Below, in pieces: positions 1 through 64,000 of a stretch of 64,000 nt of DNA; within the stretch, counting starts at the first letter, position 1, and each line of letters starts with the position of its first letter. The position numbers and the translations under genes were made by a program. Source of the stretch: Desulfatiglandales bacterium (GTDB lineage: Bacteria > Desulfobacterota > DSM-4660 > Desulfatiglandales > Desulfatiglandaceae); contig OY762721.1 in the NCBI GenBank assembly GCA_963666345.1, positions 1,920,001 through 1,984,000 on the forward strand, given 5' to 3'. The notes below the pieces were generated by a model that had not been told where the DNA came from, did not search any database, and saw nothing but the letters and a program-made list of their open reading frames with translations.

Positions 1-96
1 AGCCTGGATGACACCGATGAGATATCGGCCGTTCAGACGGGGCTTAAGGATCACGTAAAAGAGCTTGAAAACATTATCCGAAATTTTCAGATATGA
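1..96 (+). CDS. 3' end of an unidentified CDS (partial)
   Basis: Frame 1 is open from base 1 to TGA at 94-96 (SLDDTDEISAVQTGLKDHVKELENIIRNFQI*) and converges on the next gene. Confidence 0.45.
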   Translation, partial: SLDDTDEISAVQTGLKDHVKELENIIRNFQI

Positions 97-709
97 TCTC
101 TTCAAGAGGGGTCTTAAGGGCCCTGGGCATTGAAATCAGAAGAGAGGCGTTATCCTTGTCAGTTTGGGGAGAAAGCCTTTCCAGCAGGTCCCTTGAAAGC
201 ATATAGAGTTGCCTTTGGACCTCATCCATGCTGTAGGCCGGGTAGCTCATCCCCTTTTTAAATCCCGATTTGGCGCACACATGCACCTTCCCCCTTATAA
301 GGGAGGGCACCCCATATACCCTGCAGGTGACAGGCCGATAATCGTAAAGCACACACTCCTCCTTTTCATTTAAAAGAGGACAGCGTACCCGCTCCCTGCT
401 CATCGTGTAGGCGGCCATCTGAGGGTCGTCACTGAAGTTCTTAAGCTTTTCCTCAAGCCTTGAGAGATCCTCCTCGCTTCTGTTGCATCGCAAAACAGCC
501 TTTTCCCGCTCTGAAGGAGTTATCCCTGAAAATTGTTCCTTAATAAAGGCCGCCTCAATCAGAAAAAGCCCGAAGACTGCGTGACAGCAATCCGAGCAAC
601 CGTTTTTGCACCTGACTTCATCTGGAAACTCCAGCTTCACATCTTTAAAGCCCTGGTCCGCCTTTATCACGATCTGATAATATTCCTCGAATAAGTCTTG
701 AAAGATCAT
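74..709 (-). CDS. YkgJ/CxxCxxCC family cysteine-cluster (Zn/Fe-chelating) protein
   Basis: CKNGCSDCC, CPLL...C.LY..RP.TCR.YG motifs; 4-nt overlap with the upstream TPR gene. Confidence 0.85.
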   Translation of the reverse strand: MIFQDLFEEYYQIVIKADQGFKDVKLEFPDEVRCKNGCSDCCHAVFGLFLIEAAFIKEQFSGITPSEREKAVLRCNRSEEDLSRLEEKLKNFSDDPQMAAYTMSRERVRCPLLNEKEECVLYDYRPVTCRVYGVPSLIRGKVHVCAKSGFKKGMSYPAYSMDEVQRQLYMLSRDLLERLSPQTDKDNASLLISMPRALKTPLEEIISENFG

Positions 710-1332
710 TTTTCTCTGTAAGGCTCAAGCCTTTTCATCAAATCTGGGTGTACTTTAAAACCGAGCTCAACCGCCCTGTCCGCCTGTTTGATCGCCTTGT
801 TGTACTCGCCCTTGTTGAAGAAGGCCACAGCCAGATTGTTACGGCCCAACCCGAAATCAGGGGCTATTTTCACAAGCTTCAGACCCGCCTCGATCGCATT
901 TTCGACCTCATCTTTCTGAAGATAGGCATTTATCAGGTTGCTCCAGGCCTGGACTATTTCAGGGTTCAGCTCCAGGGCCTTGTTGAGGGCCTCGATCGCC
1001 TCGTCCGTCCTGAGCATCTGAAGATAGGCAAAGCCCAGGTTTGCGTAACCCCTTGCGTACCTGGGTTCAATGGCCACGGCGTTCAGGTTCGCCTGGACCA
1101 CCATTTCAAGGTCTCCCTTTTTAAAGTATATGTATCCGAGGTTGACATAGCCCTCAAACATCCTGCCGCTGTTCTCTATGGCCTCGTTAAAGGCATCTAT
1201 CGCCTGATCCAGCTCACCCTTTTCCATCAGCGCCACACCCAGGTTGTAGGCCGAGTTGGCACATTCAGGGTTTTCAGCAAGGAGGCTCTTCTGCTCCGCG
1301 ATAAATTTTTCCGCATCTTGCGGTGTCTTCAT
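706..1332 (-). CDS. Tetratricopeptide repeat protein
   Basis: Several TPR units (AYNLGVAL, GYVNLGYIY, YANLGFAY...ALELNP). Confidence 0.9.
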   Translation of the reverse strand: MKTPQDAEKFIAEQKSLLAENPECANSAYNLGVALMEKGELDQAIDAFNEAIENSGRMFEGYVNLGYIYFKKGDLEMVVQANLNAVAIEPRYARGYANLGFAYLQMLRTDEAIEALNKALELNPEIVQAWSNLINAYLQKDEVENAIEAGLKLVKIAPDFGLGRNNLAVAFFNKGEYNKAIKQADRAVELGFKVHPDLMKRLEPYREK

Positions 1333-1424
1333 ATCTTACCTCTGCTAATCCGGTTGGTTACGGTCGATTCACCCTGATCCGGCCACCGGCCGGATCAGGG
1401 TGGGGTAGTAATTTGCCGCCTGAA

Positions 1425-1464
1425 GAAAAAAGAGGTCGCTATCTTCCATGGACAGCGACCTCTT
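1425..1464 (-). terminator. Probable intrinsic terminator after dsrABD
   Basis: 11-bp stem AAGAGGTCGCT/AGCGACCTCTT with a T-run on the minus strand, ~45 bp after the dsrD stop. Confidence 0.65.
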
Positions 1465-1508
1465 AACCGATCTATCCGAAATAAGGCCTTCCCAGAAAAG
1501 GGAAAGGG

Positions 1509-1739
1509 TTAATAATCTTCTGTAACACCTCTGCCTTTAAGACCGTACATCGTGCTGCTTCCCGTGGAAAAGTAAATAAGCTTTTCCTCGTTTATAAGAG
1601 CTGTAGCAGCCTTTTTTATCATCCTGGCCTTGACATCGGGCAGCACCTTGTGGACGGCCTTTTCTATATCCTTGAAATAGAACTTGGTCTTTTTGCTGCC
1701 TTCAGCAAATTCCACAATCGCCTTTTTGATATCTTCCAT
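1509..1739 (-). CDS. dsrD: Dissimilatory sulfite reductase D protein
   Basis: 76 aa; KTKFYFKD...YFSTGSSTMYGLKG signature; directly after dsrB. Confidence 0.95.
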   Translation of the reverse strand: MEDIKKAIVEFAEGSKKTKFYFKDIEKAVHKVLPDVKARMIKKAATALINEEKLIYFSTGSSTMYGLKGRGVTEDY

Positions 1740-1769
1740 TTGAAGACTCCTTTAACGAATAATTATGAA

Positions 1770-2957
1770 TTATTCAATTCCACCTGCAGCCTTTGAGACC
1801 TCCCAGGCGGCATCGGTGTATTTAAACTGGGTTGAAGTCCTGTATGTATCATAGGCGAGTCTGTAATCGTCGATGAGATGCTCTGTAAACGGGATATCCG
1901 TCTTTTCAAAGAATTTTTCCCATCCGATCCGCTCGGCCCAGTCTCCGAGACGCTCATACTTGTTGGCGTCGGAGGCATAGGCCTCGATTATCCTTTTGAC
2001 GTTATCACACACCTCGGGGAACCTGGGGAAGTTGTTAGGCAGCCACGGCACAACCACCTTGGAGAACTTCGGCTTACTGATCCTGTTCGAGATTTTTCCT
2101 CCTGCAAGGATTGTCACGCCGTCACCCTCTTTGTCCGAAAGAGGTACCGCCATGCACATGGTATAGCAGTTACCGCAGAACATGCAGCGCTCGTTCTTGA
2201 TCTTGACGGTCTTCTTGCCTTCTTCGGTCTTAGCGGGAGAAATCGCGCCTGTGGGACACGCGGCGATTACCAGCGGGATCTCGCAGAGGGAATCCATCAC
2301 CTCATGGTCGATCACCGGAGGCTTCCTGTGATAACCCAGAAGAGCTATATCGGAGCAGTGCACGGCGCCGCACATGTTGAGACAGCATGCCATGGAAACC
2401 CTTACCTGAGCAGGCAGGGTCATGCCCTGAAAATAGTCGAAAAGGTCATCCATTATGGCCTTTACCATTGAAGAGGCATCCGTGGCCGGTGTGTGGCAAT
2501 GCAGGTATCCCTGGGTATGAATTATATTGGTGACGCCTGCGCCCGTACCTCCGATCGGGAACTTGAAACTTCCGCTTACATGCTTGCGGCCTTCAAGATC
2601 CTTCTTAAGGGCCTCCATCTTATCCTGGGTGTCGGTCATGAATTCGATATTGTTTCTTGTGGTAAACCTTACATAACCGTCACAGTGCTTGTCGGCGATA
2701 TCGCAGATTTCTCTCACGTTTTCAACCGTCATGAACCTGCACCCGCCGCATCTTACGGTAAAAACCTTGTCGCCCGTCTCTGAGACATGCACGAGCACGC
2801 CCGGCTCCAGGATCTCATGATATTTCCACTTTCCATAGTTATTCTGAATTACAGGAGGGAAATACTGCCAGAAATGTCTCGGACCGAGATCCGTAATCCT
2901 GTTTTCCATCGGTTTGTCGGGGTTATATCCACCCAATCTCTCTAAAGATAATGCCAT
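1770..2957 (-). CDS. dsrB: Dissimilatory sulfite reductase beta subunit
   Basis: [37 protein letters not shown], ferredoxin motif [11 protein letters not shown]. Confidence 0.99.
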
Positions 2958-2968
2958 TTTCTTCCCTC

Positions 2969-4387
2969 CTATCTCTTATGTCTGGATCGGTAGTCATTGA
3001 TGTCTCTTTCCCATCCGCCCGGAACCTCTTCTTCCTTCCAGAAGATATATGGATTGCTCCTCGGTTCTTTAACCATCTGCGGCATGGGTGGAATCTCAAG
3101 GACCTCCAGGAATTTCGGGACACCGTAACGCTGTATCAACTCTCCGAGACGCTCACGGTTTTTGCCCTCTTCCATCCACCAATCCCAGACCTTTTCAATG
3201 ACCTCTTTTATGTTGTCATATGGGTGCTCGCACCTCATAAAAGGTATGGTAAGCAGTGACATCTGGGCACCCTCGAGTATAGGGGCCTTTGCGCCGAACA
3301 GGATGCTGCAGCCGGTATCCGTCCCGGGTCTCAGCGCCTGCGGCATGGTATTTATGCAGTGCATGCAGCGGGTGCACTCCTTGTTGTCGATCATCAGCTT
3401 GCCGTCTTCCATCCACATACAGTTTGTGGGGCAGAGGTTGATGACCTCTTTTTCGATATCAAACGCGCCCCAGTCCTTACCCTTGTGGGCTCCGCCGTTA
3501 GGGGCGATCTCGCCGCCTATATAGGCCTGAACCGCCTCTTGATCGATGCGGATATCATCCTTCCAGGTGCCGATGTACGACATATCGGAACGTGCGATGG
3601 ACGCGACGCAACCATTGGGGCAGCCGTCAAATTTGAACTTGAATTTATAAGGGAAGGCGGGACGATGAAGCTCATCCTGATAGAAATTGGTCAGTTCATA
3701 GCACATATCCTGTGTGTCTATACATGCCCACTCGCACCTGGCCTTGCCAAGGCAGCATGAAGGCGAACGCAGATTGGAACCTGAACCACCCAGATCCTGG
3801 TCCATCTCATGTGTCATCTGATAGAACAGGGGCTCCAGCTGCTCCGTGAATGTCCCAAGCAGGATGATGTCGCCGGTTGAGCCGTGCAAATTCATCATGC
3901 CGCTGCCCCTGTACTCCCACAGGTCGCAGATGGTCCTGAGGTAGTCAGTATTATAGAACTTGCTCGAGGGCTGATTTACGCGAAGGGTATGAAAATGGGC
4001 GATAGAGGGAAAGCGCTCCTGGAGGTCTGAATAACGGCCGATTACCCCACCGCCGTATCCGAAGACTCCGACGATTCCTCCATGCTTCCAGTGGGTCTCC
4101 CCCTCGTCGAACGAGACCTGAAGCTGTCCGAGCGTGTCTTCAACAACGTCGCTTTCAATCAGCATACGGTCTTTTGCCAGGTTTTTTCTGTGCAGGGCCT
4201 CCCTTTTTGCATCGGCCACGAAGCTTGGCCATGGGCCTTTTTCCAGGTCATCCAGATCAGGGGTGTCATGCTTTATCTTAAAGCTCTTCAGTTCATCTTC
4301 GGTGTAGTTGTTCAATTCCTCGTCGGAATAGATCCTCATGTCTTCATATTTAAATTCTTTTTGCGGTTCATTTGGTTCAAAAGCCAT
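2969..4387 (-). CDS. dsrA: Dissimilatory sulfite reductase alpha subunit
   Basis: [29 protein letters not shown], siroheme-binding CLGKARC...[20 protein letters not shown]. Confidence 0.99.
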
Positions 4388-4774
4388 GATACATGCCTCC
4401 TGTTGTTAGCTATTTAGAAATAAGGAGAAAATCAACCTTATGATACTTCTGCCGTCACCTCCTCTCAAAAAAATTCAAATACGTATATAAAACTCTAAAA
4501 AAATTTGTCAGCACTGGCTCGGTAAAACGATAAAACCGCAGATAAGGGGCACGTGAATCGGGGAGATACTGTCGGTGCAAAAAACCGTTCCTCTCCCGAG
4601 GGCCCGGAAGGATAAAAAAAGTAAGAAAAAGGACAAAAAAAGGACGACTTGCGGGCATTCCGCATTCATTCCTTAGTTACTTGTGCCTTCCCTGCATCTG
4701 GATTTCATCGGCTTGGCGAGGATAACTATCTGTAAATATTAGCATAAATTTTATTCATATTATACCAACACTGA

Positions 4775-4860
4775 TTTATAATCAAAACCTCTCGATATTG
4801 TCAATAAAAAAACAGGGAGGAGTTTTTTGTTGACAATCCTCCTGTCCCATGTTCCTAATT
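4775..4860. promoter_or_regulatory. Divergent sigma70-type promoter region for dsrA and dsrN
   Basis: TTGACA on minus (4804-4799) with TATAAA 18 nt downstream, and TTGACA on plus (4830-4835). The two -35 boxes form an inverted repeat. Confidence 0.5.
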
Positions 4861-4892
4861 CTGCGAATACCCTTTATTAACAACGGAATAAA

Positions 4893-6311
4893 ATGACTCT
4901 GGAACAAGGGAAAAAAAATCCATTAAGACGTAGCGTCTGCATAGCCGCCTTAAGAGGAGGGTCCGGCAAAACAATCCTTTCTCTCGGTATCACGGCTGCC
5001 TGGAAAAACAAGGGAAACAGGGTGGCGGTTTTCAAAAAAGGCCCTGATTTCATTGACCCTGGATGGCTCTGCCTTGCCGGCGACGGCAGCTGCTATAACC
5101 TGGACCCTTTTCTGATGAAAGAAGAGCAGATTATTACCTCTTTTCTTGATCATTCGGAAGGGGCGGACATATCAGTTATCGAGGGAAACAGGGGCATATT
5201 CGACGGCATGGACATAGATGGGTGCAGCAGCACGGCTGAACTTGCCAAGCTCCTGTTCGCCCCCGTCATTATCCTGCTCGATGTGACTATGTCCACAAGG
5301 ACAGTGGCCGCGATCCTGAAAGGCCTTGAGGTCTTTGACACGGATCTGTGTATCGGTGGAGTTATCCTAAACAGGGTAGCCGGAGCAAGGCAGGAGACCC
5401 TCATAAGAAAGTGTATAGAGAGATACTGTGACACCCCGGTGCTTGGTGCGATACCAAGGCTCAAGGAAAACCTTTTTCCCGAAAGACACATGGGGCTAGT
5501 GCCGTATCAGGAACGGGAACATTCCATGAAGGCTATTTCATGGGCCGAAAAAATCGTAAAAGATCATATTGACCTGGATGAGATATGGGATATCTCCTGC
5601 AGGAAAGACCCCTTAATGGATATGACAAAGCGTTATGCGGCCCGCCCTGCCGGCTCAAAAATCGATGAACCGCTCGATATAGGCATAATCAGGGACCGCT
5701 CCTTCTGGTTTTACTACCCTGAAAACCTGGACGAACTCAAACGGATGGGCGGCCGCATTATAGAGATGAACGCTCTTTCAGATCCTGAGATCGCCCGAAT
5801 AGACGCCCTTTATATAGGCGGCGGATTCCCCGAAACCCAGGCTGCGAAACTTTCGGCAAATTCATCATTCAGGGATTCACTCAAGGAGGCCATAGAAAAA
5901 GGCCTTCCCGTCTACGCGGAGTGCGGCGGTTTCATGTATCTGGGAGAAGACCTTGTCGTGGATGGAACTTCTTATCCCATGGTAGGTGCCCTGCCGGTAA
6001 GTTTCACGCTTCGGAAAAGGCCTCAGGGTCATGGCTACACCATCCTTGAAGTGGACAAGGAAAATCCCTATTATGAAAAAGGCTTTATCCTGAAAGGCCA
6101 TGAATTTCATTACTCCGAGCCCACAATAACCGACACGGAAAAGGCAAGGTTCGTATTCAGCGTAAAAAGGGGTGGCGGTGTTCACGGGGACAGGGAGGGG
6201 ATGTGTCGAAAGAATGTCCTTGCAACTTACAGCCATGTCCATGCCGCGGGAAATCCCTTCTGGGCAAAATCCATAATCAGGCAGGCCATGGAGTATAAGA
6301 GGAAAAGATAA
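4893..6311 (+). CDS. dsrN: Cobyrinate a,c-diamide synthase-like siroheme amidase
   Basis: GGSGKT, FKKGPDFIDP, VIEGNRG, GGGFPE, YAECGG, GHEFHYS; lies between dsrA and dsrC. Confidence 0.88.
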   Translation: MTLEQGKKNPLRRSVCIAALRGGSGKTILSLGITAAWKNKGNRVAVFKKGPDFIDPGWLCLAGDGSCYNLDPFLMKEEQIITSFLDHSEGADISVIEGNRGIFDGMDIDGCSSTAELAKLLFAPVIILLDVTMSTRTVAAILKGLEVFDTDLCIGGVILNRVAGARQETLIRKCIERYCDTPVLGAIPRLKENLFPERHMGLVPYQEREHSMKAISWAEKIVKDHIDLDEIWDISCRKDPLMDMTKRYAARPAGSKIDEPLDIGIIRDRSFWFYYPENLDELKRMGGRIIEMNALSDPEIARIDALYIGGGFPETQAAKLSANSSFRDSLKEAIEKGLPVYAECGGFMYLGEDLVVDGTSYPMVGALPVSFTLRKRPQGHGYTILEVDKENPYYEKGFILKGHEFHYSEPTITDTEKARFVFSVKRGGGVHGDREGMCRKNVLATYSHVHAAGNPFWAKSIIRQAMEYKRKR

Positions 6312-6336
6312 AAATTGGGAAAAAATAAAAGAGCTG

Positions 6337-6365
6337 TTGACAATTATCTAAAAGCAAAGTATCGT
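6337..6365 (+). promoter_or_regulatory. sigma70-type promoter of dsrC
   Basis: TTGACA-17 nt-TATCGT, followed by an AGGAGG ribosome binding site before the ATG at 6437. Confidence 0.6.
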
Positions 6366-6436
6366 TATTTGCTTAAATTAATATAATGAATATTATTAGG
6401 CGTGTGGGTGATATCATAAAAAGGAGGTTATAGGTT

Positions 6437-6754
6437 ATGCCAACAGTAGAGTTTGAAGGAAATGCCTTCAACGTAGATGAAGATGGCTTCATCGATGATT
6501 TCAACAACTGGAGCGAGCCATGGGTAAGGCACGTAAAAACAACAGAGGGTATTGAAGAGCTGACTGACGAGCATTGGAAAGTCATCAACGTTCTTCAGGA
6601 TTACTATAAGAAAAATGGGATTGCCCCCATGGTAAGGATCCTCTCAAAGGTTACGGGCTACAAGCTCAAATATATCTACGAGCTTTTTCCCTCAGGACCC
6701 GGCAAGGGAGCATGTAAGATGGCCGGGCTGCCCAAGCCAACCGGTTGCGTGTAG
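6437..6754 (+). CDS. dsrC: DsrC sulfur carrier protein
   Basis: VDEDGF, LFPSGPGKGACKMAGLPKPTGCV with both C-terminal cysteines. Confidence 0.98.
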   Translation: MPTVEFEGNAFNVDEDGFIDDFNNWSEPWVRHVKTTEGIEELTDEHWKVINVLQDYYKKNGIAPMVRILSKVTGYKLKYIYELFPSGPGKGACKMAGLPKPTGCV

Positions 6755-6773
6755 TATTTTCAGTCATTCCGAC

Positions 6774-6803
6774 AAAAAAAGAGGGCACAATGCCCTCTTT
6801 TTT
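6774..6803. terminator. Bidirectional intrinsic terminator
   Basis: A7-GAGGGCA-caa-TGCCCTC-T6 between two convergent genes. Confidence 0.85.
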
Positions 6804-6822
6804 ATGCTCTCAAGCCTTACTT

Positions 6823-7251
6823 TTACCTGTTCTCTTTTGATGCCCCGGTTTCAAGCCTTAAAAAATTGCTCAGATAAAGATCGCACAGGATTGCCTTCGA
6901 ATATACTATCTTTATCCTTTCAAGCATCTCCGCGTCACTTATATCCTTTAAAACGGGATGTTTCTCTCTGAGCCTCGAAAGGGCGGACGTCTGGTCAATC
7001 TTCCCCGATGGAAGGTTGAGCGCCTCCTCCAGGGTCCTGTCTATTGTCTTCCAGTCCCTTATCTCGCCTTCTACCCTCTTCCACTTATTATCCACAAGCT
7101 GCCATGAATTCCCTGACCACTTGTCCTGCCTGATCAAGGCATCGCCACTCTTTATGGTGGTATATCTGGGGGCGAAATAGAGAAGAAACAGGGCGGAAAT
7201 CACCGCCCCTATTATCAATCCGGTTCCGAGATATCTCTTTTCTTTGGTCAT
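6823..7251 (-). CDS. Hypothetical protein with N-terminal membrane anchor
   Basis: 142 aa ORF with one hydrophobic N-terminal helix. Confidence 0.75.
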   Translation of the reverse strand: MTKEKRYLGTGLIIGAVISALFLLYFAPRYTTIKSGDALIRQDKWSGNSWQLVDNKWKRVEGEIRDWKTIDRTLEEALNLPSGKIDQTSALSRLREKHPVLKDISDAEMLERIKIVYSKAILCDLYLSNFLRLETGASKENR

Positions 7252-7446
7252 GTTCGATCCTTACAGATTTGCTTCCACACTTCCAGATCTTCAAAGTTTG
7301 TCGTCATTCCTAAACTTCCGTTCCGGCATCTTTATAGCCAGCCTCGCTTATCTCGCTATCCTCTTTTCTCGTCTTTTCGCTTTTCACCCTTTCCCGCGAG
7401 TGTCGCCTCATGCAAATCGATCTTTTTATTTCTTCTAGGGGAGTCT

Positions 7447-7719
7447 TCATAAGGTAAACCTTCTATAGATATCTTTCCGGTGACCTATCTTTACGATTTC
7501 TATAGTAACTATATCTGAATAAACCGAATAAATTATCCTATAGTCACCTTCACGGAGCCGGTACGTATATTCCGTGCCGTGCAATTTACGGCTACCTCGA
7601 GGACAAGGGTTGTCAGATAGAGTTTCAATCGCTTTAAGAACCCTCAAGATGATTTTTCTGCCAAGCTTCCTGAGTTCTTTCCTGGCAGATTGCTTCCACT
7701 CGATCTTATATGAGCCCAT
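7447..7719 (-). CDS. RelE/ParE family toxin (copy 1)
   Basis: YKIEWKQSARKEL...YRLREGDYRIIY...IGHRKDIY. Confidence 0.92.
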   Translation of the reverse strand: MGSYKIEWKQSARKELRKLGRKIILRVLKAIETLSDNPCPRGSRKLHGTEYTYRLREGDYRIIYSVYSDIVTIEIVKIGHRKDIYRRFTL

Positions 7720-7906
7720 CGCCTTTTAATTCAGCTATAAATGCTTCGTGGGATATTGTTTGTTCATTTCTTCTTTCCGCCACGGTAGCTAAATCTTCAA
7801 TGTCTTCAAGCAACCCCTGGAAGTCAGACATGGATAAAATGACCGATTTTTTCTCCCCCTTTTCATCAGTTATATATTGGGGGCGAATATTATCTAAGCT
7901 TATCAT
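7706..7906 (-). CDS. Antitoxin partner of RelE (copy 1)
   Basis: 66 aa acidic ORF (QYITDEKGEKKSVIL...LLEDIEDL) overlapping the toxin start. Confidence 0.85.
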   Translation of the reverse strand: MISLDNIRPQYITDEKGEKKSVILSMSDFQGLLEDIEDLATVAERRNEQTISHEAFIAELKGDGLI

Positions 7907-8077
7907 TGGAGCACCTCCTTCCTTACCTCAATAATAACAGCCCAAAGATAGGCTAGCAATTTAAATCGCCATTCCAGGCAGTTATTCCTCCTGATCGATC
8001 AGTCTTTCCCGCTATCCTCTTTTCTTGCCTCTCTCGCTTGTCTCGTCCACTTATAACGAATAACGTCTTTTCGCTTT

Positions 8078-9967
8078 TTACCCTTTCCCGCCCGCAACAT
8101 ACTCCGGCAGAAGTTCCTTCAACTTCCTCCTTATCCCGCCGTCGTCCTTTTGCGTGGCAAGATCGGACAGCTCATCTATCCTTGCATTAAGCATTTCCTG
8201 ATCGCAGGTCTCACCCCTTATTACCATTATCTTCTCATGCCTTGTTGCTACTATCCCCTCGCCCTCGGTAATCAATTCCTCATAGAGCTTTTCTCCCGGC
8301 CTGAGACCGGTATATACGATCTCGATATCACTGCCAGGTTCAAAGCCTGAAAGCCTTATGAGATCACGGGCCATCTCATCGATCTTTATGGGGGTCCCCA
8401 TATCAAAGATAAATATCTCCCCTCCCTCACCCATGGCGCCTGCCTGAAGAATCAACTGGCACGCCTCCGGGATGGTCATAAAATACCTGGTGACCTCCTT
8501 GTGCGTTACGGTCACCGGCCCCCCCATTTCAATCTGCCTCTTGAAAAGGGGCACCACACTTCCAACACTTCCAACCACGTTACCGAATCTAACAGTCATG
8601 AATCTCGTGTCTGAAACCCGGCACCCGTTTTGTCCCTGGACCAAAAGCTCAGCCACCCGCTTGCTTGAGCCCATTATGTTGGAGGGCCTTACCGCCTTGT
8701 CTGTTGAAACAAACACAAATCGATCCACCTTGTACCGGTTTGAAAACTCAACTACATTCCTGGTCCCCAGTATGTTGTTCTTGATTGCGTTCCAGGGCTG
8801 AAGTTCAAGCATCGGCACATGCTTGTAGGCTGCCGCATGAAATATCACATTTGGATCAAACGACTCGAACGCGCCGGTCAGATCATTTCTGTTTCTTATG
8901 TCGGCCAGAAGAGGAACAACCCCTACATCCGGAAAGGTTGCCTTAAGCTCGATCTCAATCTCATAAAGGGGGCTTTCGGCACGTTCAAACAGGAGTAAAA
9001 TCTTCGGCTCAAAACGGCATATCTGCCTGCACAGTTCCGAACCTATTGAACCACCGGCACCTGTCACCATGACGGTGGCATCCTTGAGATAACTCCCGAT
9101 GAGCTCCTCTTCAAGCCGAATTACCTCACGGCCCAGAAGATCACGATAGGCCACATCCCTTATTGCCTTTATGCTCACCTTCCCATCTATAAGCTCGCCC
9201 ATGCTGGGAAGGGTCTTTGAGGGTAGCCCGCACGCCTCACATCCCGATATTATCTCACGCATCTCTTTTGAGGTCGCGGAAGGGATCGCAATCAGACATT
9301 CATCGATCTTGTTCATCCGAGCTATCGACTTCAGATCGTTTAACCTTCCCAGAATAGGAACCCCATGGATCTTTTTGCCCACCTTTTCTTCATCGTCATC
9401 GACAAAACCGATCACCCTGTAGCGCAGTTTCGCGTTGTCTCTTATCTCCCTGTAGATCTTCTCCCCACTGTCACCCGCCCCAAGGATAATGAGATTTTTT
9501 GTGTCACCTTCTCTTCTCTGTCTGAGGAACCTGAGCATCCCTTCACTTTCAGCATGCTCCCAAAACCAAAAAAAAAGCCTTATCCCGACCCTGAAGCCTG
9601 AGATAAAGATAATCGTGAGCACCCAGTCTATTATGAATACCGAACGGGCGAACCCTGTCAGGCCGTGGCTGAAGACAAAAAGGGAAACGACAACCAGAGA
9701 GCCCACAGTGGCGGCCTTTATTACATTCATCAGATCGGAGATGCTGGTATAACGCCACATGCCCTTGTAAAGATCAAAGAAATAAAAGGCGACCATCTTG
9801 GCAAGCACTATAAAGGGAAGCACATGGGTGAAAAGGCCGATGCTTGCGGCAGGGATCTGAAAATTGAATCGCAAAAGGTGCGCAAAATACCCTGCAAGGC
9901 ATAAAAGCCCCGCATCCGTAATAAGAATAGCGATAAGATTTTTATCTATTATTTTTCTATGTCTCAT
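8078..9967 (-). CDS. Membrane-bound UDP-GlcNAc 4,6-dehydratase (PglF/WbpM/CapD family)
   Basis: N-terminal TM helices, DLLGRE, VTGAGGSIGSEL, FHAAAYKHVP, STDKAV, VRFGNV, GLRPGEKLYEEL. Confidence 0.95.
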   Translation of the reverse strand: MRHRKIIDKNLIAILITDAGLLCLAGYFAHLLRFNFQIPAASIGLFTHVLPFIVLAKMVAFYFFDLYKGMWRYTSISDLMNVIKAATVGSLVVVSLFVFSHGLTGFARSVFIIDWVLTIIFISGFRVGIRLFFWFWEHAESEGMLRFLRQRREGDTKNLIILGAGDSGEKIYREIRDNAKLRYRVIGFVDDDEEKVGKKIHGVPILGRLNDLKSIARMNKIDECLIAIPSATSKEMREIISGCEACGLPSKTLPSMGELIDGKVSIKAIRDVAYRDLLGREVIRLEEELIGSYLKDATVMVTGAGGSIGSELCRQICRFEPKILLLFERAESPLYEIEIELKATFPDVGVVPLLADIRNRNDLTGAFESFDPNVIFHAAAYKHVPMLELQPWNAIKNNILGTRNVVEFSNRYKVDRFVFVSTDKAVRPSNIMGSSKRVAELLVQGQNGCRVSDTRFMTVRFGNVVGSVGSVVPLFKRQIEMGGPVTVTHKEVTRYFMTIPEACQLILQAGAMGEGGEIFIFDMGTPIKIDEMARDLIRLSGFEPGSDIEIVYTGLRPGEKLYEELITEGEGIVATRHEKIMVIRGETCDQEMLNARIDELSDLATQKDDGGIRRKLKELLPEYVAGGKG

Positions 9968-10146
9968 AGCTCCAAACACAACACCAGGCAACCAATTTTG
10001 CCTTTTTTTCTATATGCCCTTTTTCCACAAATATCAACTATTTCCACTTTTCTTTACCCCCAACAACCTGTAACAAATAGCAATCGCCGTTTTCCCGCAT
10101 TTTTGTCTTTCATGCCTTCTCATATAATGATTAAAAAACGGTCATG

Positions 10147-10189
10147 CCGACTTACCGATTTCCGGTCAAACCTGAAATCGGCAAGTCGG
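10147..10189. repeat. REP-like palindrome P1 at the 3' end of the RAYT gene
   Basis: CCGACTTACCGATTTCCGGTCAAACCTGAAATCGGCAAGTCGG, an imperfect hairpin. Confidence 0.85.
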
Positions 10190-10192
10190 TTC

Positions 10193-11134
10193 TCATACCT
10201 GCTGCTTCAAAATATTGTAGACTGTTTTGGGAGATATTTTCAGGCGTTCTGCGACTTCACAACGCTTGAATCCCCTGGCTATCAACTGCTCGATAAGAAA
10301 CTTTAACGCCTGCCGGGACCCAGGTCTGCGTTTCCCATACTGGGTCAATGTATCATCGGTTCCCTGCTCCAGCGCTTCCATATTCAATATATCCATTCCG
10401 TCGATTTTGGCTACCGTCTTTGCGGTTGTCATCTTCCCAAAAATTTTCGGAAAAACCTTGATCAATTTCTTCCTGAAATCTTCTACGCCGCTTTCTTGCG
10501 TTTTTGGGTAATCAATATGCAATTTAGCTGCCTTTTCAAGCAGGTTACGATATTTGTACCTGGCGACTTGAAGATCGCTGGAAAACATTTTCAGTATGAA
10601 TTCGGCATTTACGAAAGATTTTTTCCCCGGTTCGTCCATAAATAACCGGACCGACGACCATCGATACTCTTTGGGGTCGCCAACGATTTCCGCTTTTACC
10701 GGATTTAGATGAATATAGGTAGAAGCGGTCATCAGGTATGCTTCGTCAAGACACACCGCCTGACGGTAAGGCCCTCCGAACAAGTGCCCTCGCCTTTCAT
10801 ATTTCCTGTTGAATCTCATCGCATATCGGGAAAACAGATCCCTCATGGCGTCCTGGAGGTTTCCGTGATTGGGCCGCAACAGGAGGTGGATATGATTTCT
10901 CATGAGACAAAATGAATAGATCTCGTAATCATGTTTTTGCACCGAATTTTTGAGAAATTTGAGCATACAGAGGAAATCGTCGTCTTCAACAAAACAGGGA
11001 TCCTTGCCGGCAGCACGTTGAGTGATATGCGAAACAAGGTTGCCTTGAGTGAGTTTATTTCGCGCGCGGAAAAAGCGCTTGACCTTATGCCCGTCAACAA
11101 GGTTGATTGAGTCCACGCAGCAGCTCCTCTGCAA
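10193..11134 (-). mobile_element. REP-associated tyrosine transposase (RAYT; IS200-like Y1 HUH) with C-terminal HTH
   Basis: SHITQR, FCLMRNHIHLL (HUH), RGHLF, YIHLNPVKA, EYRWSS; HTH tail EVAERLKISPKTVYNIL; flanked by palindromes. The true start may be slightly downstream. Confidence 0.9.
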
Positions 11135-11213
11135 AAAGGAAACACTAGGTTCAACAAACCATTAACCAACAAAGCCGGAACAGACTTTTGCCTGATCCTG
11201 ACAGGGTCACGAT

Positions 11214-11246
11214 TTACCGATTTCAGGTCAAACCTGAAATCGGTAA
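11214..11246. repeat. REP-like palindrome P2 upstream of the RAYT gene
   Basis: Perfect 15-bp stem TTACCGATTTCAGGT-caa-ACCTGAAATCGGTAA. Confidence 0.9.
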
Positions 11247-11568
11247 GCAAATTATTTGAATCGGTGTATTATATCAATAATTCTGCCCTTCTCCTCTCTA
11301 GCCCTTTTCGCCCTTTTGATGACAAATAACCAATGACTGCACCTGCCTTTCACATATTGCCATCTGGATCAAGTTCTAATTCTCTGCCATTTAAGACTGC
11401 TGATACTATATCAAACCTCTCTTCGACCCCCCACTGCCCGTGTATTATATTGTTATTTAATAAAAAATGGTAAGGGTCAGAAAACATTTTGTATTAGACA
11501 CTTGACTTATACATAATATAAGCTACCTTATAGTAAGTTAAATATAACACATTAGGAGGCGTATAATA

Positions 11569-11820
11569 ATGAACACAAATACTGTGAGATTAAATATTAC
11601 TCTCCCAAAGGATTTGGTCCGAAACTTAGATAAGTTGTTGACCAGCCCAAGAAAACGCAGTCAGTTTATCTCTAAATCCATCGAACTAGCTATCAAAAAA
11701 GCGGAAAAGGAAAAAATTGAGAAACTCCTAGAAGAGGGCTATCGAGCATCCAGACAGGAAGACCTTGATTTGGCAAAAGAGTTCGAGAATATAGACCTGG
11801 AGGGCTGGGATGAATATTAA
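11569..11820 (+). CDS. Ribbon-helix-helix (CopG-like) antitoxin
   Basis: RLNITLPKDL...RSQFI...LLEEGYR; overlaps the MazF-like gene. Confidence 0.88.
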   Translation: MNTNTVRLNITLPKDLVRNLDKLLTSPRKRSQFISKSIELAIKKAEKEKIEKLLEEGYRASRQEDLDLAKEFENIDLEGWDEY

Positions 11821-12157
11821 AAGAGGCGAGATATACCTCACTTCACTTGATCCGGTAATTGGTAGAGAAATTTCAAAAACACGGCCGGTAGTAGTTGTTT
11901 CTAATGACAAAAATAATCAATACTCCGGAACAATAACGATTTTACCTATCACGTCAAAAAATCTGAAAAAGACCTACCCTTTTGAGGTATTATTGCCTAA
12001 AGGGTCTGGGAACCTGCCTAAAGACTCAAAAGCTAAAGCAGACCAAATCCGAACCCTTGATAAAAGAAGGATTATTAAACTCATCGACTCTTTGAATGAA
12101 GAGCAAATGGAAAAGATAGACAAGGCCATGAAAATACATCTGGCACTATACAAATAA
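11810..12157 (+). CDS. mazF: PemK/MazF family endoribonuclease toxin
   Basis: KRGEIY..LDPVIGREISKTRPVVVVSN...DQIRTLDK. Confidence 0.93.
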   Translation: MNIKRGEIYLTSLDPVIGREISKTRPVVVVSNDKNNQYSGTITILPITSKNLKKTYPFEVLLPKGSGNLPKDSKAKADQIRTLDKRRIIKLIDSLNEEQMEKIDKAMKIHLALYK

Positions 12158-12392
12158 TCCATTATTTTTCACCGCTCTAAAACAATCCGGATATTCTTGA
12201 CCTGGCAACATAATTGGCCAGGATAAAACTGATGAAGCAAACAGATAATTAAAAAAACACAGCCAAGATTACATAATTGAATAAATTCAACAATCCCGGA
12301 GCGCACTCTCCCTGTTAATCCATCGTTTTCAGTTGACAATAAACTTCTTTTGAAGTATGTTTTTATAAAAATAAATTTTGGGGATAAGGGTT

Positions 12393-12650
12393 ATGGGCAC
12401 AAGAAGGCAGACATCGATTAAGGTTGACCCAAAAGCTTGGGATGCAGCCAAAATTATTTTTAAAGAATACAATTTAACAGTAACCGACGCTATCAATATA
12501 TTCTTAAACCGTGTAAGAATTGAGCGCGGACTACCTTTTCCCGTGAAGGTGCCTTCAGAAAGGCTGAGAAAAGCCATAGAAGAGGCTGAAACAAATGAGT
12601 TAGTAAGATATGATAGCATAGAAGGCATGATGAACGATCTAAAATCATGA
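12393..12650 (+). CDS. RelB/DinJ family antitoxin
   Basis: TSIKVD...AINIFL...GLPFPV; TTGACA-17-TATGTT promoter at 12333-12361. Confidence 0.88.
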   Translation: MGTRRQTSIKVDPKAWDAAKIIFKEYNLTVTDAINIFLNRVRIERGLPFPVKVPSERLRKAIEEAETNELVRYDSIEGMMNDLKS

Positions 12651-12919
12651 AATTTGGGCTGGCAAGAACAAAAAAATTTAAGAAATCTTTCAAGAAACTT
12701 CACCTAAAAGATAATGATGAAGCTATCTATATAGATATAGTATCGAAACTTCTAAACGGAACACCTTTGGACAAAAAGTATAAGGACCATTTTTTAAAGG
12801 GAAATCCAGAACAATACCAAGAATGCCATTTAAGGCCGGATCTGCTGCTTATTTATAGGCTTTATAAAGATGAGGTGCAACTTATTGATATAGGATCGCA
12901 TAGCGATCTATTTGAGTAA
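12647..12919 (+). CDS. yafQ: YafQ family mRNA interferase toxin
   Basis: KYKDHFLKG...ECHLRPDLLLIY...IGSHSDLF. Confidence 0.9.
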   Translation: MKFGLARTKKFKKSFKKLHLKDNDEAIYIDIVSKLLNGTPLDKKYKDHFLKGNPEQYQECHLRPDLLLIYRLYKDEVQLIDIGSHSDLFE

Positions 12920-13070
12920 AAATATTATAGCTATAAGTTCTCAGAGCAAACAATTTCTCCTCGACCAAAAACCACCACCACCTGAAACACCTTATGTCCG
13001 GCTGAGACCTTCCAATGTGGTCGTCAGGCCACCTCAGAAATAAACAACGAAAGATCTAGGGGACTCTTCA

Positions 13071-13340
13071 TCAGGTGAATCTTCTATAGATTTCTTTACT
13101 GTGACCTATTTTGAAGATTTCTATCGTCACGATATCGGAATAGACCGAATAGATAACCCTATAGTCACCTGCCCGAAGCCGGTATGTATATTCCGCGCCA
13201 TGCAATTTACGGCTCCCGGGAGGACAAGGATTGTCAGGTAGAGTTTCAATAGCTTGAAAAATTCTAGAAATGGTTTTTCTGCCAAATTTCTTAATCTCTT
13301 TTCCGGCCGATTGCTTCCACTCGATCTTATATGAGCCCAT
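13071..13340 (-). CDS. RelE/ParE family toxin (copy 2, paralog of 7447-7719)
   Basis: Closely similar protein and DNA to copy 1; ORF intact. Confidence 0.88.
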   Translation of the reverse strand: MGSYKIEWKQSAGKEIKKFGRKTISRIFQAIETLPDNPCPPGSRKLHGAEYTYRLRAGDYRVIYSVYSDIVTIEIFKIGHSKEIYRRFT

Positions 13341-13527
13341 CGCCTTTTAACTCAGCAAGAAACGCTTTGTGGGATATTGCCGGTTCATTCCTTCTCTCTG
13401 CCACAGCAGCTAAATCTTCAATGTCCTCGATCAACTACTGAAAGTCAGACATGGATAAAATGACCGATTTTTTCTTGCCCTTTTCATCCGTTATATATTG
13501 AGGGCAAATATTATCTAAACTTATCAT
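13327..13527 (-). pseudogene. Antitoxin copy 2 with a premature stop
   Basis: Aligns to 7706-7906; codon 31 is TAG (plus-strand CTA at 13435-13437) where copy 1 has GGG. Confidence 0.85.
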
Positions 13528-13740
13528 TGGAGCACCCCCTTCCTGACCATAATAATAACAGCCCAAAGACAGGCTAGCAATTTAAATCGCCATCCAAAGC
13601 AGCTATTTACCCAGATCGATCGGCCTTAATTAAAATCTGACTTCATGAACAAGTCCAGCAGGAGAAGACCCGGTCTCAGTAGCTTCTTCTTACCAACGAA
13701 GCCGGAATAAGACTTCGCAGAGATTCGGGCAGGGTAATGG

Positions 13741-13775
13741 CTTACCGATTTTAGGTTTGACCGGAAATCGGTAAG
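13741..13775. repeat. REP-like palindrome P3
   Basis: CTTACCGATTTTAGGTTTGACCGGAAATCGGTAAG, the reverse complement of the P1 core with 2 mismatches. Confidence 0.85.
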
Positions 13776-13780
13776 GGGGA

Positions 13781-15082
13781 TTACTTTTTACATTTACGGA
13801 TTATATCAATAATTCTATCGAGATCCTGTTCGCTCATCACAGTGCCTGAAGGAAGGCAGAGACCACTGTTAAATAGATCCTCGGCCACCTCCCCTCCTAC
13901 TACCCTTGCCTTATAGCGCTTTTTGCCTAGCCCACCTTTCTCGCCCGTCTCGCTTTTCACGTCCTTCTCATAACCAGTAACTGATAATGAATAACGTCTT
14001 CTTGCTTTTTTATCTTTTCTCGCATTTCTCGCCTGTCCAGCCTCCTTCTCACACTCAAACACAGGCTGAAGATGCATAGGCTTCCAGACGGGCCTGGATT
14101 CAATATTTTCCGCTTCTAGCGCCAGGCGCACAATCTCACGATCAGCCCCGAATTCCTCTGGAGTTATCAAAATGACCGTCAGCCACCGGTTGGACCTCCC
14201 GTAGTCAGCTTCAGGCATGAATTTTATTCCGGGGACACCACCCAGATTCTCTTTGTAATACTCAAATATCTCCCTTTTTCTTTTTACCCTTTCATCCAAT
14301 ACCTTGAGCTGTCCCCGACCGATAGCTGCCAGGATATTACTCATCCGATAGTTATATCCTATCTCGGTGTGCTCATAATGTGGAAAAGGATCTCTTGCCT
14401 GCTGAGAGAGAAAACAGGCGCGATCGATCAGCTCTTTACTATCAGAGGCCAGCATCCCGCCGCCCGAGGTTGTAATAATCTTGTTACCGTTAAAAGAAAA
14501 GGCCGCTAGCTTTGCACCTTTTCCTGCATGAATGAATTTTCCGTCTCTTTTGTAGGTAGCGCCAACCGCCTCTGCTGAATCACAGATAACAGGGATATTA
14601 TATTCATTACAGATATCCAAAATACGCTTTAGATTACAGCACTGCCCATAAAGATCAGTCGGAATAACAGCCTTGGGCAATCTTCCCCGCCTTTTACATT
14701 CCCTCAATTCCGCTTCAAGTATCCCTGGATCCATGTTCCAGGTATCACGATCACAGTCTATAAATACCGGGGTTGCACTCTGAAATATAATTGGTGTTAC
14801 ACTTCCAATAAAAGTCAGGGAAGAAGCAATAACCTCATCACCTGCTCCCACCCCTAACATTTTGAGTGCCAGGTGAAGGGCAGCTGTTCCGCTTGATAAA
14901 GCAACCACATGCGGGATGCCTATCTTTTCTGCAAACTCCTTTTCAAAGGCATCAACCATCGGCCCCAAAGGTGCGATATAGTTGCTTTCAAATGCCTCAC
15001 CAACAAATCGCATTTCTTCTCCACCCAAATGGGGAGGAGAGAGGAAAATGCGCTTTGCTAATTTTGAATTATTTATGTTCAT
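13781..15082 (-). CDS. DegT/PglE-type PLP-dependent sugar aminotransferase with a ~45 aa C-terminal insertion
   Basis: IFLSPPH, SSGTAALHLAL, FSFNGNKIITTSGGG, GYNYRMSN, RPVWKPMHLQPVF, LCLPSG. Confidence 0.95.
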   Translation of the reverse strand: MNINNSKLAKRIFLSPPHLGGEEMRFVGEAFESNYIAPLGPMVDAFEKEFAEKIGIPHVVALSSGTAALHLALKMLGVGAGDEVIASSLTFIGSVTPIIFQSATPVFIDCDRDTWNMDPGILEAELRECKRRGRLPKAVIPTDLYGQCCNLKRILDICNEYNIPVICDSAEAVGATYKRDGKFIHAGKGAKLAAFSFNGNKIITTSGGGMLASDSKELIDRACFLSQQARDPFPHYEHTEIGYNYRMSNILAAIGRGQLKVLDERVKRKREIFEYYKENLGGVPGIKFMPEADYGRSNRWLTVILITPEEFGADREIVRLALEAENIESRPVWKPMHLQPVFECEKEAGQARNARKDKKARRRYSLSVTGYEKDVKSETGEKGGLGKKRYKARVVGGEVAEDLFNSGLCLPSGTVMSEQDLDRIIDIIRKCKK

Positions 15083-15232
15083 TTGAGACTTTCTTGACTT
15101 GTCTTCACAATTGAGCTGAGAATCTTAATGCTTTTTATATATTCAACTATCAAGTTATCCAGATCTAACACAATTTTTCATCCCAATACAGCACTACGAA
15201 GTGTTGTGTTTAGGTTATCAGGACTTTCAAAT

Positions 15233-15268
15233 CTTACCGAAAATGGCTCAAGGCCGAAATCGGTAAAG
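15233..15268. repeat. Degenerate REP-like palindrome P4
   Basis: CTTACCGA...GAAATCGGTAA arms conserved, centre diverged. Confidence 0.6.
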
Positions 15269-15281
15269 GGTTGAATGAGAT

Positions 15282-15737
15282 TTATTCGCTTTGAATGTCA
15301 GCTTCCTCAATTACTTTGGCAGGAACACCAAAGGCAGTAACATTGGGGGGGATGTTGGAATTTACAAAACTGCAGGCGCCAACAACCGCATTTTCCCCAA
15401 TCGTAACCCCAGGCATCACAACCGTATGGCTACCTATTCTGCAATTTTTCTTTAATCTGACCTCACCTTTTTTGTTATCTATTGTAGATAATGAGTAGAT
15501 AGCACAATGAGAGCCAATCTGGACATAATCTTCAACTATGACACCATGTTTTGCGTTGATATATGTAAACGCACCGATATCGGATTTATATCCCAATTTC
15601 AAATTATCTTTGTTCTGAACCACCCAATTATATTGAGTCAGCTTCCCATCCTCAATATTGGGGTATTCCCAGTCTGAAAATCTGCTTTCATTATCCATGC
15701 ATCTATCTGTCCCCTTTGAATTTTTCTGCAGTGGCAT
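15282..15737 (-). CDS. Hexapeptide-repeat (LbH) acetyltransferase
   Basis: IGSHTVVMPGVTIGENAVVGACSFV...GVPAKVI; likely starts at MDNES (~15699). Confidence 0.88.
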   Translation of the reverse strand: MPLQKNSKGTDRCMDNESRFSDWEYPNIEDGKLTQYNWVVQNKDNLKLGYKSDIGAFTYINAKHGVIVEDYVQIGSHCAIYSLSTIDNKKGEVRLKKNCRIGSHTVVMPGVTIGENAVVGACSFVNSNIPPNVTAFGVPAKVIEEADIQSE

Positions 15738-16308
15738 GTCCAGGTTGATTAATGCCCTCTTTTTTAAAAATCTTCCATGCTGTCATGGCAATTATTTTTA
15801 GATCTAGACCAAGGCTCTGGTTTTCAACATACCATAAGTCCAGCTTAAATTTATCCTCCCAAGAAAGCTCATTTCTACCATTCACCTGCGCCCACCCTGT
15901 AATACCGGGTTTTACATCATGCCTGCGCAATTGTTCTGGTGTATAACGATCAAGATATTCCGTCAAAAGAGGCCTTGGCCCAACAAGGCTCATTTCTCCT
16001 TTTATCACATTAAACAACTCAGGAAGTTCATCCAAACTGGTTCCACGCAAAAACCGTCCCAAGATTGTTAATCGCTCTGAATCAGGCAACAGATTACCTT
16101 CTTCATCCCATTCATCCGTCATGGTGCGAAACTTATAGATGGTAAAAGGCCTGTCATGCAACCCCGGCCTCACCTGCTTAAACAAAACCGGCAAGCCGAT
16201 TTTTATACGCACAAAAAAACCGATCGATATAAAGACCGGCATAAGAATAATCACAGAAGGAACAGCCACCACCAGATCAAAAAGTCGTTTTATACACTTA
16301 TTATTCAT
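15703..16308 (-). CDS. Undecaprenyl-phosphate sugar phosphotransferase (PglC-like)
   Basis: KRLFDL, YKFRTM, SLDELPEL, MSLVGPRP, KPGITGWAQVNGRN. Confidence 0.95.
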   Translation of the reverse strand: MNNKCIKRLFDLVVAVPSVIILMPVFISIGFFVRIKIGLPVLFKQVRPGLHDRPFTIYKFRTMTDEWDEEGNLLPDSERLTILGRFLRGTSLDELPELFNVIKGEMSLVGPRPLLTEYLDRYTPEQLRRHDVKPGITGWAQVNGRNELSWEDKFKLDLWYVENQSLGLDLKIIAMTAWKIFKKEGINQPGHATAEKFKGDR

Positions 16309-16324
16309 CGTTTTCTAATTCGCG

Positions 16325-17545
16325 TCAATCTGCGGCTAATCCTTCTTTTGCGTTCTGTTCCAACCAATCGACAAACCTCTCCGCTAATTGAACCCTATCA
16401 AAATTTCTTTCAGCCAGCATTCGCGCATTTTTGCCCATTTCAGCAGCCTCATCTCTGTGATCAGCTATATATTCAAGTGCATCCGCAAAGGCTGCCGGAT
16501 TTTCAGGCGGCGCAGCTATTCCACACCTGCTCTCGGTTATAATATCTGCAAGCCACCCAGGGTAGTTATTAATCACAGGCAAACCGGAAGCGATATAATC
16601 AAAAAATTTATTAGGAGAGGTGCCGTAATAAAAAGCCGGAACATTTGCAAGAATCATCATGCCTGCATCAACACGCTGCAAAAAATCAGGCAACTTTTTC
16701 TTAGGCATTGGATCCATAAACAAACAATTATCCAATTTTTCAGATACTGCTCGCATTTTTAAGCTCGGCTTGAGTTTTCCGTCACCTACTAAAATTAGTT
16801 TGATATCTTTCCTTCCTCGTTTTTTTAATACCGCAGCAGAATCCAAAACAGCATCCAGACCATTGGCTATTCCATGTGCACCTGTAAAAATTGCCTTGAA
16901 TTCTTTCTCCCTGTTGGTGTTTGCTTTTGCCTTGAAAAGTTCCAGATCAGATCCGTTAGGGATCATAGTTACAATTTTTGGATTAATCCCCTTCCGTTTA
17001 ATTCCCCCCACAATCCCAGGAGAAAGCCCGATGCAAGCATTTGCGCTATGATATGAGGCCCATTCAAGAAAATCCATGGCTTTCAATATTAAGGGATTTG
17101 TAATAACTCCCATTTCACGGGGCAATTCCGGCCAGAGATCCCTAACCTCAAAAACAAAAGGTTTCTTTCTTAAAAGACTTGAAATTATACCAGGAACTCC
17201 GGCTGTGAGGGGAGTAGATGTAGCAAAAAGGAGATCATAATCATATTTCATGGCAATAATGATGCCCCTGATGGCAAATTCAATAAAAATCATGGTTCTT
17301 TTCAAAAAACCGTCATAATTCGAATAAGGGAGATCAAATTCAATGACATGAATACCATCGACTTCCCCTTCCCTCATTCCCCTTGAATATTCTCCAAGCA
17401 ATCCAGTTTCTGCTTTAAAATAAGAACCACATACCATAGTTACACTATGGCCGCGTTCAATTAGGCTTTTTGCCATTTCATAAGATCGCGTTCCCCCGGC
17501 ACCCTGAGGTGTAGCAAAATGTTGATGATAATAGAGAACATGCAT
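16325..17545 (-). CDS. Glycosyltransferase family 4 (WbuB-like)
   Basis: FEVRDLWPE, GAHGIANGL, SPNKFFDYIASGLPV. Confidence 0.92.
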   Translation of the reverse strand: MHVLYYHQHFATPQGAGGTRSYEMAKSLIERGHSVTMVCGSYFKAETGLLGEYSRGMREGEVDGIHVIEFDLPYSNYDGFLKRTMIFIEFAIRGIIIAMKYDYDLLFATSTPLTAGVPGIISSLLRKKPFVFEVRDLWPELPREMGVITNPLILKAMDFLEWASYHSANACIGLSPGIVGGIKRKGINPKIVTMIPNGSDLELFKAKANTNREKEFKAIFTGAHGIANGLDAVLDSAAVLKKRGRKDIKLILVGDGKLKPSLKMRAVSEKLDNCLFMDPMPKKKLPDFLQRVDAGMMILANVPAFYYGTSPNKFFDYIASGLPVINNYPGWLADIITESRCGIAAPPENPAAFADALEYIADHRDEAAEMGKNARMLAERNFDRVQLAERFVDWLEQNAKEGLAAD

Positions 17546-17551
17546 AATTTT

Positions 17552-19534
17552 TTACTTGGATGAAAATACTATTTTCGTCTTTATATCAGATGGGCTATCT
17601 TTTATTAAAACCTCAAGAACAGGTATTTTACTCTTTTTCATATAATATCTGGACTCCCACCCATCAGTAAGTTTTAGTTTTAAACTAGGGATAGAATCAC
17701 TTGTTAGCTCTATGGAAATGCCATTACCGAAACAAACATTGCCTTGCAATCTCCACTCTCCTGGTTCTAGACGCCACCGTAAGATTGCATCACTTTTAAA
17801 TCCAGATAACGTATCCGTTATTTGCCAACAATTTTGCTTTACATTAACGGACCTTTCCTGTCTGCATCCCATAGAATCAGTGTATGCTCCCGCCCAGGAT
17901 AGATACCCGCGGTGATAAGTTAAAGGCTCTATAGTTCTTCCTTTTGTCCATTTTCCCCATAGAAATCTAGATATTCGGGGCATCTGGTCGTGCCCATCAA
18001 ATTCAACTGTGTTATGGCTTTTTGTGCCCGGAAAGTAGCTTCGCCAAGGTTCAAGACAATTATAGCTGTATGAGCCACCATCTCTTAAAATATTTCTTCC
18101 CTTATACCAAAGATCTAGATGTAGAGCATCGGCATGTGCCGGACGAAACCGGAAATTTGGCAATCGTGCTACTCCCCAAGAATGATCCGAATGTAAAATT
18201 ACAAAACCACCATGCTTTAATGTTTGTGATTTCTTTTCTAATTCAGGTGAAAATCCTTCAATGTTGCTCAAATTAAAGTAATTAAGAACTTCATCCCACG
18301 ACCCTTTATCATATGCTCTACTATTAAAAAAAATGGCAGCCCCTAACTGTACTGAAGGCCTAAAATCCCTGAAACCACAAGAAGTTAAATTCAACAATAC
18401 GGCCCCATCATTAGCTCCTATGTTAGGTGCATCCCCTGAAGCAGCATCGACCATTTGAAACAACCAGTTTACTGCTGCTCGCGCTTTACGATAAAATCCA
18501 ACGGAAAAATTATCCATTCCAAGGTGCATCTGCCAAACTTTTACGATACTTAATGTATCAACAACTAACCTATGATAATTAACGGAATGCTGGGGAAAAG
18601 ACCCATCATCTGCGACCAACCGGGCAACACGGTTTTCGAGCCAAAATCTTCCTTTTTTCTCCCATTCTAAAGCCTTTCTTAGCAACTCTCCGTCATCAAC
18701 CACGTGCTGCCTTAACCACCCACCACATATAAATAATGCAGCAGCCTCGCTTGTTCCATGGTTGTTATCCTGAGACATAGCATAGAAAATTGTCGGCGCT
18801 ATACGCCCGCAATGTTCTCTGACAAAATAAACTAAATCCTTTGTGGGCGATCTGTCTTGCCCTAAAAGATATGCAGATAATAAAATATTTAACACCCGAA
18901 TTGATGCTTCTTGACCACATTTCCAGTTTGGTCCCCGGTTCAACGGATTTTTATTTGTCCAGTCACTTGACCATTTATTTAATGCCGAAAGGTATCTTTC
19001 GTCCCCGCTTACTCGATATGCCCTTGCAAAAACCAGCGCCCAGTCAAACCGCGAGGCCTCCCAGACGATCTTGATGTCCCCCACTTTATCGCTAAAGTCA
19101 GGCAGGCTTGACCAGTGCAGATCGGTATCAGGATATCTCTTTTGATGTAAGGGATTAAAAAACCAGTCAGGAGGAGAACCGACATTATATGGCTGATCTG
19201 AAAAATAAAGGATATTCCCTTTAAGCTGAGCCTCAGCAAGATCAACAACATCGGATTCCAATACAGGGCAGGATAAGTCTTTGGTTGAATGAGAAGAGCC
19301 ATGAAACAACGGATCATGATACCCATCCCCTGCGGGCATCACCTTTTTGATCAATCCACAGCCAAGCGCCAGCCTGTACCCCGCCACATTCGCAACATTT
19401 GCAAGCCCTAATCTGGGCAGAAGAGGCAGTAATAACCTTGCCTTGTTAAACGTTCGCAAACAAGCACTCCACAATCCGCTCCGCCGTTTTTCCATCCCAT
19501 TTCTCCGGCGTTTTGCCTTTTGGTCTTGTGCCAT
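17552..19534 (-). CDS. Heparinase II/III family protein
   Basis: GDIKIVWEASRF, NNHGTSE, QHSVNYH, HADALHLDLW, SHNTVEFDG. The real start is probably nearer 19450 because the ORF overlaps wecB. Confidence 0.9.
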   Translation of the reverse strand: MAQDQKAKRRRNGMEKRRSGLWSACLRTFNKARLLLPLLPRLGLANVANVAGYRLALGCGLIKKVMPAGDGYHDPLFHGSSHSTKDLSCPVLESDVVDLAEAQLKGNILYFSDQPYNVGSPPDWFFNPLHQKRYPDTDLHWSSLPDFSDKVGDIKIVWEASRFDWALVFARAYRVSGDERYLSALNKWSSDWTNKNPLNRGPNWKCGQEASIRVLNILLSAYLLGQDRSPTKDLVYFVREHCGRIAPTIFYAMSQDNNHGTSEAAALFICGGWLRQHVVDDGELLRKALEWEKKGRFWLENRVARLVADDGSFPQHSVNYHRLVVDTLSIVKVWQMHLGMDNFSVGFYRKARAAVNWLFQMVDAASGDAPNIGANDGAVLLNLTSCGFRDFRPSVQLGAAIFFNSRAYDKGSWDEVLNYFNLSNIEGFSPELEKKSQTLKHGGFVILHSDHSWGVARLPNFRFRPAHADALHLDLWYKGRNILRDGGSYSYNCLEPWRSYFPGTKSHNTVEFDGHDQMPRISRFLWGKWTKGRTIEPLTYHRGYLSWAGAYTDSMGCRQERSVNVKQNCWQITDTLSGFKSDAILRWRLEPGEWRLQGNVCFGNGISIELTSDSIPSLKLKLTDGWESRYYMKKSKIPVLEVLIKDSPSDIKTKIVFSSK

Positions 19535-20552
19535 TCAATATTTTTTCGGCCGCAGCAAGTATACTGTCCGGTTTATTTCCCACAATTACATTTGTCCCGA
19601 TTTCGCAGGTAATCGGCCTTTCCGTGTTCTCTCTCAGTGTGATGCATGGAATGCCCAAGACAGTAGTTTCTTCCTGCAATCCACCGCTGTCGGTAAGCAC
19701 CATCTTCGCATGCATATTAAGGTGCAGAAAATCCAGATAACCCAATGGAGAAGTAGTCCATATCCCTTCCGCCTTTTCACCATCAGAAAAATAGTGGGAA
19801 AGCCCAAAAAGATCGGCCATCTTTCTCGTCCGGGGATGAATGGGAAAGACAATCGGGAGTTCCTTAGCGATTTGAGACAATGCTTCTAAAATCCCCCCCA
19901 AGGTATCTTTATCATCCACATTAGACGGGCGGTGAAGTGTAAGTGTGGCAAATTTTCCAGGCTCAAGCTCCAGCCTGTCTGCAAGATCAAGTTTCGCAGC
20001 TGCTTTTTTATGCTTCATGAGGGTATCGATCATCACATTACCCACGAAAAAGATCTTCTCTTCGGGTATGCCTTCACTCCTGAGGTTTTCGTTTGCAATG
20101 AGATCCGTGGTAAAGAGATAGTCACACAAAACATCTGTGCAGAGACGATTGATCTCTTCGGGCATTGACATATCCCTGGAACGCAGGCCGGCCTCCACAT
20201 GAGCCACCTTAATGCCCAGCTTCTTGGCGGTAATGGCACAGGCCATGGTGGAATTTACATCACCCACCACAATTATCAGATCAGGGTTCTCCCTGATGCA
20301 GACCTTTTCAAACTCAACCATAATTTTAGCGGTCTGCACTGCATGTGTACCGGAACCAACCCCAAGGTCAATATCCGGCTTTGGCATGCCAAGATCATCA
20401 AAAAAAGCCTTGCTCATCTTTTGATCATAATGCTGGCCTGTATGCACCAGCATCTGATCTATCCGGTCAGGATAACGATTCATTGCCTCGATAATCGGAG
20501 CAATCTTCATAAAATTTGGCCTAGCACCGACAATATTTAAAATCTTCATCAT
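19446..20552 (-). CDS. wecB: UDP-N-acetylglucosamine 2-epimerase (non-hydrolysing)
   Basis: VGARPNFMK, HTGQHYD, HVEAGLRS, TDSGGLQEE, TERP. Confidence 0.95.
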   Translation of the reverse strand: MMKILNIVGARPNFMKIAPIIEAMNRYPDRIDQMLVHTGQHYDQKMSKAFFDDLGMPKPDIDLGVGSGTHAVQTAKIMVEFEKVCIRENPDLIIVVGDVNSTMACAITAKKLGIKVAHVEAGLRSRDMSMPEEINRLCTDVLCDYLFTTDLIANENLRSEGIPEEKIFFVGNVMIDTLMKHKKAAAKLDLADRLELEPGKFATLTLHRPSNVDDKDTLGGILEALSQIAKELPIVFPIHPRTRKMADLFGLSHYFSDGEKAEGIWTTSPLGYLDFLHLNMHAKMVLTDSGGLQEETTVLGIPCITLRENTERPITCEIGTNVIVGNKPDSILAAAEKILNGTRPKGKTPEKWDGKTAERIVECLFANV

Positions 20553-20593
20553 AATGTTTTATCTTTGCGTTTTTGCGCCTTTGCGTGAGACAT

Positions 20594-22789
20594 TTAATTC
20601 ACCTCCACCCAGCGCCCTTCTCTCAGCGATTCAATAGCACCAAAACTCGCCCTGGTAGTATTTACAATCTCCCCAAAAGGAATCATAGTCTTACCGCCAT
20701 TCTTCACCCGATCAATCAGCAGTCTGAACTGCTCGGAATGCCCTTTGCCCTGCTTTTTCTTCAAACGTGAAAAACCTTTAAACCCAAATCCTGTTAATGT
20801 CCGCCAATTGTCCAAAACAAGAGAGCGTCCCTGGGAGTGAACCTCAATGCGCTCCTTAGAGTAGGCTTTATTACCGTTGGCAAAATAATTGATCACAGCG
20901 TTAGAACCATTCTCATAGCGCAGCATAATACTTGCATTGTCGGTATTCTCCTCAGGTGATGTCCCCATTGCATTCATGCATACCGCAACAACCCTGCTTC
21001 CGGTCAGATAAGTACACAGATCAATAAAATGGCACGCTTCACCAACAATGCGGCCACCACCAACCGCAAGATCATGTACCCAGGAATTGGCAGGGATTTC
21101 TCCTGCATTCACAGTGGCCACAATATTTACCGCCCCCATACCAATCAAGGACTTCATCTTCCGGGCAAGCGGAGCAAACCGCCTGTTGAACCCAACCATA
21201 AGAATAGGATTTAAGTTTGAAGATTCAGGTTTTAAATTAGAGGTTTCAGAGCTATCTTTATCCCCACGTAAATCATAAAACCTAAAACTTAAAACTTCCT
21301 GAATTTCATCCAACTCATTCAAATTCAGGCAAAGTGGCTTTTCCACAAAAACATTCTTACCGGCCTTCAAAGATTCAATAACCATAGAGGCATGCAAATC
21401 ATGCCTCGTAGTAATCATAACCAGATCAACATCATCATCTTCAAGCACCTGCTTATAATCAGTTGCGGCACAGGCAAATCCTGCTCGCTTTGCCAAAGCA
21501 CCGGCAGACAATCCCCCGGCAGAAACAATATATTTAAGCTGTACGTCAAGTGGTTTCAGGACCGGAACAAGCGTAGCACTTGCAAAATTGCCAGCGCCGA
21601 TAACAGCTATAACCCCTTTTCCTTTACTGAAAGATCGCTCGGCTACTGTTATCACCGGACTTGTATCAACGTTGCCTTCATAAACCAGCAAAGATGCAAT
21701 AGAGGAAGAGCCGCTCATGTTTTCATAAATGCGGCTGTACTCTGATAGAGGAACCCGCTCTGTAATCAACGAATCCACGTCAAGCTGCCCGCTCTCTATT
21801 GCGGAAAGAATTGCTTCGAAATTGCGTTTTTCAGTCCAGCGAACAAAGGCAACCGGATAGTCCTGCCCTTTTTGTTCATAATTATCATCATAGCGTCCCG
21901 GGCCATAGGAGCATGACACCTGAAAGCTCAATTCCTTCTCGTAAAATTCCGCACGGGAAATATCAAGACCCACAACCCCGACCAGGACAATACGCCCCCG
22001 CTTGCGACTCATGCGAGCGGACTGGGAAATGATTTCATTGCCTTTGGCTGACGCGGTAATCAGCACAGCATCAGCGCCAATCCCATTGGTCTGTTCCTCC
22101 ACAAACCTGACCTGATCTGTCCCTCCAGCCGGATTAACAGCAATAATGCCAAGCTTATTAGCAATATCCACCTTTGACTGATCATAATCAAACCCAATCA
22201 CCCGACACCCATTGGCCCTGAGAATCTGCGCTGCAATAAGACCTATCAACCCAAGTCCAATAACAACAACCGTCTCTCCAAAGGCCGGCTTAAGAAGACG
22301 AACCCCTTGCAGCCCGACAGCTCCGATCACTGTAAAAGCCGCCTGATCATCAGTGACCCCATCAGGAATCTTAGCACAAAGATTTCCAGGCACGCACACA
22401 ATCTCCGCATGCGGCCCATTACTAACAACCCTATCACCTTTCTTAAAACCTAAAACTTGACCCTTAAAACTGTCGGCAGTGTCGATGACGCGCCCGACAT
22501 TGCAATACCCAAGCGGCAAAGGCTGACCCAGCTTATTAAAAACAGCTTCCACAGTCGGCAACAGTCCATCGCTTCGGATCTTGTCGAGTACCATCCTGAC
22601 CTTATCCGGTTGCTGACGGCCCTTTTGTATCAAACTTGCATGGCCGAATTCCACAAGCATCCGTTCTGTTCCAAGAGAAATAAGGGAACGGGAAGTTTGT
22701 ATCTGAACGTGGCCTGCCTTTACTTGCGGAGCGGGAAGTTCAATAAGCTCAGTCTTTCCATTTTTTAAATTTTGCATAATCTGCTTCAA
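20594..22789 (-). CDS. Bi-domain oxidoreductase (Zn-ADH-like + Gfo/Idh/MocA)
   Basis: SLISLGTE, SCSYGPGRYD, IGAGNFA, VFVEKPL, VGFNRRF, GEACHFID. Confidence 0.93.
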   Translation of the reverse strand: MKQIMQNLKNGKTELIELPAPQVKAGHVQIQTSRSLISLGTERMLVEFGHASLIQKGRQQPDKVRMVLDKIRSDGLLPTVEAVFNKLGQPLPLGYCNVGRVIDTADSFKGQVLGFKKGDRVVSNGPHAEIVCVPGNLCAKIPDGVTDDQAAFTVIGAVGLQGVRLLKPAFGETVVVIGLGLIGLIAAQILRANGCRVIGFDYDQSKVDIANKLGIIAVNPAGGTDQVRFVEEQTNGIGADAVLITASAKGNEIISQSARMSRKRGRIVLVGVVGLDISRAEFYEKELSFQVSCSYGPGRYDDNYEQKGQDYPVAFVRWTEKRNFEAILSAIESGQLDVDSLITERVPLSEYSRIYENMSGSSSIASLLVYEGNVDTSPVITVAERSFSKGKGVIAVIGAGNFASATLVPVLKPLDVQLKYIVSAGGLSAGALAKRAGFACAATDYKQVLEDDDVDLVMITTRHDLHASMVIESLKAGKNVFVEKPLCLNLNELDEIQEVLSFRFYDLRGDKDSSETSNLKPESSNLNPILMVGFNRRFAPLARKMKSLIGMGAVNIVATVNAGEIPANSWVHDLAVGGGRIVGEACHFIDLCTYLTGSRVVAVCMNAMGTSPEENTDNASIMLRYENGSNAVINYFANGNKAYSKERIEVHSQGRSLVLDNWRTLTGFGFKGFSRLKKKQGKGHSEQFRLLIDRVKNGGKTMIPFGEIVNTTRASFGAIESLREGRWVEVN

Positions 22790-22804
22790 ATATCTATCCT
22801 TGTG

Positions 22805-23917
22805 TTAAGTTTCTTTAGACGATAAAGCATCAAGAATTTTTGACCAGACATGATTGATATCGTGATGCAAAAAAATGTGTTTTTGTGCCTTTTTCCCAAT
22901 TTTGTTCCTGAGTTCAGGCTGTTGGCTTAATTCTATTATGGCTTGCCCTAATGCAGAAACATCACCAGGCTCAATTAAACGCCCCATATTTTCATCAATG
23001 ACAAGTTCAGGAATTCCACCAACTCGGGTCGATATTACAGCTTTTCCTGCCGCCATTGCTTCAATAAGTGAATTAGGCATTCCCTCAACATGCGATGGCA
23101 AAACAAATATATCCGTTTTTTGCAAAATAGCCTCTTTTTCGTCCCCACTTACCCATCCACGAAAATCAAAAAAGCATGATAGCCCTAATTCTTCAATATA
23201 TTGTTGAACTATATTGAATTGATCACCCTTTCCACAAATAATAAATTGAATATTCTGCATTTCATTTTGCCGTTTACTTACAGCATTAACGAGGTCATAA
23301 ATACCTTTATTGCATTCTATCCATCCCAAAAAGAGAACATTACAATTTTCTTTTTTCTCAGTAATATTCAATTTTAAATAAGAAGTACAATTAATCCAGT
23401 TTTTAATAACTACAAAATGATTATCAGAAAGATTTGAGATGGATTTATAAAAAACATACCAGCTGTGACTTTGACATAATATCATATTGCATCTACATAA
23501 CACAAACGGGATATACCATTTCATAAACCTTGACTTTCTAATTGTTAAATGGATTTTACCGCTACGGGGAGCAAAAACCACCCATTTACGACAACAGTGA
23601 GCCCAAAGAGCCATTAATCCTTTTTCAAAAAAACTAAATCCAGCGCTTGCGAAAATTAAGGTACCGTCAATTTCTTTTTTGGGTATGATTGTCAAAAACA
23701 AGTAACCGCGTTTTAACGCAAGAAATAAACGTCGCCAAATTGGAGGCGGTGGCAAAGATTCCATTGTCGAATCAATGGTAATCCAATTTATATAACCTGA
23801 AATTTCACTTTCTATTAAGGTCTTACATGCGTATAGTTGCCCTCCCACAGCACCATCACCTGCTTTTTCTTTAAAAGCACCAACAAAGACGATATTTTTT
23901 TTATTACAAATATTCAT
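22805..23917 (-). CDS. Glycosyltransferase family 4
   Basis: FVLPSHVEGMPNSLIEAMAAG...VGGIPE. Confidence 0.92.
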   Translation of the reverse strand: MNICNKKNIVFVGAFKEKAGDGAVGGQLYACKTLIESEISGYINWITIDSTMESLPPPPIWRRLFLALKRGYLFLTIIPKKEIDGTLIFASAGFSFFEKGLMALWAHCCRKWVVFAPRSGKIHLTIRKSRFMKWYIPFVLCRCNMILCQSHSWYVFYKSISNLSDNHFVVIKNWINCTSYLKLNITEKKENCNVLFLGWIECNKGIYDLVNAVSKRQNEMQNIQFIICGKGDQFNIVQQYIEELGLSCFFDFRGWVSGDEKEAILQKTDIFVLPSHVEGMPNSLIEAMAAGKAVISTRVGGIPELVIDENMGRLIEPGDVSALGQAIIELSQQPELRNKIGKKAQKHIFLHHDINHVWSKILDALSSKET

Positions 23918-23983
23918 AGAGAATACATGTTACTCCATAAAGCAAAATTCAAAGACAGAGAAACCAATTGAAATATCGCCAAC

Positions 23984-25072
23984 TCAATCTTTGTCAATTC
24001 GATTCTTTATTCCAGGCGCGAATGGTTGTTCGTATATGTATTTCTCATGGTTAAAACTTGGATCTAAGCTTTTATTGGCAACAATGCTCACCCAACCAGC
24101 TCGTGAATTCGTAACAACAATGTTCCAAAGGTGTTCTTTGAGAAACCACTGAAATATATCTTTTGCCCTGTAGTGATGAACAATTTTTGTTGCATAAGTG
24201 TCATGAGTATCGACCATAGACCATATCACGGGTAAATGACGATAGCAGGTTGATGGGAGGCAATAACGGACATATCTTAAAATTGGAATTTTATTTATCG
24301 CATGGAGGATTAGCACAACTGATTTACAATAGGACAAAAATATTGAACTTGGAATTCTTGTGGTTACTGTCCTAAAAAGTTCACAACGCCATACATTTAA
24401 TGCCCAGAGAAGTTCAAGCGTAGCAACCTTAATTGAATTACGATTGGGTCTAGCATATAGACTTATGTCGTAAAGACTGACCGCGATACTTCCCTGGGCC
24501 TTAATTAACTTTGCTAAATTCCGGAATCCAGCCTCAGGGTCTGGGGTGTGATGGAGAACCCCAATTGAATAGCCAAAATCAAAGCATTCTTTTCGAAATG
24601 GCGGCGAAAATATATCTCCCTGGACAAATAGAACATTTTTTCTATCAGCCAAATTATCTTGTGCAGCATCAACTGCATCTGTTGCATCCAAGCCTACAAC
24701 TAACTTTGTGGAGCGCTTAGAAGCAACATCAACAAACCTACCGGCACCAGAACCGAACTCAATAATCGTTCTCCCTTTAAGCTCCTCTTTTTGCCAACCA
24801 ATCTCGGAATCAAATCGGATGGCCGATTCATGCGTCCTATCAGTATCGATTTGAGATTTTGCAAACGTACGCCACTGAGGACCAAATGAATCTGCATAAT
24901 GTGTTGAGCGTGAGAATCGAGGAATATAATTTTCAATGGGGTAAGACGCATGGCAGCCTAAACAATTAATCGACCCCTCCCTGATTCGAACAGAAATATC
25001 ATTAGATTTAATTTCAAGAGCTTCTGAATCACACTTTGGGCATTTTAAAAGCTCTAAATATTCAATCCTCAT
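23984..25072 (-). CDS. Class I SAM methyltransferase with N-terminal Trm112-like Zn ribbon
   Basis: CPKC...CLGC..YPIENYIPRF; EFGSGAGRF; SIGVLHHTPDP. Confidence 0.88.
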   Translation of the reverse strand: MRIEYLELLKCPKCDSEALEIKSNDISVRIREGSINCLGCHASYPIENYIPRFSRSTHYADSFGPQWRTFAKSQIDTDRTHESAIRFDSEIGWQKEELKGRTIIEFGSGAGRFVDVASKRSTKLVVGLDATDAVDAAQDNLADRKNVLFVQGDIFSPPFRKECFDFGYSIGVLHHTPDPEAGFRNLAKLIKAQGSIAVSLYDISLYARPNRNSIKVATLELLWALNVWRCELFRTVTTRIPSSIFLSYCKSVVLILHAINKIPILRYVRYCLPSTCYRHLPVIWSMVDTHDTYATKIVHHYRAKDIFQWFLKEHLWNIVVTNSRAGWVSIVANKSLDPSFNHEKYIYEQPFAPGIKNRIDKD

Positions 25073-25097
25073 CTTGACAATTTCCTATATACTTCAG

Positions 25098-26990
25098 TCA
25101 AGCAAAACTCACAGAAACGCAATTGGCCCAAATCATAAAATTCAAAATTTTCCAAAGAAGAAAAGAACTATCTCGCTGGCGAGAAACATGATCTTTGTAC
25201 AATACTTGAACAGCAACACTGTCCATCACATCTGGATAGCTATTCTGAAATGTCTCTAACTGATCAAAGAAAAATGGCTTGAGTGCATGACGTAGCCAAT
25301 AGCCGTAAGGCACACCAAACCCAGTCTTTTTACCATAGAGGACATCATTAGGCACGACCCCTTCCAACGCCTTCTTGAGCAACCACTTTTTGTGACCAAG
25401 ATGCACCTTTTGGGGACCACTTAGACGCATGCAGAAGTCAACCACTTCATTATCCAAAAACGGCACCCGCGCTTCGACACTGGCAGCCATCGTGGATCGG
25501 TCTACTTTCTCCAAGAAAATATCGGGCAAGATAATCATGGAATCCACAAACAGCATTTGATTGACGGCATCCTCTTCTTTAAAATACTGCTGACACTGCC
25601 GATATCGTGCAAATGGATCAGACTTCCGAATTTCTCTTCGAAATTCAGGTGTGAATATCATAGTTAGGTCAGCATGACCGTCTTCTTCCGTAAGAAGCAA
25701 TGCCATGACGTCCGCCAAACCATCGGCCTTAAGGGCATTAATATAACGCTGGCGACGATAATGTTTCGCATTTCGAGGTGTGAACTGGTTTGCAACACCA
25801 CCAACTTTAGCGAGAAGGCATGCAATACGATAAAAACTCAATGTTGAATAGCGAGTGTATCCGCCAAAAAGCTCATCGCCACCATCGCCCTGCAAGACGA
25901 CTTTAGTGGTGTCACTGACCCTGGAACTGAGCAAATAGAGGGGTATGTTTGCCGCATCGGAAAATGGCATATCGTGGTGATCCACCATTTTTTCTACAAT
26001 ATCGGCAATCTCAAAGCCTGAAATATGGAGTTCATGATGATCGGTGCCGTACAATTGAGCAATTTTATTTGCCTTTGGCAGCTCATCATTACCTTTATCA
26101 AAATCAAAACCGACCGAATAGGTAGCCAATTTGCCTTTATAATGTCGCGAAGCAAAAGCCGTGATCGCACTCGAATCAATGCCGCCGGAAAGAAAAACTC
26201 CCACAGGGACATCGCTAACCAGTTGGCGCTTGACCGCCTGCTCCAACAGGGTGCGAGTTTGCGATATTCTCTCATCAACGGAACAGCTGTACTTGTCACA
26301 CCCCGAATATTGGGATGGACTCCAGTAACACTCAATTTTAGAACTGAACGTGGTCAAATCAAGTTCCAAATAATGGCCTGGCAGCAATTTATGGATTCCC
26401 TGGTAGAGTGTTCGTTCGCCAAGAGCAGTCCCATAATAAAGCCATTCATGAATCGCTGAAAGATCACACTGTGATGACTGCTCATCAAGAGCAAGTAAGG
26501 CCTTGATTTCAGACGCGAAGGACAGGCTGTCTTCATCTAAACGGTAATACAGCGGCTTAACCCCAAGCCGATCCCGAACCAGCCAAAATTTTTTCGCCTG
26601 CTTGTCATAAATGGCAAAAGCGAACATGCCGTTGAGCAGGTTGACCGATTTAATCCCAAGCTTTGCAAACGCACCAAGCACCACCTCAGTATCCGAATGG
26701 GAGCGAACATTATCAAGCCCAAGGGATTGAGCAAGATCCGCAAAATTATAGGATTCGCCGTTATAACAAATTACATGCCGACCATCTTCGGTCCGCATTG
26801 GTTGACTTGCCGCACCAGACAGGTCGAGGATACTAAGACGAACATGCCCGAGCCAAACACAATCGTCTGAGTATTCACCCTGCATGTCTGGGCCACGGTG
26901 ACGGATAGCCTCGATGACTTGCACCGTCTTGCCATCTGAAAAATCAAGCGCAACACCTTGTCGTACAACTTTGCCGGCGATTCCACACAT
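25098..26990 (-). CDS. asnB: Asparagine synthase-like glutamine amidotransferase (sugar amidation)
   Basis: MCGIAG, HRGPD, FLSGGIDSS, GDGGDELFGGY, KVDR, RVPFLD. Confidence 0.93.
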   Translation of the reverse strand: MCGIAGKVVRQGVALDFSDGKTVQVIEAIRHRGPDMQGEYSDDCVWLGHVRLSILDLSGAASQPMRTEDGRHVICYNGESYNFADLAQSLGLDNVRSHSDTEVVLGAFAKLGIKSVNLLNGMFAFAIYDKQAKKFWLVRDRLGVKPLYYRLDEDSLSFASEIKALLALDEQSSQCDLSAIHEWLYYGTALGERTLYQGIHKLLPGHYLELDLTTFSSKIECYWSPSQYSGCDKYSCSVDERISQTRTLLEQAVKRQLVSDVPVGVFLSGGIDSSAITAFASRHYKGKLATYSVGFDFDKGNDELPKANKIAQLYGTDHHELHISGFEIADIVEKMVDHHDMPFSDAANIPLYLLSSRVSDTTKVVLQGDGGDELFGGYTRYSTLSFYRIACLLAKVGGVANQFTPRNAKHYRRQRYINALKADGLADVMALLLTEEDGHADLTMIFTPEFRREIRKSDPFARYRQCQQYFKEEDAVNQMLFVDSMIILPDIFLEKVDRSTMAASVEARVPFLDNEVVDFCMRLSGPQKVHLGHKKWLLKKALEGVVPNDVLYGKKTGFGVPYGYWLRHALKPFFFDQLETFQNSYPDVMDSVAVQVLYKDHVSRQRDSSFLLWKILNFMIWANCVSVSFA

Positions 26991-26991
26991 A

Positions 26992-28140
26992 TCATTTCAC
27001 CACAACGGTCTTGCCAGTGTGACACTCGACCAGTTTGGAGAATAAGGCCTCATACGCCGTAACCATCTTGTCTATTCCTAAATTAGCCTCGGCATATTCC
27101 TTAGCATTGCGAGAGAAATTAAGCCATTCCTCCCAATTGAGGTTCGTCATTTTGTTAATTGCATCCGCAATACTTTCAGGATTGTTTGGATCGAAAAGAA
27201 AGCCCCTTTCACCATCGCTGACCAACAAAGGGTGGTCACAAACATTAGAAACCAGTACTGGCCTTCCAGCCGCCAATGCTTCGCAGATAACATTGGGTAG
27301 GCCCTCGTAAAAAGAGGGGTGGATCAATGCATGGTGTTCTTGAAGCAACGTTGGCACATCGGAACGTTCTCCAAGCCACTTCCAGCATTTTTTGACTTCG
27401 GGGAATGAATTGAGTAGTTCATCAACTTGTTGGCAGTATTCTTCGCCCATGGGAGTCGCTGTTCCTCTTCGGCCTACCCAGCTTACCGACGGGACCCAGC
27501 CGTAGGTTTGATGAAATATATGCAGCGCTCTTATCAGACTGATCAAGTTTTTCCCGACCCCGATTCGTCCCACGGCAATCAGTTTCATATCTTTTTTTTC
27601 ACGTAGAGGAAAAGGCAAACCTGAATAACACCCAACATCCAATCCATTGTAAATGGTAGTCACTTTCCCCTTTAACCAAGAATATTTCTCCTCCAGCCAT
27701 TCTCTATGGTTGTTCGAGTTGGTGACTAAATGATTCGCCATCCGATGAAAATTGCATCTGATCACTGCACTTATAACACCTTTTTCTCCAAGATGGCTGC
27801 TCCGTTCGCTCACAATGAATTTAGTGGAGGGCGAAAATAAACTGCTAAGTTCAGCATAAATATTCGGGTTGTCCAAGAACGAAATTACTATATCGTAGTG
27901 ATTATTTCTGATCAAACCAATCAGTTGTCCGATAAGCCCTAATGAGAATCCTCGACCTTTATTAAATTCATGCACCGGTATGGCAAGTTCTTCAACCTTT
28001 TTTCGGAAAAACGAGAATTGAGGGAAATAGATAAAAAGACTGACATGATGCCCGCGCTGTTTAAGCCCACATACCAGAGTGACCATTTGCCTTTGGGCAC
28101 CTCCAGAACCAAAACTATCGATGACACACAAAATCCGCAT
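26992..28140 (-). CDS. Glycosyltransferase family 4
   Basis: GGAQRQ, HPSFYEGLPNVICEALAAG. Confidence 0.92.
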   Translation of the reverse strand: MRILCVIDSFGSGGAQRQMVTLVCGLKQRGHHVSLFIYFPQFSFFRKKVEELAIPVHEFNKGRGFSLGLIGQLIGLIRNNHYDIVISFLDNPNIYAELSSLFSPSTKFIVSERSSHLGEKGVISAVIRCNFHRMANHLVTNSNNHREWLEEKYSWLKGKVTTIYNGLDVGCYSGLPFPLREKKDMKLIAVGRIGVGKNLISLIRALHIFHQTYGWVPSVSWVGRRGTATPMGEEYCQQVDELLNSFPEVKKCWKWLGERSDVPTLLQEHHALIHPSFYEGLPNVICEALAAGRPVLVSNVCDHPLLVSDGERGFLFDPNNPESIADAINKMTNLNWEEWLNFSRNAKEYAEANLGIDKMVTAYEALFSKLVECHTGKTVVVK

Positions 28141-28238
28141 AAAAAATCATAACCCTTTTTAACAATCCAAATAACTTTGATGAGCATCACTGAGAGAAAA
28201 GCAGATATAACTGCTTGCACTCTTTCTTCTTCCGTTTA

Positions 28239-29579
28239 TCAACTGGCTGTTAAGCGAGACATGCCCTTTCGACGAAATACTGAAAATGCCAATAATAGTA
28301 GTAAAAATATAAAAAAATGAAATTGGTGTTTTAAAAAGACGCTAAGATCACCATTATTTAAAAACCATGGCATTTTAAAAAAAATATACAAAACGATGGG
28401 GAACGCGCTTTGATATACTTTTACGACACCATAACATTGCCGCTGCATCCAACCAATGCCCACTCCAAAAACCATACACCCAGCAAGAACGCCAATTAAA
28501 CCTCCTCCATACCAAAACGAACCAACCAAGCCAGGTGGTATCCCCCCTTCTTGGCTGCCCGTCAACAATTCAGTATTGTAGTCAGAAATTCGAGTTGGTT
28601 TATCCAAACCACTTCCGAGCAGTCTGGTAGGAATTAAATGCAGAGGAGCGACCCAGAAATGCTCCATTAAATTAAAGTGAATATCGCTATCCATGGCTAC
28701 CCCAAGTGATTTTATTGGATGAGCAAATTCACTAATGAGTCGACCGTATAAGTATTCTGTTTCTCTATAGCCTATCGAATCAAAAGCATACGAAATTTCA
28801 TCACCTCTAAAAATGCCGGTAGTGGCTATAATTGCTTTTTTCCCGTATGCGACAAACCATAATCCGATAATAAGGGCCAATACTAAAGCAGTAATTTTTT
28901 TTACATTTAGATGCAAACCACGTAAATTAAAATGAATAAACAAACTCATCAGAATCACCTGAAAAATAGCGCCTCGTCCGCCTTTGATAAGCCCATAGGA
29001 TATAATTACAATTACAGTACCCATTAGAACAGCAATATATTTCTTTTTATACCTCGAATTCTGATACAATTTATATTGACATATAGCAAAGACGACATAA
29101 GCAATGCCGACAAAATATTGTGCAAGGCCCCCCCCTTGCGCATCAATTATGTCCTTTCCCGTGAGTCTGTTCATTGCAGCATAAGACAAGGCATTTATAA
29201 ACCCACCATAACTATACGCATATGTGTATAATGCGCCACAAGAAATAAGGAAAGCAAACAATACGAATCGGTATTCAAGCTTTTCGTTTATCTTTACTTT
29301 AGGTGAAACTTTAAATATTGGCAATCCGTATGATAGATAATACCCAGAAATTAAAGCCAGCAATCCAACTAAGGCCACAAATCTTGGCATCCAGGGAACT
29401 CCATCACAAAATGGGGCACAATTATATGACAGGGGTAACAGCTCAGGAATTATAAAATAAAGCAGTACATACATAGCCAGAACAAATCGAAATGCATCTA
29501 TTAGGAGTCGTTTTTTACGTGATATCTCAAATAAGAAAAGAGAACTTATAATCAAAAATGTAATGCTTATGCTTAGCAA
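28239..29579 (-). CDS. Putative O-antigen/polysaccharide polymerase (Wzy-like)
   Basis: About 10 hydrophobic segments with a large loop, GGRG motif, AT-rich codons, located among glycosyltransferases. Confidence 0.75.
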   Translation of the reverse strand: MLSISITFLIISSLFLFEISRKKRLLIDAFRFVLAMYVLLYFIIPELLPLSYNCAPFCDGVPWMPRFVALVGLLALISGYYLSYGLPIFKVSPKVKINEKLEYRFVLFAFLISCGALYTYAYSYGGFINALSYAAMNRLTGKDIIDAQGGGLAQYFVGIAYVVFAICQYKLYQNSRYKKKYIAVLMGTVIVIISYGLIKGGRGAIFQVILMSLFIHFNLRGLHLNVKKITALVLALIIGLWFVAYGKKAIIATTGIFRGDEISYAFDSIGYRETEYLYGRLISEFAHPIKSLGVAMDSDIHFNLMEHFWVAPLHLIPTRLLGSGLDKPTRISDYNTELLTGSQEGGIPPGLVGSFWYGGGLIGVLAGCMVFGVGIGWMQRQCYGVVKVYQSAFPIVLYIFFKMPWFLNNGDLSVFLKHQFHFFIFLLLLLAFSVFRRKGMSRLTAS

Positions 29580-29619
29580 ACTAAATTTCCTAAAGTGGCA
29601 CAGGGCAAGGGGGTAGCGG

Positions 29620-29780
29620 TACGATGGTTAAGATTATCCAAGTTTCTCCGGACGTCAGAGTACATCGTGTACTGGTGAAGAGCAACCTCTTCACATTTGA
29701 ACATTTGCCAGGGTCTCTCCGCAAAAATATTATAGTACACGGGGCCCCGGACATCCATACTGATTCTGATGCCTTTCTTC
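29620..29780 (-). pseudogene. IS3-family transposase (integrase core) remnant
   Basis: GIRISMDVRG...NIFAERPWQMFKCEEV resembles the IS3 motif GIRISMDGRG..DNIFVERLWRSVKYEEV. Confidence 0.7.
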
Positions 29781-29817
29781 TCCAATGGCGACGTATTTTT
29801 TGCCTTTGGCGATTTAT

Positions 29818-30954
29818 TCAAGATCTTTCTCCCAGCAATTGTTTTGCTCTGGCCTGCCATGTAAAATTCTTCGTAAAATGCCTATTTGCCTCAGCACCCA
29901 ATCTATGCCGCAGTTCTGGCTCATCCCTTAGCCGCTTCAGGCCATTTTCCCATGCGTCCACATCATCAGGCGGGCAAAGGAGTACGTTGCGATCATGGTC
30001 CATTACCTCGCGAAGCGCCGGCAGGTCCGAACAGATGATAGCCTTAGATGCGGCCATGTATTCAAATATTTTTATAGGGGACATCCAATGAACAGTATTT
30101 CCTCCTCCACCAGCATTAACAGAGGAAACAGATACTTCATGCTGATAAGGCGCCAGGAGAATGTCAAATGCAACGCGTATCCTCTCGGCATTTACGGGTG
30201 ACACAAAACCGTGGAAAATGATATTTTTTAGGTTGACAGTTCGATCCTTCCAAAAAACAATATCCTTTTCTGATCCGCCCACCAAGTGAAAGTCAGCCCA
30301 ATCACAGGTTTTTGCAAGCGCTACGATGACATCCACACCCCGTCCTCTATACAAATGCCCCACATACCCCACCTGAAGGCGCTTACCTTTGTTCGGCAGT
30401 TCCACAGGGATCACACCTTCAGGGATAGGATCAGCGCCATCCGGAGCGACCTGGATTTTTCCCCTAGTCTGCAGATATTTGGCTTCGTAGTCTTTTTTGA
30501 GGGCATGGGTAATGACTACCAGCTTCTGCAAACAAGGCGACCTGATCAGCCCGCGAAACATCAATTCACTTACGCTGCCACGGTCTTCTGTCGGACCGTG
30601 CGATTCAAACACCACGGGTAAGCTAAACAAAGCTGCGAAAAAACATCCGGCAAGGTTTCTGCAATATACCAAATCCGGCTTGAGCGTCTTGGCCTTTCTT
30701 CCGGCCAGCAGGCCGTAAATATACGTCCGGCCTTTGATAGGCAGCCAGGGCAGCTTCACGATCTCGAAACACTTTTCCACACCGTAGAAGGCAAAAGCAT
30801 CTTCCACACCCTGTTCAACATCATTTTTTCTATCCGGAGCAATTAAAACCACCTCATGCCCGTTCCTGGCAAATGCCTGGCACATTTTCATAACATGAAT
30901 GCTGTTGGCGGCACGGGAGGGAATGGTGGAGGAGGAGATGTAGGTGATTTTCAT
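29818..30954 (-). CDS. Glycosyltransferase family 4
   Basis: ANSIHVMKMC, GYVGHLY, SPIKIFEYMA. Confidence 0.92.
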   Translation of the reverse strand: MKITYISSSTIPSRAANSIHVMKMCQAFARNGHEVVLIAPDRKNDVEQGVEDAFAFYGVEKCFEIVKLPWLPIKGRTYIYGLLAGRKAKTLKPDLVYCRNLAGCFFAALFSLPVVFESHGPTEDRGSVSELMFRGLIRSPCLQKLVVITHALKKDYEAKYLQTRGKIQVAPDGADPIPEGVIPVELPNKGKRLQVGYVGHLYRGRGVDVIVALAKTCDWADFHLVGGSEKDIVFWKDRTVNLKNIIFHGFVSPVNAERIRVAFDILLAPYQHEVSVSSVNAGGGGNTVHWMSPIKIFEYMAASKAIICSDLPALREVMDHDRNVLLCPPDDVDAWENGLKRLRDEPELRHRLGAEANRHFTKNFTWQARAKQLLGERS

Positions 30955-31706
30955 TGTTTGTCCTTCTCCAGAACAACCACGAGATGAAAACCAGTTTGTT
31001 TGTCTGCTATTCTATGCTTATTCCAAATCTGTTTCCAAGCAAGGCGCATAAAAGGTTTCACTTCAAGGCTAAAGAACCTGTTATCAAAAAAGCGTTTAAA
31101 AATGTTAAGCCACCAAGGCTTGGAAAAAACATGCTCTTCCCGTAGTACCGCAAGATTTACTCCGCTTTGCTTTAACTGCTTTTTCAAAAGTTCGATTGTG
31201 TAATGCCTAAAATGCTTTTTATTCAACGGAACAACTGTGGTAGGTACAGAAATTATAATTTTACCATTATCATTAACTCGTTCGTATAGCGCATGAAAAA
31301 AATCCGGCAAATCTTCTTCCGGGATATGCTCAATTACTTCAATGGCTGCAACAATATCAAATGTATCCTCCAAGGTACTGACATCTTGATCATAAAAGGT
31401 GCAATCCGGATGAAAAGCCTTCGCAAATGCTACTGCTTTTGATGACAAATCTACACCTACTCGCACAGGCACGTTTGAGGGCAGGCCCCCAACAAAGTAA
31501 CCATCGCCGCATCCTACTTCCAATACGGACTGTGGATTCATGGCAACCACTTTTTCATGGATATGCTTCTGGTAGCAAAGATAGTCGAACCCCCAGTTGA
31601 GTTTGCGGAGCAATGTAGGTATCCCGTTTTTATCAAAATGCGGAATGTAGTGGTATGGGAATTCGTACAGGGAGTCCTGAATTTGAAATTTTTTTTGGTT
31701 TGCCAC
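30951..31706 (-). CDS. Class I SAM-dependent methyltransferase
   Basis: VLEVGCGDG, EVIEHI, ISVP...HFRHY. Confidence 0.9.
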   Translation of the reverse strand: MANQKKFQIQDSLYEFPYHYIPHFDKNGIPTLLRKLNWGFDYLCYQKHIHEKVVAMNPQSVLEVGCGDGYFVGGLPSNVPVRVGVDLSSKAVAFAKAFHPDCTFYDQDVSTLEDTFDIVAAIEVIEHIPEEDLPDFFHALYERVNDNGKIIISVPTTVVPLNKKHFRHYTIELLKKQLKQSGVNLAVLREEHVFSKPWWLNIFKRFFDNRFFSLEVKPFMRLAWKQIWNKHRIADKQTGFHLVVVLEKDKQ

Positions 31707-32962
31707 TATTTATATCCTTTTGCCGCTTTAAAATATATCTCCAGTGAAACTAAAAGCGATATAAGCTGAGAGTGATTAGCTTGACCTGTTTGATGCTCCT
31801 GCCAAATTATCGGGATATTGATTTCTTTGACCAACCCCCTATATTGAAGATCATCTAAGCTTTTTTGTGCAAAGGCTTTCAGATCATCCTTTTTTCTATA
31901 GCTTAGCTCAAAATCAATATAGTTCAAGCCCTGCGCTGATCCTGAAAAAACAAATGGCAGGTATTTTCGCCCAGTGTATCCGATTCTGTTTGTAATCCGT
32001 TTTAAAAAAAACTGTACGGTAGATACATTAAGCGGCAATCCTCCAGTATTTTTAAGTGGTAAAGAAAACAATTCCGGATATGCGTTAAATAAGATTTTTT
32101 TGTATAGCATCTGATCTTTTCGTAAACTTCTTGGCAGGTTCAGCATAAACACAACCCATCGTGGATTTAAGAATGGAGCGATGTGCTTTTTATCTTTTAA
32201 GAGAACCAAAGGCATAATATAAAGCCTTTGACGAATAAAAAAATCCAGTTGCTCATCTAAAGTTATTAATTTTCTATCTAAGAAAGGTTTTTCTGGCAAC
32301 AGTTCATTCTCAGGCCATGAAGATTGATTTTCTGTATAATTATTGCGTTTAATAAAACCTATCTTTGCCTTTTCCCATGTGACACTGTCATTTTTTTGTA
32401 AGTGCGATCCAGATAGTGGGTCGCCCATGAAGCCACTCAAAAAAACCGAACCACCTTCAAAGCAACTAAACACCTGACTGAATAAAAAACCTTCAACCAG
32501 TGCTATGGGGTAGTGAAATTTTTTAGCATAGCCAATCAGCTCTTGTTCACTCCATTTGATCTTGCCCAGATTGATCACCTTGTTGACCACACCCACTTTT
32601 TTAGCCACCTGTTGGCCAATTTCATAATCCAGCGCCCCAGGAATACCAACAGTAACGGTTTGTATCTGGCTTTTGGGCAAATGCTTGAGCATACCTGCAA
32701 GGATGGCTCGTGAATCCATTCCACCACTTAAAGGAATGACAACTGTTTCTTTACCTACTTTGCCGGCAATATCGTGAAATGTATCGTCAAGGATTTTAGC
32801 CCCTTCCCTGATGAGTTCTTCACGGGGTTTCTGGCTTTTGATTTCTTGCAGATCAATGCCATAGCGGGACAATAATCTCTGCACTTTTACTTGGTTGGGC
32901 CGTGGCACATAACCATAATACAAAAAGGCATTGATTTGGTCCTTAGTCAGTGGCAGCTGCAT
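31706..32962 (-). CDS. Asparagine synthase-related protein (synthetase domain only)
   Basis: PLSGGMDSR PP-loop, SGFMGD, APFL; no N-terminal glutaminase Cys. Confidence 0.8.
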   Translation of the reverse strand: MQLPLTKDQINAFLYYGYVPRPNQVKVQRLLSRYGIDLQEIKSQKPREELIREGAKILDDTFHDIAGKVGKETVVIPLSGGMDSRAILAGMLKHLPKSQIQTVTVGIPGALDYEIGQQVAKKVGVVNKVINLGKIKWSEQELIGYAKKFHYPIALVEGFLFSQVFSCFEGGSVFLSGFMGDPLSGSHLQKNDSVTWEKAKIGFIKRNNYTENQSSWPENELLPEKPFLDRKLITLDEQLDFFIRQRLYIMPLVLLKDKKHIAPFLNPRWVVFMLNLPRSLRKDQMLYKKILFNAYPELFSLPLKNTGGLPLNVSTVQFFLKRITNRIGYTGRKYLPFVFSGSAQGLNYIDFELSYRKKDDLKAFAQKSLDDLQYRGLVKEINIPIIWQEHQTGQANHSQLISLLVSLEIYFKAAKGYK

Positions 32963-34310
32963 CAGATGCTAACCTCCTTGAAATCAGAACCGCTTCAATG
33001 GCCAGCATGGCAAGTGACCATGAAATATAGTAAATTAAATAAGCCACTCCAGCACCTTTCAAACCAATGGCAGAAAGGAGGATAAAAAGAACTATAAAAT
33101 ATATGATAGTACCGGCTATATGCACCCAAAATGTTGTGTGCGGTCTTCCCATGGAGAGCATGACAGGTTGCAGGGGGAAAGCCGCAGCTGCCACAACAAT
33201 GGCCAGCATGTACCAGAGCATCACGCCTAATGAGTCTGAATAGGCATTTCCTACAGTAAGTCTAATAATGTAGTCTCCAAAGAAATAAAAAATGAACCAA
33301 CTACCCAATGCAATCAGCCCTGCCAAAACTGAGGCGCGCACACCAAAGCGTACAAATTCTTTTATTGCACCGTTAGAGAAAAGTTTTGCCAGTTCCGGAA
33401 AAATGGATTGATACAACGGGTCAACCGTTTTTTGAATCACCGAGGCAAACTGTTTTGCGATTTTATAAAGACCAACTGCGGCAGGTCCAAGCATGGCAGC
33501 AATAATCATAACATCCAGTTCCCTTGATGTCATACGTATTGAGCTGTTTATGTTCGTTGTCCACACAAAGCCCCATATCCCATAAAACCTTTGCGATATA
33601 TTTTTGGCACTGCTTTGCATGAAACCATGAAACTTCTGATGAACCAATTCCTGGTAGGCAAAGTAAATCAGAATAAGTTTGCCCAGTATATCTACAACTG
33701 CCCATACCAACAGAAATACCCAGAGTCCAGCGCCCGTGGTAAAAGCGATGGTTACGCCGATCAGTTTAATGGCAGCCGCAATTACATTCTGGTAAGCAAC
33801 TTTTTTAAATTTATCAAATAATCTTAAAATTGCTGTAGGGGTTCCGTTGATATGGAAAAGAATTGTAAAGCTGTAAATCGCCGCCATCAGAACAAGCTGC
33901 TCATTCCAGCCTCGCCACTGTCCCACAAACCAAGCAGCAGAAGCAGCAAGGACAGTGCCCAGAATGGCGGTAGCACCATCCAGCATAAAGCCAAACTTGA
34001 TAAGAGATTTGAAATCCTGCTCTCGCTTTTGATCCAGAGCATCAGCACCGTATTTGATGATTGCCTGCCAGCTTTGGAAGTTAACCAGCCTGTCCACAAT
34101 GGCCACATAAGTGGTTATCAGCACCAGAATGCCAAACTGCGCCACCCCAAGAGCGCGGGCAGTCATGGCCAGAGATGCAAGCCCAAGCAAAGATGCAGCC
34201 ATGTTGCCGCTGAATAACATGGCCGCATTCTTAAACAGGCGGCGCAGAAGATCATCCTGCATCCATTGGCGAGGGTAGCCTACGGCTTTAATGGCTTTTG
34301 GTATATTCAT
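32943..34310 (-). CDS. wzx: Polysaccharide flippase (Wzx family)
   Basis: Many TM segments, ARALG..QFG, LGPAAVGLY. Confidence 0.88.
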   Translation of the reverse strand: MNIPKAIKAVGYPRQWMQDDLLRRLFKNAAMLFSGNMAASLLGLASLAMTARALGVAQFGILVLITTYVAIVDRLVNFQSWQAIIKYGADALDQKREQDFKSLIKFGFMLDGATAILGTVLAASAAWFVGQWRGWNEQLVLMAAIYSFTILFHINGTPTAILRLFDKFKKVAYQNVIAAAIKLIGVTIAFTTGAGLWVFLLVWAVVDILGKLILIYFAYQELVHQKFHGFMQSSAKNISQRFYGIWGFVWTTNINSSIRMTSRELDVMIIAAMLGPAAVGLYKIAKQFASVIQKTVDPLYQSIFPELAKLFSNGAIKEFVRFGVRASVLAGLIALGSWFIFYFFGDYIIRLTVGNAYSDSLGVMLWYMLAIVVAAAAFPLQPVMLSMGRPHTTFWVHIAGTIIYFIVLFILLSAIGLKGAGVAYLIYYISWSLAMLAIEAVLISRRLASDAAATD

Positions 34311-34360
34311 TTAGAGACTTAAATTAATCAGTCAAAAAGGGGTTCATTGCACGCTAATAC

Positions 34361-35380
34361 TTACACCCCCAAATACCATTTCCCAGCTTTTTCCAAGCCC
34401 GCCCTCACCGAATAATGCGGCTCATATCCTAAAAGCATTTTCGCTTTGTCGATATCGGCCAGTGAATGGCGAATATCTCCGGGTCGAAAATCGCGATATT
34501 CAGGTTGAATGTCCATTACCTGAGGATGGTTCCTACCGACCCTTTCCCTGATGAGTTGGAAAAGCTCATTTAGTGTAGTGCGCTCACCAAAGGCAATATT
34601 GTAAACACCACAATCATCATTTCCATCTGCCGTGACTGCCAGGATATTTGCCTGAACACAATTATCAATGTAGCAAAAATCACGACTGGTTTCGCCATCG
34701 CCATTGATATAAACAGTGTTGCCGGTAATCAATGATTCAAACCACAGGGGGATGACTGCGGCATATGCGCCATGGGGGTCCTGGCGTCTGCCAAACACAT
34801 TAAAATATCTGAGTCCGGTGCTTTTCAGGCCATAGGTTCGGGCAAACACATCCGCATAGAGTTCATTGACATATTTTGTAACTGCATAAGGAGACAATGG
34901 CCGGCCGATCTCATCTTCCTTCTTAGGAAGACCCGGATGATCGCCATATGTTGAGCTTGACGCTGCATAAACAAAGTGTTTAACATTTGCATCTCTTGCG
35001 GCTATAAGCATGTTCAGGTGTCCTGTTATATTATTGGCGTTTGTCAGTGCCGGATCTGCTACTGACCTTGGAACAGATCCAAGTGCTGCCTCGTGCAGAA
35101 CATAATCCTGATTTTCACATGCCCTGCTACAGGTTTCAGGATCACGGATATCACCTTTGATAAAGGTAAAATTGTTCCACTGCTCTGGAGTGACTGTTTT
35201 TTCAACCTGATCCAGATTGTGCTGATAACCAGTGGAAAAATTATCTAATCCCGTTACTGTCTGGTTGAGTTTTAAAAGCGCTTCAAGAAGATTTGAGCCT
35301 ATAAAACCGGCAGCGCCGGTGATCAGCCACTTTTCAGGAGTCTTTATCAGGATTTGTTTTGTTGATTCATATTTAGTCAT
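34361..35380 (-). CDS. wbpP: UDP-GlcNAc(A) 4-epimerase (WbpP/TviC-like)
   Basis: [52 protein letters not shown]. Confidence 0.9.
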
Positions 35381-35419
35381 AAGTAGAACCTTTCTGCCTC
35401 ACGCAAAGGCGCAAAGGCG

Positions 35420-36680
35420 CTAATACTTTTCAAGTCTTACCTGGTCTTTAATTCTCTTTACATGGCCGCGGTCCAGGCCTTTTACTTCGCATCCAAGTTC
35501 AAAAAACCTTTTTATTTTCTCGTCATTGAGGATGCCGGAGCAGTAGATGATGGCCACCGGATTGCCCACCATTTCGACGATTTCATCAGGTGTCAGTTTC
35601 AGGTATTCCTGGTGTCTGACTGCCAGCACTACCGCATCCGCCCCTTTCAGTGTATCCGTCAGATTCGTGTGTATGCGCAGTCCTGTAAGGTTTTCCTAGT
35701 TTCGGAAAAAACGCGCCCATGAATGGCCGGGTGCGGGATAGGTCTCCTGTTTCTCAAACTCCCACCAGTGTTTTACATAGGGGTCATGAACGGATACCTC
35801 ACCCCCCATCTCGGTCAGTTTTCTCACTATCATCTCAGAGCCGCTGTAGCGGGTATCACCCACGTCCTCCCTGTAGGACACACCGAGGACCGCGATGTTT
35901 GATGCCGCAACTATCTTTCCCATGTTACGCAGCGCGTCACGCACCAGCTGGACGACATGAAGGGAGCGGGTATCGTTTATGTCGATGGCAAGGGGGGTAA
36001 TCTTGAAGATATCGTCGTCAAAGCCCATGAGCGAATTGTATGCCCATACGCCAAGCCCCCCGTCCTTGGGAAGGCAGTATCCACCGATTCCGGGACCGGG
36101 GAAAATAATGTTTGAATGGGTGGGTCGGATCTTTATGGCGTCTATGACCTTTATAAGGTCCACCCCATTTCTCTCCGAGAAAAGGCTCCATTCATTTAGA
36201 AAGGAAAGGATTGTGGCCCGATATGAATTTTCCACGATCTTGCATGTTTCACTTTCTATGGGCCGGTCAAGAACCGTTAAAGGAAATTTCTCGACATTAA
36301 TCACATTTGAAAGAAACCTTGTGACACGGCTTTTTGCCTCATCATTAATGCCTGAGCATACGCGCCAGAAATCGCGAATGGAAGCGACATAGTTTTTACC
36401 GGGCATCACTCTTTCAAATGAATGGGTAAGAAGGGGCTCGGAGCCGTTCAGGCCCCTTTTTTCAAAGGCTTTTTTATAACCAGGTAGGCGATATATTCGG
36501 TTGTCCTAGGAGGCACGGTCGTCTCAATGAGCACCAGACAATCAGGTCTTTCTTATCTTATCCCCTATTATCTGGAGGCTTTGTTCAAGAGCCTCGATAT
36601 CAGCATGGCCTTTTCTGACATCTCCCACGGTTTCCTTGTGGTAGTCACACTGCACATCCACCGCTACAATGTCCGCAATA
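35420..36680 (-). pseudogene. Truncated, disrupted second copy of the NDP-sugar dehydrogenase
   Basis: Homologous to 38782-40473; in-frame TAG at 35696-35698, frameshifts near 36470-36560, N-terminal part missing. Confidence 0.9.
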
Positions 36681-36681
36681 G

Positions 36682-36882
36682 GATGGGCATCATTGAAAAT
36701 CACCCAGTGTCCACCAATACGAGCAATTTCTTCACCAAACAACTCGACTGTTGAATGACTAGCGGTACTCCGACTTCCGGTACGTAGCTTTTTTTTATTA
36801 AGCCTGAGGTATATCCAGAACACCCAGGGTCAATAACAATTGGCTTTTTATCAATGAAGAGTTCGAAGGCCAGTAAATCGGT
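36682..36882 (-). pseudogene. Heparinase II/III family gene fragment
   Basis: DLLAFELFIDKKPIVIDPGCSGY, then (shifted frame) RSTASHSTVELFG, matching the D.LSFEL...DPG..Y...RST.AHNTV motif. Confidence 0.65.
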
Positions 36883-36929
36883 CCGTGCCCACCCCTTCCC
36901 CCCATGCCGACTTCTCCCCCATCTACAAT

Positions 36930-37204
36930 GAAATAACAACAAACTGCCTGTGGCCGCTATTCACGTCCTTAACGAAGATGTCTTGGCTTTCTGTGATGCA
37001 CTTGGGGTTAAAATCAACACTCCATCATCAGTGAGAACGGCAGGGAGTACTGATATCGACCAGATCGACATCCCTATGAAATTTTTCTACAGCTCGAAAA
37101 CATTGAGCATCGAATGACTAGAGTCATAAGACCTCAGAGCAATGGCTTCATTGAGAGATTGCACTGGATCCTTCTTAATGGGCATTTCCATGTCATGGAT
37201 CGTA
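36930..37204 (+). pseudogene. IS481-family transposase remnant
   Basis: KLPVAAIHVLNEDVL.../ENGREY*YRPDRHPYEIFLQLENIEHR...RPQSNGFIERLH, with a stop and a frameshift. Confidence 0.8.
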
Positions 37205-37561
37205 CTAATCATTAACATATATTATATTTACTAACGAACCGGCTACCGGGTCGGCTCCTGAGCTACCTCCAATCCGGACAAACACCGTTTTTCCCATTGA
37301 ATAAGCAGTTAACAAAGTGGCCAAACCCTGGTTTCCCAATGCATCACTTAGATAAAACATCCTTGACCCTCCCCAATGTGCATCATTCGATTCATCAAGA
37401 AAAGCAATACCTCCAGAGCTTCCTGCTGAGACATTAGGATAAAAGCCAACTTTAGTGATTGTGGCAGAACCTATATCCGCTGCGCTTGCTATTGTAGGAA
37501 TAGTAGTTATGGAAAACGCAACCAACAGAATTAGCAATATACCCATTTGTTTTGTCTTCAT
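37205..37561 (-). CDS. Small secreted hypothetical protein
   Basis: Signal peptide ending ASA-A, AGGAGG RBS, 118 aa. Confidence 0.8.
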   Translation of the reverse strand: MKTKQMGILLILLVAFSITTIPTIASAADIGSATITKVGFYPNVSAGSSGGIAFLDESNDAHWGGSRMFYLSDALGNQGLATLLTAYSMGKTVFVRIGGSSGADPVAGSLVNIIYVND

Positions 37562-37688
37562 CTTTAAACCTCCTTTTTTATTTTTCGTTGTTTTTTAAAT
37601 TGGTTTTACATAAACCCAACAAAAATTATTAAGCTTTTATTTTTCACGAAGCACCTTTAGTTCAGGCTTACTTACTTCTTGGATAACC

Positions 37689-38669
37689 TCATTCCGGCGA
37701 TGACGTAATCGCATTGGGGTCGTTAGCTTTCATCTCCATTTCACGCTTCTGTTTCTCATGAAGCGCTTGCAATTGACCTCTCGTTAATCCCGGTTCATCA
37801 CCTGATCCAGGAACCACTATCTCATCCATGTTTTGATTTGCTGCTTCAAAATCCCGCTGCTGCTGTTCATGAAGCGCATTGAGCTGGCCTCTAGTTAGGG
37901 CTGGTTGGTCTCCTGATGCTGGTATCGCTATCTCATCCAGGTCACTAGGCTGCTTCTCAATTTCACGCTTTTGTTTCTCATGAAGTGCTTGCAGTTGACC
38001 TCTCGTTAATCCCGGTTCATCACCTGATCCAGGAACCACTATCTCATCCATGTTTTGATTTGCTACTTTAAAATCTCGCTGCTGCTGTTCATGAAGCGCA
38101 TTGAGCTGGCCTCTAGTTAGGGCTGGTTGGTCTCCCGATGCTAATATAACTAGCTCATTCGGATCATTAGCCTGCATCTTTATTTCACGTTTTTGCTTCT
38201 CATGAAGTGCTTTAATTTCTTGATCAGTGAGGCTCACACCATCTAAATCTTCTTCTGAATCTATTATAAAATTATTTTTACCAGGAGCCTTGCCGCCAAA
38301 ATTAAGTATTTCGAAAGTGCTATTGAACTCGTCTTTGATAACTGCACAATTTTTTATTCCGGTTCTTTTTATGATTTTTCTAACAGCTTCAAAAAGAGGG
38401 ACTTCATCCACTTTTATTGTGATTCGCTCTTTTTCAAATTCCTTATCTAAAATGATTTGATAACCCGTTTTACTATATATATCCTCAAAAATTTGTTTTA
38501 GGACCTTATTTTTAATATCTAATGACAGAACAGGCTCTTCAGTGCCTTTAGCTGATCCCCAGCATGAATCAGAATCTAAACTAACTGATATCATCGTTCC
38601 AAGACAATAAAAAAACAAAACAACGAAAAGTCTATTTCTTATACCGTATTTCATATAGCTTTTTACCAC
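37689..38669 (-). CDS. Exported protein with STN-like N-domain and 37-aa tandem repeats
   Basis: LSLDIKNKVLKQIFEDIYSKTGYQI...ITIKVDEVPLFEAVRKI (STN/N0-like); ~4.5 repeats of LTRGQL.ALHE.Q.R. Confidence 0.75.
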   Translation of the reverse strand: MVKSYMKYGIRNRLFVVLFFYCLGTMISVSLDSDSCWGSAKGTEEPVLSLDIKNKVLKQIFEDIYSKTGYQIILDKEFEKERITIKVDEVPLFEAVRKIIKRTGIKNCAVIKDEFNSTFEILNFGGKAPGKNNFIIDSEEDLDGVSLTDQEIKALHEKQKREIKMQANDPNELVILASGDQPALTRGQLNALHEQQQRDFKVANQNMDEIVVPGSGDEPGLTRGQLQALHEKQKREIEKQPSDLDEIAIPASGDQPALTRGQLNALHEQQQRDFEAANQNMDEIVVPGSGDEPGLTRGQLQALHEKQKREMEMKANDPNAITSSPE

Positions 38670-38781
38670 ATTTTTTTACTTTTGGTCAAAAATTATGTTC
38701 ATTTCTTGACAAAAATTTATTTTTCTAAATATATCAAAGAGTTAAATTTCTTTCTGTTTCACAAAAACTTATTCCACTAAT

Positions 38782-40473
38782 TTATAAGGCACTCTCATTA
38801 TTCAATACCTGATCCTTAATCCTTTTAACATGCCCCCTGCCAAGCCCTTTTACCTCGCAACCCAACTCAAAATAACGTTTAATGGCTTCATCATTCAAAA
38901 TTCCGAAGCAGTCAATTATTGAGATAGGATTACCGGCCATTTCAACGACCTTATCAGGAGTCAAGCTTAGATAATCCTTGTGCCTGACAGCAAGCACAAC
39001 CGCATCGGCACCTTTAAGCACATCTGCCATGTTTTTATGGACAACAATTTTAGAAAGCTTCTCCTGACCCCTGAAAAACCTGGCCCATGACTTTTGCGGG
39101 GCAGGATATGTATCCTGTTTTTCAAGTTCCCACCAATGCTTGACATAAGGGTCGTGTACTACCACCTCACCGCCCATCTCGGTCAGTTTTCTTACTATCA
39201 TCTCAGAGCCACTGTAACGCGTATCACCCACGTCCTCCCTGTAGGAAACGCCCAGAACCGTTATGTTTGATGCCGCAACTATCTTTCCCATGTTACGCAG
39301 CGCGTCACGCACCAGCTGGACGACATGAAGGGAGCGGGTATCGTTTATGTCGATGGCAAGGGGGGTAATCTTGAAGATATCGTCGTCAAAGCCCATGAGC
39401 GAATTGTATGCCCATACGCCAAGCCCCCCGTCCTTGGGAAGGCAGTATCCACCGATTCCGGGACCGGGGAAAATAATGTTTGAATGGGTGGGTCGGATCT
39501 TTATGGCGTCTATGACCTTTATAAGGTCCACCCCATTTCTCTCCGAGAAAAGGCTCCATTCATTTAGAAAGGAAAGGATTGTGGCCCGATATGAATTTTC
39601 CACGATCTTGCATGTTTCACTTTCTATGGGCCGGTCAAGAACCGTTAAAGGAAATTTCTCGACATTAATCACATTTGAAAGAAACCTTGTGACACGGCTT
39701 TTTGCCTCATCATTAATGCCTGAGCATACGCGCCAGAAATCGCGAATGGAAGCGACATAGTTTTTACCGGGCATCACTCTTTCAAATGAATGGGCAAGAA
39801 GGGGCTTGGAGCCGTTCAGCCCCCTTTTTTCAAATGCCTTTTTTATAATCGGATAGGCGATATACTCGGTCGTGCCCGGTGGCACGGTCGTCTCGATGAG
39901 CACCAGACAATCAGGCCTTATCTTGTCCCCAATTATCTGGAGGCTTTCTTCAAGAGCCTCGATATCCGCATGGCCTTTTCGGACATCCCCGAGGGTCTCC
40001 TTGTGGTAGTCGCACTGCACATCCACCACCACAATGTCAGCAAGGCATAAGGCATCATATGAAAAGGAAGCTGTAAGGGTCTTTTTCTCCTTTACGCACC
40101 GTTTGATCAAGGGGGCGACCTCAGGGTCTTCGGCCTCAACAGGTGCCACACCCTTATTCAGATAGGGTATCTTCCAGTATGAACGGATTGAAGGCCTCTG
40201 CATGCCGATTACCGAATAGATGGAATTACCTGTTTCAGGGTCAACAGAGTCGGCCACAACCCCTGCCATAACGGAACCGACAAACCCAACGCCCATGACG
40301 ACAACGATCTCGCGACCCTTCTCTTTTTCCTGTTTTACAAGCTGTCTCAGGCGTTTGTTTTCATTTTCATAATCCGCCTCTGTCGGAAGGGGGAAGACCT
40401 CGCCGTTCGGAGAGGGGGACACGGGATTATCCGTGTTGTTGGAGGGGTTGGTTGTATTGGGGTCTTTAGTCAT
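38782..40473 (-). CDS. UDP-glucose/GDP-mannose family nucleotide-sugar dehydrogenase
   Basis: VVMGVGFVG, ETTVPPGTT, ERVMPG, KIVENSYR, PGPGIGGYCLPKD, LGVSYREDVGDTRYS. Confidence 0.93.
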   Translation of the reverse strand: MTKDPNTTNPSNNTDNPVSPSPNGEVFPLPTEADYENENKRLRQLVKQEKEKGREIVVVMGVGFVGSVMAGVVADSVDPETGNSIYSVIGMQRPSIRSYWKIPYLNKGVAPVEAEDPEVAPLIKRCVKEKKTLTASFSYDALCLADIVVVDVQCDYHKETLGDVRKGHADIEALEESLQIIGDKIRPDCLVLIETTVPPGTTEYIAYPIIKKAFEKRGLNGSKPLLAHSFERVMPGKNYVASIRDFWRVCSGINDEAKSRVTRFLSNVINVEKFPLTVLDRPIESETCKIVENSYRATILSFLNEWSLFSERNGVDLIKVIDAIKIRPTHSNIIFPGPGIGGYCLPKDGGLGVWAYNSLMGFDDDIFKITPLAIDINDTRSLHVVQLVRDALRNMGKIVAASNITVLGVSYREDVGDTRYSGSEMIVRKLTEMGGEVVVHDPYVKHWWELEKQDTYPAPQKSWARFFRGQEKLSKIVVHKNMADVLKGADAVVLAVRHKDYLSLTPDKVVEMAGNPISIIDCFGILNDEAIKRYFELGCEVKGLGRGHVKRIKDQVLNNESAL

Positions 40474-40550
40474 TAATGGGTTCCTTTCTGATTAGGTTTA
40501 ACGGCCCACTTGTATTGTTTAAAAACTATAAAAGATAAAACAAATTTTAT

Positions 40551-40885
40551 TTAGCCGCCCGTGCGCTTCGCTTACTTGATTAACGGGACAAAGAAGGATG
40601 AAAAGATTTTTGCTCTGCCGACACTGGCAGAGCAAAAGCTTCATTTGCTTCGCAAAAGGTAAACAGCGGTATCAGTTTCAGGAATTGGGGCCTGCAGTTG
40701 AGAAGCCTTTGATTCAATTTTGGACCTCTCGAAGCTGGTTCCCTAATAACTAATAACAGTGTCCTTGTTTTCTTTGCCGCCCGTTCGTTTCACTCACTTG
40801 ATTGACGGGACAAAAAAGGATGAAAAAATATTTGCTCTGCCGATGCTGGCAGAGCAAAAGCTCCAATTTTACTTCGCAAAAGTTA
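40551..40885. repeat. Hairpin element copies 1-2 (type A)
   Basis: 40551-40660 and 40776-40885: CCGCCCGT...CTTGA...GGATG...TTTGCTCTGCC-loop-GGCAGAGCAAAAGCT...CTTCGCAAAAG. Confidence 0.92.
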
Positions 40886-40972
40886 AAGTCGGATTTTCAT
40901 TTAAGCACTTGGGAAAAGTCAAGTACTGCTACCCCAGGGAAAGCTTCCAATGCTTGCGCAGTAAAGTACATT

Positions 40973-41356
40973 TCAAATATTATCATTGCCCCTTTCGAGA
41001 ACCAGACGGCGAATAACGGCCTTTTCGCCCTTGAAGTTTACCAGAATCCCAAGGTGCATGCCTGTGGACCGCAGGTAGTTGAGGAGCTGCGCCTGGTGCG
41101 CCTTGGTCAGTTCATCCACCGCTTTCAGTTCCAGAATGACCTGGTTTTCAACTATCAAATCGGCAAAGTATTCGCCTACGATAGTCCCTTTGTAATTAAC
41201 ACTTATAGGTACCTGGGATTCAGCTTTGAGTCCGAGGTTTTGAAGTTCGAGCAGGAGGGCATTTTCGTAGACCTTTTCAAGGAAGCCTTCACCCAGTATG
41301 CGGTGGACCTCAAAGATAGCGCCGTTGATCTTGTAGGTAAGTTCTCTTGAATCCAT
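40973..41356 (-). CDS. GxxExxY protein (PD-(D/E)XK nuclease-like fold)
   Basis: EVHRILGEGFLEKVYENAL, ADLIVENQVILELKAV, AQLLNYL...GILVNF. Confidence 0.95.
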   Translation of the reverse strand: MDSRELTYKINGAIFEVHRILGEGFLEKVYENALLLELQNLGLKAESQVPISVNYKGTIVGEYFADLIVENQVILELKAVDELTKAHQAQLLNYLRSTGMHLGILVNFKGEKAVIRRLVLERGNDNI

Positions 41357-41419
41357 TATTATGGAATGTTCAGCGGCCCGTTATTATTGATTAAAAAGTT
41401 ATAAAAGACAAAAGACTGT

Positions 41420-41500
41420 TTAGCCGCCCGTTCACTTCGTTCACTTGATTAACGGGACAAGGCAGGATGTTTTTCCTCGGGCGATGCTCCCCGAGGAAAA
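41420..41500. repeat. Hairpin element copy 3 (type B stem)
   Basis: Same 5' half as type A; stem TTTTCCTCGGG-cgatgctc-CCCGAGGAAAA. Confidence 0.9.
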
Positions 41501-41684
41501 GAGCCCAAGAGCAGGGCATCTTGGCAGATGAGCGGCTAGTAGAATAACCTTTTGGATGTTTCTTGTGCCAAATCCAGGCAGTGCCCCAGTTAAATACGCT
41601 TCGCTGTCCATGCGGAATTCTACCGGGCAGGCATGACGCGCTGTAAGAAACCAGGGGCATCTATTCTTGGTTGGCGGGGCATTG

Positions 41685-41939
41685 TTATTTATGGTAATGC
41701 TTTGTTATAGAAATTATTTCAATTTTATCTTCAGGCAGGCAAATAAAGATGGCTCTATATTTCTTATCCAAACGGAATGAATAAATATGCCGGTGTTTGG
41801 GTTCTAACAATTCAGTATTTAATGAAGGATGAGATGGATCATTCTCAAAAAGTTTTTTAGCCTTTTCCCATTTTTTATTAAGAGCATGTTTTTGAAGATA
41901 TTCCTTGATATCGTCTCTAAGTGGTAAAATGGAAGGCAT
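41685..41939 (-). CDS. RelE-superfamily toxin
   Basis: LFENDPSHPSLNTELL...YSFRLDKKYRAIF...HYH. Confidence 0.8.
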   Translation of the reverse strand: MPSILPLRDDIKEYLQKHALNKKWEKAKKLFENDPSHPSLNTELLEPKHRHIYSFRLDKKYRAIFICLPEDKIEIISITKHYHK

Positions 41940-41945
41940 TTTGAT

Positions 41946-42209
41946 TTATCGATTAATAGATGATTTTTTTAAACCTTCTTCCAGATCTTTTAAGAAACCT
42001 TCTTCATACAAATCTGTTGCCGCAAACTCAGATATAATCGATTCAACTTTATCATTTTTAAAAGACTTTAATTCAATTGGTTTTCTCTCAAGTCTCCTTA
42101 GCAGCTTTTTTCGCTCTTCATCTGTGAGATTGTCGACGATTTCATAGAGTGTATCCATAGGTATTTCTATTTTCTTTGTTATTGTTTCTTTAAGAGTAAT
42201 TTGAGGCAT
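41946..42209 (-). CDS. Putative antitoxin
   Basis: 87 aa ORF with GGAGG RBS directly upstream of the toxin. Confidence 0.75.
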   Translation of the reverse strand: MPQITLKETITKKIEIPMDTLYEIVDNLTDEERKKLLRRLERKPIELKSFKNDKVESIISEFAATDLYEEGFLKDLEEGLKKSSINR

Positions 42210-42430
42210 ATTGCACCTCCCTAAAATGGGGATTTTAAAAAGACAATACCTTAGAGATTATCATTTATTAATCTAAGTGTCAAAATCCCAAGGAAAAATA
42301 TCGTAACTCTCTTTAATAATTTGTAGTAGCTAAGATATGATCTGACACATACCCTTTCTCGCCTGTCACGCTTTTTTCGTGTTTCCCGTTTCATTATAAC
42401 CAATAACCGATAACCTTGCTCTTGTTTCTT

Positions 42431-42765
42431 TGCCGCCCGTTCGAATTGCTCGCTTGACAAATCAGGATAAAAACGGATGTTTTTTTACTCTGCCGATGCT
42501 GGCAGAGTAAAAGCTCCAATTTTGCTTCGCAAAAGGTGAATGTGGCTTTTGTTTTCAGAAGTTGAGATCTGAAGATCAAGTGCCTTCTATTCCTCACAGG
42601 CACTGCAGAGAACAAGGACGAAAAACATGTGATTTCTCTGACAGTCTTTCCCTTGGAACCTTGCCCCCTGGGACCCTTGAACCCTGCTTTTTTAACCGCC
42701 CGCTTCGCTTGACAAAGAAGGATAAAGACAGGATGTTTTTTTGCTCTGCCGATGCCGGCAGAGCA
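42431..42765. repeat. Hairpin element copies 4-5 (type A)
   Basis: 42431-42537 complete; 42694-42765 ends right after the stem. Confidence 0.92.
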
Positions 42766-42843
42766 CACGGCCATCTCTGCGCAGCATAGACGCCTGGGGA
42801 AAGAATCCTATATGATATAGGGTCAAATTTGCTCCTGAACCAT

Positions 42844-43245
42844 CTAAAGATCATGCTCCGATAGTTGTACCAATCCCGGGATAAACTTGAAATGTTTGTC
42901 CTTTGAATAAATTTTGTATCCGTGCTGAAAAGCAACTGAAGCAATCCATATATCGTTTGTGGGAATAGGGGTTCCAGCTTCCCTCAAATTATGCAATATT
43001 GAAGCATAAAAATCAGCACTAACCTCATCAATGAAGTGAACGACTACTCTTGGAGAATCAAGAAAAACATTAAGCTCTTCCCTGTTTTTGGTTTCATGGC
43101 GACCGCCTTTAAAACCTGAAAAAAGCTCCCCGATGCTAATGACGGAAAAACCTATCAGATCAATTTTTCTCAACGTATCGACAACATTCACTTCACCCTT
43201 CATGGCGAGTGAGTATATATTCGTGTCGATCAGAACTTTTTTCAT
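42844..43245 (-). CDS. vapC: VapC family PIN-domain toxin
   Basis: LIDTNIY, IGEL, PIPTNDIWIA, SKDKHF. Confidence 0.93.
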   Translation of the reverse strand: MKKVLIDTNIYSLAMKGEVNVVDTLRKIDLIGFSVISIGELFSGFKGGRHETKNREELNVFLDSPRVVVHFIDEVSADFYASILHNLREAGTPIPTNDIWIASVAFQHGYKIYSKDKHFKFIPGLVQLSEHDL

Positions 43246-43502
43246 TTCCAGAGCTCCTGGTCAACTCGCCGCTCTTGGCTAATCTTCGCATGGATTTTTT
43301 CAAATTCATCATTGCTCCAACTTCCAAATAATTCATCTAGGTCATTATATTCACGCGTATATCTCTTTTCCTTTTTGAGTCCAAGGCCTTCTTTGATTAT
43401 TTCAAGGGTCAGCTGATTAACACTCTTACCTTTTTCAGCAGCAGTCTGCTTGAGCTTCTCAGCAACCTCGGCCTCAATGCCTCTAATGGTGACCGCCTTC
43501 AT
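43242..43502 (-). CDS. FitA-like RHH antitoxin
   Basis: AVTIRGIE..VAEKLK..A..GKSVNQ; 4-nt overlap with vapC; palindrome ATGATTGCA-ttt-TGTAATCAT at 43531-43551 upstream. Confidence 0.88.
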   Translation of the reverse strand: MKAVTIRGIEAEVAEKLKQTAAEKGKSVNQLTLEIIKEGLGLKKEKRYTREYNDLDELFGSWSNDEFEKIHAKISQERRVDQELWK

Positions 43503-43671
43503 AAGGGCCTCCTGATATTTCCATCAGTTTATGATTGCATTTTGTAATCATTTTATGACATCACATGGTTTTTGTCAAGTACTTCGGGAAACTCGAGGGG
43601 TTGATAAAAACATGAAAAGAATCTTTAACCGCCCAGTTGGTTTTGGAACCAACAAAGACCAAAAACATTGT

Positions 43672-43780
43672 TTAACCGCCCGTTCACTGCGTTCGCTTGA
43701 CAATACAGGATAAAGACAAGATGTTTTTTTGCTCTGCCGATGCTGGCAGAGCAAACGCTCCATTTTGCTACGCAAAAGGT
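43672..43780. repeat. Hairpin element copy 6 (type A)
   Basis: Full-length match to the consensus. Confidence 0.92.
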
Positions 43781-43894
43781 GAAGGTTGGTTTTCATTTAA
43801 CCACCAATTATTTTATTGGCTGTAGGGACAATAAAATAATAAAGATCTTCCGTGCCCTTAAATTTTTAGATAGTGAGGGAGTGCCTCTGGGCAA

Positions 43895-44191
43895 TTATTT
43901 CTTTTTGAGTTCCCTTAGCTGTTCACCGAATAGTTGGTAAATATCTTTGCGATGGCCTACATAGTGAATCTGTAAGACCTTCTCGTCTTCCAGTATTTTG
44001 TAAATGATTCTATATCGTTTTGCACGCAGGGAAAGATAGCCGGAAAGTTCTTTTTCAAGGAATTTGCCTGAATAGGGCTTTTCCTGCATCTGTTCTATTT
44101 TAGACTTTATAACCGGTTTTAAGTGGGGATGTAGTTTTTTGATCTGATTACGAGAGGTTTCAGAGTAAAGCAACCTGAACTTCCGGGCCAT
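43895..44191 (-). CDS. RelE/ParE family toxin
   Basis: KPYSGKFLEKELSGYLSLRAKRYRIIY...VGHRKDIY. Confidence 0.9.
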   Translation of the reverse strand: MARKFRLLYSETSRNQIKKLHPHLKPVIKSKIEQMQEKPYSGKFLEKELSGYLSLRAKRYRIIYKILEDEKVLQIHYVGHRKDIYQLFGEQLRELKKK

Positions 44192-44460
44192 TACTCCGCC
44201 CATACATCTTTATGCGTGTAGGCTTTACCGGCCTTGAAATCTTTCTCGGATGCATCCAGGGCCTTAAGAATGCCCGAATCGGAAAGGATCTCGATTGTCT
44301 CTAGTAGCCCGACGTAACGGTCCGGTGTTAACATAACACCAACGGCTACCCCGTTTTTCGTCACCGTAATAGTAGAGTCCTCATCCGTCATATCCTTGAT
44401 GATATCAAGAAAATTCTTTTTTACAGTTGTTACCGGTATAATTTTTTGAATATCATCCAT
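44191..44460 (-). CDS. Phd/YefM family antitoxin
   Basis: IPVTTVKKNF...ITVTKNGVAVGVM...LLETIEILSD. Confidence 0.9.
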   Translation of the reverse strand: MDDIQKIIPVTTVKKNFLDIIKDMTDEDSTITVTKNGVAVGVMLTPDRYVGLLETIEILSDSGILKALDASEKDFKAGKAYTHKDVWAE

Positions 44461-44604
44461 TTAGAAATTTCCCCTATGAATTATAATGACCATAATAATT
44501 TCAAGTTCTTATAAAGTCAATATGGAAGGGCATTGAGAATATTAGGAAATCAGGTCTAATTTTTGGTTCGATCGGATATCAGAAAACAGAAGAACAAATT
44601 TTAA

Positions 44605-44872
44605 TTAACCGCCCGTTTCGCTTGACAACACAGGATAAGGACAGGATGTTTTTTTACTCTGCCGACCCTGGCAGAGCAAAAGCTCCATTTGCTTCGCAAA
44701 GGTTGAGGTTGGGTTTTCATTTAAGCGCCAGGGGAAATTCAATCATCAATTACTTCATCAGCTGCTGAAGCAACAAAAAGAAAAGAAGAATTGTTGTTTA
44801 ACCGCCCGTTCGCGTTGCTCACTTGATTAACGGGACGGGGCAGGATGTTTTTCCTCGGGCGATGTTCCCCCG
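44605..44872. repeat. Hairpin element copies 7 (A) and 8 (B, truncated)
   Basis: 44605-44703 and 44798-44872. Confidence 0.9.
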
Positions 44873-45000
44873 GTCTCCACTTATGCATGGCACTAAAAAT
44901 GGGTAATTTACAGTTCTTACATTGGCAGGGAATACAATTATTTCATGGAAAAGGTTTTATTATGGTGCAATTTGCCTCGGGCGCCAAATTCTTCAGTCAC

Positions 45001-46482
45001 CTAATCACCCAGTAGCAGGAGTAGGATGGACGACAGGACGCCGTTATTCAAAGCCACTCTTTTGACACCCATGCCAATGCACTGTGAGCCCCACTTTTCA
45101 CTGTCATTAAATTCGCTGTTCACAAAAATAAATGTTTGGCCATCTTCACTCAGAATCCCTGCACCGCTTTCTTCATCTGGAGTGCCCGGATCAAATGTGA
45201 TGGTGATAGTGCCGTCGGATGAAATCGAATAAATGCCGCTCTCAGTGCCACTACCGGAAGTAAATGTTGTTGAAAATGTGTTGTTGCCTTCAAGATCGTC
45301 CCCAATCTGCCTGTTCAATTCATCCTCTTTCGTACAGCTGCCGGTAAAAGTCCCGTCTGACATAAAAGTGAACGTCTCTTTCATGATCAAAACCTTGTCA
45401 TTGACACCCCATGAACCCACAGCACCACCATGAAATGCGCTCTCAAATTCATGAATTTCATATACCGTGTCATCGGGAAAATACTGCGAGAAACCACTCC
45501 CCTTTTTGACACCCATGCCAATGCACTGTGAGCCCCACTTTTCACTGTCATTAAATTCGCTGTTCACAAAAATAAATGTTTGGCCATCTTCACTCAGAAT
45601 CCCTGCACCGCTTTCTTCATCTGGAGTGCCCGGATCAAATGTGATGGTGATAGTGCCGTCGGATGAAATCGAATAAATGCCGCTCTCAGTGCCACTACCG
45701 GAAGTAAATGTTGTTGAAAATGTGTTGTTGCCTTCAAGATCGTCCCCAATCTGCCTGTTCAATTCATCCTCTTTCGTACAGCTGCCGGTAAAAGTCCCGT
45801 CTGACATAAAAGTGAACGTCTCTTTCATGATCAAAACCTTGTCATTGACACCCCATGAACCCACAGCACCACCATGAAATGCGCTCTCAAATTCATGAAT
45901 TTCATATACCGTGTCATCGGGAAAATACTGCGAGAAACCACTCCCCTTTTTGACACCCATACCAATGCACAGTGAGCCCCACTTTTCACTGTCACTAAAT
46001 TCGCTGTTCACAAAAATAAATGTTTGGCCATCTTCACTCAGAATCCCTGCACCGCTTTCTTCATCTGGAGTGCCCGGATCAAATGTGATGGTGATAGTGC
46101 CGTCGGATGAAATCGAATAAATGCCGCTCTCAGTGCCACTACCGGAAGTAAATGTTGTTGAAAATGTGTTGTTGCCTTCAGAATCATCCCCAATCTGCCT
46201 ATTCAATTCATCCTCTTTCGTACAGCTGCCGGTAAAAGTCCCGTCTGACATAAAAGTGAACGTCTCTTTCATGATCAAAACCTGGTCATTGGCACCCCAT
46301 GCACCCTCAGCACCCCCATGAAATCCGCTCTCAAATTCATGAATTTCATATACCGTGTCGTCGGGAAAATACCTGCTGAATGCCAATGAGTATGAGGCTG
46401 GAATTTCAAATCCAATAATAAGCAGCAACGCAAAGCTCAGTATAAAAAGTCTTTTCAATAGAAAGTTTTTAGTATTATCCAA
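45001..46482 (-). CDS. Secreted acidic protein of three ~148-aa tandem repeats with a hydrophobic C-terminal tail
   Basis: Signal peptide; 444-bp DNA period (45233/45677/46121); ends VLSSILLLLLGD. Confidence 0.88.
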   Translation of the reverse strand: MDNTKNFLLKRLFILSFALLLIIGFEIPASYSLAFSRYFPDDTVYEIHEFESGFHGGAEGAWGANDQVLIMKETFTFMSDGTFTGSCTKEDELNRQIGDDSEGNNTFSTTFTSGSGTESGIYSISSDGTITITFDPGTPDEESGAGILSEDGQTFIFVNSEFSDSEKWGSLCIGMGVKKGSGFSQYFPDDTVYEIHEFESAFHGGAVGSWGVNDKVLIMKETFTFMSDGTFTGSCTKEDELNRQIGDDLEGNNTFSTTFTSGSGTESGIYSISSDGTITITFDPGTPDEESGAGILSEDGQTFIFVNSEFNDSEKWGSQCIGMGVKKGSGFSQYFPDDTVYEIHEFESAFHGGAVGSWGVNDKVLIMKETFTFMSDGTFTGSCTKEDELNRQIGDDLEGNNTFSTTFTSGSGTESGIYSISSDGTITITFDPGTPDEESGAGILSEDGQTFIFVNSEFNDSEKWGSQCIGMGVKRVALNNGVLSSILLLLLGD

Positions 46483-46662
46483 CCTTAGCTCCTTTCTTTC
46501 ATATTGTATTTAATCCAACAGAATAATCACAATCCATTTTTTTTATAACTGATAGGTCAAATAAATTATTGAGGAACATTATGAAATAATTTTATCCAAT
46601 ATTTAATCATAGCAAGAAATTCGATATTAGAACTTAGCTTTTCAATTTTCATATTTTTTAGA

Positions 46663-47652
46663 TCAAGTATTATAACCTTCCGGATGTTTTTTGTGCCATC
46701 CCCAGGCGGTTTCAATAATAGTCTCAAGGTCTGCAAACCGGGGCTTCCACCCCAGCTCCTTAATTGCTTTATCTCCCGAACCAATAAGCGTAGCAGGGTC
46801 CCCTGGTCTTCGGCTTACGACTTTTGACGGAATCATTTCACCCGTAACATTTTGGCTTACATCGATTATTTCCTTAACCGTGTAACCAACACCATTCCCC
46901 AAGTTGTACTTTCCTCCGGAAAGCCCATTTAAAAGCCCTTCCAATGCAAGCAGATGTGCTGAGGCCAGGTCATATATATGGATGTAGTCGCGGACGCATG
47001 TGCCGTCTCTTGTGGGGTAGTCATCGCCGAAAACATTGACCTGCTTACGTTGCCCCAAGGCCGTTTTGAGGACCAATGGAATAATATGAGTCTCGGGGTC
47101 GTGATCTTCTCCTATTTCACCGTCAGGGTCTGCTCCTGCTGCATTAAAATAGCGCAGAGAAATGTAATTTAATCCGTAGGCTTCTGAAAAATCTTTCAAA
47201 ACAGCCTCTACCATGAGCTTGCTTCGTCCATAAGGGTTAACAGGCACGCACTGGTGGGTTTCAAAGATTGGGTTATCTAACGGCTCACCATATACCGCTG
47301 CCGTAGATGAAAAAATGAAATTCTTCACACCATGATCAATCATGCCTTTAAGAAGTGTGACTGTAGAGCCCACATTATTTCTATAGTACAGAACCGGATC
47401 TGTGACTGATTCTCCAACATTGATATAGGCAGCGAAGTGCATAACAGCACTGATGCGGTTATCGGTAAATAATTGAGAAAGGAGTTCTTTGTCATCCATA
47501 TTCCCCTTAACCAAGCTGCCCCATTTCACGGCCTGAGCGTGACCCCGGCTTAGATCGTCAAGCACAATAGGCAAATAGCCGCTTTCTGACAGCTTCTTGC
47601 ACATGTGAGAGCCGATATAGCCGGCCCCGCCTACAACCAGGATTTTTTTCAT
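46663..47652 (-). CDS. galE: UDP-glucose 4-epimerase
   Basis: GGAGYIGSH, HFAA...VGES, NPYGRSK, LRYFNAAGAD, DGTCVRDYIH. Confidence 0.96.
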   Translation of the reverse strand: MKKILVVGGAGYIGSHMCKKLSESGYLPIVLDDLSRGHAQAVKWGSLVKGNMDDKELLSQLFTDNRISAVMHFAAYINVGESVTDPVLYYRNNVGSTVTLLKGMIDHGVKNFIFSSTAAVYGEPLDNPIFETHQCVPVNPYGRSKLMVEAVLKDFSEAYGLNYISLRYFNAAGADPDGEIGEDHDPETHIIPLVLKTALGQRKQVNVFGDDYPTRDGTCVRDYIHIYDLASAHLLALEGLLNGLSGGKYNLGNGVGYTVKEIIDVSQNVTGEMIPSKVVSRRPGDPATLIGSGDKAIKELGWKPRFADLETIIETAWGWHKKHPEGYNT

Positions 47653-47748
47653 ACCTTATAATTCGTTTTTTAATTAAGCATCCTAGACAGCAACTTCACC
47701 ATCTCGATTTCCAAACAAGTCTATAAATTAAAGATCATATGTAGGAAT

Positions 47749-48969
47749 TCAGCTGCGCCTCCAGAATTTGACTCCCTTTACCAGTTCATTATATCTGTCA
47801 GGGTCCTGCGTTTTTACCTTGAAGACGAATTCTTTTATAAAGGCAAGAAATATGGCTGTGAAAAACCCCACTACAGTGGAAAGGATCACTATCATCTTTT
47901 TTTTAGGAGCAGACCTTGTGTCAGGAGGAACTGCTTTATCAAGCACCTGGATTGTGTTCATATCCTTGGCCTCTTCGATTTTGGCCATCTCGTATTGACT
48001 GGTAAGGAGTTCGAATACCTGCTCCTGGATCTTTGCCTCACGCATCAGCCTTGCCAGCCTCATGCCGAGGTCAGGAAGCTCCTTAAAGGGGATATAGAAG
48101 TTGTCGGCATTTTTTTCAGGGTTTCCTGATTCTATCTTTGCAAGTTGTTTCCGGAGCTCCTCTATCTTTGATTTGAGCATTATAGCTTCATTCTGTTTTT
48201 CAGTACCGAACTTCTTTAAGACTTCAAACTCGGTCTGAGCGGCGATGATCTCTCCCTTTAATGTGGCTGCACCTTCAATGGAGGCCTTTGCCTGCTCATT
48301 AATGGATACAAGATTGTATTTCTCCTGAAACGCCTGGAGACCGGTTTCTGCATTTATTAAATCCTTTTTGGCCTTTTCAAGCCTTTCTTCAAGAAACACC
48401 CTCTTACGCTGGCCTTCAGTAACAAGCACGGTCCTGTTTATCTGATCCAGAGCCTCAACATAGATATTGGCCATGGCTGCAGCCCTTTTCGGGTCCTCTT
48501 CCTCTACTGACACACTTATGATCCCTGTGTCCTTTGAAACATTTATTTTAGTGATTTCTGAAAGCTTATTGTAGACAGGGGAAATGTATTCCGCTTCCCA
48601 CAGTTTTTTGAGATCGAATTTATTGATCAGGACATCGGCCACTGAGCGGCTTTTCATGATCCCGACATAAACATCCGAGCTTGACTGTCCCCCCCCCAAC
48701 AGCCCTGATGCAAGCCCTCCGAAGGCACCTCCCGCCTGAGAAAGGAAAGAGGAAATTCCAGATTTTTGCTGTTGTGGCGGAAGGATTCGAGCAGTTGCAG
48801 TAAATTTCTCAGGCAGATAGAGGCTGTAGCAGACAGAGAAGACTATCGCGATCAAGGTAATCCAGAAGATGAGCCATTTCCTTTTCAGGAGGACGAGTAA
48901 AAGGTCAAGGAGGTTTATTTCGTCTTCCATGCACTCAGGCGGGATGTTATTTGGATCTGTGGGGTTCAT
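47749..48969 (-). CDS. Wzz/GumC-like chain-length determinant (no kinase domain)
   Basis: EDEINLLDL, two TM helices, coiled coil, IQVLDKAVPP..RSAPK. Confidence 0.9.
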   Translation of the reverse strand: MNPTDPNNIPPECMEDEINLLDLLLVLLKRKWLIFWITLIAIVFSVCYSLYLPEKFTATARILPPQQQKSGISSFLSQAGGAFGGLASGLLGGGQSSSDVYVGIMKSRSVADVLINKFDLKKLWEAEYISPVYNKLSEITKINVSKDTGIISVSVEEEDPKRAAAMANIYVEALDQINRTVLVTEGQRKRVFLEERLEKAKKDLINAETGLQAFQEKYNLVSINEQAKASIEGAATLKGEIIAAQTEFEVLKKFGTEKQNEAIMLKSKIEELRKQLAKIESGNPEKNADNFYIPFKELPDLGMRLARLMREAKIQEQVFELLTSQYEMAKIEEAKDMNTIQVLDKAVPPDTRSAPKKKMIVILSTVVGFFTAIFLAFIKEFVFKVKTQDPDRYNELVKGVKFWRRS

Positions 48970-49047
48970 AACCGGACCTCATGATTGGATTTTTTGTTTT
49001 ATTTTTAAACGCCTGTGAGCATTGAGAGAAGAAGAATTCTTGTTTTT

Positions 49048-49678
49048 TTAACCGCCCGTTCACTGCGTTTACTTGATTAAAGGGACAAAAGCAGGATGTT
49101 TTTTTACTCTGCCGATGTTGGCAGAGCAAAAGCTTCATTTGCTTCGCAAAAGGTGAGCAGTAGTTTCAATTTCAGTAGTTGAGGTCTAAAGTCCAAATGC
49201 CTTTTGTTTCTCACAGAGACCACAGAGGGCACAGAGAAAAAACATGCTGTTTCTTCGACAGCGGTTCACTTGGCCCCTTGAAACTGGGAACCCGCTGCGA
49301 AGCTGTGGGACTGAGCGGAGCGTAAGCGGAGCAAAGAATCCTCGACCCCTGGAAACCTTGGACCCTGATTTCTTAACCGCCCGTTCACTGCGTTCACTTG
49401 ATTAGCTGGACAGGGCAGGATGGTTTTCCTCGGGCGATGCTCCCCTGGGGAAAGCTTTCAATGCTTGAGCATTATTTTATAGCGGTGTACATAAAACTTC
49501 TTCTGTAACGTTGATCAAACGATGGCAAAGCTTGAGGCGATGTGTTGATTAAACCGATAAAAGACAAAAGAGTGTTTGACCGCCCGCTTCGCTTGACAAA
49601 ACAGGATGGAAACGGATGTGACCTCTTTTTGCTCTGCCGATGCTGGCAGAGCAAAAGCTCCAATTCCTGCGTAAAGGT
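49048..49678. repeat. Hairpin element copies 9 (A), 10 (B), 11 (A)
   Basis: 49048-49154, 49373-49455, 49576-49678. Confidence 0.92.
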
Positions 49679-49716
49679 GTAAGGTCAACTTTCTTTTCGA
49701 GTCTTACTGGAACGGG

Positions 49717-50022
49717 TTAGGTTTTTTGATTTTTTGAAAGAATGCGGAATGTTTCTTCATATATGATTCTTCTAGGGCCTATGGCGACAATTTCTATCTG
49801 CCGCCTTTTTGGGCGGATACGGTATATGATTCGATATCTTTTAACGCGATAACTTCTCAGACCTTTAAGCTCATCCTTGAGGGCCTTTCCACCGTATGGA
49901 TTCCCGATTATGTTTTTCAAACCGGATCGGATGTGCAATTTGATCATTGGATGAAGCTTCTTTAAAACAGAAGCAATATCGTCCGGGACCCTCGGGACAA
50001 ATTTACCTTCGTCCGTGATCAT
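49717..50022 (-). CDS. RelE/ParE family toxin
   Basis: NPYGGKALKDELKGLRSYRVKRYRIIY...IGPRRIIY. Confidence 0.88.
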   Translation of the reverse strand: MITDEGKFVPRVPDDIASVLKKLHPMIKLHIRSGLKNIIGNPYGGKALKDELKGLRSYRVKRYRIIYRIRPKRRQIEIVAIGPRRIIYEETFRILSKNQKT

Positions 50023-50285
50023 GATTCGGGCAACAGTTCCTCCAGGCCGTATAGGGCCGCTCTGCCTTTTTTCAGTGATTCCAGACCACTTTCAATTTCC
50101 TCCATAAAATTGGAGTCGAATCGAATCTTGATGGTCTCCCGCCAGCTTTCAAATTCATCCGGGCTCACCATTACAGCAACAGGTCGGCCGTTTTTTGTAA
50201 TGATTACCTCTTCATCGGTCTGCTTTACGGAATCGACCAATGCGCTCAGTTTCATCTTGGCTTCCGACACGGACATAGTATTCAT
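50019..50285 (-). CDS. Phd/YefM family antitoxin
   Basis: MSVSEAKMKLS...VIITKNGRPVAVM; operator-like palindrome TTGAC-N10-GTCAA at 50306-50325. Confidence 0.92.
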   Translation of the reverse strand: MNTMSVSEAKMKLSALVDSVKQTDEEVIITKNGRPVAVMVSPDEFESWRETIKIRFDSNFMEEIESGLESLKKGRAALYGLEELLPES

Positions 50286-50417
50286 AATATAGAACCTTAT
50301 ATAGGTTGACTTAAATTATAGTCAATATATAAGCTTTTTTAAAATGACTGTCAAGAATACCGAGGCGAGTAACCGCCCTGTTGGTTCTGAAATCAGCACA
50401 GAAAAAAAGAATTTTTG

Positions 50418-50712
50418 TTAGCCGCCCGTTCACTGCGTTCACTTGACAAAACAGGATAAAAACGGATGAAAAGATTTTTACTCTGCCGACATGGCAGAGT
50501 AAAAGCTTCGTTTGCTTCGCAAAGGGTGGCTGGTTGTTCCTTTTCCAACTCCCAAAAAAAATCGATCACCATTCACCGGTTACTGGGATAACAAAAAAAA
50601 TAAAAGATCTTCTATGTGATTAGCTTCTTTCCCTTGGCTCCTCGACTCCTGGAACCCTTGGACCCTGTCTTATTAACCACCCGCTTCGCTGGCAAAACAA
50701 GATATAAACGAG
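50418..50712. repeat. Hairpin element copies 12 (A) and 13 (5' half only)
   Basis: 50418-50527 and 50673-50712. Confidence 0.88.
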
Positions 50713-50730
50713 TGGTTACACCCCATAATA

Positions 50731-51354
50731 TCACCTGGAGTTTGGAAGCATAAGGTGGCCCTTCTCCACCAGGTAGCCGAGTATTTTCATGGCCCCCTCC
50801 TGGGGAGTCAATTCTGCTGTCTTTATAACAAGCTCGGGATTAACAGGTGCCTCATAAGGGTCATCGATTCCGGTAAAGCCCTTTATCTCTCCTTTGCGTG
50901 CCTTCTTGTACAAACCCTTTGGGTCCCTCTTTTCACATACGTCAATAGGGGCATCTATAAATATTTCCATAAAAAACAGTCCGGCTTCATCATGTATCTT
51001 TCTTGCTATTTCACGGTCCTTTGCATATGGTGAAATGAAGCTGGTCATGGTTATGAAGCCTGCGTCTGCGAAAAGTTTAGCGACCTCTCCTATACGGCGT
51101 ATATTTTCCTCACGGTCTTCAGCTGAAAAACCCAGGTTCTTGTTCAGTCCATGTCTGACATTATCTCCGTCAAGGACATATGCAAGTCTGTCTCTTTGAA
51201 CAAGGGCATGCTCAAGGGTAAATGCCAGGGTGCTTTTGCCTGATGCACTAAGGCCAGTCATCCAGATAGTGCAGCCCCTTTGTTGGAGCAGATTCTCACG
51301 TAATTCACGGTTTACATGTCCCTCATGCCAAATGATATTATTCGCTATCTGCAT
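50731..51354 (-). CDS. cysC: Adenylyl-sulfate kinase
   Basis: IWMTGLSASGKST, LDGDNVRHGL, ENIRRIGEVA, RDPKGLY, FTGIDDPYE. Confidence 0.97.
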   Translation of the reverse strand: MQIANNIIWHEGHVNRELRENLLQQRGCTIWMTGLSASGKSTLAFTLEHALVQRDRLAYVLDGDNVRHGLNKNLGFSAEDREENIRRIGEVAKLFADAGFITMTSFISPYAKDREIARKIHDEAGLFFMEIFIDAPIDVCEKRDPKGLYKKARKGEIKGFTGIDDPYEAPVNPELVIKTAELTPQEGAMKILGYLVEKGHLMLPNSR

Positions 51355-51387
51355 TGATATTCACCTATTAAATTTTGCTAGAAAAGG

Positions 51388-51486
51388 TTTAACCTTTCGC
51401 TTTGCTTGACAAAACAGGATAAAAACGGATGTTTTTTACTCTGCCGACACTGGCATAGCAAAAGCTTCATTTGCTACTCAAAAGGT
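51388..51486. repeat. Hairpin element copy 14 (type A, degenerate)
   Basis: GCTTGACAAAACAGGATAAAAACGGATG...CTCTGCCGACACTGGCATAGCAAAAGCTT; abuts the stop codon of the upstream gene. Confidence 0.85.
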
Positions 51487-53081
51487 TACTGCAGGGAAGG
51501 ATATTTCTTGCCGCAGGCAGGGCAGGTCTTGTCTTTATTCAGGGTCTCCCCGCATTCGCATACCCAGCCTTTATGGGTTGCCGGATTTCCGACCACAAGG
51601 GCATGATCGGGTACGTCCCTTGTTACCACGGCACCTGCGCCGATAAGAGAGTAACTGCCGATTGTAACCCCGCACACTACCGTGCAGTTGGCACCAAGGG
51701 TTGCCCCCTTCTTTACAAGGGTAGGCCTTGCCTGATCCATTTTACTAATCTCAGCCCTCGGATTGTACACATTGGTAAACACCATGCTGGGCCCGCAGAA
51801 CACCCCGTCTTCAAGGGTAACGCCCTTATACACGGATACGTTATTCTGTATCTTGCACCTGTTTCCTATTACCGCTTCAGGGCCTATGACCACATTCTGC
51901 CCTATATTGCACTGTCTGCCGACGCATGAGCCTGAAAGAAGATGAGAAAAATGCCATATCTTTGTTCCATCACCTATCTTGCAGTCCTGGTCAATAATAG
52001 AAGAGGGGTGCGCATAAAAGCCTTTTTCATCTTTATCGGCTGCCTGAATTTTCGCCTCTCTGCCCGCAGCCTCCACTTCTATCCTTCTGCCTCCATCATC
52101 GAGCGACATTTGAGAGCGGTTGAGCACCCTCAGGACCCTGAGGCCCTCTATCCCGTCTGTTACAGGGATCTTCCCGTTTGTGATGCAATCGATAAAATGT
52201 TCACACTCAAGCCTTAATGGTTCCGCCTCCGCCATTTCAACCCTTTCAGGCATCCCCTTTTCAGGCACCGGAATATTTTTCTCCCAGTTTATCTTGTGCG
52301 GATAGAGAAGCAGTTTGTCCTTCCAGGGTTGGGTGTCGTCAAAAACCGCCATTTTTTTGTCCCCCACAACTACCAGTTTCTGCTCTTTAAAGGGGTGAAG
52401 CCAGGAGACAAATATGTGCGCCTTCAGGCCTGAGGGAAACTCAAGGTGCGTGGTGGTGACATCCGCGATCTTCTTGTGAAGGTAGTTTCCGCCTGTGGCT
52501 GAAACCGCGTCAGGCGTTTCTCCTGCAAGGGAAAGGATCATGGATATGTCATGGGGTGCAAAAGACCAGAGGATGTTTTCTTCCCGCCTGATCTTTCCCA
52601 GGTTAAGCCTGTTTGAATATATATAGTTGATCCGGCCAAGCTCGCCACCTGAAGCAAGCTCCTTGAGTCTTATAAAGGCTGGATGGTGCTGCAGCAGGTG
52701 CCCTACCATCAGGACAAGGCCCTTATCTTCGGCAATAGAGATAAGTTCTTCGGCCGCATTTTCATCAAGCACAAGCGGTTTTTCAACATACACATGCCTT
52801 CCAGCCAGAAGCGCCTCCCTTGCCAGGTTATAATGGGTCTCGGCAGGGGTGGCAATAACCACTCCTTTTATATCTTCCCTTGAGATCACTTCATTTAAGG
52901 CGATGCAGGTATCTATGTCAGGATAGTTTTTCCTGAACTGGGCCAGGGTCTCTTCGTTTCTGTCACAGATAAGCCTCAGGGAACCGAGTTGATAGTAATT
53001 TCTTACAAGATTTTTCCCCCAGTAGCCGCTTCCAATAACTGCGATGCCCGGTCTTTTTTTATCTGCCGTGCCTTTGTCCAA
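51486..53081 (-). CDS. Fused Gfo/Idh/MocA dehydrogenase (WbpB-like) and LbH N-acetyltransferase (WbpD-like)
   Basis: IGSGYWG, YVEKP, SFAPHD; then [37 protein letters not shown]. Confidence 0.9.
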
Positions 53082-53251
53082 TTTTTTCTGTCCCCTTTTT
53101 CAATTCACCTATCAGGCTGTTGATTAATATTTTATCTTTTTTTATCCACAGAAGCGGCATGAAGATACACCTCCGGTCCTTCGGTTACACCGATTAAACA
53201 GCATAGCATTCTGATATAACTAATAATTCAGTCAAACAGCCCTTGAAATCA

Positions 53252-53830
53252 TCACCAGAGCTTTATCAACCTTTCAGGGCTTATCCCCGCCTTTTCACTG
53301 AAGGCCTGGATATCTCCCGCGTTCTCATCAAATATGAGGACAGCGTCAAAGTTGTCGTTGTCAAAATCCGCAAGCGCCTCAAGGCTTTCGCATCTGCCCA
53401 CAATATACATATTCAAAGATTTATCCTTTATCAGGGAAATAAGGCAGTCCCGCACAATTTGAGGCCCGACAAAGACAAAGCGCTCATGTCCACTATCTTC
53501 AAGCGGGAACAGTTTTTCCGCAAGCCTTTGCCTGAGAAGGTTGTATTCCTTGAGTTTTGAAATGACAAATCTGACCGCAAGCCTTGACTTGGTTTCAATG
53601 CCTTTTGGGGTGAGCAGATACGCATAGCCTATCTTGTGAGGGCTTTTTTTGAAGTTGCCTATCTTTACAAGGCCTTTTTCCAAAAAACTTTTGAGAAGAA
53701 AATTTACCTTCCCCAGACTCATGCCGGAGCATTCCGCAAGCTGCCGCTGGGAGGTTATCTCCTCCGAGTCGAGTGCGTCAAGCAACCGGAAATCCCGCTC
53801 AGAATGCCTTACCGGAGAATCTTCCTGCAT
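53252..53830 (-). CDS. EPS-associated MarR-type winged-helix regulator with C-terminal Rossmann-like domain
   Basis: SQRQLA..GMSLGKVNFLL...KGLVK...YAYLLTPKGIETKSRL. Confidence 0.9.
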   Translation of the reverse strand: MQEDSPVRHSERDFRLLDALDSEEITSQRQLAECSGMSLGKVNFLLKSFLEKGLVKIGNFKKSPHKIGYAYLLTPKGIETKSRLAVRFVISKLKEYNLLRQRLAEKLFPLEDSGHERFVFVGPQIVRDCLISLIKDKSLNMYIVGRCESLEALADFDNDNFDAVLIFDENAGDIQAFSEKAGISPERLIKLW

Positions 53831-53899
53831 AATATTTCAGCCACTTTTTAGAGGTTGGCCCTGATACACGAAACAAAAACAATACTGTAAAAGGCAAAT

Positions 53900-53948
53900 T
53901 GTTCACTGCTGAACATTATTCATACCCAGAACAAATCTTTTTTGTCAA
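53900..53948 (-). promoter_or_regulatory. Promoter and palindromic operator upstream of the MarR gene
   Basis: Minus-strand TTGACA-18-TATGAA, followed by TGTTCA-N4-TGAACA (53900-53915). Confidence 0.55.
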
Positions 53949-54138
53949 GAGCAAATAGCACCTTATTCTGCACATTCTTATGTGCATTTATGCACAAAAA
54001 AATGTGCACTGAGCGGTTTCTTGACCCTGTTTCTCATTAACGGCTGAACCTGATTTTTCTTTAGCGGATTTCTCAATTACCTTTAAAAAAAGGGTAAGCG
54101 GGGTTCCCGCCCATCAATTTTTGCCTGCAGGATTCAGA

Positions 54139-54155
54139 TTGGCACGCAAATTGAA
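54139..54155 (+). promoter_or_regulatory. Putative sigma54 -24/-12 promoter
   Basis: TTGGCACGCAAATTGAA versus consensus TGGCACG-N4-TTGC. Confidence 0.55.
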
Positions 54156-54395
54156 ATAATATCAACAAGCTACAGAAAGATAAAAGACGTTTGCACAAAG
54201 GATGCCGCCTCCGATCAATTCCCAAATACGAAACCTGCTATTGCACGACTTGAAATTCCGAAACATGCTGAGCCAAGCTTGAGTACCCGCGCCGACACAA
54301 CTGTCTGGTGCTATTAATTACCGGAAGACCGCGGTACCCCCTTTTTGAGGGGTTTTATTGTCAAATTGAAAACCTCAAGCAAAGGAGAAAACAAG

Positions 54396-54671
54396 ATGAG
54401 AAAGATAAGAAAAGGCCTTGTCATAGGAATTTGTATTTCCCTTATACTTGCCTTTGCCTCCGTTTCAATTGCAGAGGAAAAGATCAATATCAACAGCGCC
54501 GGCCAGGAGCAACTCATGCAGCTTGAGAAGATCGGACCCAGCTATGCGGACAGGATCATCGAATACAGGGAAAAAAACGGCAAATTCGAAAAACCGGAAG
54601 ATATCCTCAAGGTCAAGGGGATCGGTCCCAAGACCTATGAACTGAACAAGGATCGGATAACGGTGAATTAG
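54396..54671 (+). CDS. comEA: ComEA family helix-hairpin-helix DNA-binding protein
   Basis: Signal peptide, KININSA..EQLMQLEKIGP..A.RIIEYR...VKGIGPK; AAGGAG RBS. Confidence 0.92.
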   Translation: MRKIRKGLVIGICISLILAFASVSIAEEKININSAGQEQLMQLEKIGPSYADRIIEYREKNGKFEKPEDILKVKGIGPKTYELNKDRITVN

Positions 54672-55102
54672 AGACTTTCACAAAATAGAGGAGAGAGGGA
54701 GGGGCGGATCTGAAAAACCTTGCCAGACTGCTTTTACCCCCTCTCCCACAGCAGGGGAAAAGGGAGTGAAGGGAATTATAAAGTTAAAATATAATTTACC
54801 CGGAGGATATCATGAAAAAACAGGCGGTTATTCTGGCCATGCTTTTGTTTCTTTTTCCGGCAGGGGTGACAGCCGGGAAGATAACCCTTTCATGCGAGGT
54901 ACTGGAGCCTTCTCCTGAAATCAAGGCCGTTGATCACGACCTTCAAAGTCTCAGGTATCTGCTCATTCATCACGCCAACAGCAAGGACTGTGAATCGGCA
55001 TGCAAAAATGACCCACCTATAGGGCGAATCGGCGTCCAAAATTGACCCACCCCTGAAAGCCTTCTATTCTGCTGTGACTATGGTAGAAGGAGGCGGAAAG
55101 GG

Positions 55103-56620
55103 ATGCTCACAGTGGAAACAATCCGTAAGATACGATTAGCTGTTCTCAGAGATGGCAAATCCATACGTCAGACAGCGAAGGATCTGCGCCTTAGCAAAAA
55201 TACAGTAAAAAAGGCGATAAGGAGCGGAGAAACATCTTTTCAGTACGAACGAAGCAACCAGCCAAGACCCAAGCTGGGGCCGTTTATAGACATGCTGAAA
55301 GGCTTTCTGGAAGAAGACGAGAAACTGCCCAAAAAACTGCGCAGGACAGCCCAGATACTTTTTGAAGAGCTGCAACTCAACGGCTACGAAGGTGGCTATG
55401 ACAGCGTACGGAGATATGTTCAAAGATGGCGCCAGGATCAAAGGAGCTTGCCAAAGGAGGTATTTATACCTTTGGTATTTGATCCTGCAGAAGCCTTTCA
55501 GTTTGACTGGAGTCATGAGTGGGTAGATCTGGACGGAAGCAGAGTAAAGGCAAAGGTTGCACATATAAGGTTATGTCACAGCCGCTACTTCCTTTGTATT
55601 GCCTACCCCAGAGAAACCCAGGAGATGGTGTTTGATGCCCATATCAGGGCCTTTGAGTTTTTTGGGGGAGTTTGCCGTAAAGGCATCTATGACAATCTCA
55701 AAACAGTGGTTAACAAGATCCTGGGAGGAAGGGAAAGACAGTTCAACAGCCGCTTCAGCCAACTGTGTTCCCATTATTTATTTGAACCGGTAAGCTGCAC
55801 CCCTGCTGCAGGTTGGGAAAAGGGTCAGGTGGAAAACCAGGTAGGTGTGGTCAGAAGGAGATTTTTCACTCCCCGAATCAAGGCCAGGGATTTCACACAC
55901 CTAAACGAGCTGCTTAGAGAACAATGCATCACCTGGGCAAAGACCCGTAAGCATCCAACAATATCTGATAAGACGGTTTGGCAGGTCTACAGTGAAGAGA
56001 GACCCTATCTGATAAATCTACCACCTCTCTTTGATGGATATGCACAACGTCCAGCCAGGGTTACCCCCAGCTCACTTGTAACCTATGACCGGAACCGATA
56101 CAGCGTTAATTGCAGCCAGGTGGGTAAAGCGGTCTATATGAGAGTATATGCCGATCGGATAGTGATAGTAAATAACGGTTGTATCGTAGGAGAGCATGAT
56201 AGGCATTTTGGAAAGAACAAGACTATTTTTAATCCCTGGCATTATGTCCCGGTCCTTGAACGTAAGCCCGGGGCTCTCCGTAATGGAGCCCCCTTTAAAG
56301 ACTGGCAACTTCCCGATCCTGTCGAAGGCGTCCTAAATGGGCTTCAAAACCGTTTTTCCGACTGGGACCGTCAGTTTGTGGCCATTCTAAATGCTGTTCC
56401 TTTCTACGGACTTGAGGCTGTAAGTAAAGCCTGTAAGGAGGCCCTAAAGATAAGGGCCGTAAGTAAAGAGGTGGTTCTCAATCTTTTAAACAGGGATCAG
56501 GATCAGGATTGCACGCCTGATTTGGGTATCCCCTCCCATCTGATTCTCAAGCAAGAGCCCATAGCAGACTGCCGCCGCTATGAACGTTTGGTAAGGGAGG
56601 GATACCATGCTGCGCAATGA
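55103..56620 (+). CDS. istA: IS21 transposase
   Basis: [23 protein letters not shown] (DDE), GALRNGAPF. Confidence 0.96.
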
Positions 56621-57338
56621 TATCATGGACCAGATGGAAAAACTAAAGTTGCGGGGTATGCAGTCCATTTATGATGAAGTTGTCTCCAATGGACGCAAGA
56701 GCCATTCAACGCCTGAAAAGGTAATCCTGGAACTGCTCAAGGCTGAAGCTGCCGAAAGATATATAAGGAGTATCCGATATCGTATGGGACAGGCCAGGTT
56801 TCCTGTCCTTAAAGATATCGATGGCTTTGATTTTAACGGGGCCTGTGTTGATGAAGCCCAGATTAGGTCTATTTATCAGGGTGATTTTATAGCCGAACAT
56901 ATCAACCTGATTTTTGTAGGTGGCACCGGTACGGGCAAAACCCATTTAGCCATAACTATAGCGGCCCAGGCCATAAGGAATGGCAGGAAGTGCAAGTTTT
57001 ATAACCTGGTGGATCTGGCAAATGAGCTTGAGCAGGAGAAAATGATTGGATTGGCCGGCAAAATCACAGCAAGACTACTTCGATTTGATCTTGTGGTCCT
57101 CGATGAACTGGGTTATCTGCCTTTTTCCAAAAACGGCAGTCAACTGCTCTTTCATCTTATATCAAAACTCTACGAACAGACATCCATAGTAATCACCACC
57201 AACTTGACCTTCGGTGAATGGCCCCAAGTCTTTGGAGATAAAAAAATGACTACGGCCATGCTTGATCGGTTGACTCATCATTGTGAAATTATAGAAACAG
57301 GTAACGAAAGCTGGAGAATGAAACACGCAGCTTCATAG
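56607..57338 (+). CDS. istB: IS21 helper ATPase
   Basis: [36 protein letters not shown]. Confidence 0.97.
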
Positions 57339-57617
57339 ATAAAGAAGGGATCAACTACTCAACTATTTAACCATATTTTTTTCTCAGGGGTGGGTCAATT
57401 TTGGACGCCGATGATGGGTCAATTTTCAACGCCTATTGACACAAGGACAGGGAAACGCTTTCGAACTGGCTTAAAACCAGGCATGGGGCAAACGTGGAGT
57501 TTTTTATAGGGGGCAGAAGATACAGCGGCCTTCTGTGCCGCCTGGCAAACTGCTTCGGTCGCGGGATACTGATATTCAAGGCGGATGTAAGGCCTGAAAA
57601 AAGGGATATTATAGAGG

Positions 57618-58562
57618 TTATACTTCCGCCCTGAAAAACTCGACAGCCCTTTTAAGGCCCTCTTCAAGGCTCATGGCCGGCTCCCAATCAAGCCTTGATT
57701 TTGCAAGCGAAATATCAGGCCTCCTTTTGAGCGGATCATCCTGGGGAAGCTTTCTAAAGATTATCCCGGAACTGCTGCCGGTCAGCCTGATAACGGCCTC
57801 TGCCAATTTCAAAACCGTGATTTCATCCGGATTACCCAGGTTTACGGGACCGGTAAAATCATCAGGGGCCGCCATCATCCTGATAAGTCCTTCGATCATA
57901 TCGTCCACATAGCAGAAAGAACGGCTCTGGCTGCCGTCCCCGTACACGGTTATGTCCGCTCCGCTCAGGGCCTGGCAGATAAAATTGCTTACCACCCTGC
58001 CGTCGCTCGGATGCATCCTGGGCCCGTAGGTGTTGAATATACGCACGACCCTGATGTTGACCCCGTTCTGGCGGTGATAATCAAAAAAGAGGGTCTCGGA
58101 GCAGCGCTTCCCTTCATCATAACACGATCTGGGGCCTATGGTATTAACATTTCCCCAGTAGTCTTCCTTCTGCGGATGCACGTTCGGGTTGCCGTAGATT
58201 TCACTGGTAGAGGCCTGAAGGACCTTGGCCTTTACCCTCTTTGCAAGCCCCAGCATGTGGATCGCGCCCATAACGCTCGTCTTGGTCGTCTTAACGGGGT
58301 TGTACTGATAATGTATGGGAGATGCGGGGCATGCCATGTTGTAGATCTCGTCCACCTCCAGAAATATCGGTTGAACAAGATCGTGGCGAATGAGTTCAAA
58401 GTTTGATTTCCCCAAAAGATGGCTGATATTTTTCTTTGATCCGGTAAAAAAATTGTCCAGGCAGATAACATCGTTTCCTTCAGCCACAAGCCTGTCACAG
58501 AGATGAGAGCCCAGAAACCCGGCGCCCCCTGTAACCAGAATTCGTTTCTGTTTGTGAATCAT
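57618..58562 (-). CDS. uxs: UDP-glucuronate decarboxylase (UDP-xylose synthase family)
   Basis: [50 protein letters not shown]. Confidence 0.93.
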
Positions 58563-58574
58563 ATCTGTTTATTC

Positions 58575-59975
58575 CTAATGCCTAGAAGGAGATAATTCAA
58601 AATGGGTAAGAGCCGGCCGTCCTATTGAAAAGACATTGAATCCGATCTCAAACAGCCTGCCATAATCAAGGATATTTCTTCCGTCAAATATAAAGGCCGG
58701 TTTTTTCATCCGGTCATATATTTTCTTGTAATCAAGCCTCCGGTAGACATCCCACTCGGTCATTACGGCAACGGCATCGCAACCATCTGCCGCCTCATAG
58801 GGATCAACGATATAGCTTATATCCTCTAAACCCTTAAGATCATCTTTCGCGTTTTCCAGGGCCTCAGGATCGGTAATAACAAGCCTTGCCCTTTCCTCGG
58901 CGAGCCTTTCGGCTATATATATGGCGGCGCTCTCCCTGGTATCTCCTGTGTCCGCCTTAAAGGCGAACCCGAACAGGCATATCTTTTTGTCAGTCAGCGT
59001 GTTGAACATGGAATTGAGCATGTTCAGGACGAAACGCTCCTTCTGATATTCGTTTATTTCTATAACGCCTTCCCAGTATCGACCCACGGTTTCAAGCCCG
59101 TAGTAGGTGCAAAGATATACAAGGTGCAGGACATCCTTTTTAAAACATGACCCGCCGAATCCGATACTCGCGTTGAGGAATTTGTTTCCAAGCCGGCTGT
59201 CCATGCCCACGGCCCTCGCCACCTCACTGACATTGGCGTTTGTCTTCTCACACAGGGCCGAAATGGAATTGATCGATGATATCCTCTGGGCCAGGAATGC
59301 GTTTGATACCAGTTTTGAAAGCTCACTGCTCCAGATACTGGAGCTTATTATCTTTTCCTTCGGCACCCAGTTAGCGTATATTCTGCACAGTTCATCTCTT
59401 GCCCTAAGGCCTGAAGGTGTTTCCCTTGATCCTATAAGGACCCTGTCGGGATTCTCAAGGTCCCTTATCGCGGTGCCTTCAGCCAGAAACTCCGGGTTTG
59501 AAAGCACATCAAAGTGCACGCCGTTTCGGTTTGAGGTAAGGATCCTCTCCATGGCCTCAGCAGTCTTTACAGGCAGGGTGCTCTTTTCAACTATGATCTT
59601 GGACGAATCGGAATTTTCCCTGATCTGACGGGCGGTCTTTTCCCAGTACTGCAGATCGGGTGCCATGCCCGCGCCGGCGCCATAGGTCTTGGTCGGCGTA
59701 TTTACACTCACAAAAATTATGTCCGACTCTCTGATTCCCGCCTCTATGTCCGTGCTGAAAAAAAGGTTCCTCCCCCTTGCCTCCATGACTATCTCTTTTA
59801 GTCCCGGCTCGTATATGGGAAGGGAATCGGAACTCCACTGCCTGATCCTGTCGGGATTTACATCAACGACCGTGACCTTATGGCCGGGGCACCTGTGGGC
59901 GATTACCGCCATTGTGGGCCCACCCACATAGCCTGCTCCGATACATAAGATTTTTTTTTCAAATATCTGGTTCAT
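58575..59975 (-). CDS. ugd: UDP-glucose 6-dehydrogenase
   Basis: [48 protein letters not shown]. Confidence 0.96.
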
Positions 59976-60023
59976 GATTTTTTCGGGTCCAAGGGGTCAA
60001 GGATTCAAGTTATGCTTAGGTTA

Positions 60024-62846
60024 TCAATCTAATGCCGCGATTATTACCCCCGCCGAGGCGGCAATCTGATACAGGGTCTGGGTTATATCCTTTGTAATCC
60101 TGAGCCATGGATACCTTTCAAGCTTCTTGGGCACTATTATGGTATCTCCCGGATGTACCGTCACTGAGTCAAACCCACCCATGGTCCACCGCTGGTTGCC
60201 GGTATCCCAGCTTGCAAGGCCCAGAAAGCCTTCCTGGGATTTACTCATTACAGACCCGTTTGCCTTTACAAGATATACCTGATCGTCATCCGCGTCCCTG
60301 GTTGGTCCTCCTACCTGTGCCAGGTAATGCGCTACATTTTCATCCCTTACGGCAAGGAGGGCCGTCGGGTTAAACACCTCGCCGATCACATTAACCAGAA
60401 CCGATTTTTTCGGCACAAAGAGCCTGTCTCCGGCCCTGAGCTTAAGGTTATGCTCGGAAGAGGAAATCGCCATTGCTTCCTGGAGGTCTATGACCATCCT
60501 CCCGGTGGGCCTTGAGCCTTTAAGTTTTTCCAGAAGCATTTTCTTTGATTCAACAACCTGCTGATAAATTGCCGCCTCATCCTTATCCACAGCCGCCTCA
60601 GATGCCCTGGCGGTCATCGTGAGGAGATCCTCCTCCAGCTTGCTGACATAATCCATCAGCCTTTCTTCCTGGATCTCCTGGGCGGATTTTCTGTAAAATT
60701 TCGCCCCGAACGGGTAGGCGTCCTCTGTCAGGCCTCCCGCCTTTTCAATAATACTGCTCAGCCTGTTCCCTTCAACAAAGGTGTATTCACCTGGAAACAG
60801 GACCGCCCCTTCCAGGACTATCTTTCTTCCAAGAGCCTCGCCATATTTCGGCATCTCCCTGATAATTACGGTATCATCCTTTTCAAGAACCATGTTATCA
60901 GGAGACAGGCCCATTAGTGCCTTTTTTGGTGAAAAATCAAGCTTTATCGTATCAGCGCCCTCAGGCCCGGGAATTATCCTGGTTAGGGTGGCCTTTTCAT
61001 CAAATGCCCTGTTTTGAAGGTTATCGGCCTGAAATATAAGATCTTTTGTAGTCATTCCCTTAAAAAGCCTGTATGTCCCGGGGCTGCGCACGGCTCCGTT
61101 TATGTGGACCTCCGGGAAGGCCTCCTTTTCCCATGCCGGATACACCTTTACCCTGTCAAGGTCCTGGAGCAGCATGTCCTGTGATGGATCACCCGCAAGC
61201 AGTCCGCCCAGATCAAATGGTATTATCTCCTTGTGAAGATCAGGTTTTGCAGAGCGGATTATTTCAGCGTGCCTCATAAATGCCTCAGGCAGAAGATCAT
61301 CATAGGAACTTATAAGGGAACTCAACCTGATGTCGGCCTTTAATTCGTATTCCCTCGGATATTTGACATGACCTTCCAGATAAACCACCTGTCTTATCCC
61401 TTCATGCACCGGGTATATCTTTATTACATCCCCATCCTTGAGGCACATATTAAGATCGGCGCTTTCATTTGCAGGATCCAGATTAAAACTCTTGACAACC
61501 CTCCTCCTGTGGCCCTCTATCCTTTCTATTACCACATTTTGAAGCTGCCCCGAGTGAAGGACCCCGCCTGCGAGATCAATGAGTTCCTTTATGGTCTGAC
61601 TCCCCTTCATCTCATAGATGGCGGGTCGCCTGACCGCCCCGGCGACCCCTGCCACAGGCCCTAAAACAGGGATAAGTATGGTATCTCCGGCACGTAAGCG
61701 CACGTCATCTTTTGTTTTTCCATGAACAAAAAAATCATAAAGATCAAGCGTGCTTTTGAGTTCACCGTTTCTCATTACCCTTATGTTTCTCAGGCTCCCG
61801 CTTTTAGAGGGCCCGCCCGCACCTGACAGGGCCGAGATGACGGTTGAAAGAGAACTTATGGAATATGTCCCCGGGTACCTGGCCTCACCCACCAGGAAAA
61901 CATCTATGGTACGCAGCCGCCCCATTGTTATGCCAAGCTTGAAGTCAGGGTAATAGTCTCTGAATTTCCGGTATAAAAATCCCTTTAATTCATCAAAACT
62001 CAGACCGCTTACATTCAGGTTCCCGAGTCTGGGAAGAAAAATAGCCCCCTCCCTTGACACAACTGCGTCGTAGGACAATTCAGCCTTTCCCCACACATGT
62101 ATCGTGAATTCATCACCGGGACCTATCCTGTAATCGCCCCCTACAGGGACGTCTGTTACAGGGGTAAATGTCGAAACAGCCTTATCAAAAAATTTGTATC
62201 CATATTGGCTCAGTTGTCGTGATATATCGGTAGGGAAATCGCCTGAAAGTATCTTTTCAATAGTCGAGGGCGGCTCTTCCTGAACAAAGACCTCCTCTTT
62301 TATCTCAGGGCGCTCTTTCTCTTCAGCCAGTATGATATTCCTGTCAGCATTGCTCATTCTGCTCAGAAACCGACCCCTTTCCTCCTCCTCAATTACTTTA
62401 TATAAAGCTATCTTCTCCTCATTGGATACAAGATTACTGAAAAGGTCATGCCTCTCCTCTATGTCCAAAATTGGAAATACTATAAGCTTTTCTTCAAGAT
62501 CCAGGCCAAGGAAAAATTTCTTTCTTTCTTCCATTGAGAGGCCTTTTAAAAGACCCATTTTTTCGGCATTATTCAATTTTGAGAAAAATGTCTTCTGTTC
62601 AGATTCTGAAAGCCTGTTGAAAAAATATTTTATCCGGCTTGTTTCCAGACTTTCTGTTTTCAGGCCTTCAGCCTCGCTGTCTTTGACCTGACCTGCAAGG
62701 TTGTCCTGCGCTGCTTTGCGGGGAAAAGGCGGACTGTCTTGCGAGAACGCAAGGCCAAGTGACAGAAAGATGATTGCTGTTACAAAAAAACATGCCGCAA
62801 CTGACAGTTTAAAACCAGCTTGTTTGTTCACGAGACAGTGCCTCAT
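60024..62846 (-). CDS. Polysaccharide export protein with multiple SLBB domains
   Basis: DYRIGPGDE poly_export domain, repeated G.V..PG.Y SLBB units, C-terminal amphipathic helix. Confidence 0.92.
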   Translation of the reverse strand: MRHCLVNKQAGFKLSVAACFFVTAIIFLSLGLAFSQDSPPFPRKAAQDNLAGQVKDSEAEGLKTESLETSRIKYFFNRLSESEQKTFFSKLNNAEKMGLLKGLSMEERKKFFLGLDLEEKLIVFPILDIEERHDLFSNLVSNEEKIALYKVIEEEERGRFLSRMSNADRNIILAEEKERPEIKEEVFVQEEPPSTIEKILSGDFPTDISRQLSQYGYKFFDKAVSTFTPVTDVPVGGDYRIGPGDEFTIHVWGKAELSYDAVVSREGAIFLPRLGNLNVSGLSFDELKGFLYRKFRDYYPDFKLGITMGRLRTIDVFLVGEARYPGTYSISSLSTVISALSGAGGPSKSGSLRNIRVMRNGELKSTLDLYDFFVHGKTKDDVRLRAGDTILIPVLGPVAGVAGAVRRPAIYEMKGSQTIKELIDLAGGVLHSGQLQNVVIERIEGHRRRVVKSFNLDPANESADLNMCLKDGDVIKIYPVHEGIRQVVYLEGHVKYPREYELKADIRLSSLISSYDDLLPEAFMRHAEIIRSAKPDLHKEIIPFDLGGLLAGDPSQDMLLQDLDRVKVYPAWEKEAFPEVHINGAVRSPGTYRLFKGMTTKDLIFQADNLQNRAFDEKATLTRIIPGPEGADTIKLDFSPKKALMGLSPDNMVLEKDDTVIIREMPKYGEALGRKIVLEGAVLFPGEYTFVEGNRLSSIIEKAGGLTEDAYPFGAKFYRKSAQEIQEERLMDYVSKLEEDLLTMTARASEAAVDKDEAAIYQQVVESKKMLLEKLKGSRPTGRMVIDLQEAMAISSSEHNLKLRAGDRLFVPKKSVLVNVIGEVFNPTALLAVRDENVAHYLAQVGGPTRDADDDQVYLVKANGSVMSKSQEGFLGLASWDTGNQRWTMGGFDSVTVHPGDTIIVPKKLERYPWLRITKDITQTLYQIAASAGVIIAALD

Positions 62847-63113
62847 ATTTTGGGTTTATGTTCTGGAAATCACTTGTAAGGGCGCATTTGACCTTGAAAT
62901 CGTATATTATAATTGCCCTTTAAAGTCAACAAAACGGGCGTGGTAAGGAAGGCTAGCCGGGGTTCGCAATGTTTGGAATCTGAAGGATCTTATTCCCGGG
63001 GAAATAATAAGGTAGGAAGATACACCTATCCGGATTGGAAGGGTAACCCTTAGGTGCATTGACGGGCATTAAAAATACCCCCTCAGGATATTCATGAAAT
63101 AAAAGTTTCTTTC

Positions 63114-63407
63114 CTAACTACCACCGTGGCTAGAAGGAGTGCTTCCATGATGAGAAGGCGTAGCGTTATCGTCGTCACTCGAGACCGAGGCCGCGACTAC
63201 CCCAACTGCTACAGCCGCTGCCACGCCCACGGTAACTCCACTCACCGTAGCAGCACCACCGGCGCCTGCCGCGCCGCCTGATGCCGTTCCTCCTGCAACT
63301 CCGCCACCTGCCGCGGCAAAAGCGGAGGATAAGGGAAGAATCAGGAACAACACAGCCACAGCACAAACAACCAATCTTTTTACAATACCGAAACCCTTGA
63401 TGCTCAT
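63114..63407 (-). CDS. Small Gly/Ala-rich exported protein (YjbE/GfcA-like by context)
   Basis: Signal peptide, low complexity, second hydrophobic stretch, next to a yjbH-like gene. Confidence 0.65.
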   Translation of the reverse strand: MSIKGFGIVKRLVVCAVAVLFLILPLSSAFAAAGGGVAGGTASGGAAGAGGAATVSGVTVGVAAAVAVGVVAASVSSDDDNATPSHHGSTPSSHGGS

Positions 63408-63494
63408 TTTAAAGTCCCTCTTTTTGTTGATTTACGGCGCATACCACCAAGATTTATATATTTCACACAAACAATTTGGAAATGCAAGCATTTT

Positions 63495-64000
63495 TTATTT
63501 TTTCATGTCATTCAGATCTTCCCTGAAAACAGCCGGCATAAGATCAGAGGCAAGGCCGTAGATATTACTCCAATGCACGGGAAGAGCGGCAACATCTCTT
63601 GTCCAGGGAGATACGGCATAGGTATACCTTGAACCGGAATCGGTTTTCAAAAACATCCTCATGGGCAGACTCAAAAAGACACCCTTGTCATTATAATCCC
63701 TGTTAAACGAACTCAAATGATCCGTGTCCGTTAGGCTGTACCACGCGCCCAGTATGGCACCTGTTGAGTACTCCCTGCTTGCGGTAAAGAGAAACCCCTT
63801 GTCTCCGGCAAGGAACCTCCCATACTGTCCCTGCAGGGTGACATCAAACGGCGCAACCCTGTAGTAGGCATTTCCTATGATGGTATGATTTTCCTGATCG
63901 AGCAGACTCAACTGAGAACCCGGCTCACGTTTTCTGACCCAGTCGGACTCGACACCCAGGGCAAGGTTGCCCCGGTTGAAAAATTTGAGAACCTCTCCAC
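63495..64000 (-). CDS. YjbH/GfcD-like outer-membrane exopolysaccharide protein (3' part)
   Basis: Frame open to the window edge; GEVL...ALGVESDWVRKR, GRFLAGDKG, DKGVFLSLP, PWTRD. Confidence 0.85.
   Translation of the reverse strand, partial: GEVLKFFNRGNLALGVESDWVRKREPGSQLSLLDQENHTIIGNAYYRVAPFDVTLQGQYGRFLAGDKGFLFTASREYSTGAILGAWYSLTDTDHLSSFNRDYNDKGVFLSLPMRMFLKTDSGSRYTYAVSPWTRDVAALPVHWSNIYGLASDLMPAVFREDLNDMKK

Follow-up and report, generated by a model that had tools for sequence, protein, structure and literature searches.

The 64,000-nucleotide stretch of DNA that we analysed (the window) contains, inside a surface-sugar (glycan) gene cluster of a sulfate-reducing bacterium, an array in which a short element of about 125 nt alternates with gene units that are mostly toxin-antitoxin pairs. 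Between positions 40545 and 51495 the element occurs 13 times in full and once as a partial copy, always co-oriented on the plus strand; the genes between them all lie on the minus strand and have identities confirmed by Pfam, with the exception of one weak HigB-like pair. In gene sense the array is headed by a wbpBD-like gene, a GFO/IDH/MocA-hexapeptide fusion (51486..53081, minus strand), and closed by a UDP-glucose/GDP-mannose dehydrogenase gene (38782..40473, minus strand), both assigned by Pfam. The first-pass annotation had stated that one to three copies come after each of eight gene units on the minus strand, and the HMM-detected copies together with the Pfam-assigned genes bear this out for all eight; the elements are placed just past the stop codons of the units and antisense to them.

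Along the plus strand, copy 1 (40545..40673; nhmmer, 88.6 bits with the covariance model) comprises modules A and B, hairpin P2, and module D with hairpin P3. It is followed by copy 2 (40767..40898), found, like all full copies below, by both models, and by a half copy made of the 3' arm of P2 and a D-like hairpin (40920..40965, plus strand; repeat family D15, read by eye), directly downstream of a cassette encoding a PDDEXK_3 / GxxExxY protein of 127 aa (40973..41356, minus strand; PF13366, E 8e-42). Copy 3 (41414..41530) has a second type of P2 stem and precedes a cassette of two small ORFs of 84 and 87 aa (41685..42209, minus strand) with only the weak HigB-like match (E 0.0011, below cut-off). 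Copies 4 (42423..42550) and 5 (42686..42796; without module D, as read by eye) are followed by a VapBC-like cassette of an RHH antitoxin and a PIN toxin (42844..43502, minus strand; Pfam). The toxin-antitoxin units carry promoter-like sites of their own, and that of the VapBC-like cassette is sigma-70-like (43578-43550, minus strand). Beyond it lie a solo site that resembles the first module and has a small hairpin of its own (43624..43653, plus strand), where strain comparison places a breakpoint, copy 6 (43666..43794), and Phd-ParE pair no. 1 (43895..44460, minus strand; Pfam) with its promoter-like site (44520-44492, minus strand). Copies 7 (44599..44718) and 8 (44792..44916; P2 broken, as read by eye) separate this pair from a cassette-like block encoding Wzz, an epimerase and a 493-aa repeat protein (45001..48969, minus strand; Pfam), after which come copies 9 (49042..49167), 10 (49367..49499) and 11 (49570..49694), Phd-ParE pair no. 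2 (49717..50285, minus strand; Pfam) with its promoter-like site (50343-50315, minus strand), a second solo first-module-like site (50366..50395, plus strand, by eye; related-strain homology stops at 50358) and copy 12 (50412..50538). Partial copy 13 (50673..50715, plus strand) lies 15 nt past the stop codon of an APS kinase (cysC) cassette (50731..51354, minus strand; Pfam), and copy 14 (51383..51495; also read by eye) overlaps the 3' end of the wbpBD-like gene.

When 13 copies were used to make a profile HMM (nhmmer), it gave 13 plus-strand matches in the window (E 5e-35 to 1.4e-21), and a covariance model scan of the window returned the same 13 and no others. The copy at 50673, a degenerate partial with the first two modules only, was missed by both models and was seen in the repeat scan (family D12) and by eye. 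Direct-repeat families cover every copy position in the first-pass annotation, and the copies were also read by eye; its description of about 14 copies in one orientation, its consensus, and its remark that the window holds no others were all accurate, and its list lacked the half copy and the two solo sites. The element reads, on the plus strand, as a T-rich lead-in, CCGCCCG, a variable small hairpin (P1), CTTGAYWA..GGAY, a spacer, P2 (a hairpin of 11-13 bp with the loop CGAYNNT) and P3, a small triloop hairpin whose loops read GNA on the gene-sense strand; CCGCCCG and CTTGAYWA..GGAY are the conserved motifs. Two types of module B and two types of P2 occur in all four combinations, and copies must therefore have recombined within the element. 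We found no terminal inverted repeats in the G000 copies and, as far as a match to a known model was tested, no Rfam match, with E allowed to reach 5 for the array and 0.1 for ten related loci. Our best reading is that these are undescribed multi-hairpin intergenic elements.

The fold of the element is under selection, with hairpins that covary strongly. In 34 copies, taken from five genomes plus L073, a metagenome contig, the paired cells amount to 88.4%, against 64.2% in shuffles (0 of 500 reach the observed value), and the covariation score is 0.531 versus 0.160, with a maximum of 0.131 in slid controls. P2 is 95.4% paired, and both sides change in 9 of its 11 pairs. Among 90 distinct copies P2 contains 814 Watson-Crick pairs, 20 G-T pairs and 16 A-C pairs; wobble is thus not skewed towards either strand, a pattern more in keeping with DNA than with RNA. 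This bears on the idea that the hairpins act in cis in a long polycistronic message, stabilising it, directing its processing, or insulating the glycan genes from the toxin-antitoxin promoters. Such a role would suit the position just past stop codons, the covarying hairpins, the GNA loops and an orientation that is biased, though not fixed, with respect to the neighbouring genes (19 of the 24 copies assessed). Nevertheless, we consider it very unlikely: G-U pairs are not in excess of A-C pairs, Rfam gave no match, none of the elements has a U tract directly after a hairpin, terminator-like sites are not enriched (16 found versus 11.2, sd 4.1), and an RNA role would leave unexplained both the differences in units between strains and the partial copies around inserted genes.

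Those strain differences come from L073, whose flank is 99.88% identical to window positions 57442-62428. There the VapBC and Phd-ParE no. 1 units are in swapped order, the Wzz-epimerase-repeat block and the GxxExxY unit are absent from the part of the array covered, an RHH-type unit takes the place of cysC, and cysC is positioned on the opposite side of wbpBD, 9 nt upstream of it, with no elements around; all told, a strain with a 99.9% identical flank has three units missing, cysC elsewhere and one different unit. The same joints occur in contigs from three other sequencing runs. Since units are reordered, missing or replaced in a near-identical strain, the array is a cassette region that varies between strains, with the elements marking its joints. 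The first-pass annotation had suggested comparing relatives for genes gained or lost between copies, and in L073 both gene content and order differ there; the identical gene content between repeats that it held would count against it is not what L073 has. Of eight homology-block ends inside the array, four fall inside an element or solo site or no more than 10 nt away from one; the remaining four are at the ends of genes, at distances of 48-88 nt from an element. The element downstream of Phd-ParE no. 2 is retained (D, P2 and B; copy 11 from 49600 on) at 98.4% identity with a different first module, and the junction between the RHH unit and this pair has no element. No excision product or circle was seen, and a second strain, or paths in the assembly graph, may account for the short-sided joints in the organism's own sequencing run. 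Since the array region of L073 is only 90-98% identical to ours, against 99.9% in the flank, the whole segment may be a homologous-exchange replacement from a more distant lineage.

Beyond the window, the covariance model finds 25 copies in the genome, 21 of them within 120 kb (1.96-2.08 Mb), rather than the uniform genome-wide dispersal that the first-pass annotation had named as an argument against its own reading. Within the order, multiple copies of the element occur in only 5 of the 149 genomes. In the three others whose arrays we annotated (G099, G026 and G103, the last with at least 28 copies), elements follow NTase/HepT, MNT/HEPN, PIN, HicAB, MazF, ParE and Phd units, or Wzz with GDP-mannose dehydratase, so that the element is paired with accessory units in four genomes. 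Two-module partial copies surround inserted accessory genes at 553 kb (a ParE pair, the same 48 nt standing on each side) and at 2.031 Mb (an AAA_14/DUF4143 gene). We note that eight single copies lie between ordinary genes (e.g. Kdo transferase, MscS/ClC, leuA), as REP-like repeats would, which speaks against a role as joints.

Passive REP/BIME- or MITE-like repeats might simply accumulate in a glycan and toxin-antitoxin region that is already variable and exchanged, with ordinary recombination and independent insertions altering the cassettes and the elements playing no causal part. The single copies fit this account, as do stem variants that differ genome by genome, as after within-genome amplification, copies in both orientations and tail-to-tail pairs in G026, G103 and L073, mosaics that include further small modules and tandem repeats of the heptamer type, the greater divergence of the L073 array segment, and partial copies that end at varying points (after B, inside P2 or before D). 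We think it rather unlikely in view of the strict pattern of one element per unit in four genomes, the lack of any copy in the remaining ~44 kb of the same operon-rich glycan locus, the lack of linkage to a RAYT-like gene, the missing terminal inverted repeats, and a copy number of 25, mostly clustered, where REPs typically have more than 100 dispersed copies as described in PMC2817692. The varied breakpoints and partial copies look less like one precise crossover and more like untidy recombination.

The genome does encode an integron integrase (C1:1359012-1359980; 472 bits, cut-off 265), 600 kb from the array, which heads a divergent array of four cassettes. It is therefore conceivable that our array is an atypical CALIN (a cluster of attC sites without an integron integrase), with the elements as divergent attC-type sites on which the resident enzyme acts in trans. 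Toxin-antitoxin cassettes are typical of chromosomal integrons, and the elements share with attC a common orientation and a position after each unit. Read in gene sense, the element ends with a G-rich box and then GTTAA.. in 8 of 14 copies, GTTAAAC also occurs ~30 nt ahead of the real integron's first repeat, some units in G018 and G026 are imperfect palindromes bounded by inverted first-module copies, and half of reported CALINs sit in IntI-encoding replicons according to PMC4889954. This account is distinctly unlikely, because the attC-like closing stem is missing (mean z -0.58, with z below -2 in 2 of 18 copies, against -3.0 to -4.3 in 4 of 4 real integron repeats of the genome), the GTT triplet is GCT, GCA or GTC in 6 of 14 copies, 20-30 nt past the putative crossover are conserved among copies preceding different genes (families D9/D10), and the integron itself has a repeat of an unrelated family, 166 nt long; IntI is found in 87 of the 149 genomes and the multi-copy element in five, so their co-occurrence is uninformative. 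From the integron-like capture system first proposed, then, the cassette-like layout, clustering and strain variation stand, but the missing attC fold and the conservation beyond the crossover do not agree with it.

There is no recombinase within about 300 kb of the array. The first-pass annotation had reported no integrase, which is correct for tyrosine and serine recombinases, but the window does contain an IS21 transposase (55103-57338). We rejected both catalysts that it suggested: RAYT-like homologues, present in 122 of the 149 genomes, were not found in G103 and so are not co-distributed with the element, and PDDEXK_3 (GxxExxY) was not seen in Pfam scans of the G026, G099 and G103 arrays. 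Pdif modules of Acinetobacter plasmids, which often carry toxin-antitoxin pairs, have been proposed as XerC/XerD sites, and if the universal XerC/XerD recognised a dif-like core within the first module, the lack of a dedicated recombinase would be explained. Two XerC/D-like genes are present (2.516 and 2.872 Mb), and the motif TTAAA at the end of the element also occurs in the XerD arm of dif. Such a system is extremely improbable here, as no 28-bp two-arm core could be defined in the element, copies are direct repeats rather than alternating, the array lies ~170 kb from the skew-inferred origin and not at the terminus, and for its own dif the genome offers no more than a weak candidate.

We favour, with a probability of about 0.5, the reading that the elements are non-attC recombination joints bounding swappable cassettes. 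In a few Desulfobacterales genomes they are interspersed among rows of accessory units that are each self-contained. Most of these units are type II toxin-antitoxin operons that have promoters of their own, usually with one antisense element just downstream, and units would be gained, lost and moved at these joints. The elements probably function as folded DNA, recognised by an enzyme presumed to be encoded elsewhere because no recombinase lies near the array. The crossover region would be in or beside the first module, a module that varies independently of either flank.

How does such an array compare with known systems? Integron arrays, including CALINs and sedentary chromosomal integrons, share with it co-oriented sites downstream of each short unit, toxin-antitoxin-rich content that varies in kind and order by strain, a site kept as a fold with genome-specific stems and, in this replicon, an integron integrase elsewhere. 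The element differs in having no R''/R' and L''/L' arms that close a hairpin, no constant GTT core, and conservation past the putative crossover; units here have their own promoters, single copies lie between housekeeping genes, and the genome's real integron has another repeat. REP/BIME elements with RAYT transposases are likewise structured intergenic repeats after genes, with mosaics, species-specific variants and, in some genomes, alternating orientation, but our element is larger (~125 nt, three hairpins), is clustered in some 25 copies where REPs number more than 100 and are dispersed, is tied tightly to accessory units, and is not co-distributed with a RAYT-like gene. The intergenic mosaic elements and 'minimal mobile elements' of Neisseria are short repeat arrays near surface-structure genes, proposed to promote exchange of the DNA that lies between the repeats; the setting is alike, but their dRS3/RS units are short and are not known to have the multi-hairpin fold. 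Pdif modules, finally, have 28-bp two-arm cores, of which we found no dif-like counterpart in the element, in alternating orientation on plasmids, whereas our elements are chromosomal direct repeats of ~125 nt, and yet both systems consist of small, site-bounded modules, often toxin-antitoxin pairs, that carry no recombinase of their own.

The repeat scan, reading of the sequence, a profile HMM and a covariance model agree on 13 full copies of the element (~125 nt) on the + strand of window 40545-51495, with a degenerate partial copy at 50673, and they bear out the copy coordinates and consensus proposed in the first-pass annotation; as it had also stated, there are no copies elsewhere in the window (repeat scan, HMM and covariance model). 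All 14 array copies are on the + strand and every intervening gene is on the - strand, the + strand of the element being antisense to the array genes, and each of the eight minus-strand units described earlier is indeed followed by one to three copies (8 of 8). By Pfam these units are, in gene-sense order and all on the - strand, a GFO/hexapeptide fusion, an APS kinase, Phd+ParE, a block of Wzz, epimerase and repeat protein, a second Phd+ParE, RHH+PIN, two small ORFs with only a weak HigB-like match, and a PDDEXK_3 (GxxExxY) protein, with a UDP-glucose dehydrogenase as the last gene. The array lies in the upstream part of a polysaccharide locus of about 55 kb (window 8-63 kb), the remainder of which carries no copies. 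Gene-free gaps between adjacent copies hold a recurring non-coding module; this CACAGAG-rich module and short tandem repeats of about 7 bases flank elements or fill gaps at window 42380-42420, 42645-42690 and 49170-49370, and at loci L054, L057 and L058 of G103, another genome of the order. The ORF that ends the Wzz-epimerase block (window 45001-46482; 493 aa) consists of three units of 444 nt, 98-100% identical to one another, and has weak Ig-like (Big_9) and SprB hints only. Elsewhere in the window, a 237-aa ORF (35696-36409) with only the central and C-terminal domains of UDP-glucose dehydrogenase is probably a gene remnant within the glycan locus, and 1770-6754 holds dsrC and genes resembling those of dissimilatory sulfite reductase (two NIR_SIR proteins), as would fit a sulfate reducer of the Desulfobacterales.

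Read along the + strand, the element begins with a T-rich stretch that closes with TTTAA or a variant of it. This is followed by CCGCCCG, the variable segment P1 and CTTGAYWA..GGAY, then by a spacer that contains a further GGAT, a T run, a hairpin of 11-13 bp with the loop CGAYNNT (P2), and finally an A run and a small triloop hairpin (P3). P2 occurs in the array as two stem types that differ in sequence and share the loop, and all four combinations of the two B types with the two P2 types are found. Related copies in other genomes show that P1 is a hairpin too, its stems wholly different from genome to genome and reduced in short copies to two base pairs and a three-base loop. The covariance model that the first-pass annotation had proposed recovers 13 window copies, and covariation is strong among 34 aligned copies taken from five genomes and from L073, a metagenome contig of a close strain (score 0.531 versus 0.160, falling to at most 0.131 when the structures are slid by 1-3 columns); pairing cells amount to 88.4% versus 64.2% in shuffles (0 of 500 shuffles), and P2 is 95.4% paired, with both sides changing in 9 of 11 pairs. 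The elements are selected, folded sequences tied to unit boundaries. A P1 insertion of about 110 nt is present in the copies at L073 428-518 and at 2000301-2000501 of the window's own genome (G000, contig C1), and the P2 loop of some G103 copies carries long insertions; large inserts at hairpin tips are tolerated.

We considered whether the fold serves in RNA. The P2 pairs of 90 distinct copies comprise 814 Watson-Crick, 20 G-T and 16 A-C pairs, and since this wobble favours neither strand, it is a modest hint that the element may act as DNA rather than RNA. The GGCGG box of the element resembles ops, and ops/JUMPStart-like antitermination was rejected because the only NusG paralogue, at 926 kb, has no element nearby and Rfam gives no match. 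An intrinsic terminator is a G+C-rich hairpin followed directly by a T run; P2 has, on both strands, a T run on its 5' side and an A run on its 3' side, and so lacks the directly following T run. Terminator-like sites number 16 versus 11.2 (sd 4.1) in shuffles, and a promoter or terminator role was set aside for want of enrichment. Two further candidates also failed: a small ORF from the GGATG motif is not conserved in relatives, and sigma-54-like spacing in the P2 loop is found in only one stem type. We regard an RNA element as improbable. Against Rfam 15 the window has no match at the gathering score and three chance-level matches under permissive settings (E 0.67-3.1), none of them on the element, and ten loci from relatives have none at E <=0.1, in agreement with the earlier remark that the element was not recognised as a named family. 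A blastn search of a plasmid collection with one element as query gave no match, and literature searches, covering mainly titles and abstracts, turned up neither the family nor arrays of toxin-antitoxin (TA) cassettes with non-attC repeats in sulfate reducers.

Comparison with L073 shows the array to be a strain-variable cassette region. L073 is 99.88% identical to window 57442-62428 and differs in the array, where its gene-sense order is HTH gene, cysC, wbpBD-like gene, an RHH-type unit, Phd-ParE no. 2, VapBC and Phd-ParE no. 1 (numbers denoting the two Phd-ParE pairs); the order in G000 is HTH gene, wbpBD-like gene, cysC, Phd-ParE no. 2, the Wzz-epimerase-repeat block, Phd-ParE no. 1, VapBC, a small pair and GxxExxY. 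The co-oriented TA units VapBC and Phd-ParE no. 1 are thus swapped, three G000 units are missing from the covered part of the L073 array, and the RHH-type unit is new relative to G000. Identical gene content in relatives, which the first-pass annotation had named as an argument against gene capture, is accordingly not what this strain displays. The joints of L073 are also present in contigs of three further sequencing runs. Cognate units differ in their divergence: VapBC is 94.5% identical between the strains and Phd-ParE no. 1 90%, against 98.4% for Phd-ParE no. 2 taken together with most of the element downstream of it. The cysC copies, on opposite sides of wbpBD in the two strains, are only about 74% identical in nucleotide sequence, which suggests that a cassette supplied this biosynthetic gene. 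In L073, cysC (5563-6174) is upstream of the wbpBD-like gene, 9 nt away and without elements; in G000 (window 50731-51354) it is downstream, with elements on either side. Half of the eight homology-block ends in the array fall within an element or solo first-module site or at most 10 nt from one, and the other four are at gene ends, 48-88 nt off. The first module differs between the strains even where both flanks are kept. Outside the array, an IS21-type istA/istB pair lies at window 55103-57338, and as the 2.4 kb of 54998-57441 are absent from the 99.9%-identical strain L073, this insertion is recent.

Recombination signs are seen at other elements as well, and the occurrence of all four B-P2 combinations is a further one. 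Two truncated copies at 553 kb enclose a ParE pair and are identical to each other over 48 bases of their first two modules, and at 2.031 Mb an AAA_14/DUF4143 gene beside an IS110 transposase has copies without intact P2 on both sides. The first of these loci (G000:C1:553464-554599) holds three copies downstream of a gene for a 1686-aa RTX/cadherin-like adhesin, and its ParE-type TA pair is co-oriented with its two truncated copies, the opposite of the window arrangement. Short-sided joints between elements occur in the organism's own sequencing run; we do not count them as evidence of excision.

The covariance model finds 25 copies in the single 4.16-Mb contig of G000: 13 in the array, eight single or partial at 1.988-2.077 Mb, three at 553-554 kb and one at 1.545 Mb. 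With 21 of the 25 within 120 kb, the uniform genome-wide dispersal without a link to variable genes that the first-pass annotation had named as a counter-argument is not observed. Single copies lie between ordinary genes, and of 24 copies assessed for orientation, 19 run antisense to the genes beside them. A strict pattern is present in 7 of 209 genomes of the order, with none for reversed-pattern controls; in a covariance-model survey of 149 genomes (completeness >=85%), 12 have matches and only five have many copies (G000, 23; G103, at least 28; G099 and G026, 16 each; G018, 13). In the glycan locus of G026, copies follow PIN, HicAB, MazF, ParE, RelB and MNT/HEPN units and a gene for a 23S-rRNA-IVS protein; G099 has a run of seven co-oriented copies after NTase/HepT pairs and a Phd unit; and G103 copies flank Wzz, GDP-mannose dehydratase and polysaccharide export genes, and unrelated genes too. 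Inverted copies form tail-to-tail pairs in G026, G103 and L073.

These data bear on whether the elements are passive REP-, BIME- or MITE-like repeats. Such a reading is favoured by the varying truncation points, by the single copies between housekeeping genes and by the fact that the array segment as a whole is more diverged. REP and BIME repeats are co-distributed with a cognate RAYT (a Y1 HUH transposase), and MITEs have terminal inverted repeats and a target-site duplication. G000 copies lack inverted ends, tail-to-tail pairs with an inverted first module at either end occur in G018, G026, G103 and L073, and no target-site duplication was recognised at the flanks read. REP sequences are described in one account as exceeding 100 copies per genome, often regularly spaced and in alternating orientation (PMC2817692). 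The element differs in number (25 copies), in clustering (21 within 120 kb) and in the co-orientation of 14 of 14 array copies. Neither catalyst suggested in the first-pass annotation holds up. Of 149 genomes of the order, 122 have homologues of the RAYT-like protein (window 10193-11134; no flanking element), yet the window query found none in element-rich G103; the array holds a single GxxExxY gene, and the arrays of G026, G099 and G103 gave no PDDEXK_3 match when scanned with Pfam. The RAYT-like gene shares window 10193-13340 of the same glycan locus with a MazF pair and a ParE gene, with no elements nearby. On balance we consider it rather unlikely that the elements are passive; if they are, they would still form a structured repeat family that is new, shows clear covariation and marks hypervariable loci.

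Modules of the Xer type are very unlikely: a convincing dif core is absent and, as the GC-skew origin near 2.14 Mb places the element cluster away from the terminus, so is the expected position. The layout resembles that of integron arrays, in which one attC lies downstream of each cassette in a single orientation throughout and TA cassettes occur, as in Vibrio. The element is like attC in having one orientation and in lying downstream of eight of eight units. The attC core R' is GTTRRRY at the 3' end in cassette orientation, and DNA past the crossover belongs to the next cassette and is not common to sites. GTTAA.. is present in eight of 14 array copies and GTT is replaced by GCT, GCA or GTC in six, and a purine-rich stretch of 20-30 nt past the first module, beyond the putative crossover, is common to six or seven copies that precede different genes; the shared stretch argues against attC, and the replaced GTT may do so. 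One published account describes attC as an imperfect palindrome whose ends, R''/R' and L''/L', base-pair and so close a hairpin when the DNA is single-stranded (PMC4889954). Pairing of the 5' 36 nt with the 3' 48 nt, scored against shuffles, gives a mean z of -0.58 for 18 full copies, with two of 18 below -2, versus -2.98 to -4.32 in all four control repeats beside intI, whose minimum-energy folds contain the closing stem; attC-like end-to-end pairing is therefore rejected. Single-strand folds of four element copies, on both strands, have local hairpins only, copy 41420 excepted. The integron-like character proposed earlier thus stands for the co-oriented site at each unit (8 of 8) and the strain-variable content, and fails for the closing stem.

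The genome does have a complete integron (G000:C1:1351351-1359980, loci L015 and L001), in which intI (1359012-1359980; 322 aa; 472 bits against a cut-off of 265) is divergent from four minus-strand cassettes encoding a methyltransferase-like protein and proteins of 305 aa, 1256 aa (with a STAND NTPase domain) and 296 aa. Its repeat is 166 nt long, GC-rich, 95-98% identical between copies, folds with a closing stem and is unrelated to the window family; further copies are found at 3278072 and, next to a 42-aa remnant of the C-terminal end of intI, at 3098497. No tyrosine recombinase was found between 1.643 and 2.516 Mb of G000 and no serine recombinase in the genome. The array could be an atypical CALIN, a cluster of attC sites served by a distant IntI. 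As defined in the same account, a CALIN has two or more sites without a nearby integron integrase (PMC4889954), a description that suits the elements only if they count as attC, which end-pairing denies. IntI is present in four of the five element-bearing genomes, which is uninformative given its frequency in the order (87 of 149); MAG contigs end beside intI, and two G103 copies 8 kb from intI are on the side opposite to the expected array start. We hold this explanation to be unlikely.

Our main reading, to which we give a probability of roughly 0.5, is that the elements may be non-attC recombination joints. More tentatively, the array could belong to a second gene-cassette system, distinct from integrons, whose site is a non-palindromic multi-hairpin DNA element and whose enzyme acts in trans. 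That enzyme would be encoded outside the array and would be either an unrecognised one or IntI working on substrates of a new class; the short first module might itself be exchangeable between two GTTAA-type boxes, and the cargo would be mainly TA and other accessory units, with a biosynthetic gene (cysC) at times captured into the surface-glycan loci of sulfate reducers. The movement of TA units and a sulfate-activation gene within a surface-polysaccharide locus bears on surface variation in uncultured sediment bacteria.

To our knowledge, integrons are unique among well-understood bacterial systems in storing genes as cassettes behind a folded site in the DNA. Here an integron-like layout rests on a site that does not pass the test for the attC fold, and the true integron of the same genome uses a different repeat. 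If the elements are active joints, search tools restricted to attC would miss a class of variable regions, and cassette-type gene shuffling would not be confined to attC and IntI.

Follow-up and report, generated by a model that had tools for sequence, protein, structure and literature searches.

A hairpin with a covarying stem and a conserved loop start in a repeat that follows a clade of GxxExxY nuclease-fold proteins

Introduction

A hairpin at positions 41471-41500 (plus strand) of a 64-kb stretch of a Desulfatiglandales genome, hereafter the window, raises the question of why a stem should change in sequence whilst the loop that it carries is kept. The host genome is a single contig of 4.16 Mb, and the window includes dsrAB and a polysaccharide locus. 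The hairpin itself has an 11-bp stem and an 8-nt loop beginning CGA. The original prediction held that selection acts on a folded single-stranded DNA or RNA whose loop is read by a protein, with GxxExxY and RAYT as its guesses for that protein. Here, we ask to what larger structure the hairpin belongs, how its stem and loop have evolved in relatives, and which agent may act on it. Throughout, G000 is the genome containing the window, other G numbers are assemblies and L numbers are loci.

The hairpin within a compound repeat

The hairpin is one component of a larger repeat of 110-125 bp, here called the end element. It opens with a AACCGCCCG-type terminus and a variable small hairpin, continues through CTTGA or CTAGA into the arm units and then reaches the flagged hairpin, which is often followed by a third. 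Termini are of AACC/AGCC type, and the arm comprises two or three purine-rich units, each terminating in GA(C/T). The small hairpin, in the first arm unit, occurs in about 50 variants across all loci: one, which covaries, encloses a tandem TC/TC mismatch (GA/GA on the opposite strand) in its stem and has Watson-Crick pairing in 28/30 and 29/30 cases at its two free pairs, and the other forms are perfect palindromes of unrelated sequence.

Thirteen end elements occupy the window between 40550 and 51486, all on the strand opposite to the genes (plus) and all direct repeats relative to each other. The flagged hairpin, of type B, is subterminal in the element at 41419-41524, which has an AACC-type terminus, small hairpin, arm units and third hairpin; it begins about 65 nt upstream of the start of the GxxExxY gene (40973-41356, minus strand), pointing away from it. 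This gene, the only one of its kind in the genome, encodes 127 amino acids with a predicted PD-(D/E)XK fold and is our candidate for the enzyme. Its 3' end is abutted by the right half of a B-type element broken in the loop (about 40917-40962), and further B-type copies are found at 44797-44872 (broken 3 nt into the right stem) and 49372-49453 (stem damaged). Type A elements appear in a G-C form at 40550-40660, 40772-40893 (downstream of GxxExxY) and 43671-43779; in an A-T form at 42428-42537 (hairpin 42483-42512) and, with a 7-nt loop, at 50417-50527 (hairpin 50476-50504); and with an unpaired A.C at 44604-44704, 49047-49154 and, in damaged form, 51388-51486. The copy at 42691-42790 has a short form of the small hairpin, and that at 49575-49678 is identical to a related strain from 49600 onward, its left part differing there.

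Sequences and coordinates of both stem types were correctly predicted, including damaged type B hairpins near 44848 and 49424 and the A-T hairpins of type A, and the fold is real, the flagged 30-mer scoring z = -4.6 and -4.8 against shuffles on its two strands. A paired exchange of G-C for A-T does occur in type A (five G-C, two A-T), but three of the ten copies (44652, 49102, 51434) carry an unpaired A.C, so the window alone is weak evidence for the swap. The window contains 13 occurrences of the proposed loop core CGATGCT, where 5.95 would be expected, and only 6 of its 13 end elements have the core in exact form. T-runs 5' of the stem are indeed unlike a terminator, but they belong to the stem itself and pair with an A-run. 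A second pairing, CCCGTT/AACGGG, had also been suggested; as a family feature it fails, the CGGGA that it requires being present in only 17 of 58 distinct arms. Reading an arm TTGACA as a promoter was likewise abandoned, with one element match and 23 promoter-like sites against 19.2 expected.

Genome-wide, there are 28 copies of the end element, fragments included, of which 13 belong to one array. Twenty-four, 11 of which are not part of the window array, lie within 117 kb (G000 1960554-2077345; 2.8% of the genome) starting at the sole GxxExxY gene; end elements also occur singly between housekeeping genes. The clustered copies are also near the cumulative GC-skew minimum at about 2.1 Mb.

Three toxin-antitoxin units, all on the minus strand, are passengers between end elements in the window: a FitA-like/VapC unit (42844-43502), a Phd/ParE unit (43895-44460) and a Phd/ParE-like unit (49717-50285). 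Two small ORFs of 84 and 87 aa between elements at 41685-42209 have no family match, and their layout suggests a toxin-antitoxin pair. Further repeat remnants between elements (42553-42690, 49170-49360 and 50625-50670) include three-unit ACAGA arms and GAACCC-type arrays, and an inserted hairpin near 49290-49330 has very high contig depth in other samples. Other repetition in the window includes a 493-aa ORF at 45001-46482 with three near-identical 444-bp repeats and no Pfam/NCBIfam match, which contigs of runs X3-X5 do not cover; a 326-aa ORF with 111-bp periodicity (37689-38669); and a broken partial duplicate (35687-36678) of the nucleotide-sugar dehydrogenase gene at 38782-40473.

Covariation of the stem and conservation of the loop start

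Relatives were collected with a pattern of arm letters only, containing no stem or loop letters, which yielded 30 loci in 10 genome assemblies and 44 metagenome loci. Desulfobacteraceae or Deltaproteobacteria are the labels of most of the 10 assemblies; a single organism accounts for many of the loci, and L074 duplicates a G000 copy. A hairpin with at least 9 of 11 pairs follows 65 of the 106 distinct arm matches. In the 36 distinct stems, 95.7% of cells are paired, a figure that is partly circular because hairpins were chosen by pairing, and 110 two-sided changes were counted against 30 ± 6 in shuffles that ignore kinship among copies. The count falls to 15-32 when stem partners are slid, and 10 of the 11 pairs covary. 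Anchoring copies on the loop instead, without selecting for pairing, still gave at least 7 of 9 pairs in 32 of 45. Covariation in this wider set of relatives is strong.

Conservation of the loop is concentrated at its start. Over 51 distinct hairpins, positions 1-3 are C in 47, G in 49 and A in 50, and 48 have T or C at position 4; position 5 varies freely, every stem position has changed among relatives, and loop length stays at 7-8. A held-out family found later begins CGA in eight of nine new hairpins, giving 62 of 71 hairpins over 53 stems in total. The claim of different stems around one loop is therefore much stronger in relatives than in the window, with CGA and not CGATGCT as the conserved core. 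From the alignments we thus show a fold that covaries and a loop start that is conserved. Extension of the stem into the loop was considered and is not supported (55.6% paired), the loop having no internal pairing. Folding of the minus strand, suggested by the three A.C copies, was dropped on finding G.T pairs in relatives three times on the plus and four times on the minus strand.

Wider searches returned little. A looser pattern matched 23 of 401 genomes, most matches being hairpin-less and a reversed control pattern matching too, and only G000, G013 and family f37 were counted from it. BLAST with one whole element found matches in 8 of 209 genomes, since the stems diverge, and viral contigs held no element match and no confirmed GxxExxY relative. 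One copy (L041), with a different stem and the loop start AGA, lies in an assembly labelled Verrucomicrobia, through either transfer or mis-binning.

End type and the GxxExxY clade

GxxExxY corresponds to TIGR04256 and to PF13366 (PDDEXK_3), the function of which is listed as 'Unknown' in PMC3424549. Searches of the open literature for GxxExxY, PDDEXK_3 and combined terms found no description of the system. The window protein matches PF13366 at 142.7 bits, and a protein database search found many close homologues; GxxExxY is present in 115 of 209 genomes of this class. Its structure model (pLDDT 93) matches nucleases of the PD-(D/E)XK fold and D66, E76 and K78 are invariant in an alignment of 29 sequences: a confident model of such a nuclease, with the predicted catalytic D/E/K intact. 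Best in the fold search was a restriction endonuclease (Z 8.7, rmsd 2.5, 93 aligned), and Cas4 SSO0001 (Z 8.2, rmsd 3.1, 99 aligned) and Hjc (Z 7.0, rmsd 3.2, 86 aligned) were also matched. Cas4 and archaeal Hjc offer a precedent for the cutting of branched or single-stranded DNA with this fold, although restriction endonucleases match it as well or better; because no structural match stands out, the fold does not name the substrate.

Linkage between the gene and the end element recurs outside the window. Scanning 142 of the 158 ORFs near elements gave polysaccharide, toxin-antitoxin and housekeeping genes, two four-helix-bundle genes and two GxxExxY genes, with no Y1 transposase among the 142; a third element-adjacent GxxExxY, in L059, was recognised by reading the sequence. 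In L050, L059, L205 and the window an element begins 6-65 nt upstream of GxxExxY and points away from it; L050, L059 and the window also have a copy downstream of the gene's 3' end. Both elements flanking the window gene are direct, not inverted. L071 is a whole cassette, in which GxxExxY stands between two inverted elements with their termini outermost. A fifth, truncated GxxExxY (75% identity) has an element directly upstream of its start, and in L023 a gene-less element joins the hairpin end type to an ordinary three-unit arm.

Flanks of GxxExxY genes were then compared between a close set, comprising the top match in each of 29 genomes of the class (59-71% identity to the window protein; 55 usable flanks after three short ones were dropped), and a distant set of 20 matches picked from the list (43-51% identity). 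Read inward, 19 of the 55 close-clade flanks bear a CGA-first hairpin and 3 a reversed one; the loop is different in 13, and the remaining 20 lack a hairpin, so the hairpin is optional even in the close clade. CGA-first hairpins are found in 0 of 40 distant-clade flanks, and the 1061 control hairpins, drawn from the first 1.5 Mb of G000, include 5. The 19 CGA flanks, which set against the 3 reversed ones give an inward orientation, derive from about 9-10 insertion sites by eye, many rows sharing an organism or site. The type A stem itself is seen in close-clade flanks L122 and L124, and in L118 and L119 with the loop start CAA. A tree of 53 rows groups the window protein with the three element-linked ones in a single clade (100/99), nested within a 33-row clade (98/96) that contains all CGA hairpins, and two subclades of the 20 distant rows bear other arm words. 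Eight element-bearing assemblies (G009, G013, G060, G070, G076, G459, G534 and G580), all incomplete or fragmented, had no close-clade gene by this query. In these comparisons of flanks and tree, the end type is shown to follow the GxxExxY clade, which gives the original guess at GxxExxY a link at the level of clades.

GxxExxY cassettes that differ among five genomes (L134, L171, L172, L173 and L174), and that have three arm types between them, occupy a single orthologous junction between the stop of the upstream gene and the ribosome site of what, from its sequence, is probably an enoyl-CoA hydratase gene. The junction is a hot spot at which GxxExxY cassettes replace each other.

The loop as a point of breakage and insertion

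Broken copies provide a further view of the element. Of the 41 arm matches that lacked a scored hairpin, 12 were excluded: 5 chance matches, 6 intact hairpins with sub-threshold pairing or 7-nt loops, and 1 at a contig end. In the 29 broken elements, whose rows are not independent, 15 breaks fall right after the loop CGA/CAA, 5 after an arm GA and 8 elsewhere (by reading); the remaining one is the opposite side of a loop-CGA/CAA junction. In addition, mini-hairpins of 33-58 bp have inserted into at least five different stems, with three loop letters before and five after where scored, in a scoring anchored on CGA to which earlier positions are invisible. The same mini-hairpins enter other hairpin loops too, so the fixed position may be a preference of their own. 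The pattern suggests that the loop is exposed in DNA, and does not itself identify the cutting agent.

Families of 20-55 bp hairpins ending CAAG/CAGG are inserted in the loops or arms of other repeats, sometimes in tandem (L016, L021, L026, L028, L035, L043, L047, L063, L068, L072, L127 and L142; G000 1375371, 1455200, 1770656, 2043480 and 2606992). In L001 (8481-9594; G000 553481-554594), a ParE toxin-antitoxin pair lies between an arm-only copy and a copy cut after the loop CGA, and the elements there are on the same strand as the genes.

Toxin-antitoxin passengers and their reordering

The order of the passengers is not fixed. Contigs from three runs carry, in turn, the segments 43890-44529, 42865-43624 and 49600-50325, 725 other letters and the gene at 51492, and the reordered joints fall at or near element termini, save for the identity boundary at 50325, which lies in a promoter and not an element. 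The unit at 49600-50325 has 0-6 differences over 726 letters, and the neighbouring biosynthetic gene is about 6% different. Also present in these three runs is an organism whose multi-kb contigs from a housekeeping region each differ from G000 at 0-3 positions, at a depth similar in two runs and somewhat higher in the third; because these contigs so nearly match G000 at similar or higher depth, the reordered contigs probably derive from a near-identical strain. The reordering is known from assembled contigs, and ordinary recombination between repeats could also produce it.

Toxin-antitoxin genes were rejected as obligate parts of the element, since 0 of 19 homologous toxin-antitoxin loci elsewhere have such arms. 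Compared loci included no clean empty site (L168 and L169 hold unrelated sequence, L171-L174 other GxxExxY cassettes), and no target duplication was found at the examined sites. One X6 contig is without a 449-nt element-bearing stretch, and the end of its neighbouring gene differs too. A possible direct repeat in the tail has a mean match of 6.7/10 against 5.5 in shuffles, for a motif picked post hoc in copies that are kin.

Comparison with known systems

REP/REPIN elements with RAYT (TnpA-REP) Y1 transposases, as treated in PMC3337134 and PMC3733652, are one of the close systems for comparison. The end element resembles them in being extragenic palindromic DNA with inverted doublets (L059, L193, L201 and L202) and tandem clusters, in having a single small enzyme gene flanked by repeats, and in a repeat type specific to the enzyme lineage. 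Unlike RAYT, the linked gene encodes a PD-(D/E)XK nuclease of 127 aa and not an HUH/Y1 protein; unlike REP, the unit is compound, with arm words, up to three hairpins and a conserved signal in the loop. In 65 hairpins, with 12 nt searched on each side for a REP foot tag, GTAG or its complement was found 0 times, CGTC/GACG twice and CTCC/GGAG 10 times. A separate palindromic repeat family lies at 10152-10184, 11214-11246, 13742-13774 and 15234-15266; two of its copies flank a long RAYT-like Y1 gene (10193-11134), the other two are near MazF, YafQ and ParE toxin-antitoxin genes, and a second long Y1 gene is found at G000 2027538.

In integron attC arrays, direct repeats separate small, self-promoted toxin-antitoxin units. 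As in such arrays, the order of toxin-antitoxin units differs between close strains, but the end element has no R/L boxes, no single rod fold and no integrase nearby, and its copies stand alone between housekeeping genes or as inverted ends of a nuclease gene. Both attC boxes (RYYYAAC...GTTRRRY) are present in 0 of 6 elements, which fold as several hairpins and not as one rod. The genome does encode an integron integrase (TIGR02249, 472 bits; G000 1359039), 600 kb away and with attC-like sites of its own; this conventional integron (L094 7570-9981, about G000 1357570-1359981) is unrelated to the element. Like a Rho-independent terminator, the hairpin has a GC-rich stem with T/A runs, but its T-run lies on the 5' side and is paired to an A-run, such sites are not enriched, the loop start is conserved and copies are inverted around a gene. 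A MITE of a DDE transposon would have terminal inverted repeats and a target-site duplication; solo copies are without inverted termini, and the tail gives a weak hint of a direct repeat. The element is not a REP, an attC site or a terminator.

It fits a GxxExxY cassette end in its AACC/AGCC terminus, GA-bearing arm units and inversion around the gene (L071). Unlike ordinary cassette ends, it has a CGA-loop hairpin with a covarying stem lying between the arm and the gene, as well as another hairpin, variable in sequence, within its first unit, and it has spread mostly as solo ends in direct arrays.

Discussion

We give a probability of roughly 60% to a reading in which the hairpin forms the subterminal stem-loop at a DNA end belonging to a GxxExxY clade, whose nuclease likely binds this end and nicks the extruded loop beside CGA. 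The fold and the conserved loop start (covariation; 53 distinct stems) partly support the selection on a folded nucleic acid that had been proposed, and we infer that a protein reads the loop. Three other explanations compete with this. Were the hairpins inherited relics that a polymerase keeps perfect by switching template from one inverted arm to the other, covariation would be a mutational by-product and no reader of the loop would be needed. Template switching reportedly homogenises the arms of inverted repeats and inverts the spacers between them, and so could perfect stems without selection; the three close-clade loops in reverse orientation, the rarity of G.T pairs (3 of 396 cells) and the decay of many copies would all be in keeping with it. 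It leaves unexplained the retention of CGA at loop positions 1-3 while position 5 is free and all stem positions have changed, as well as the constant loop length of 7-8 and the 19:3 inward bias, and we regard it as unlikely. Action as RNA, whether as a stability, processing or attenuation signal in a polycistronic message or as an autoregulatory site, is very unlikely. Copies lie opposite to both neighbouring genes in 17 of 28 cases in G000 and 8 of 18 elsewhere (by rough ORF calls), and five type A hairpin readings pass a terminator-like scan, but terminator-like sites are not enriched (16 against 12.9 ± 4.1 in shuffles), the B hairpin is not flagged, and Rfam 15 gives 0 window matches at gathering score and no element match at E<=1 in 40400-51600. 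Moreover, 13 of the 28 G000 copies belong to one array. DNA is favoured over RNA because the two ends of a cassette are mirror images on opposite strands, copies occur in both orientations, there is no G.T bias to one strand (three plus, four minus), mini-hairpins insert in the loop at one position, and the triloops of the third hairpin are GNA in 9 of 23 cases on the minus strand against 1 of 23 on the plus, a motif much more stable in DNA than in RNA according to PMC13037366.

It is also improbable, in our view, that the hairpin is a DNA signal for another enzyme, with GxxExxY as cargo. The candidates would be a four-helix-bundle system, genes of which adjoin elements in L008 and L059; the mover of the CAAG/CAGG-ended mini-hairpins, which insert at the loop; a RAYT-like Y1 transposase or the integron integrase, the genome encoding both Y1 genes and a true integrase; and the absence of a close GxxExxY from several element-bearing assemblies would fit any of them. 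The end type nevertheless tracks the GxxExxY clade, although shared inheritance within a cassette would give the same pattern. For the RAYT, which had been the other guess at the loop's reader, the lack of Y1 genes among the 142 scanned neighbours and the window gene's own inverted repeats make the role unlikely. The integrase lies far from the elements amid ordinary attC-like sites, and of the six elements tested none has the pair of attC boxes or folds as a rod.

If the hairpin is indeed read by the clade's own nuclease, a mechanism can be proposed from the sequence patterns. GxxExxY would bind the arm at its repeated GA(C/T) words, and this candidate nuclease would nick the extruded hairpin next to the GA of the loop; host repair or recombination would then copy the end, or the end with its adjoining gene, to another end, leaving solo ends, inverted doublets and direct arrays as outcomes. 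In the host genome, solo ends have multiplied near the single GxxExxY gene, and the direct repeats between toxin-antitoxin units in the polysaccharide locus likely allow passengers to be reordered and exchanged. Binding, nicking and mobilisation are what we infer from the arrangement of the copies. A bolder version casts GxxExxY as a nickase of hairpin loops that moves its own ends under a clade-specific end code, and solo arrays as an integrase-free platform for capturing and shuffling toxin-antitoxin and other small genes in surface-polysaccharide loci; it is offered tentatively and is more doubtful than not.

REPIN-RAYT is a precedent for the broad notion of a selfish hairpin repeat served by its own enzyme, though not for the enzyme or the end architecture seen here. 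On correlative evidence, the end element provides a candidate substrate for a widespread nuclease-fold family. Natural variants indicate which letters matter, the stem being free and the loop CGA fixed, with a likely cut after the A, and distant clades with other ends supply a built-in control for specificity; with such variants and such a control available, GxxExxY function can be tested with oligonucleotides. Should GxxExxY move these ends, it would represent a mobile system whose enzyme class differs from those behind REPINs, integrons and MITEs, and one that may explain the accumulation of toxin-antitoxin genes in the polysaccharide loci of these bacteria.
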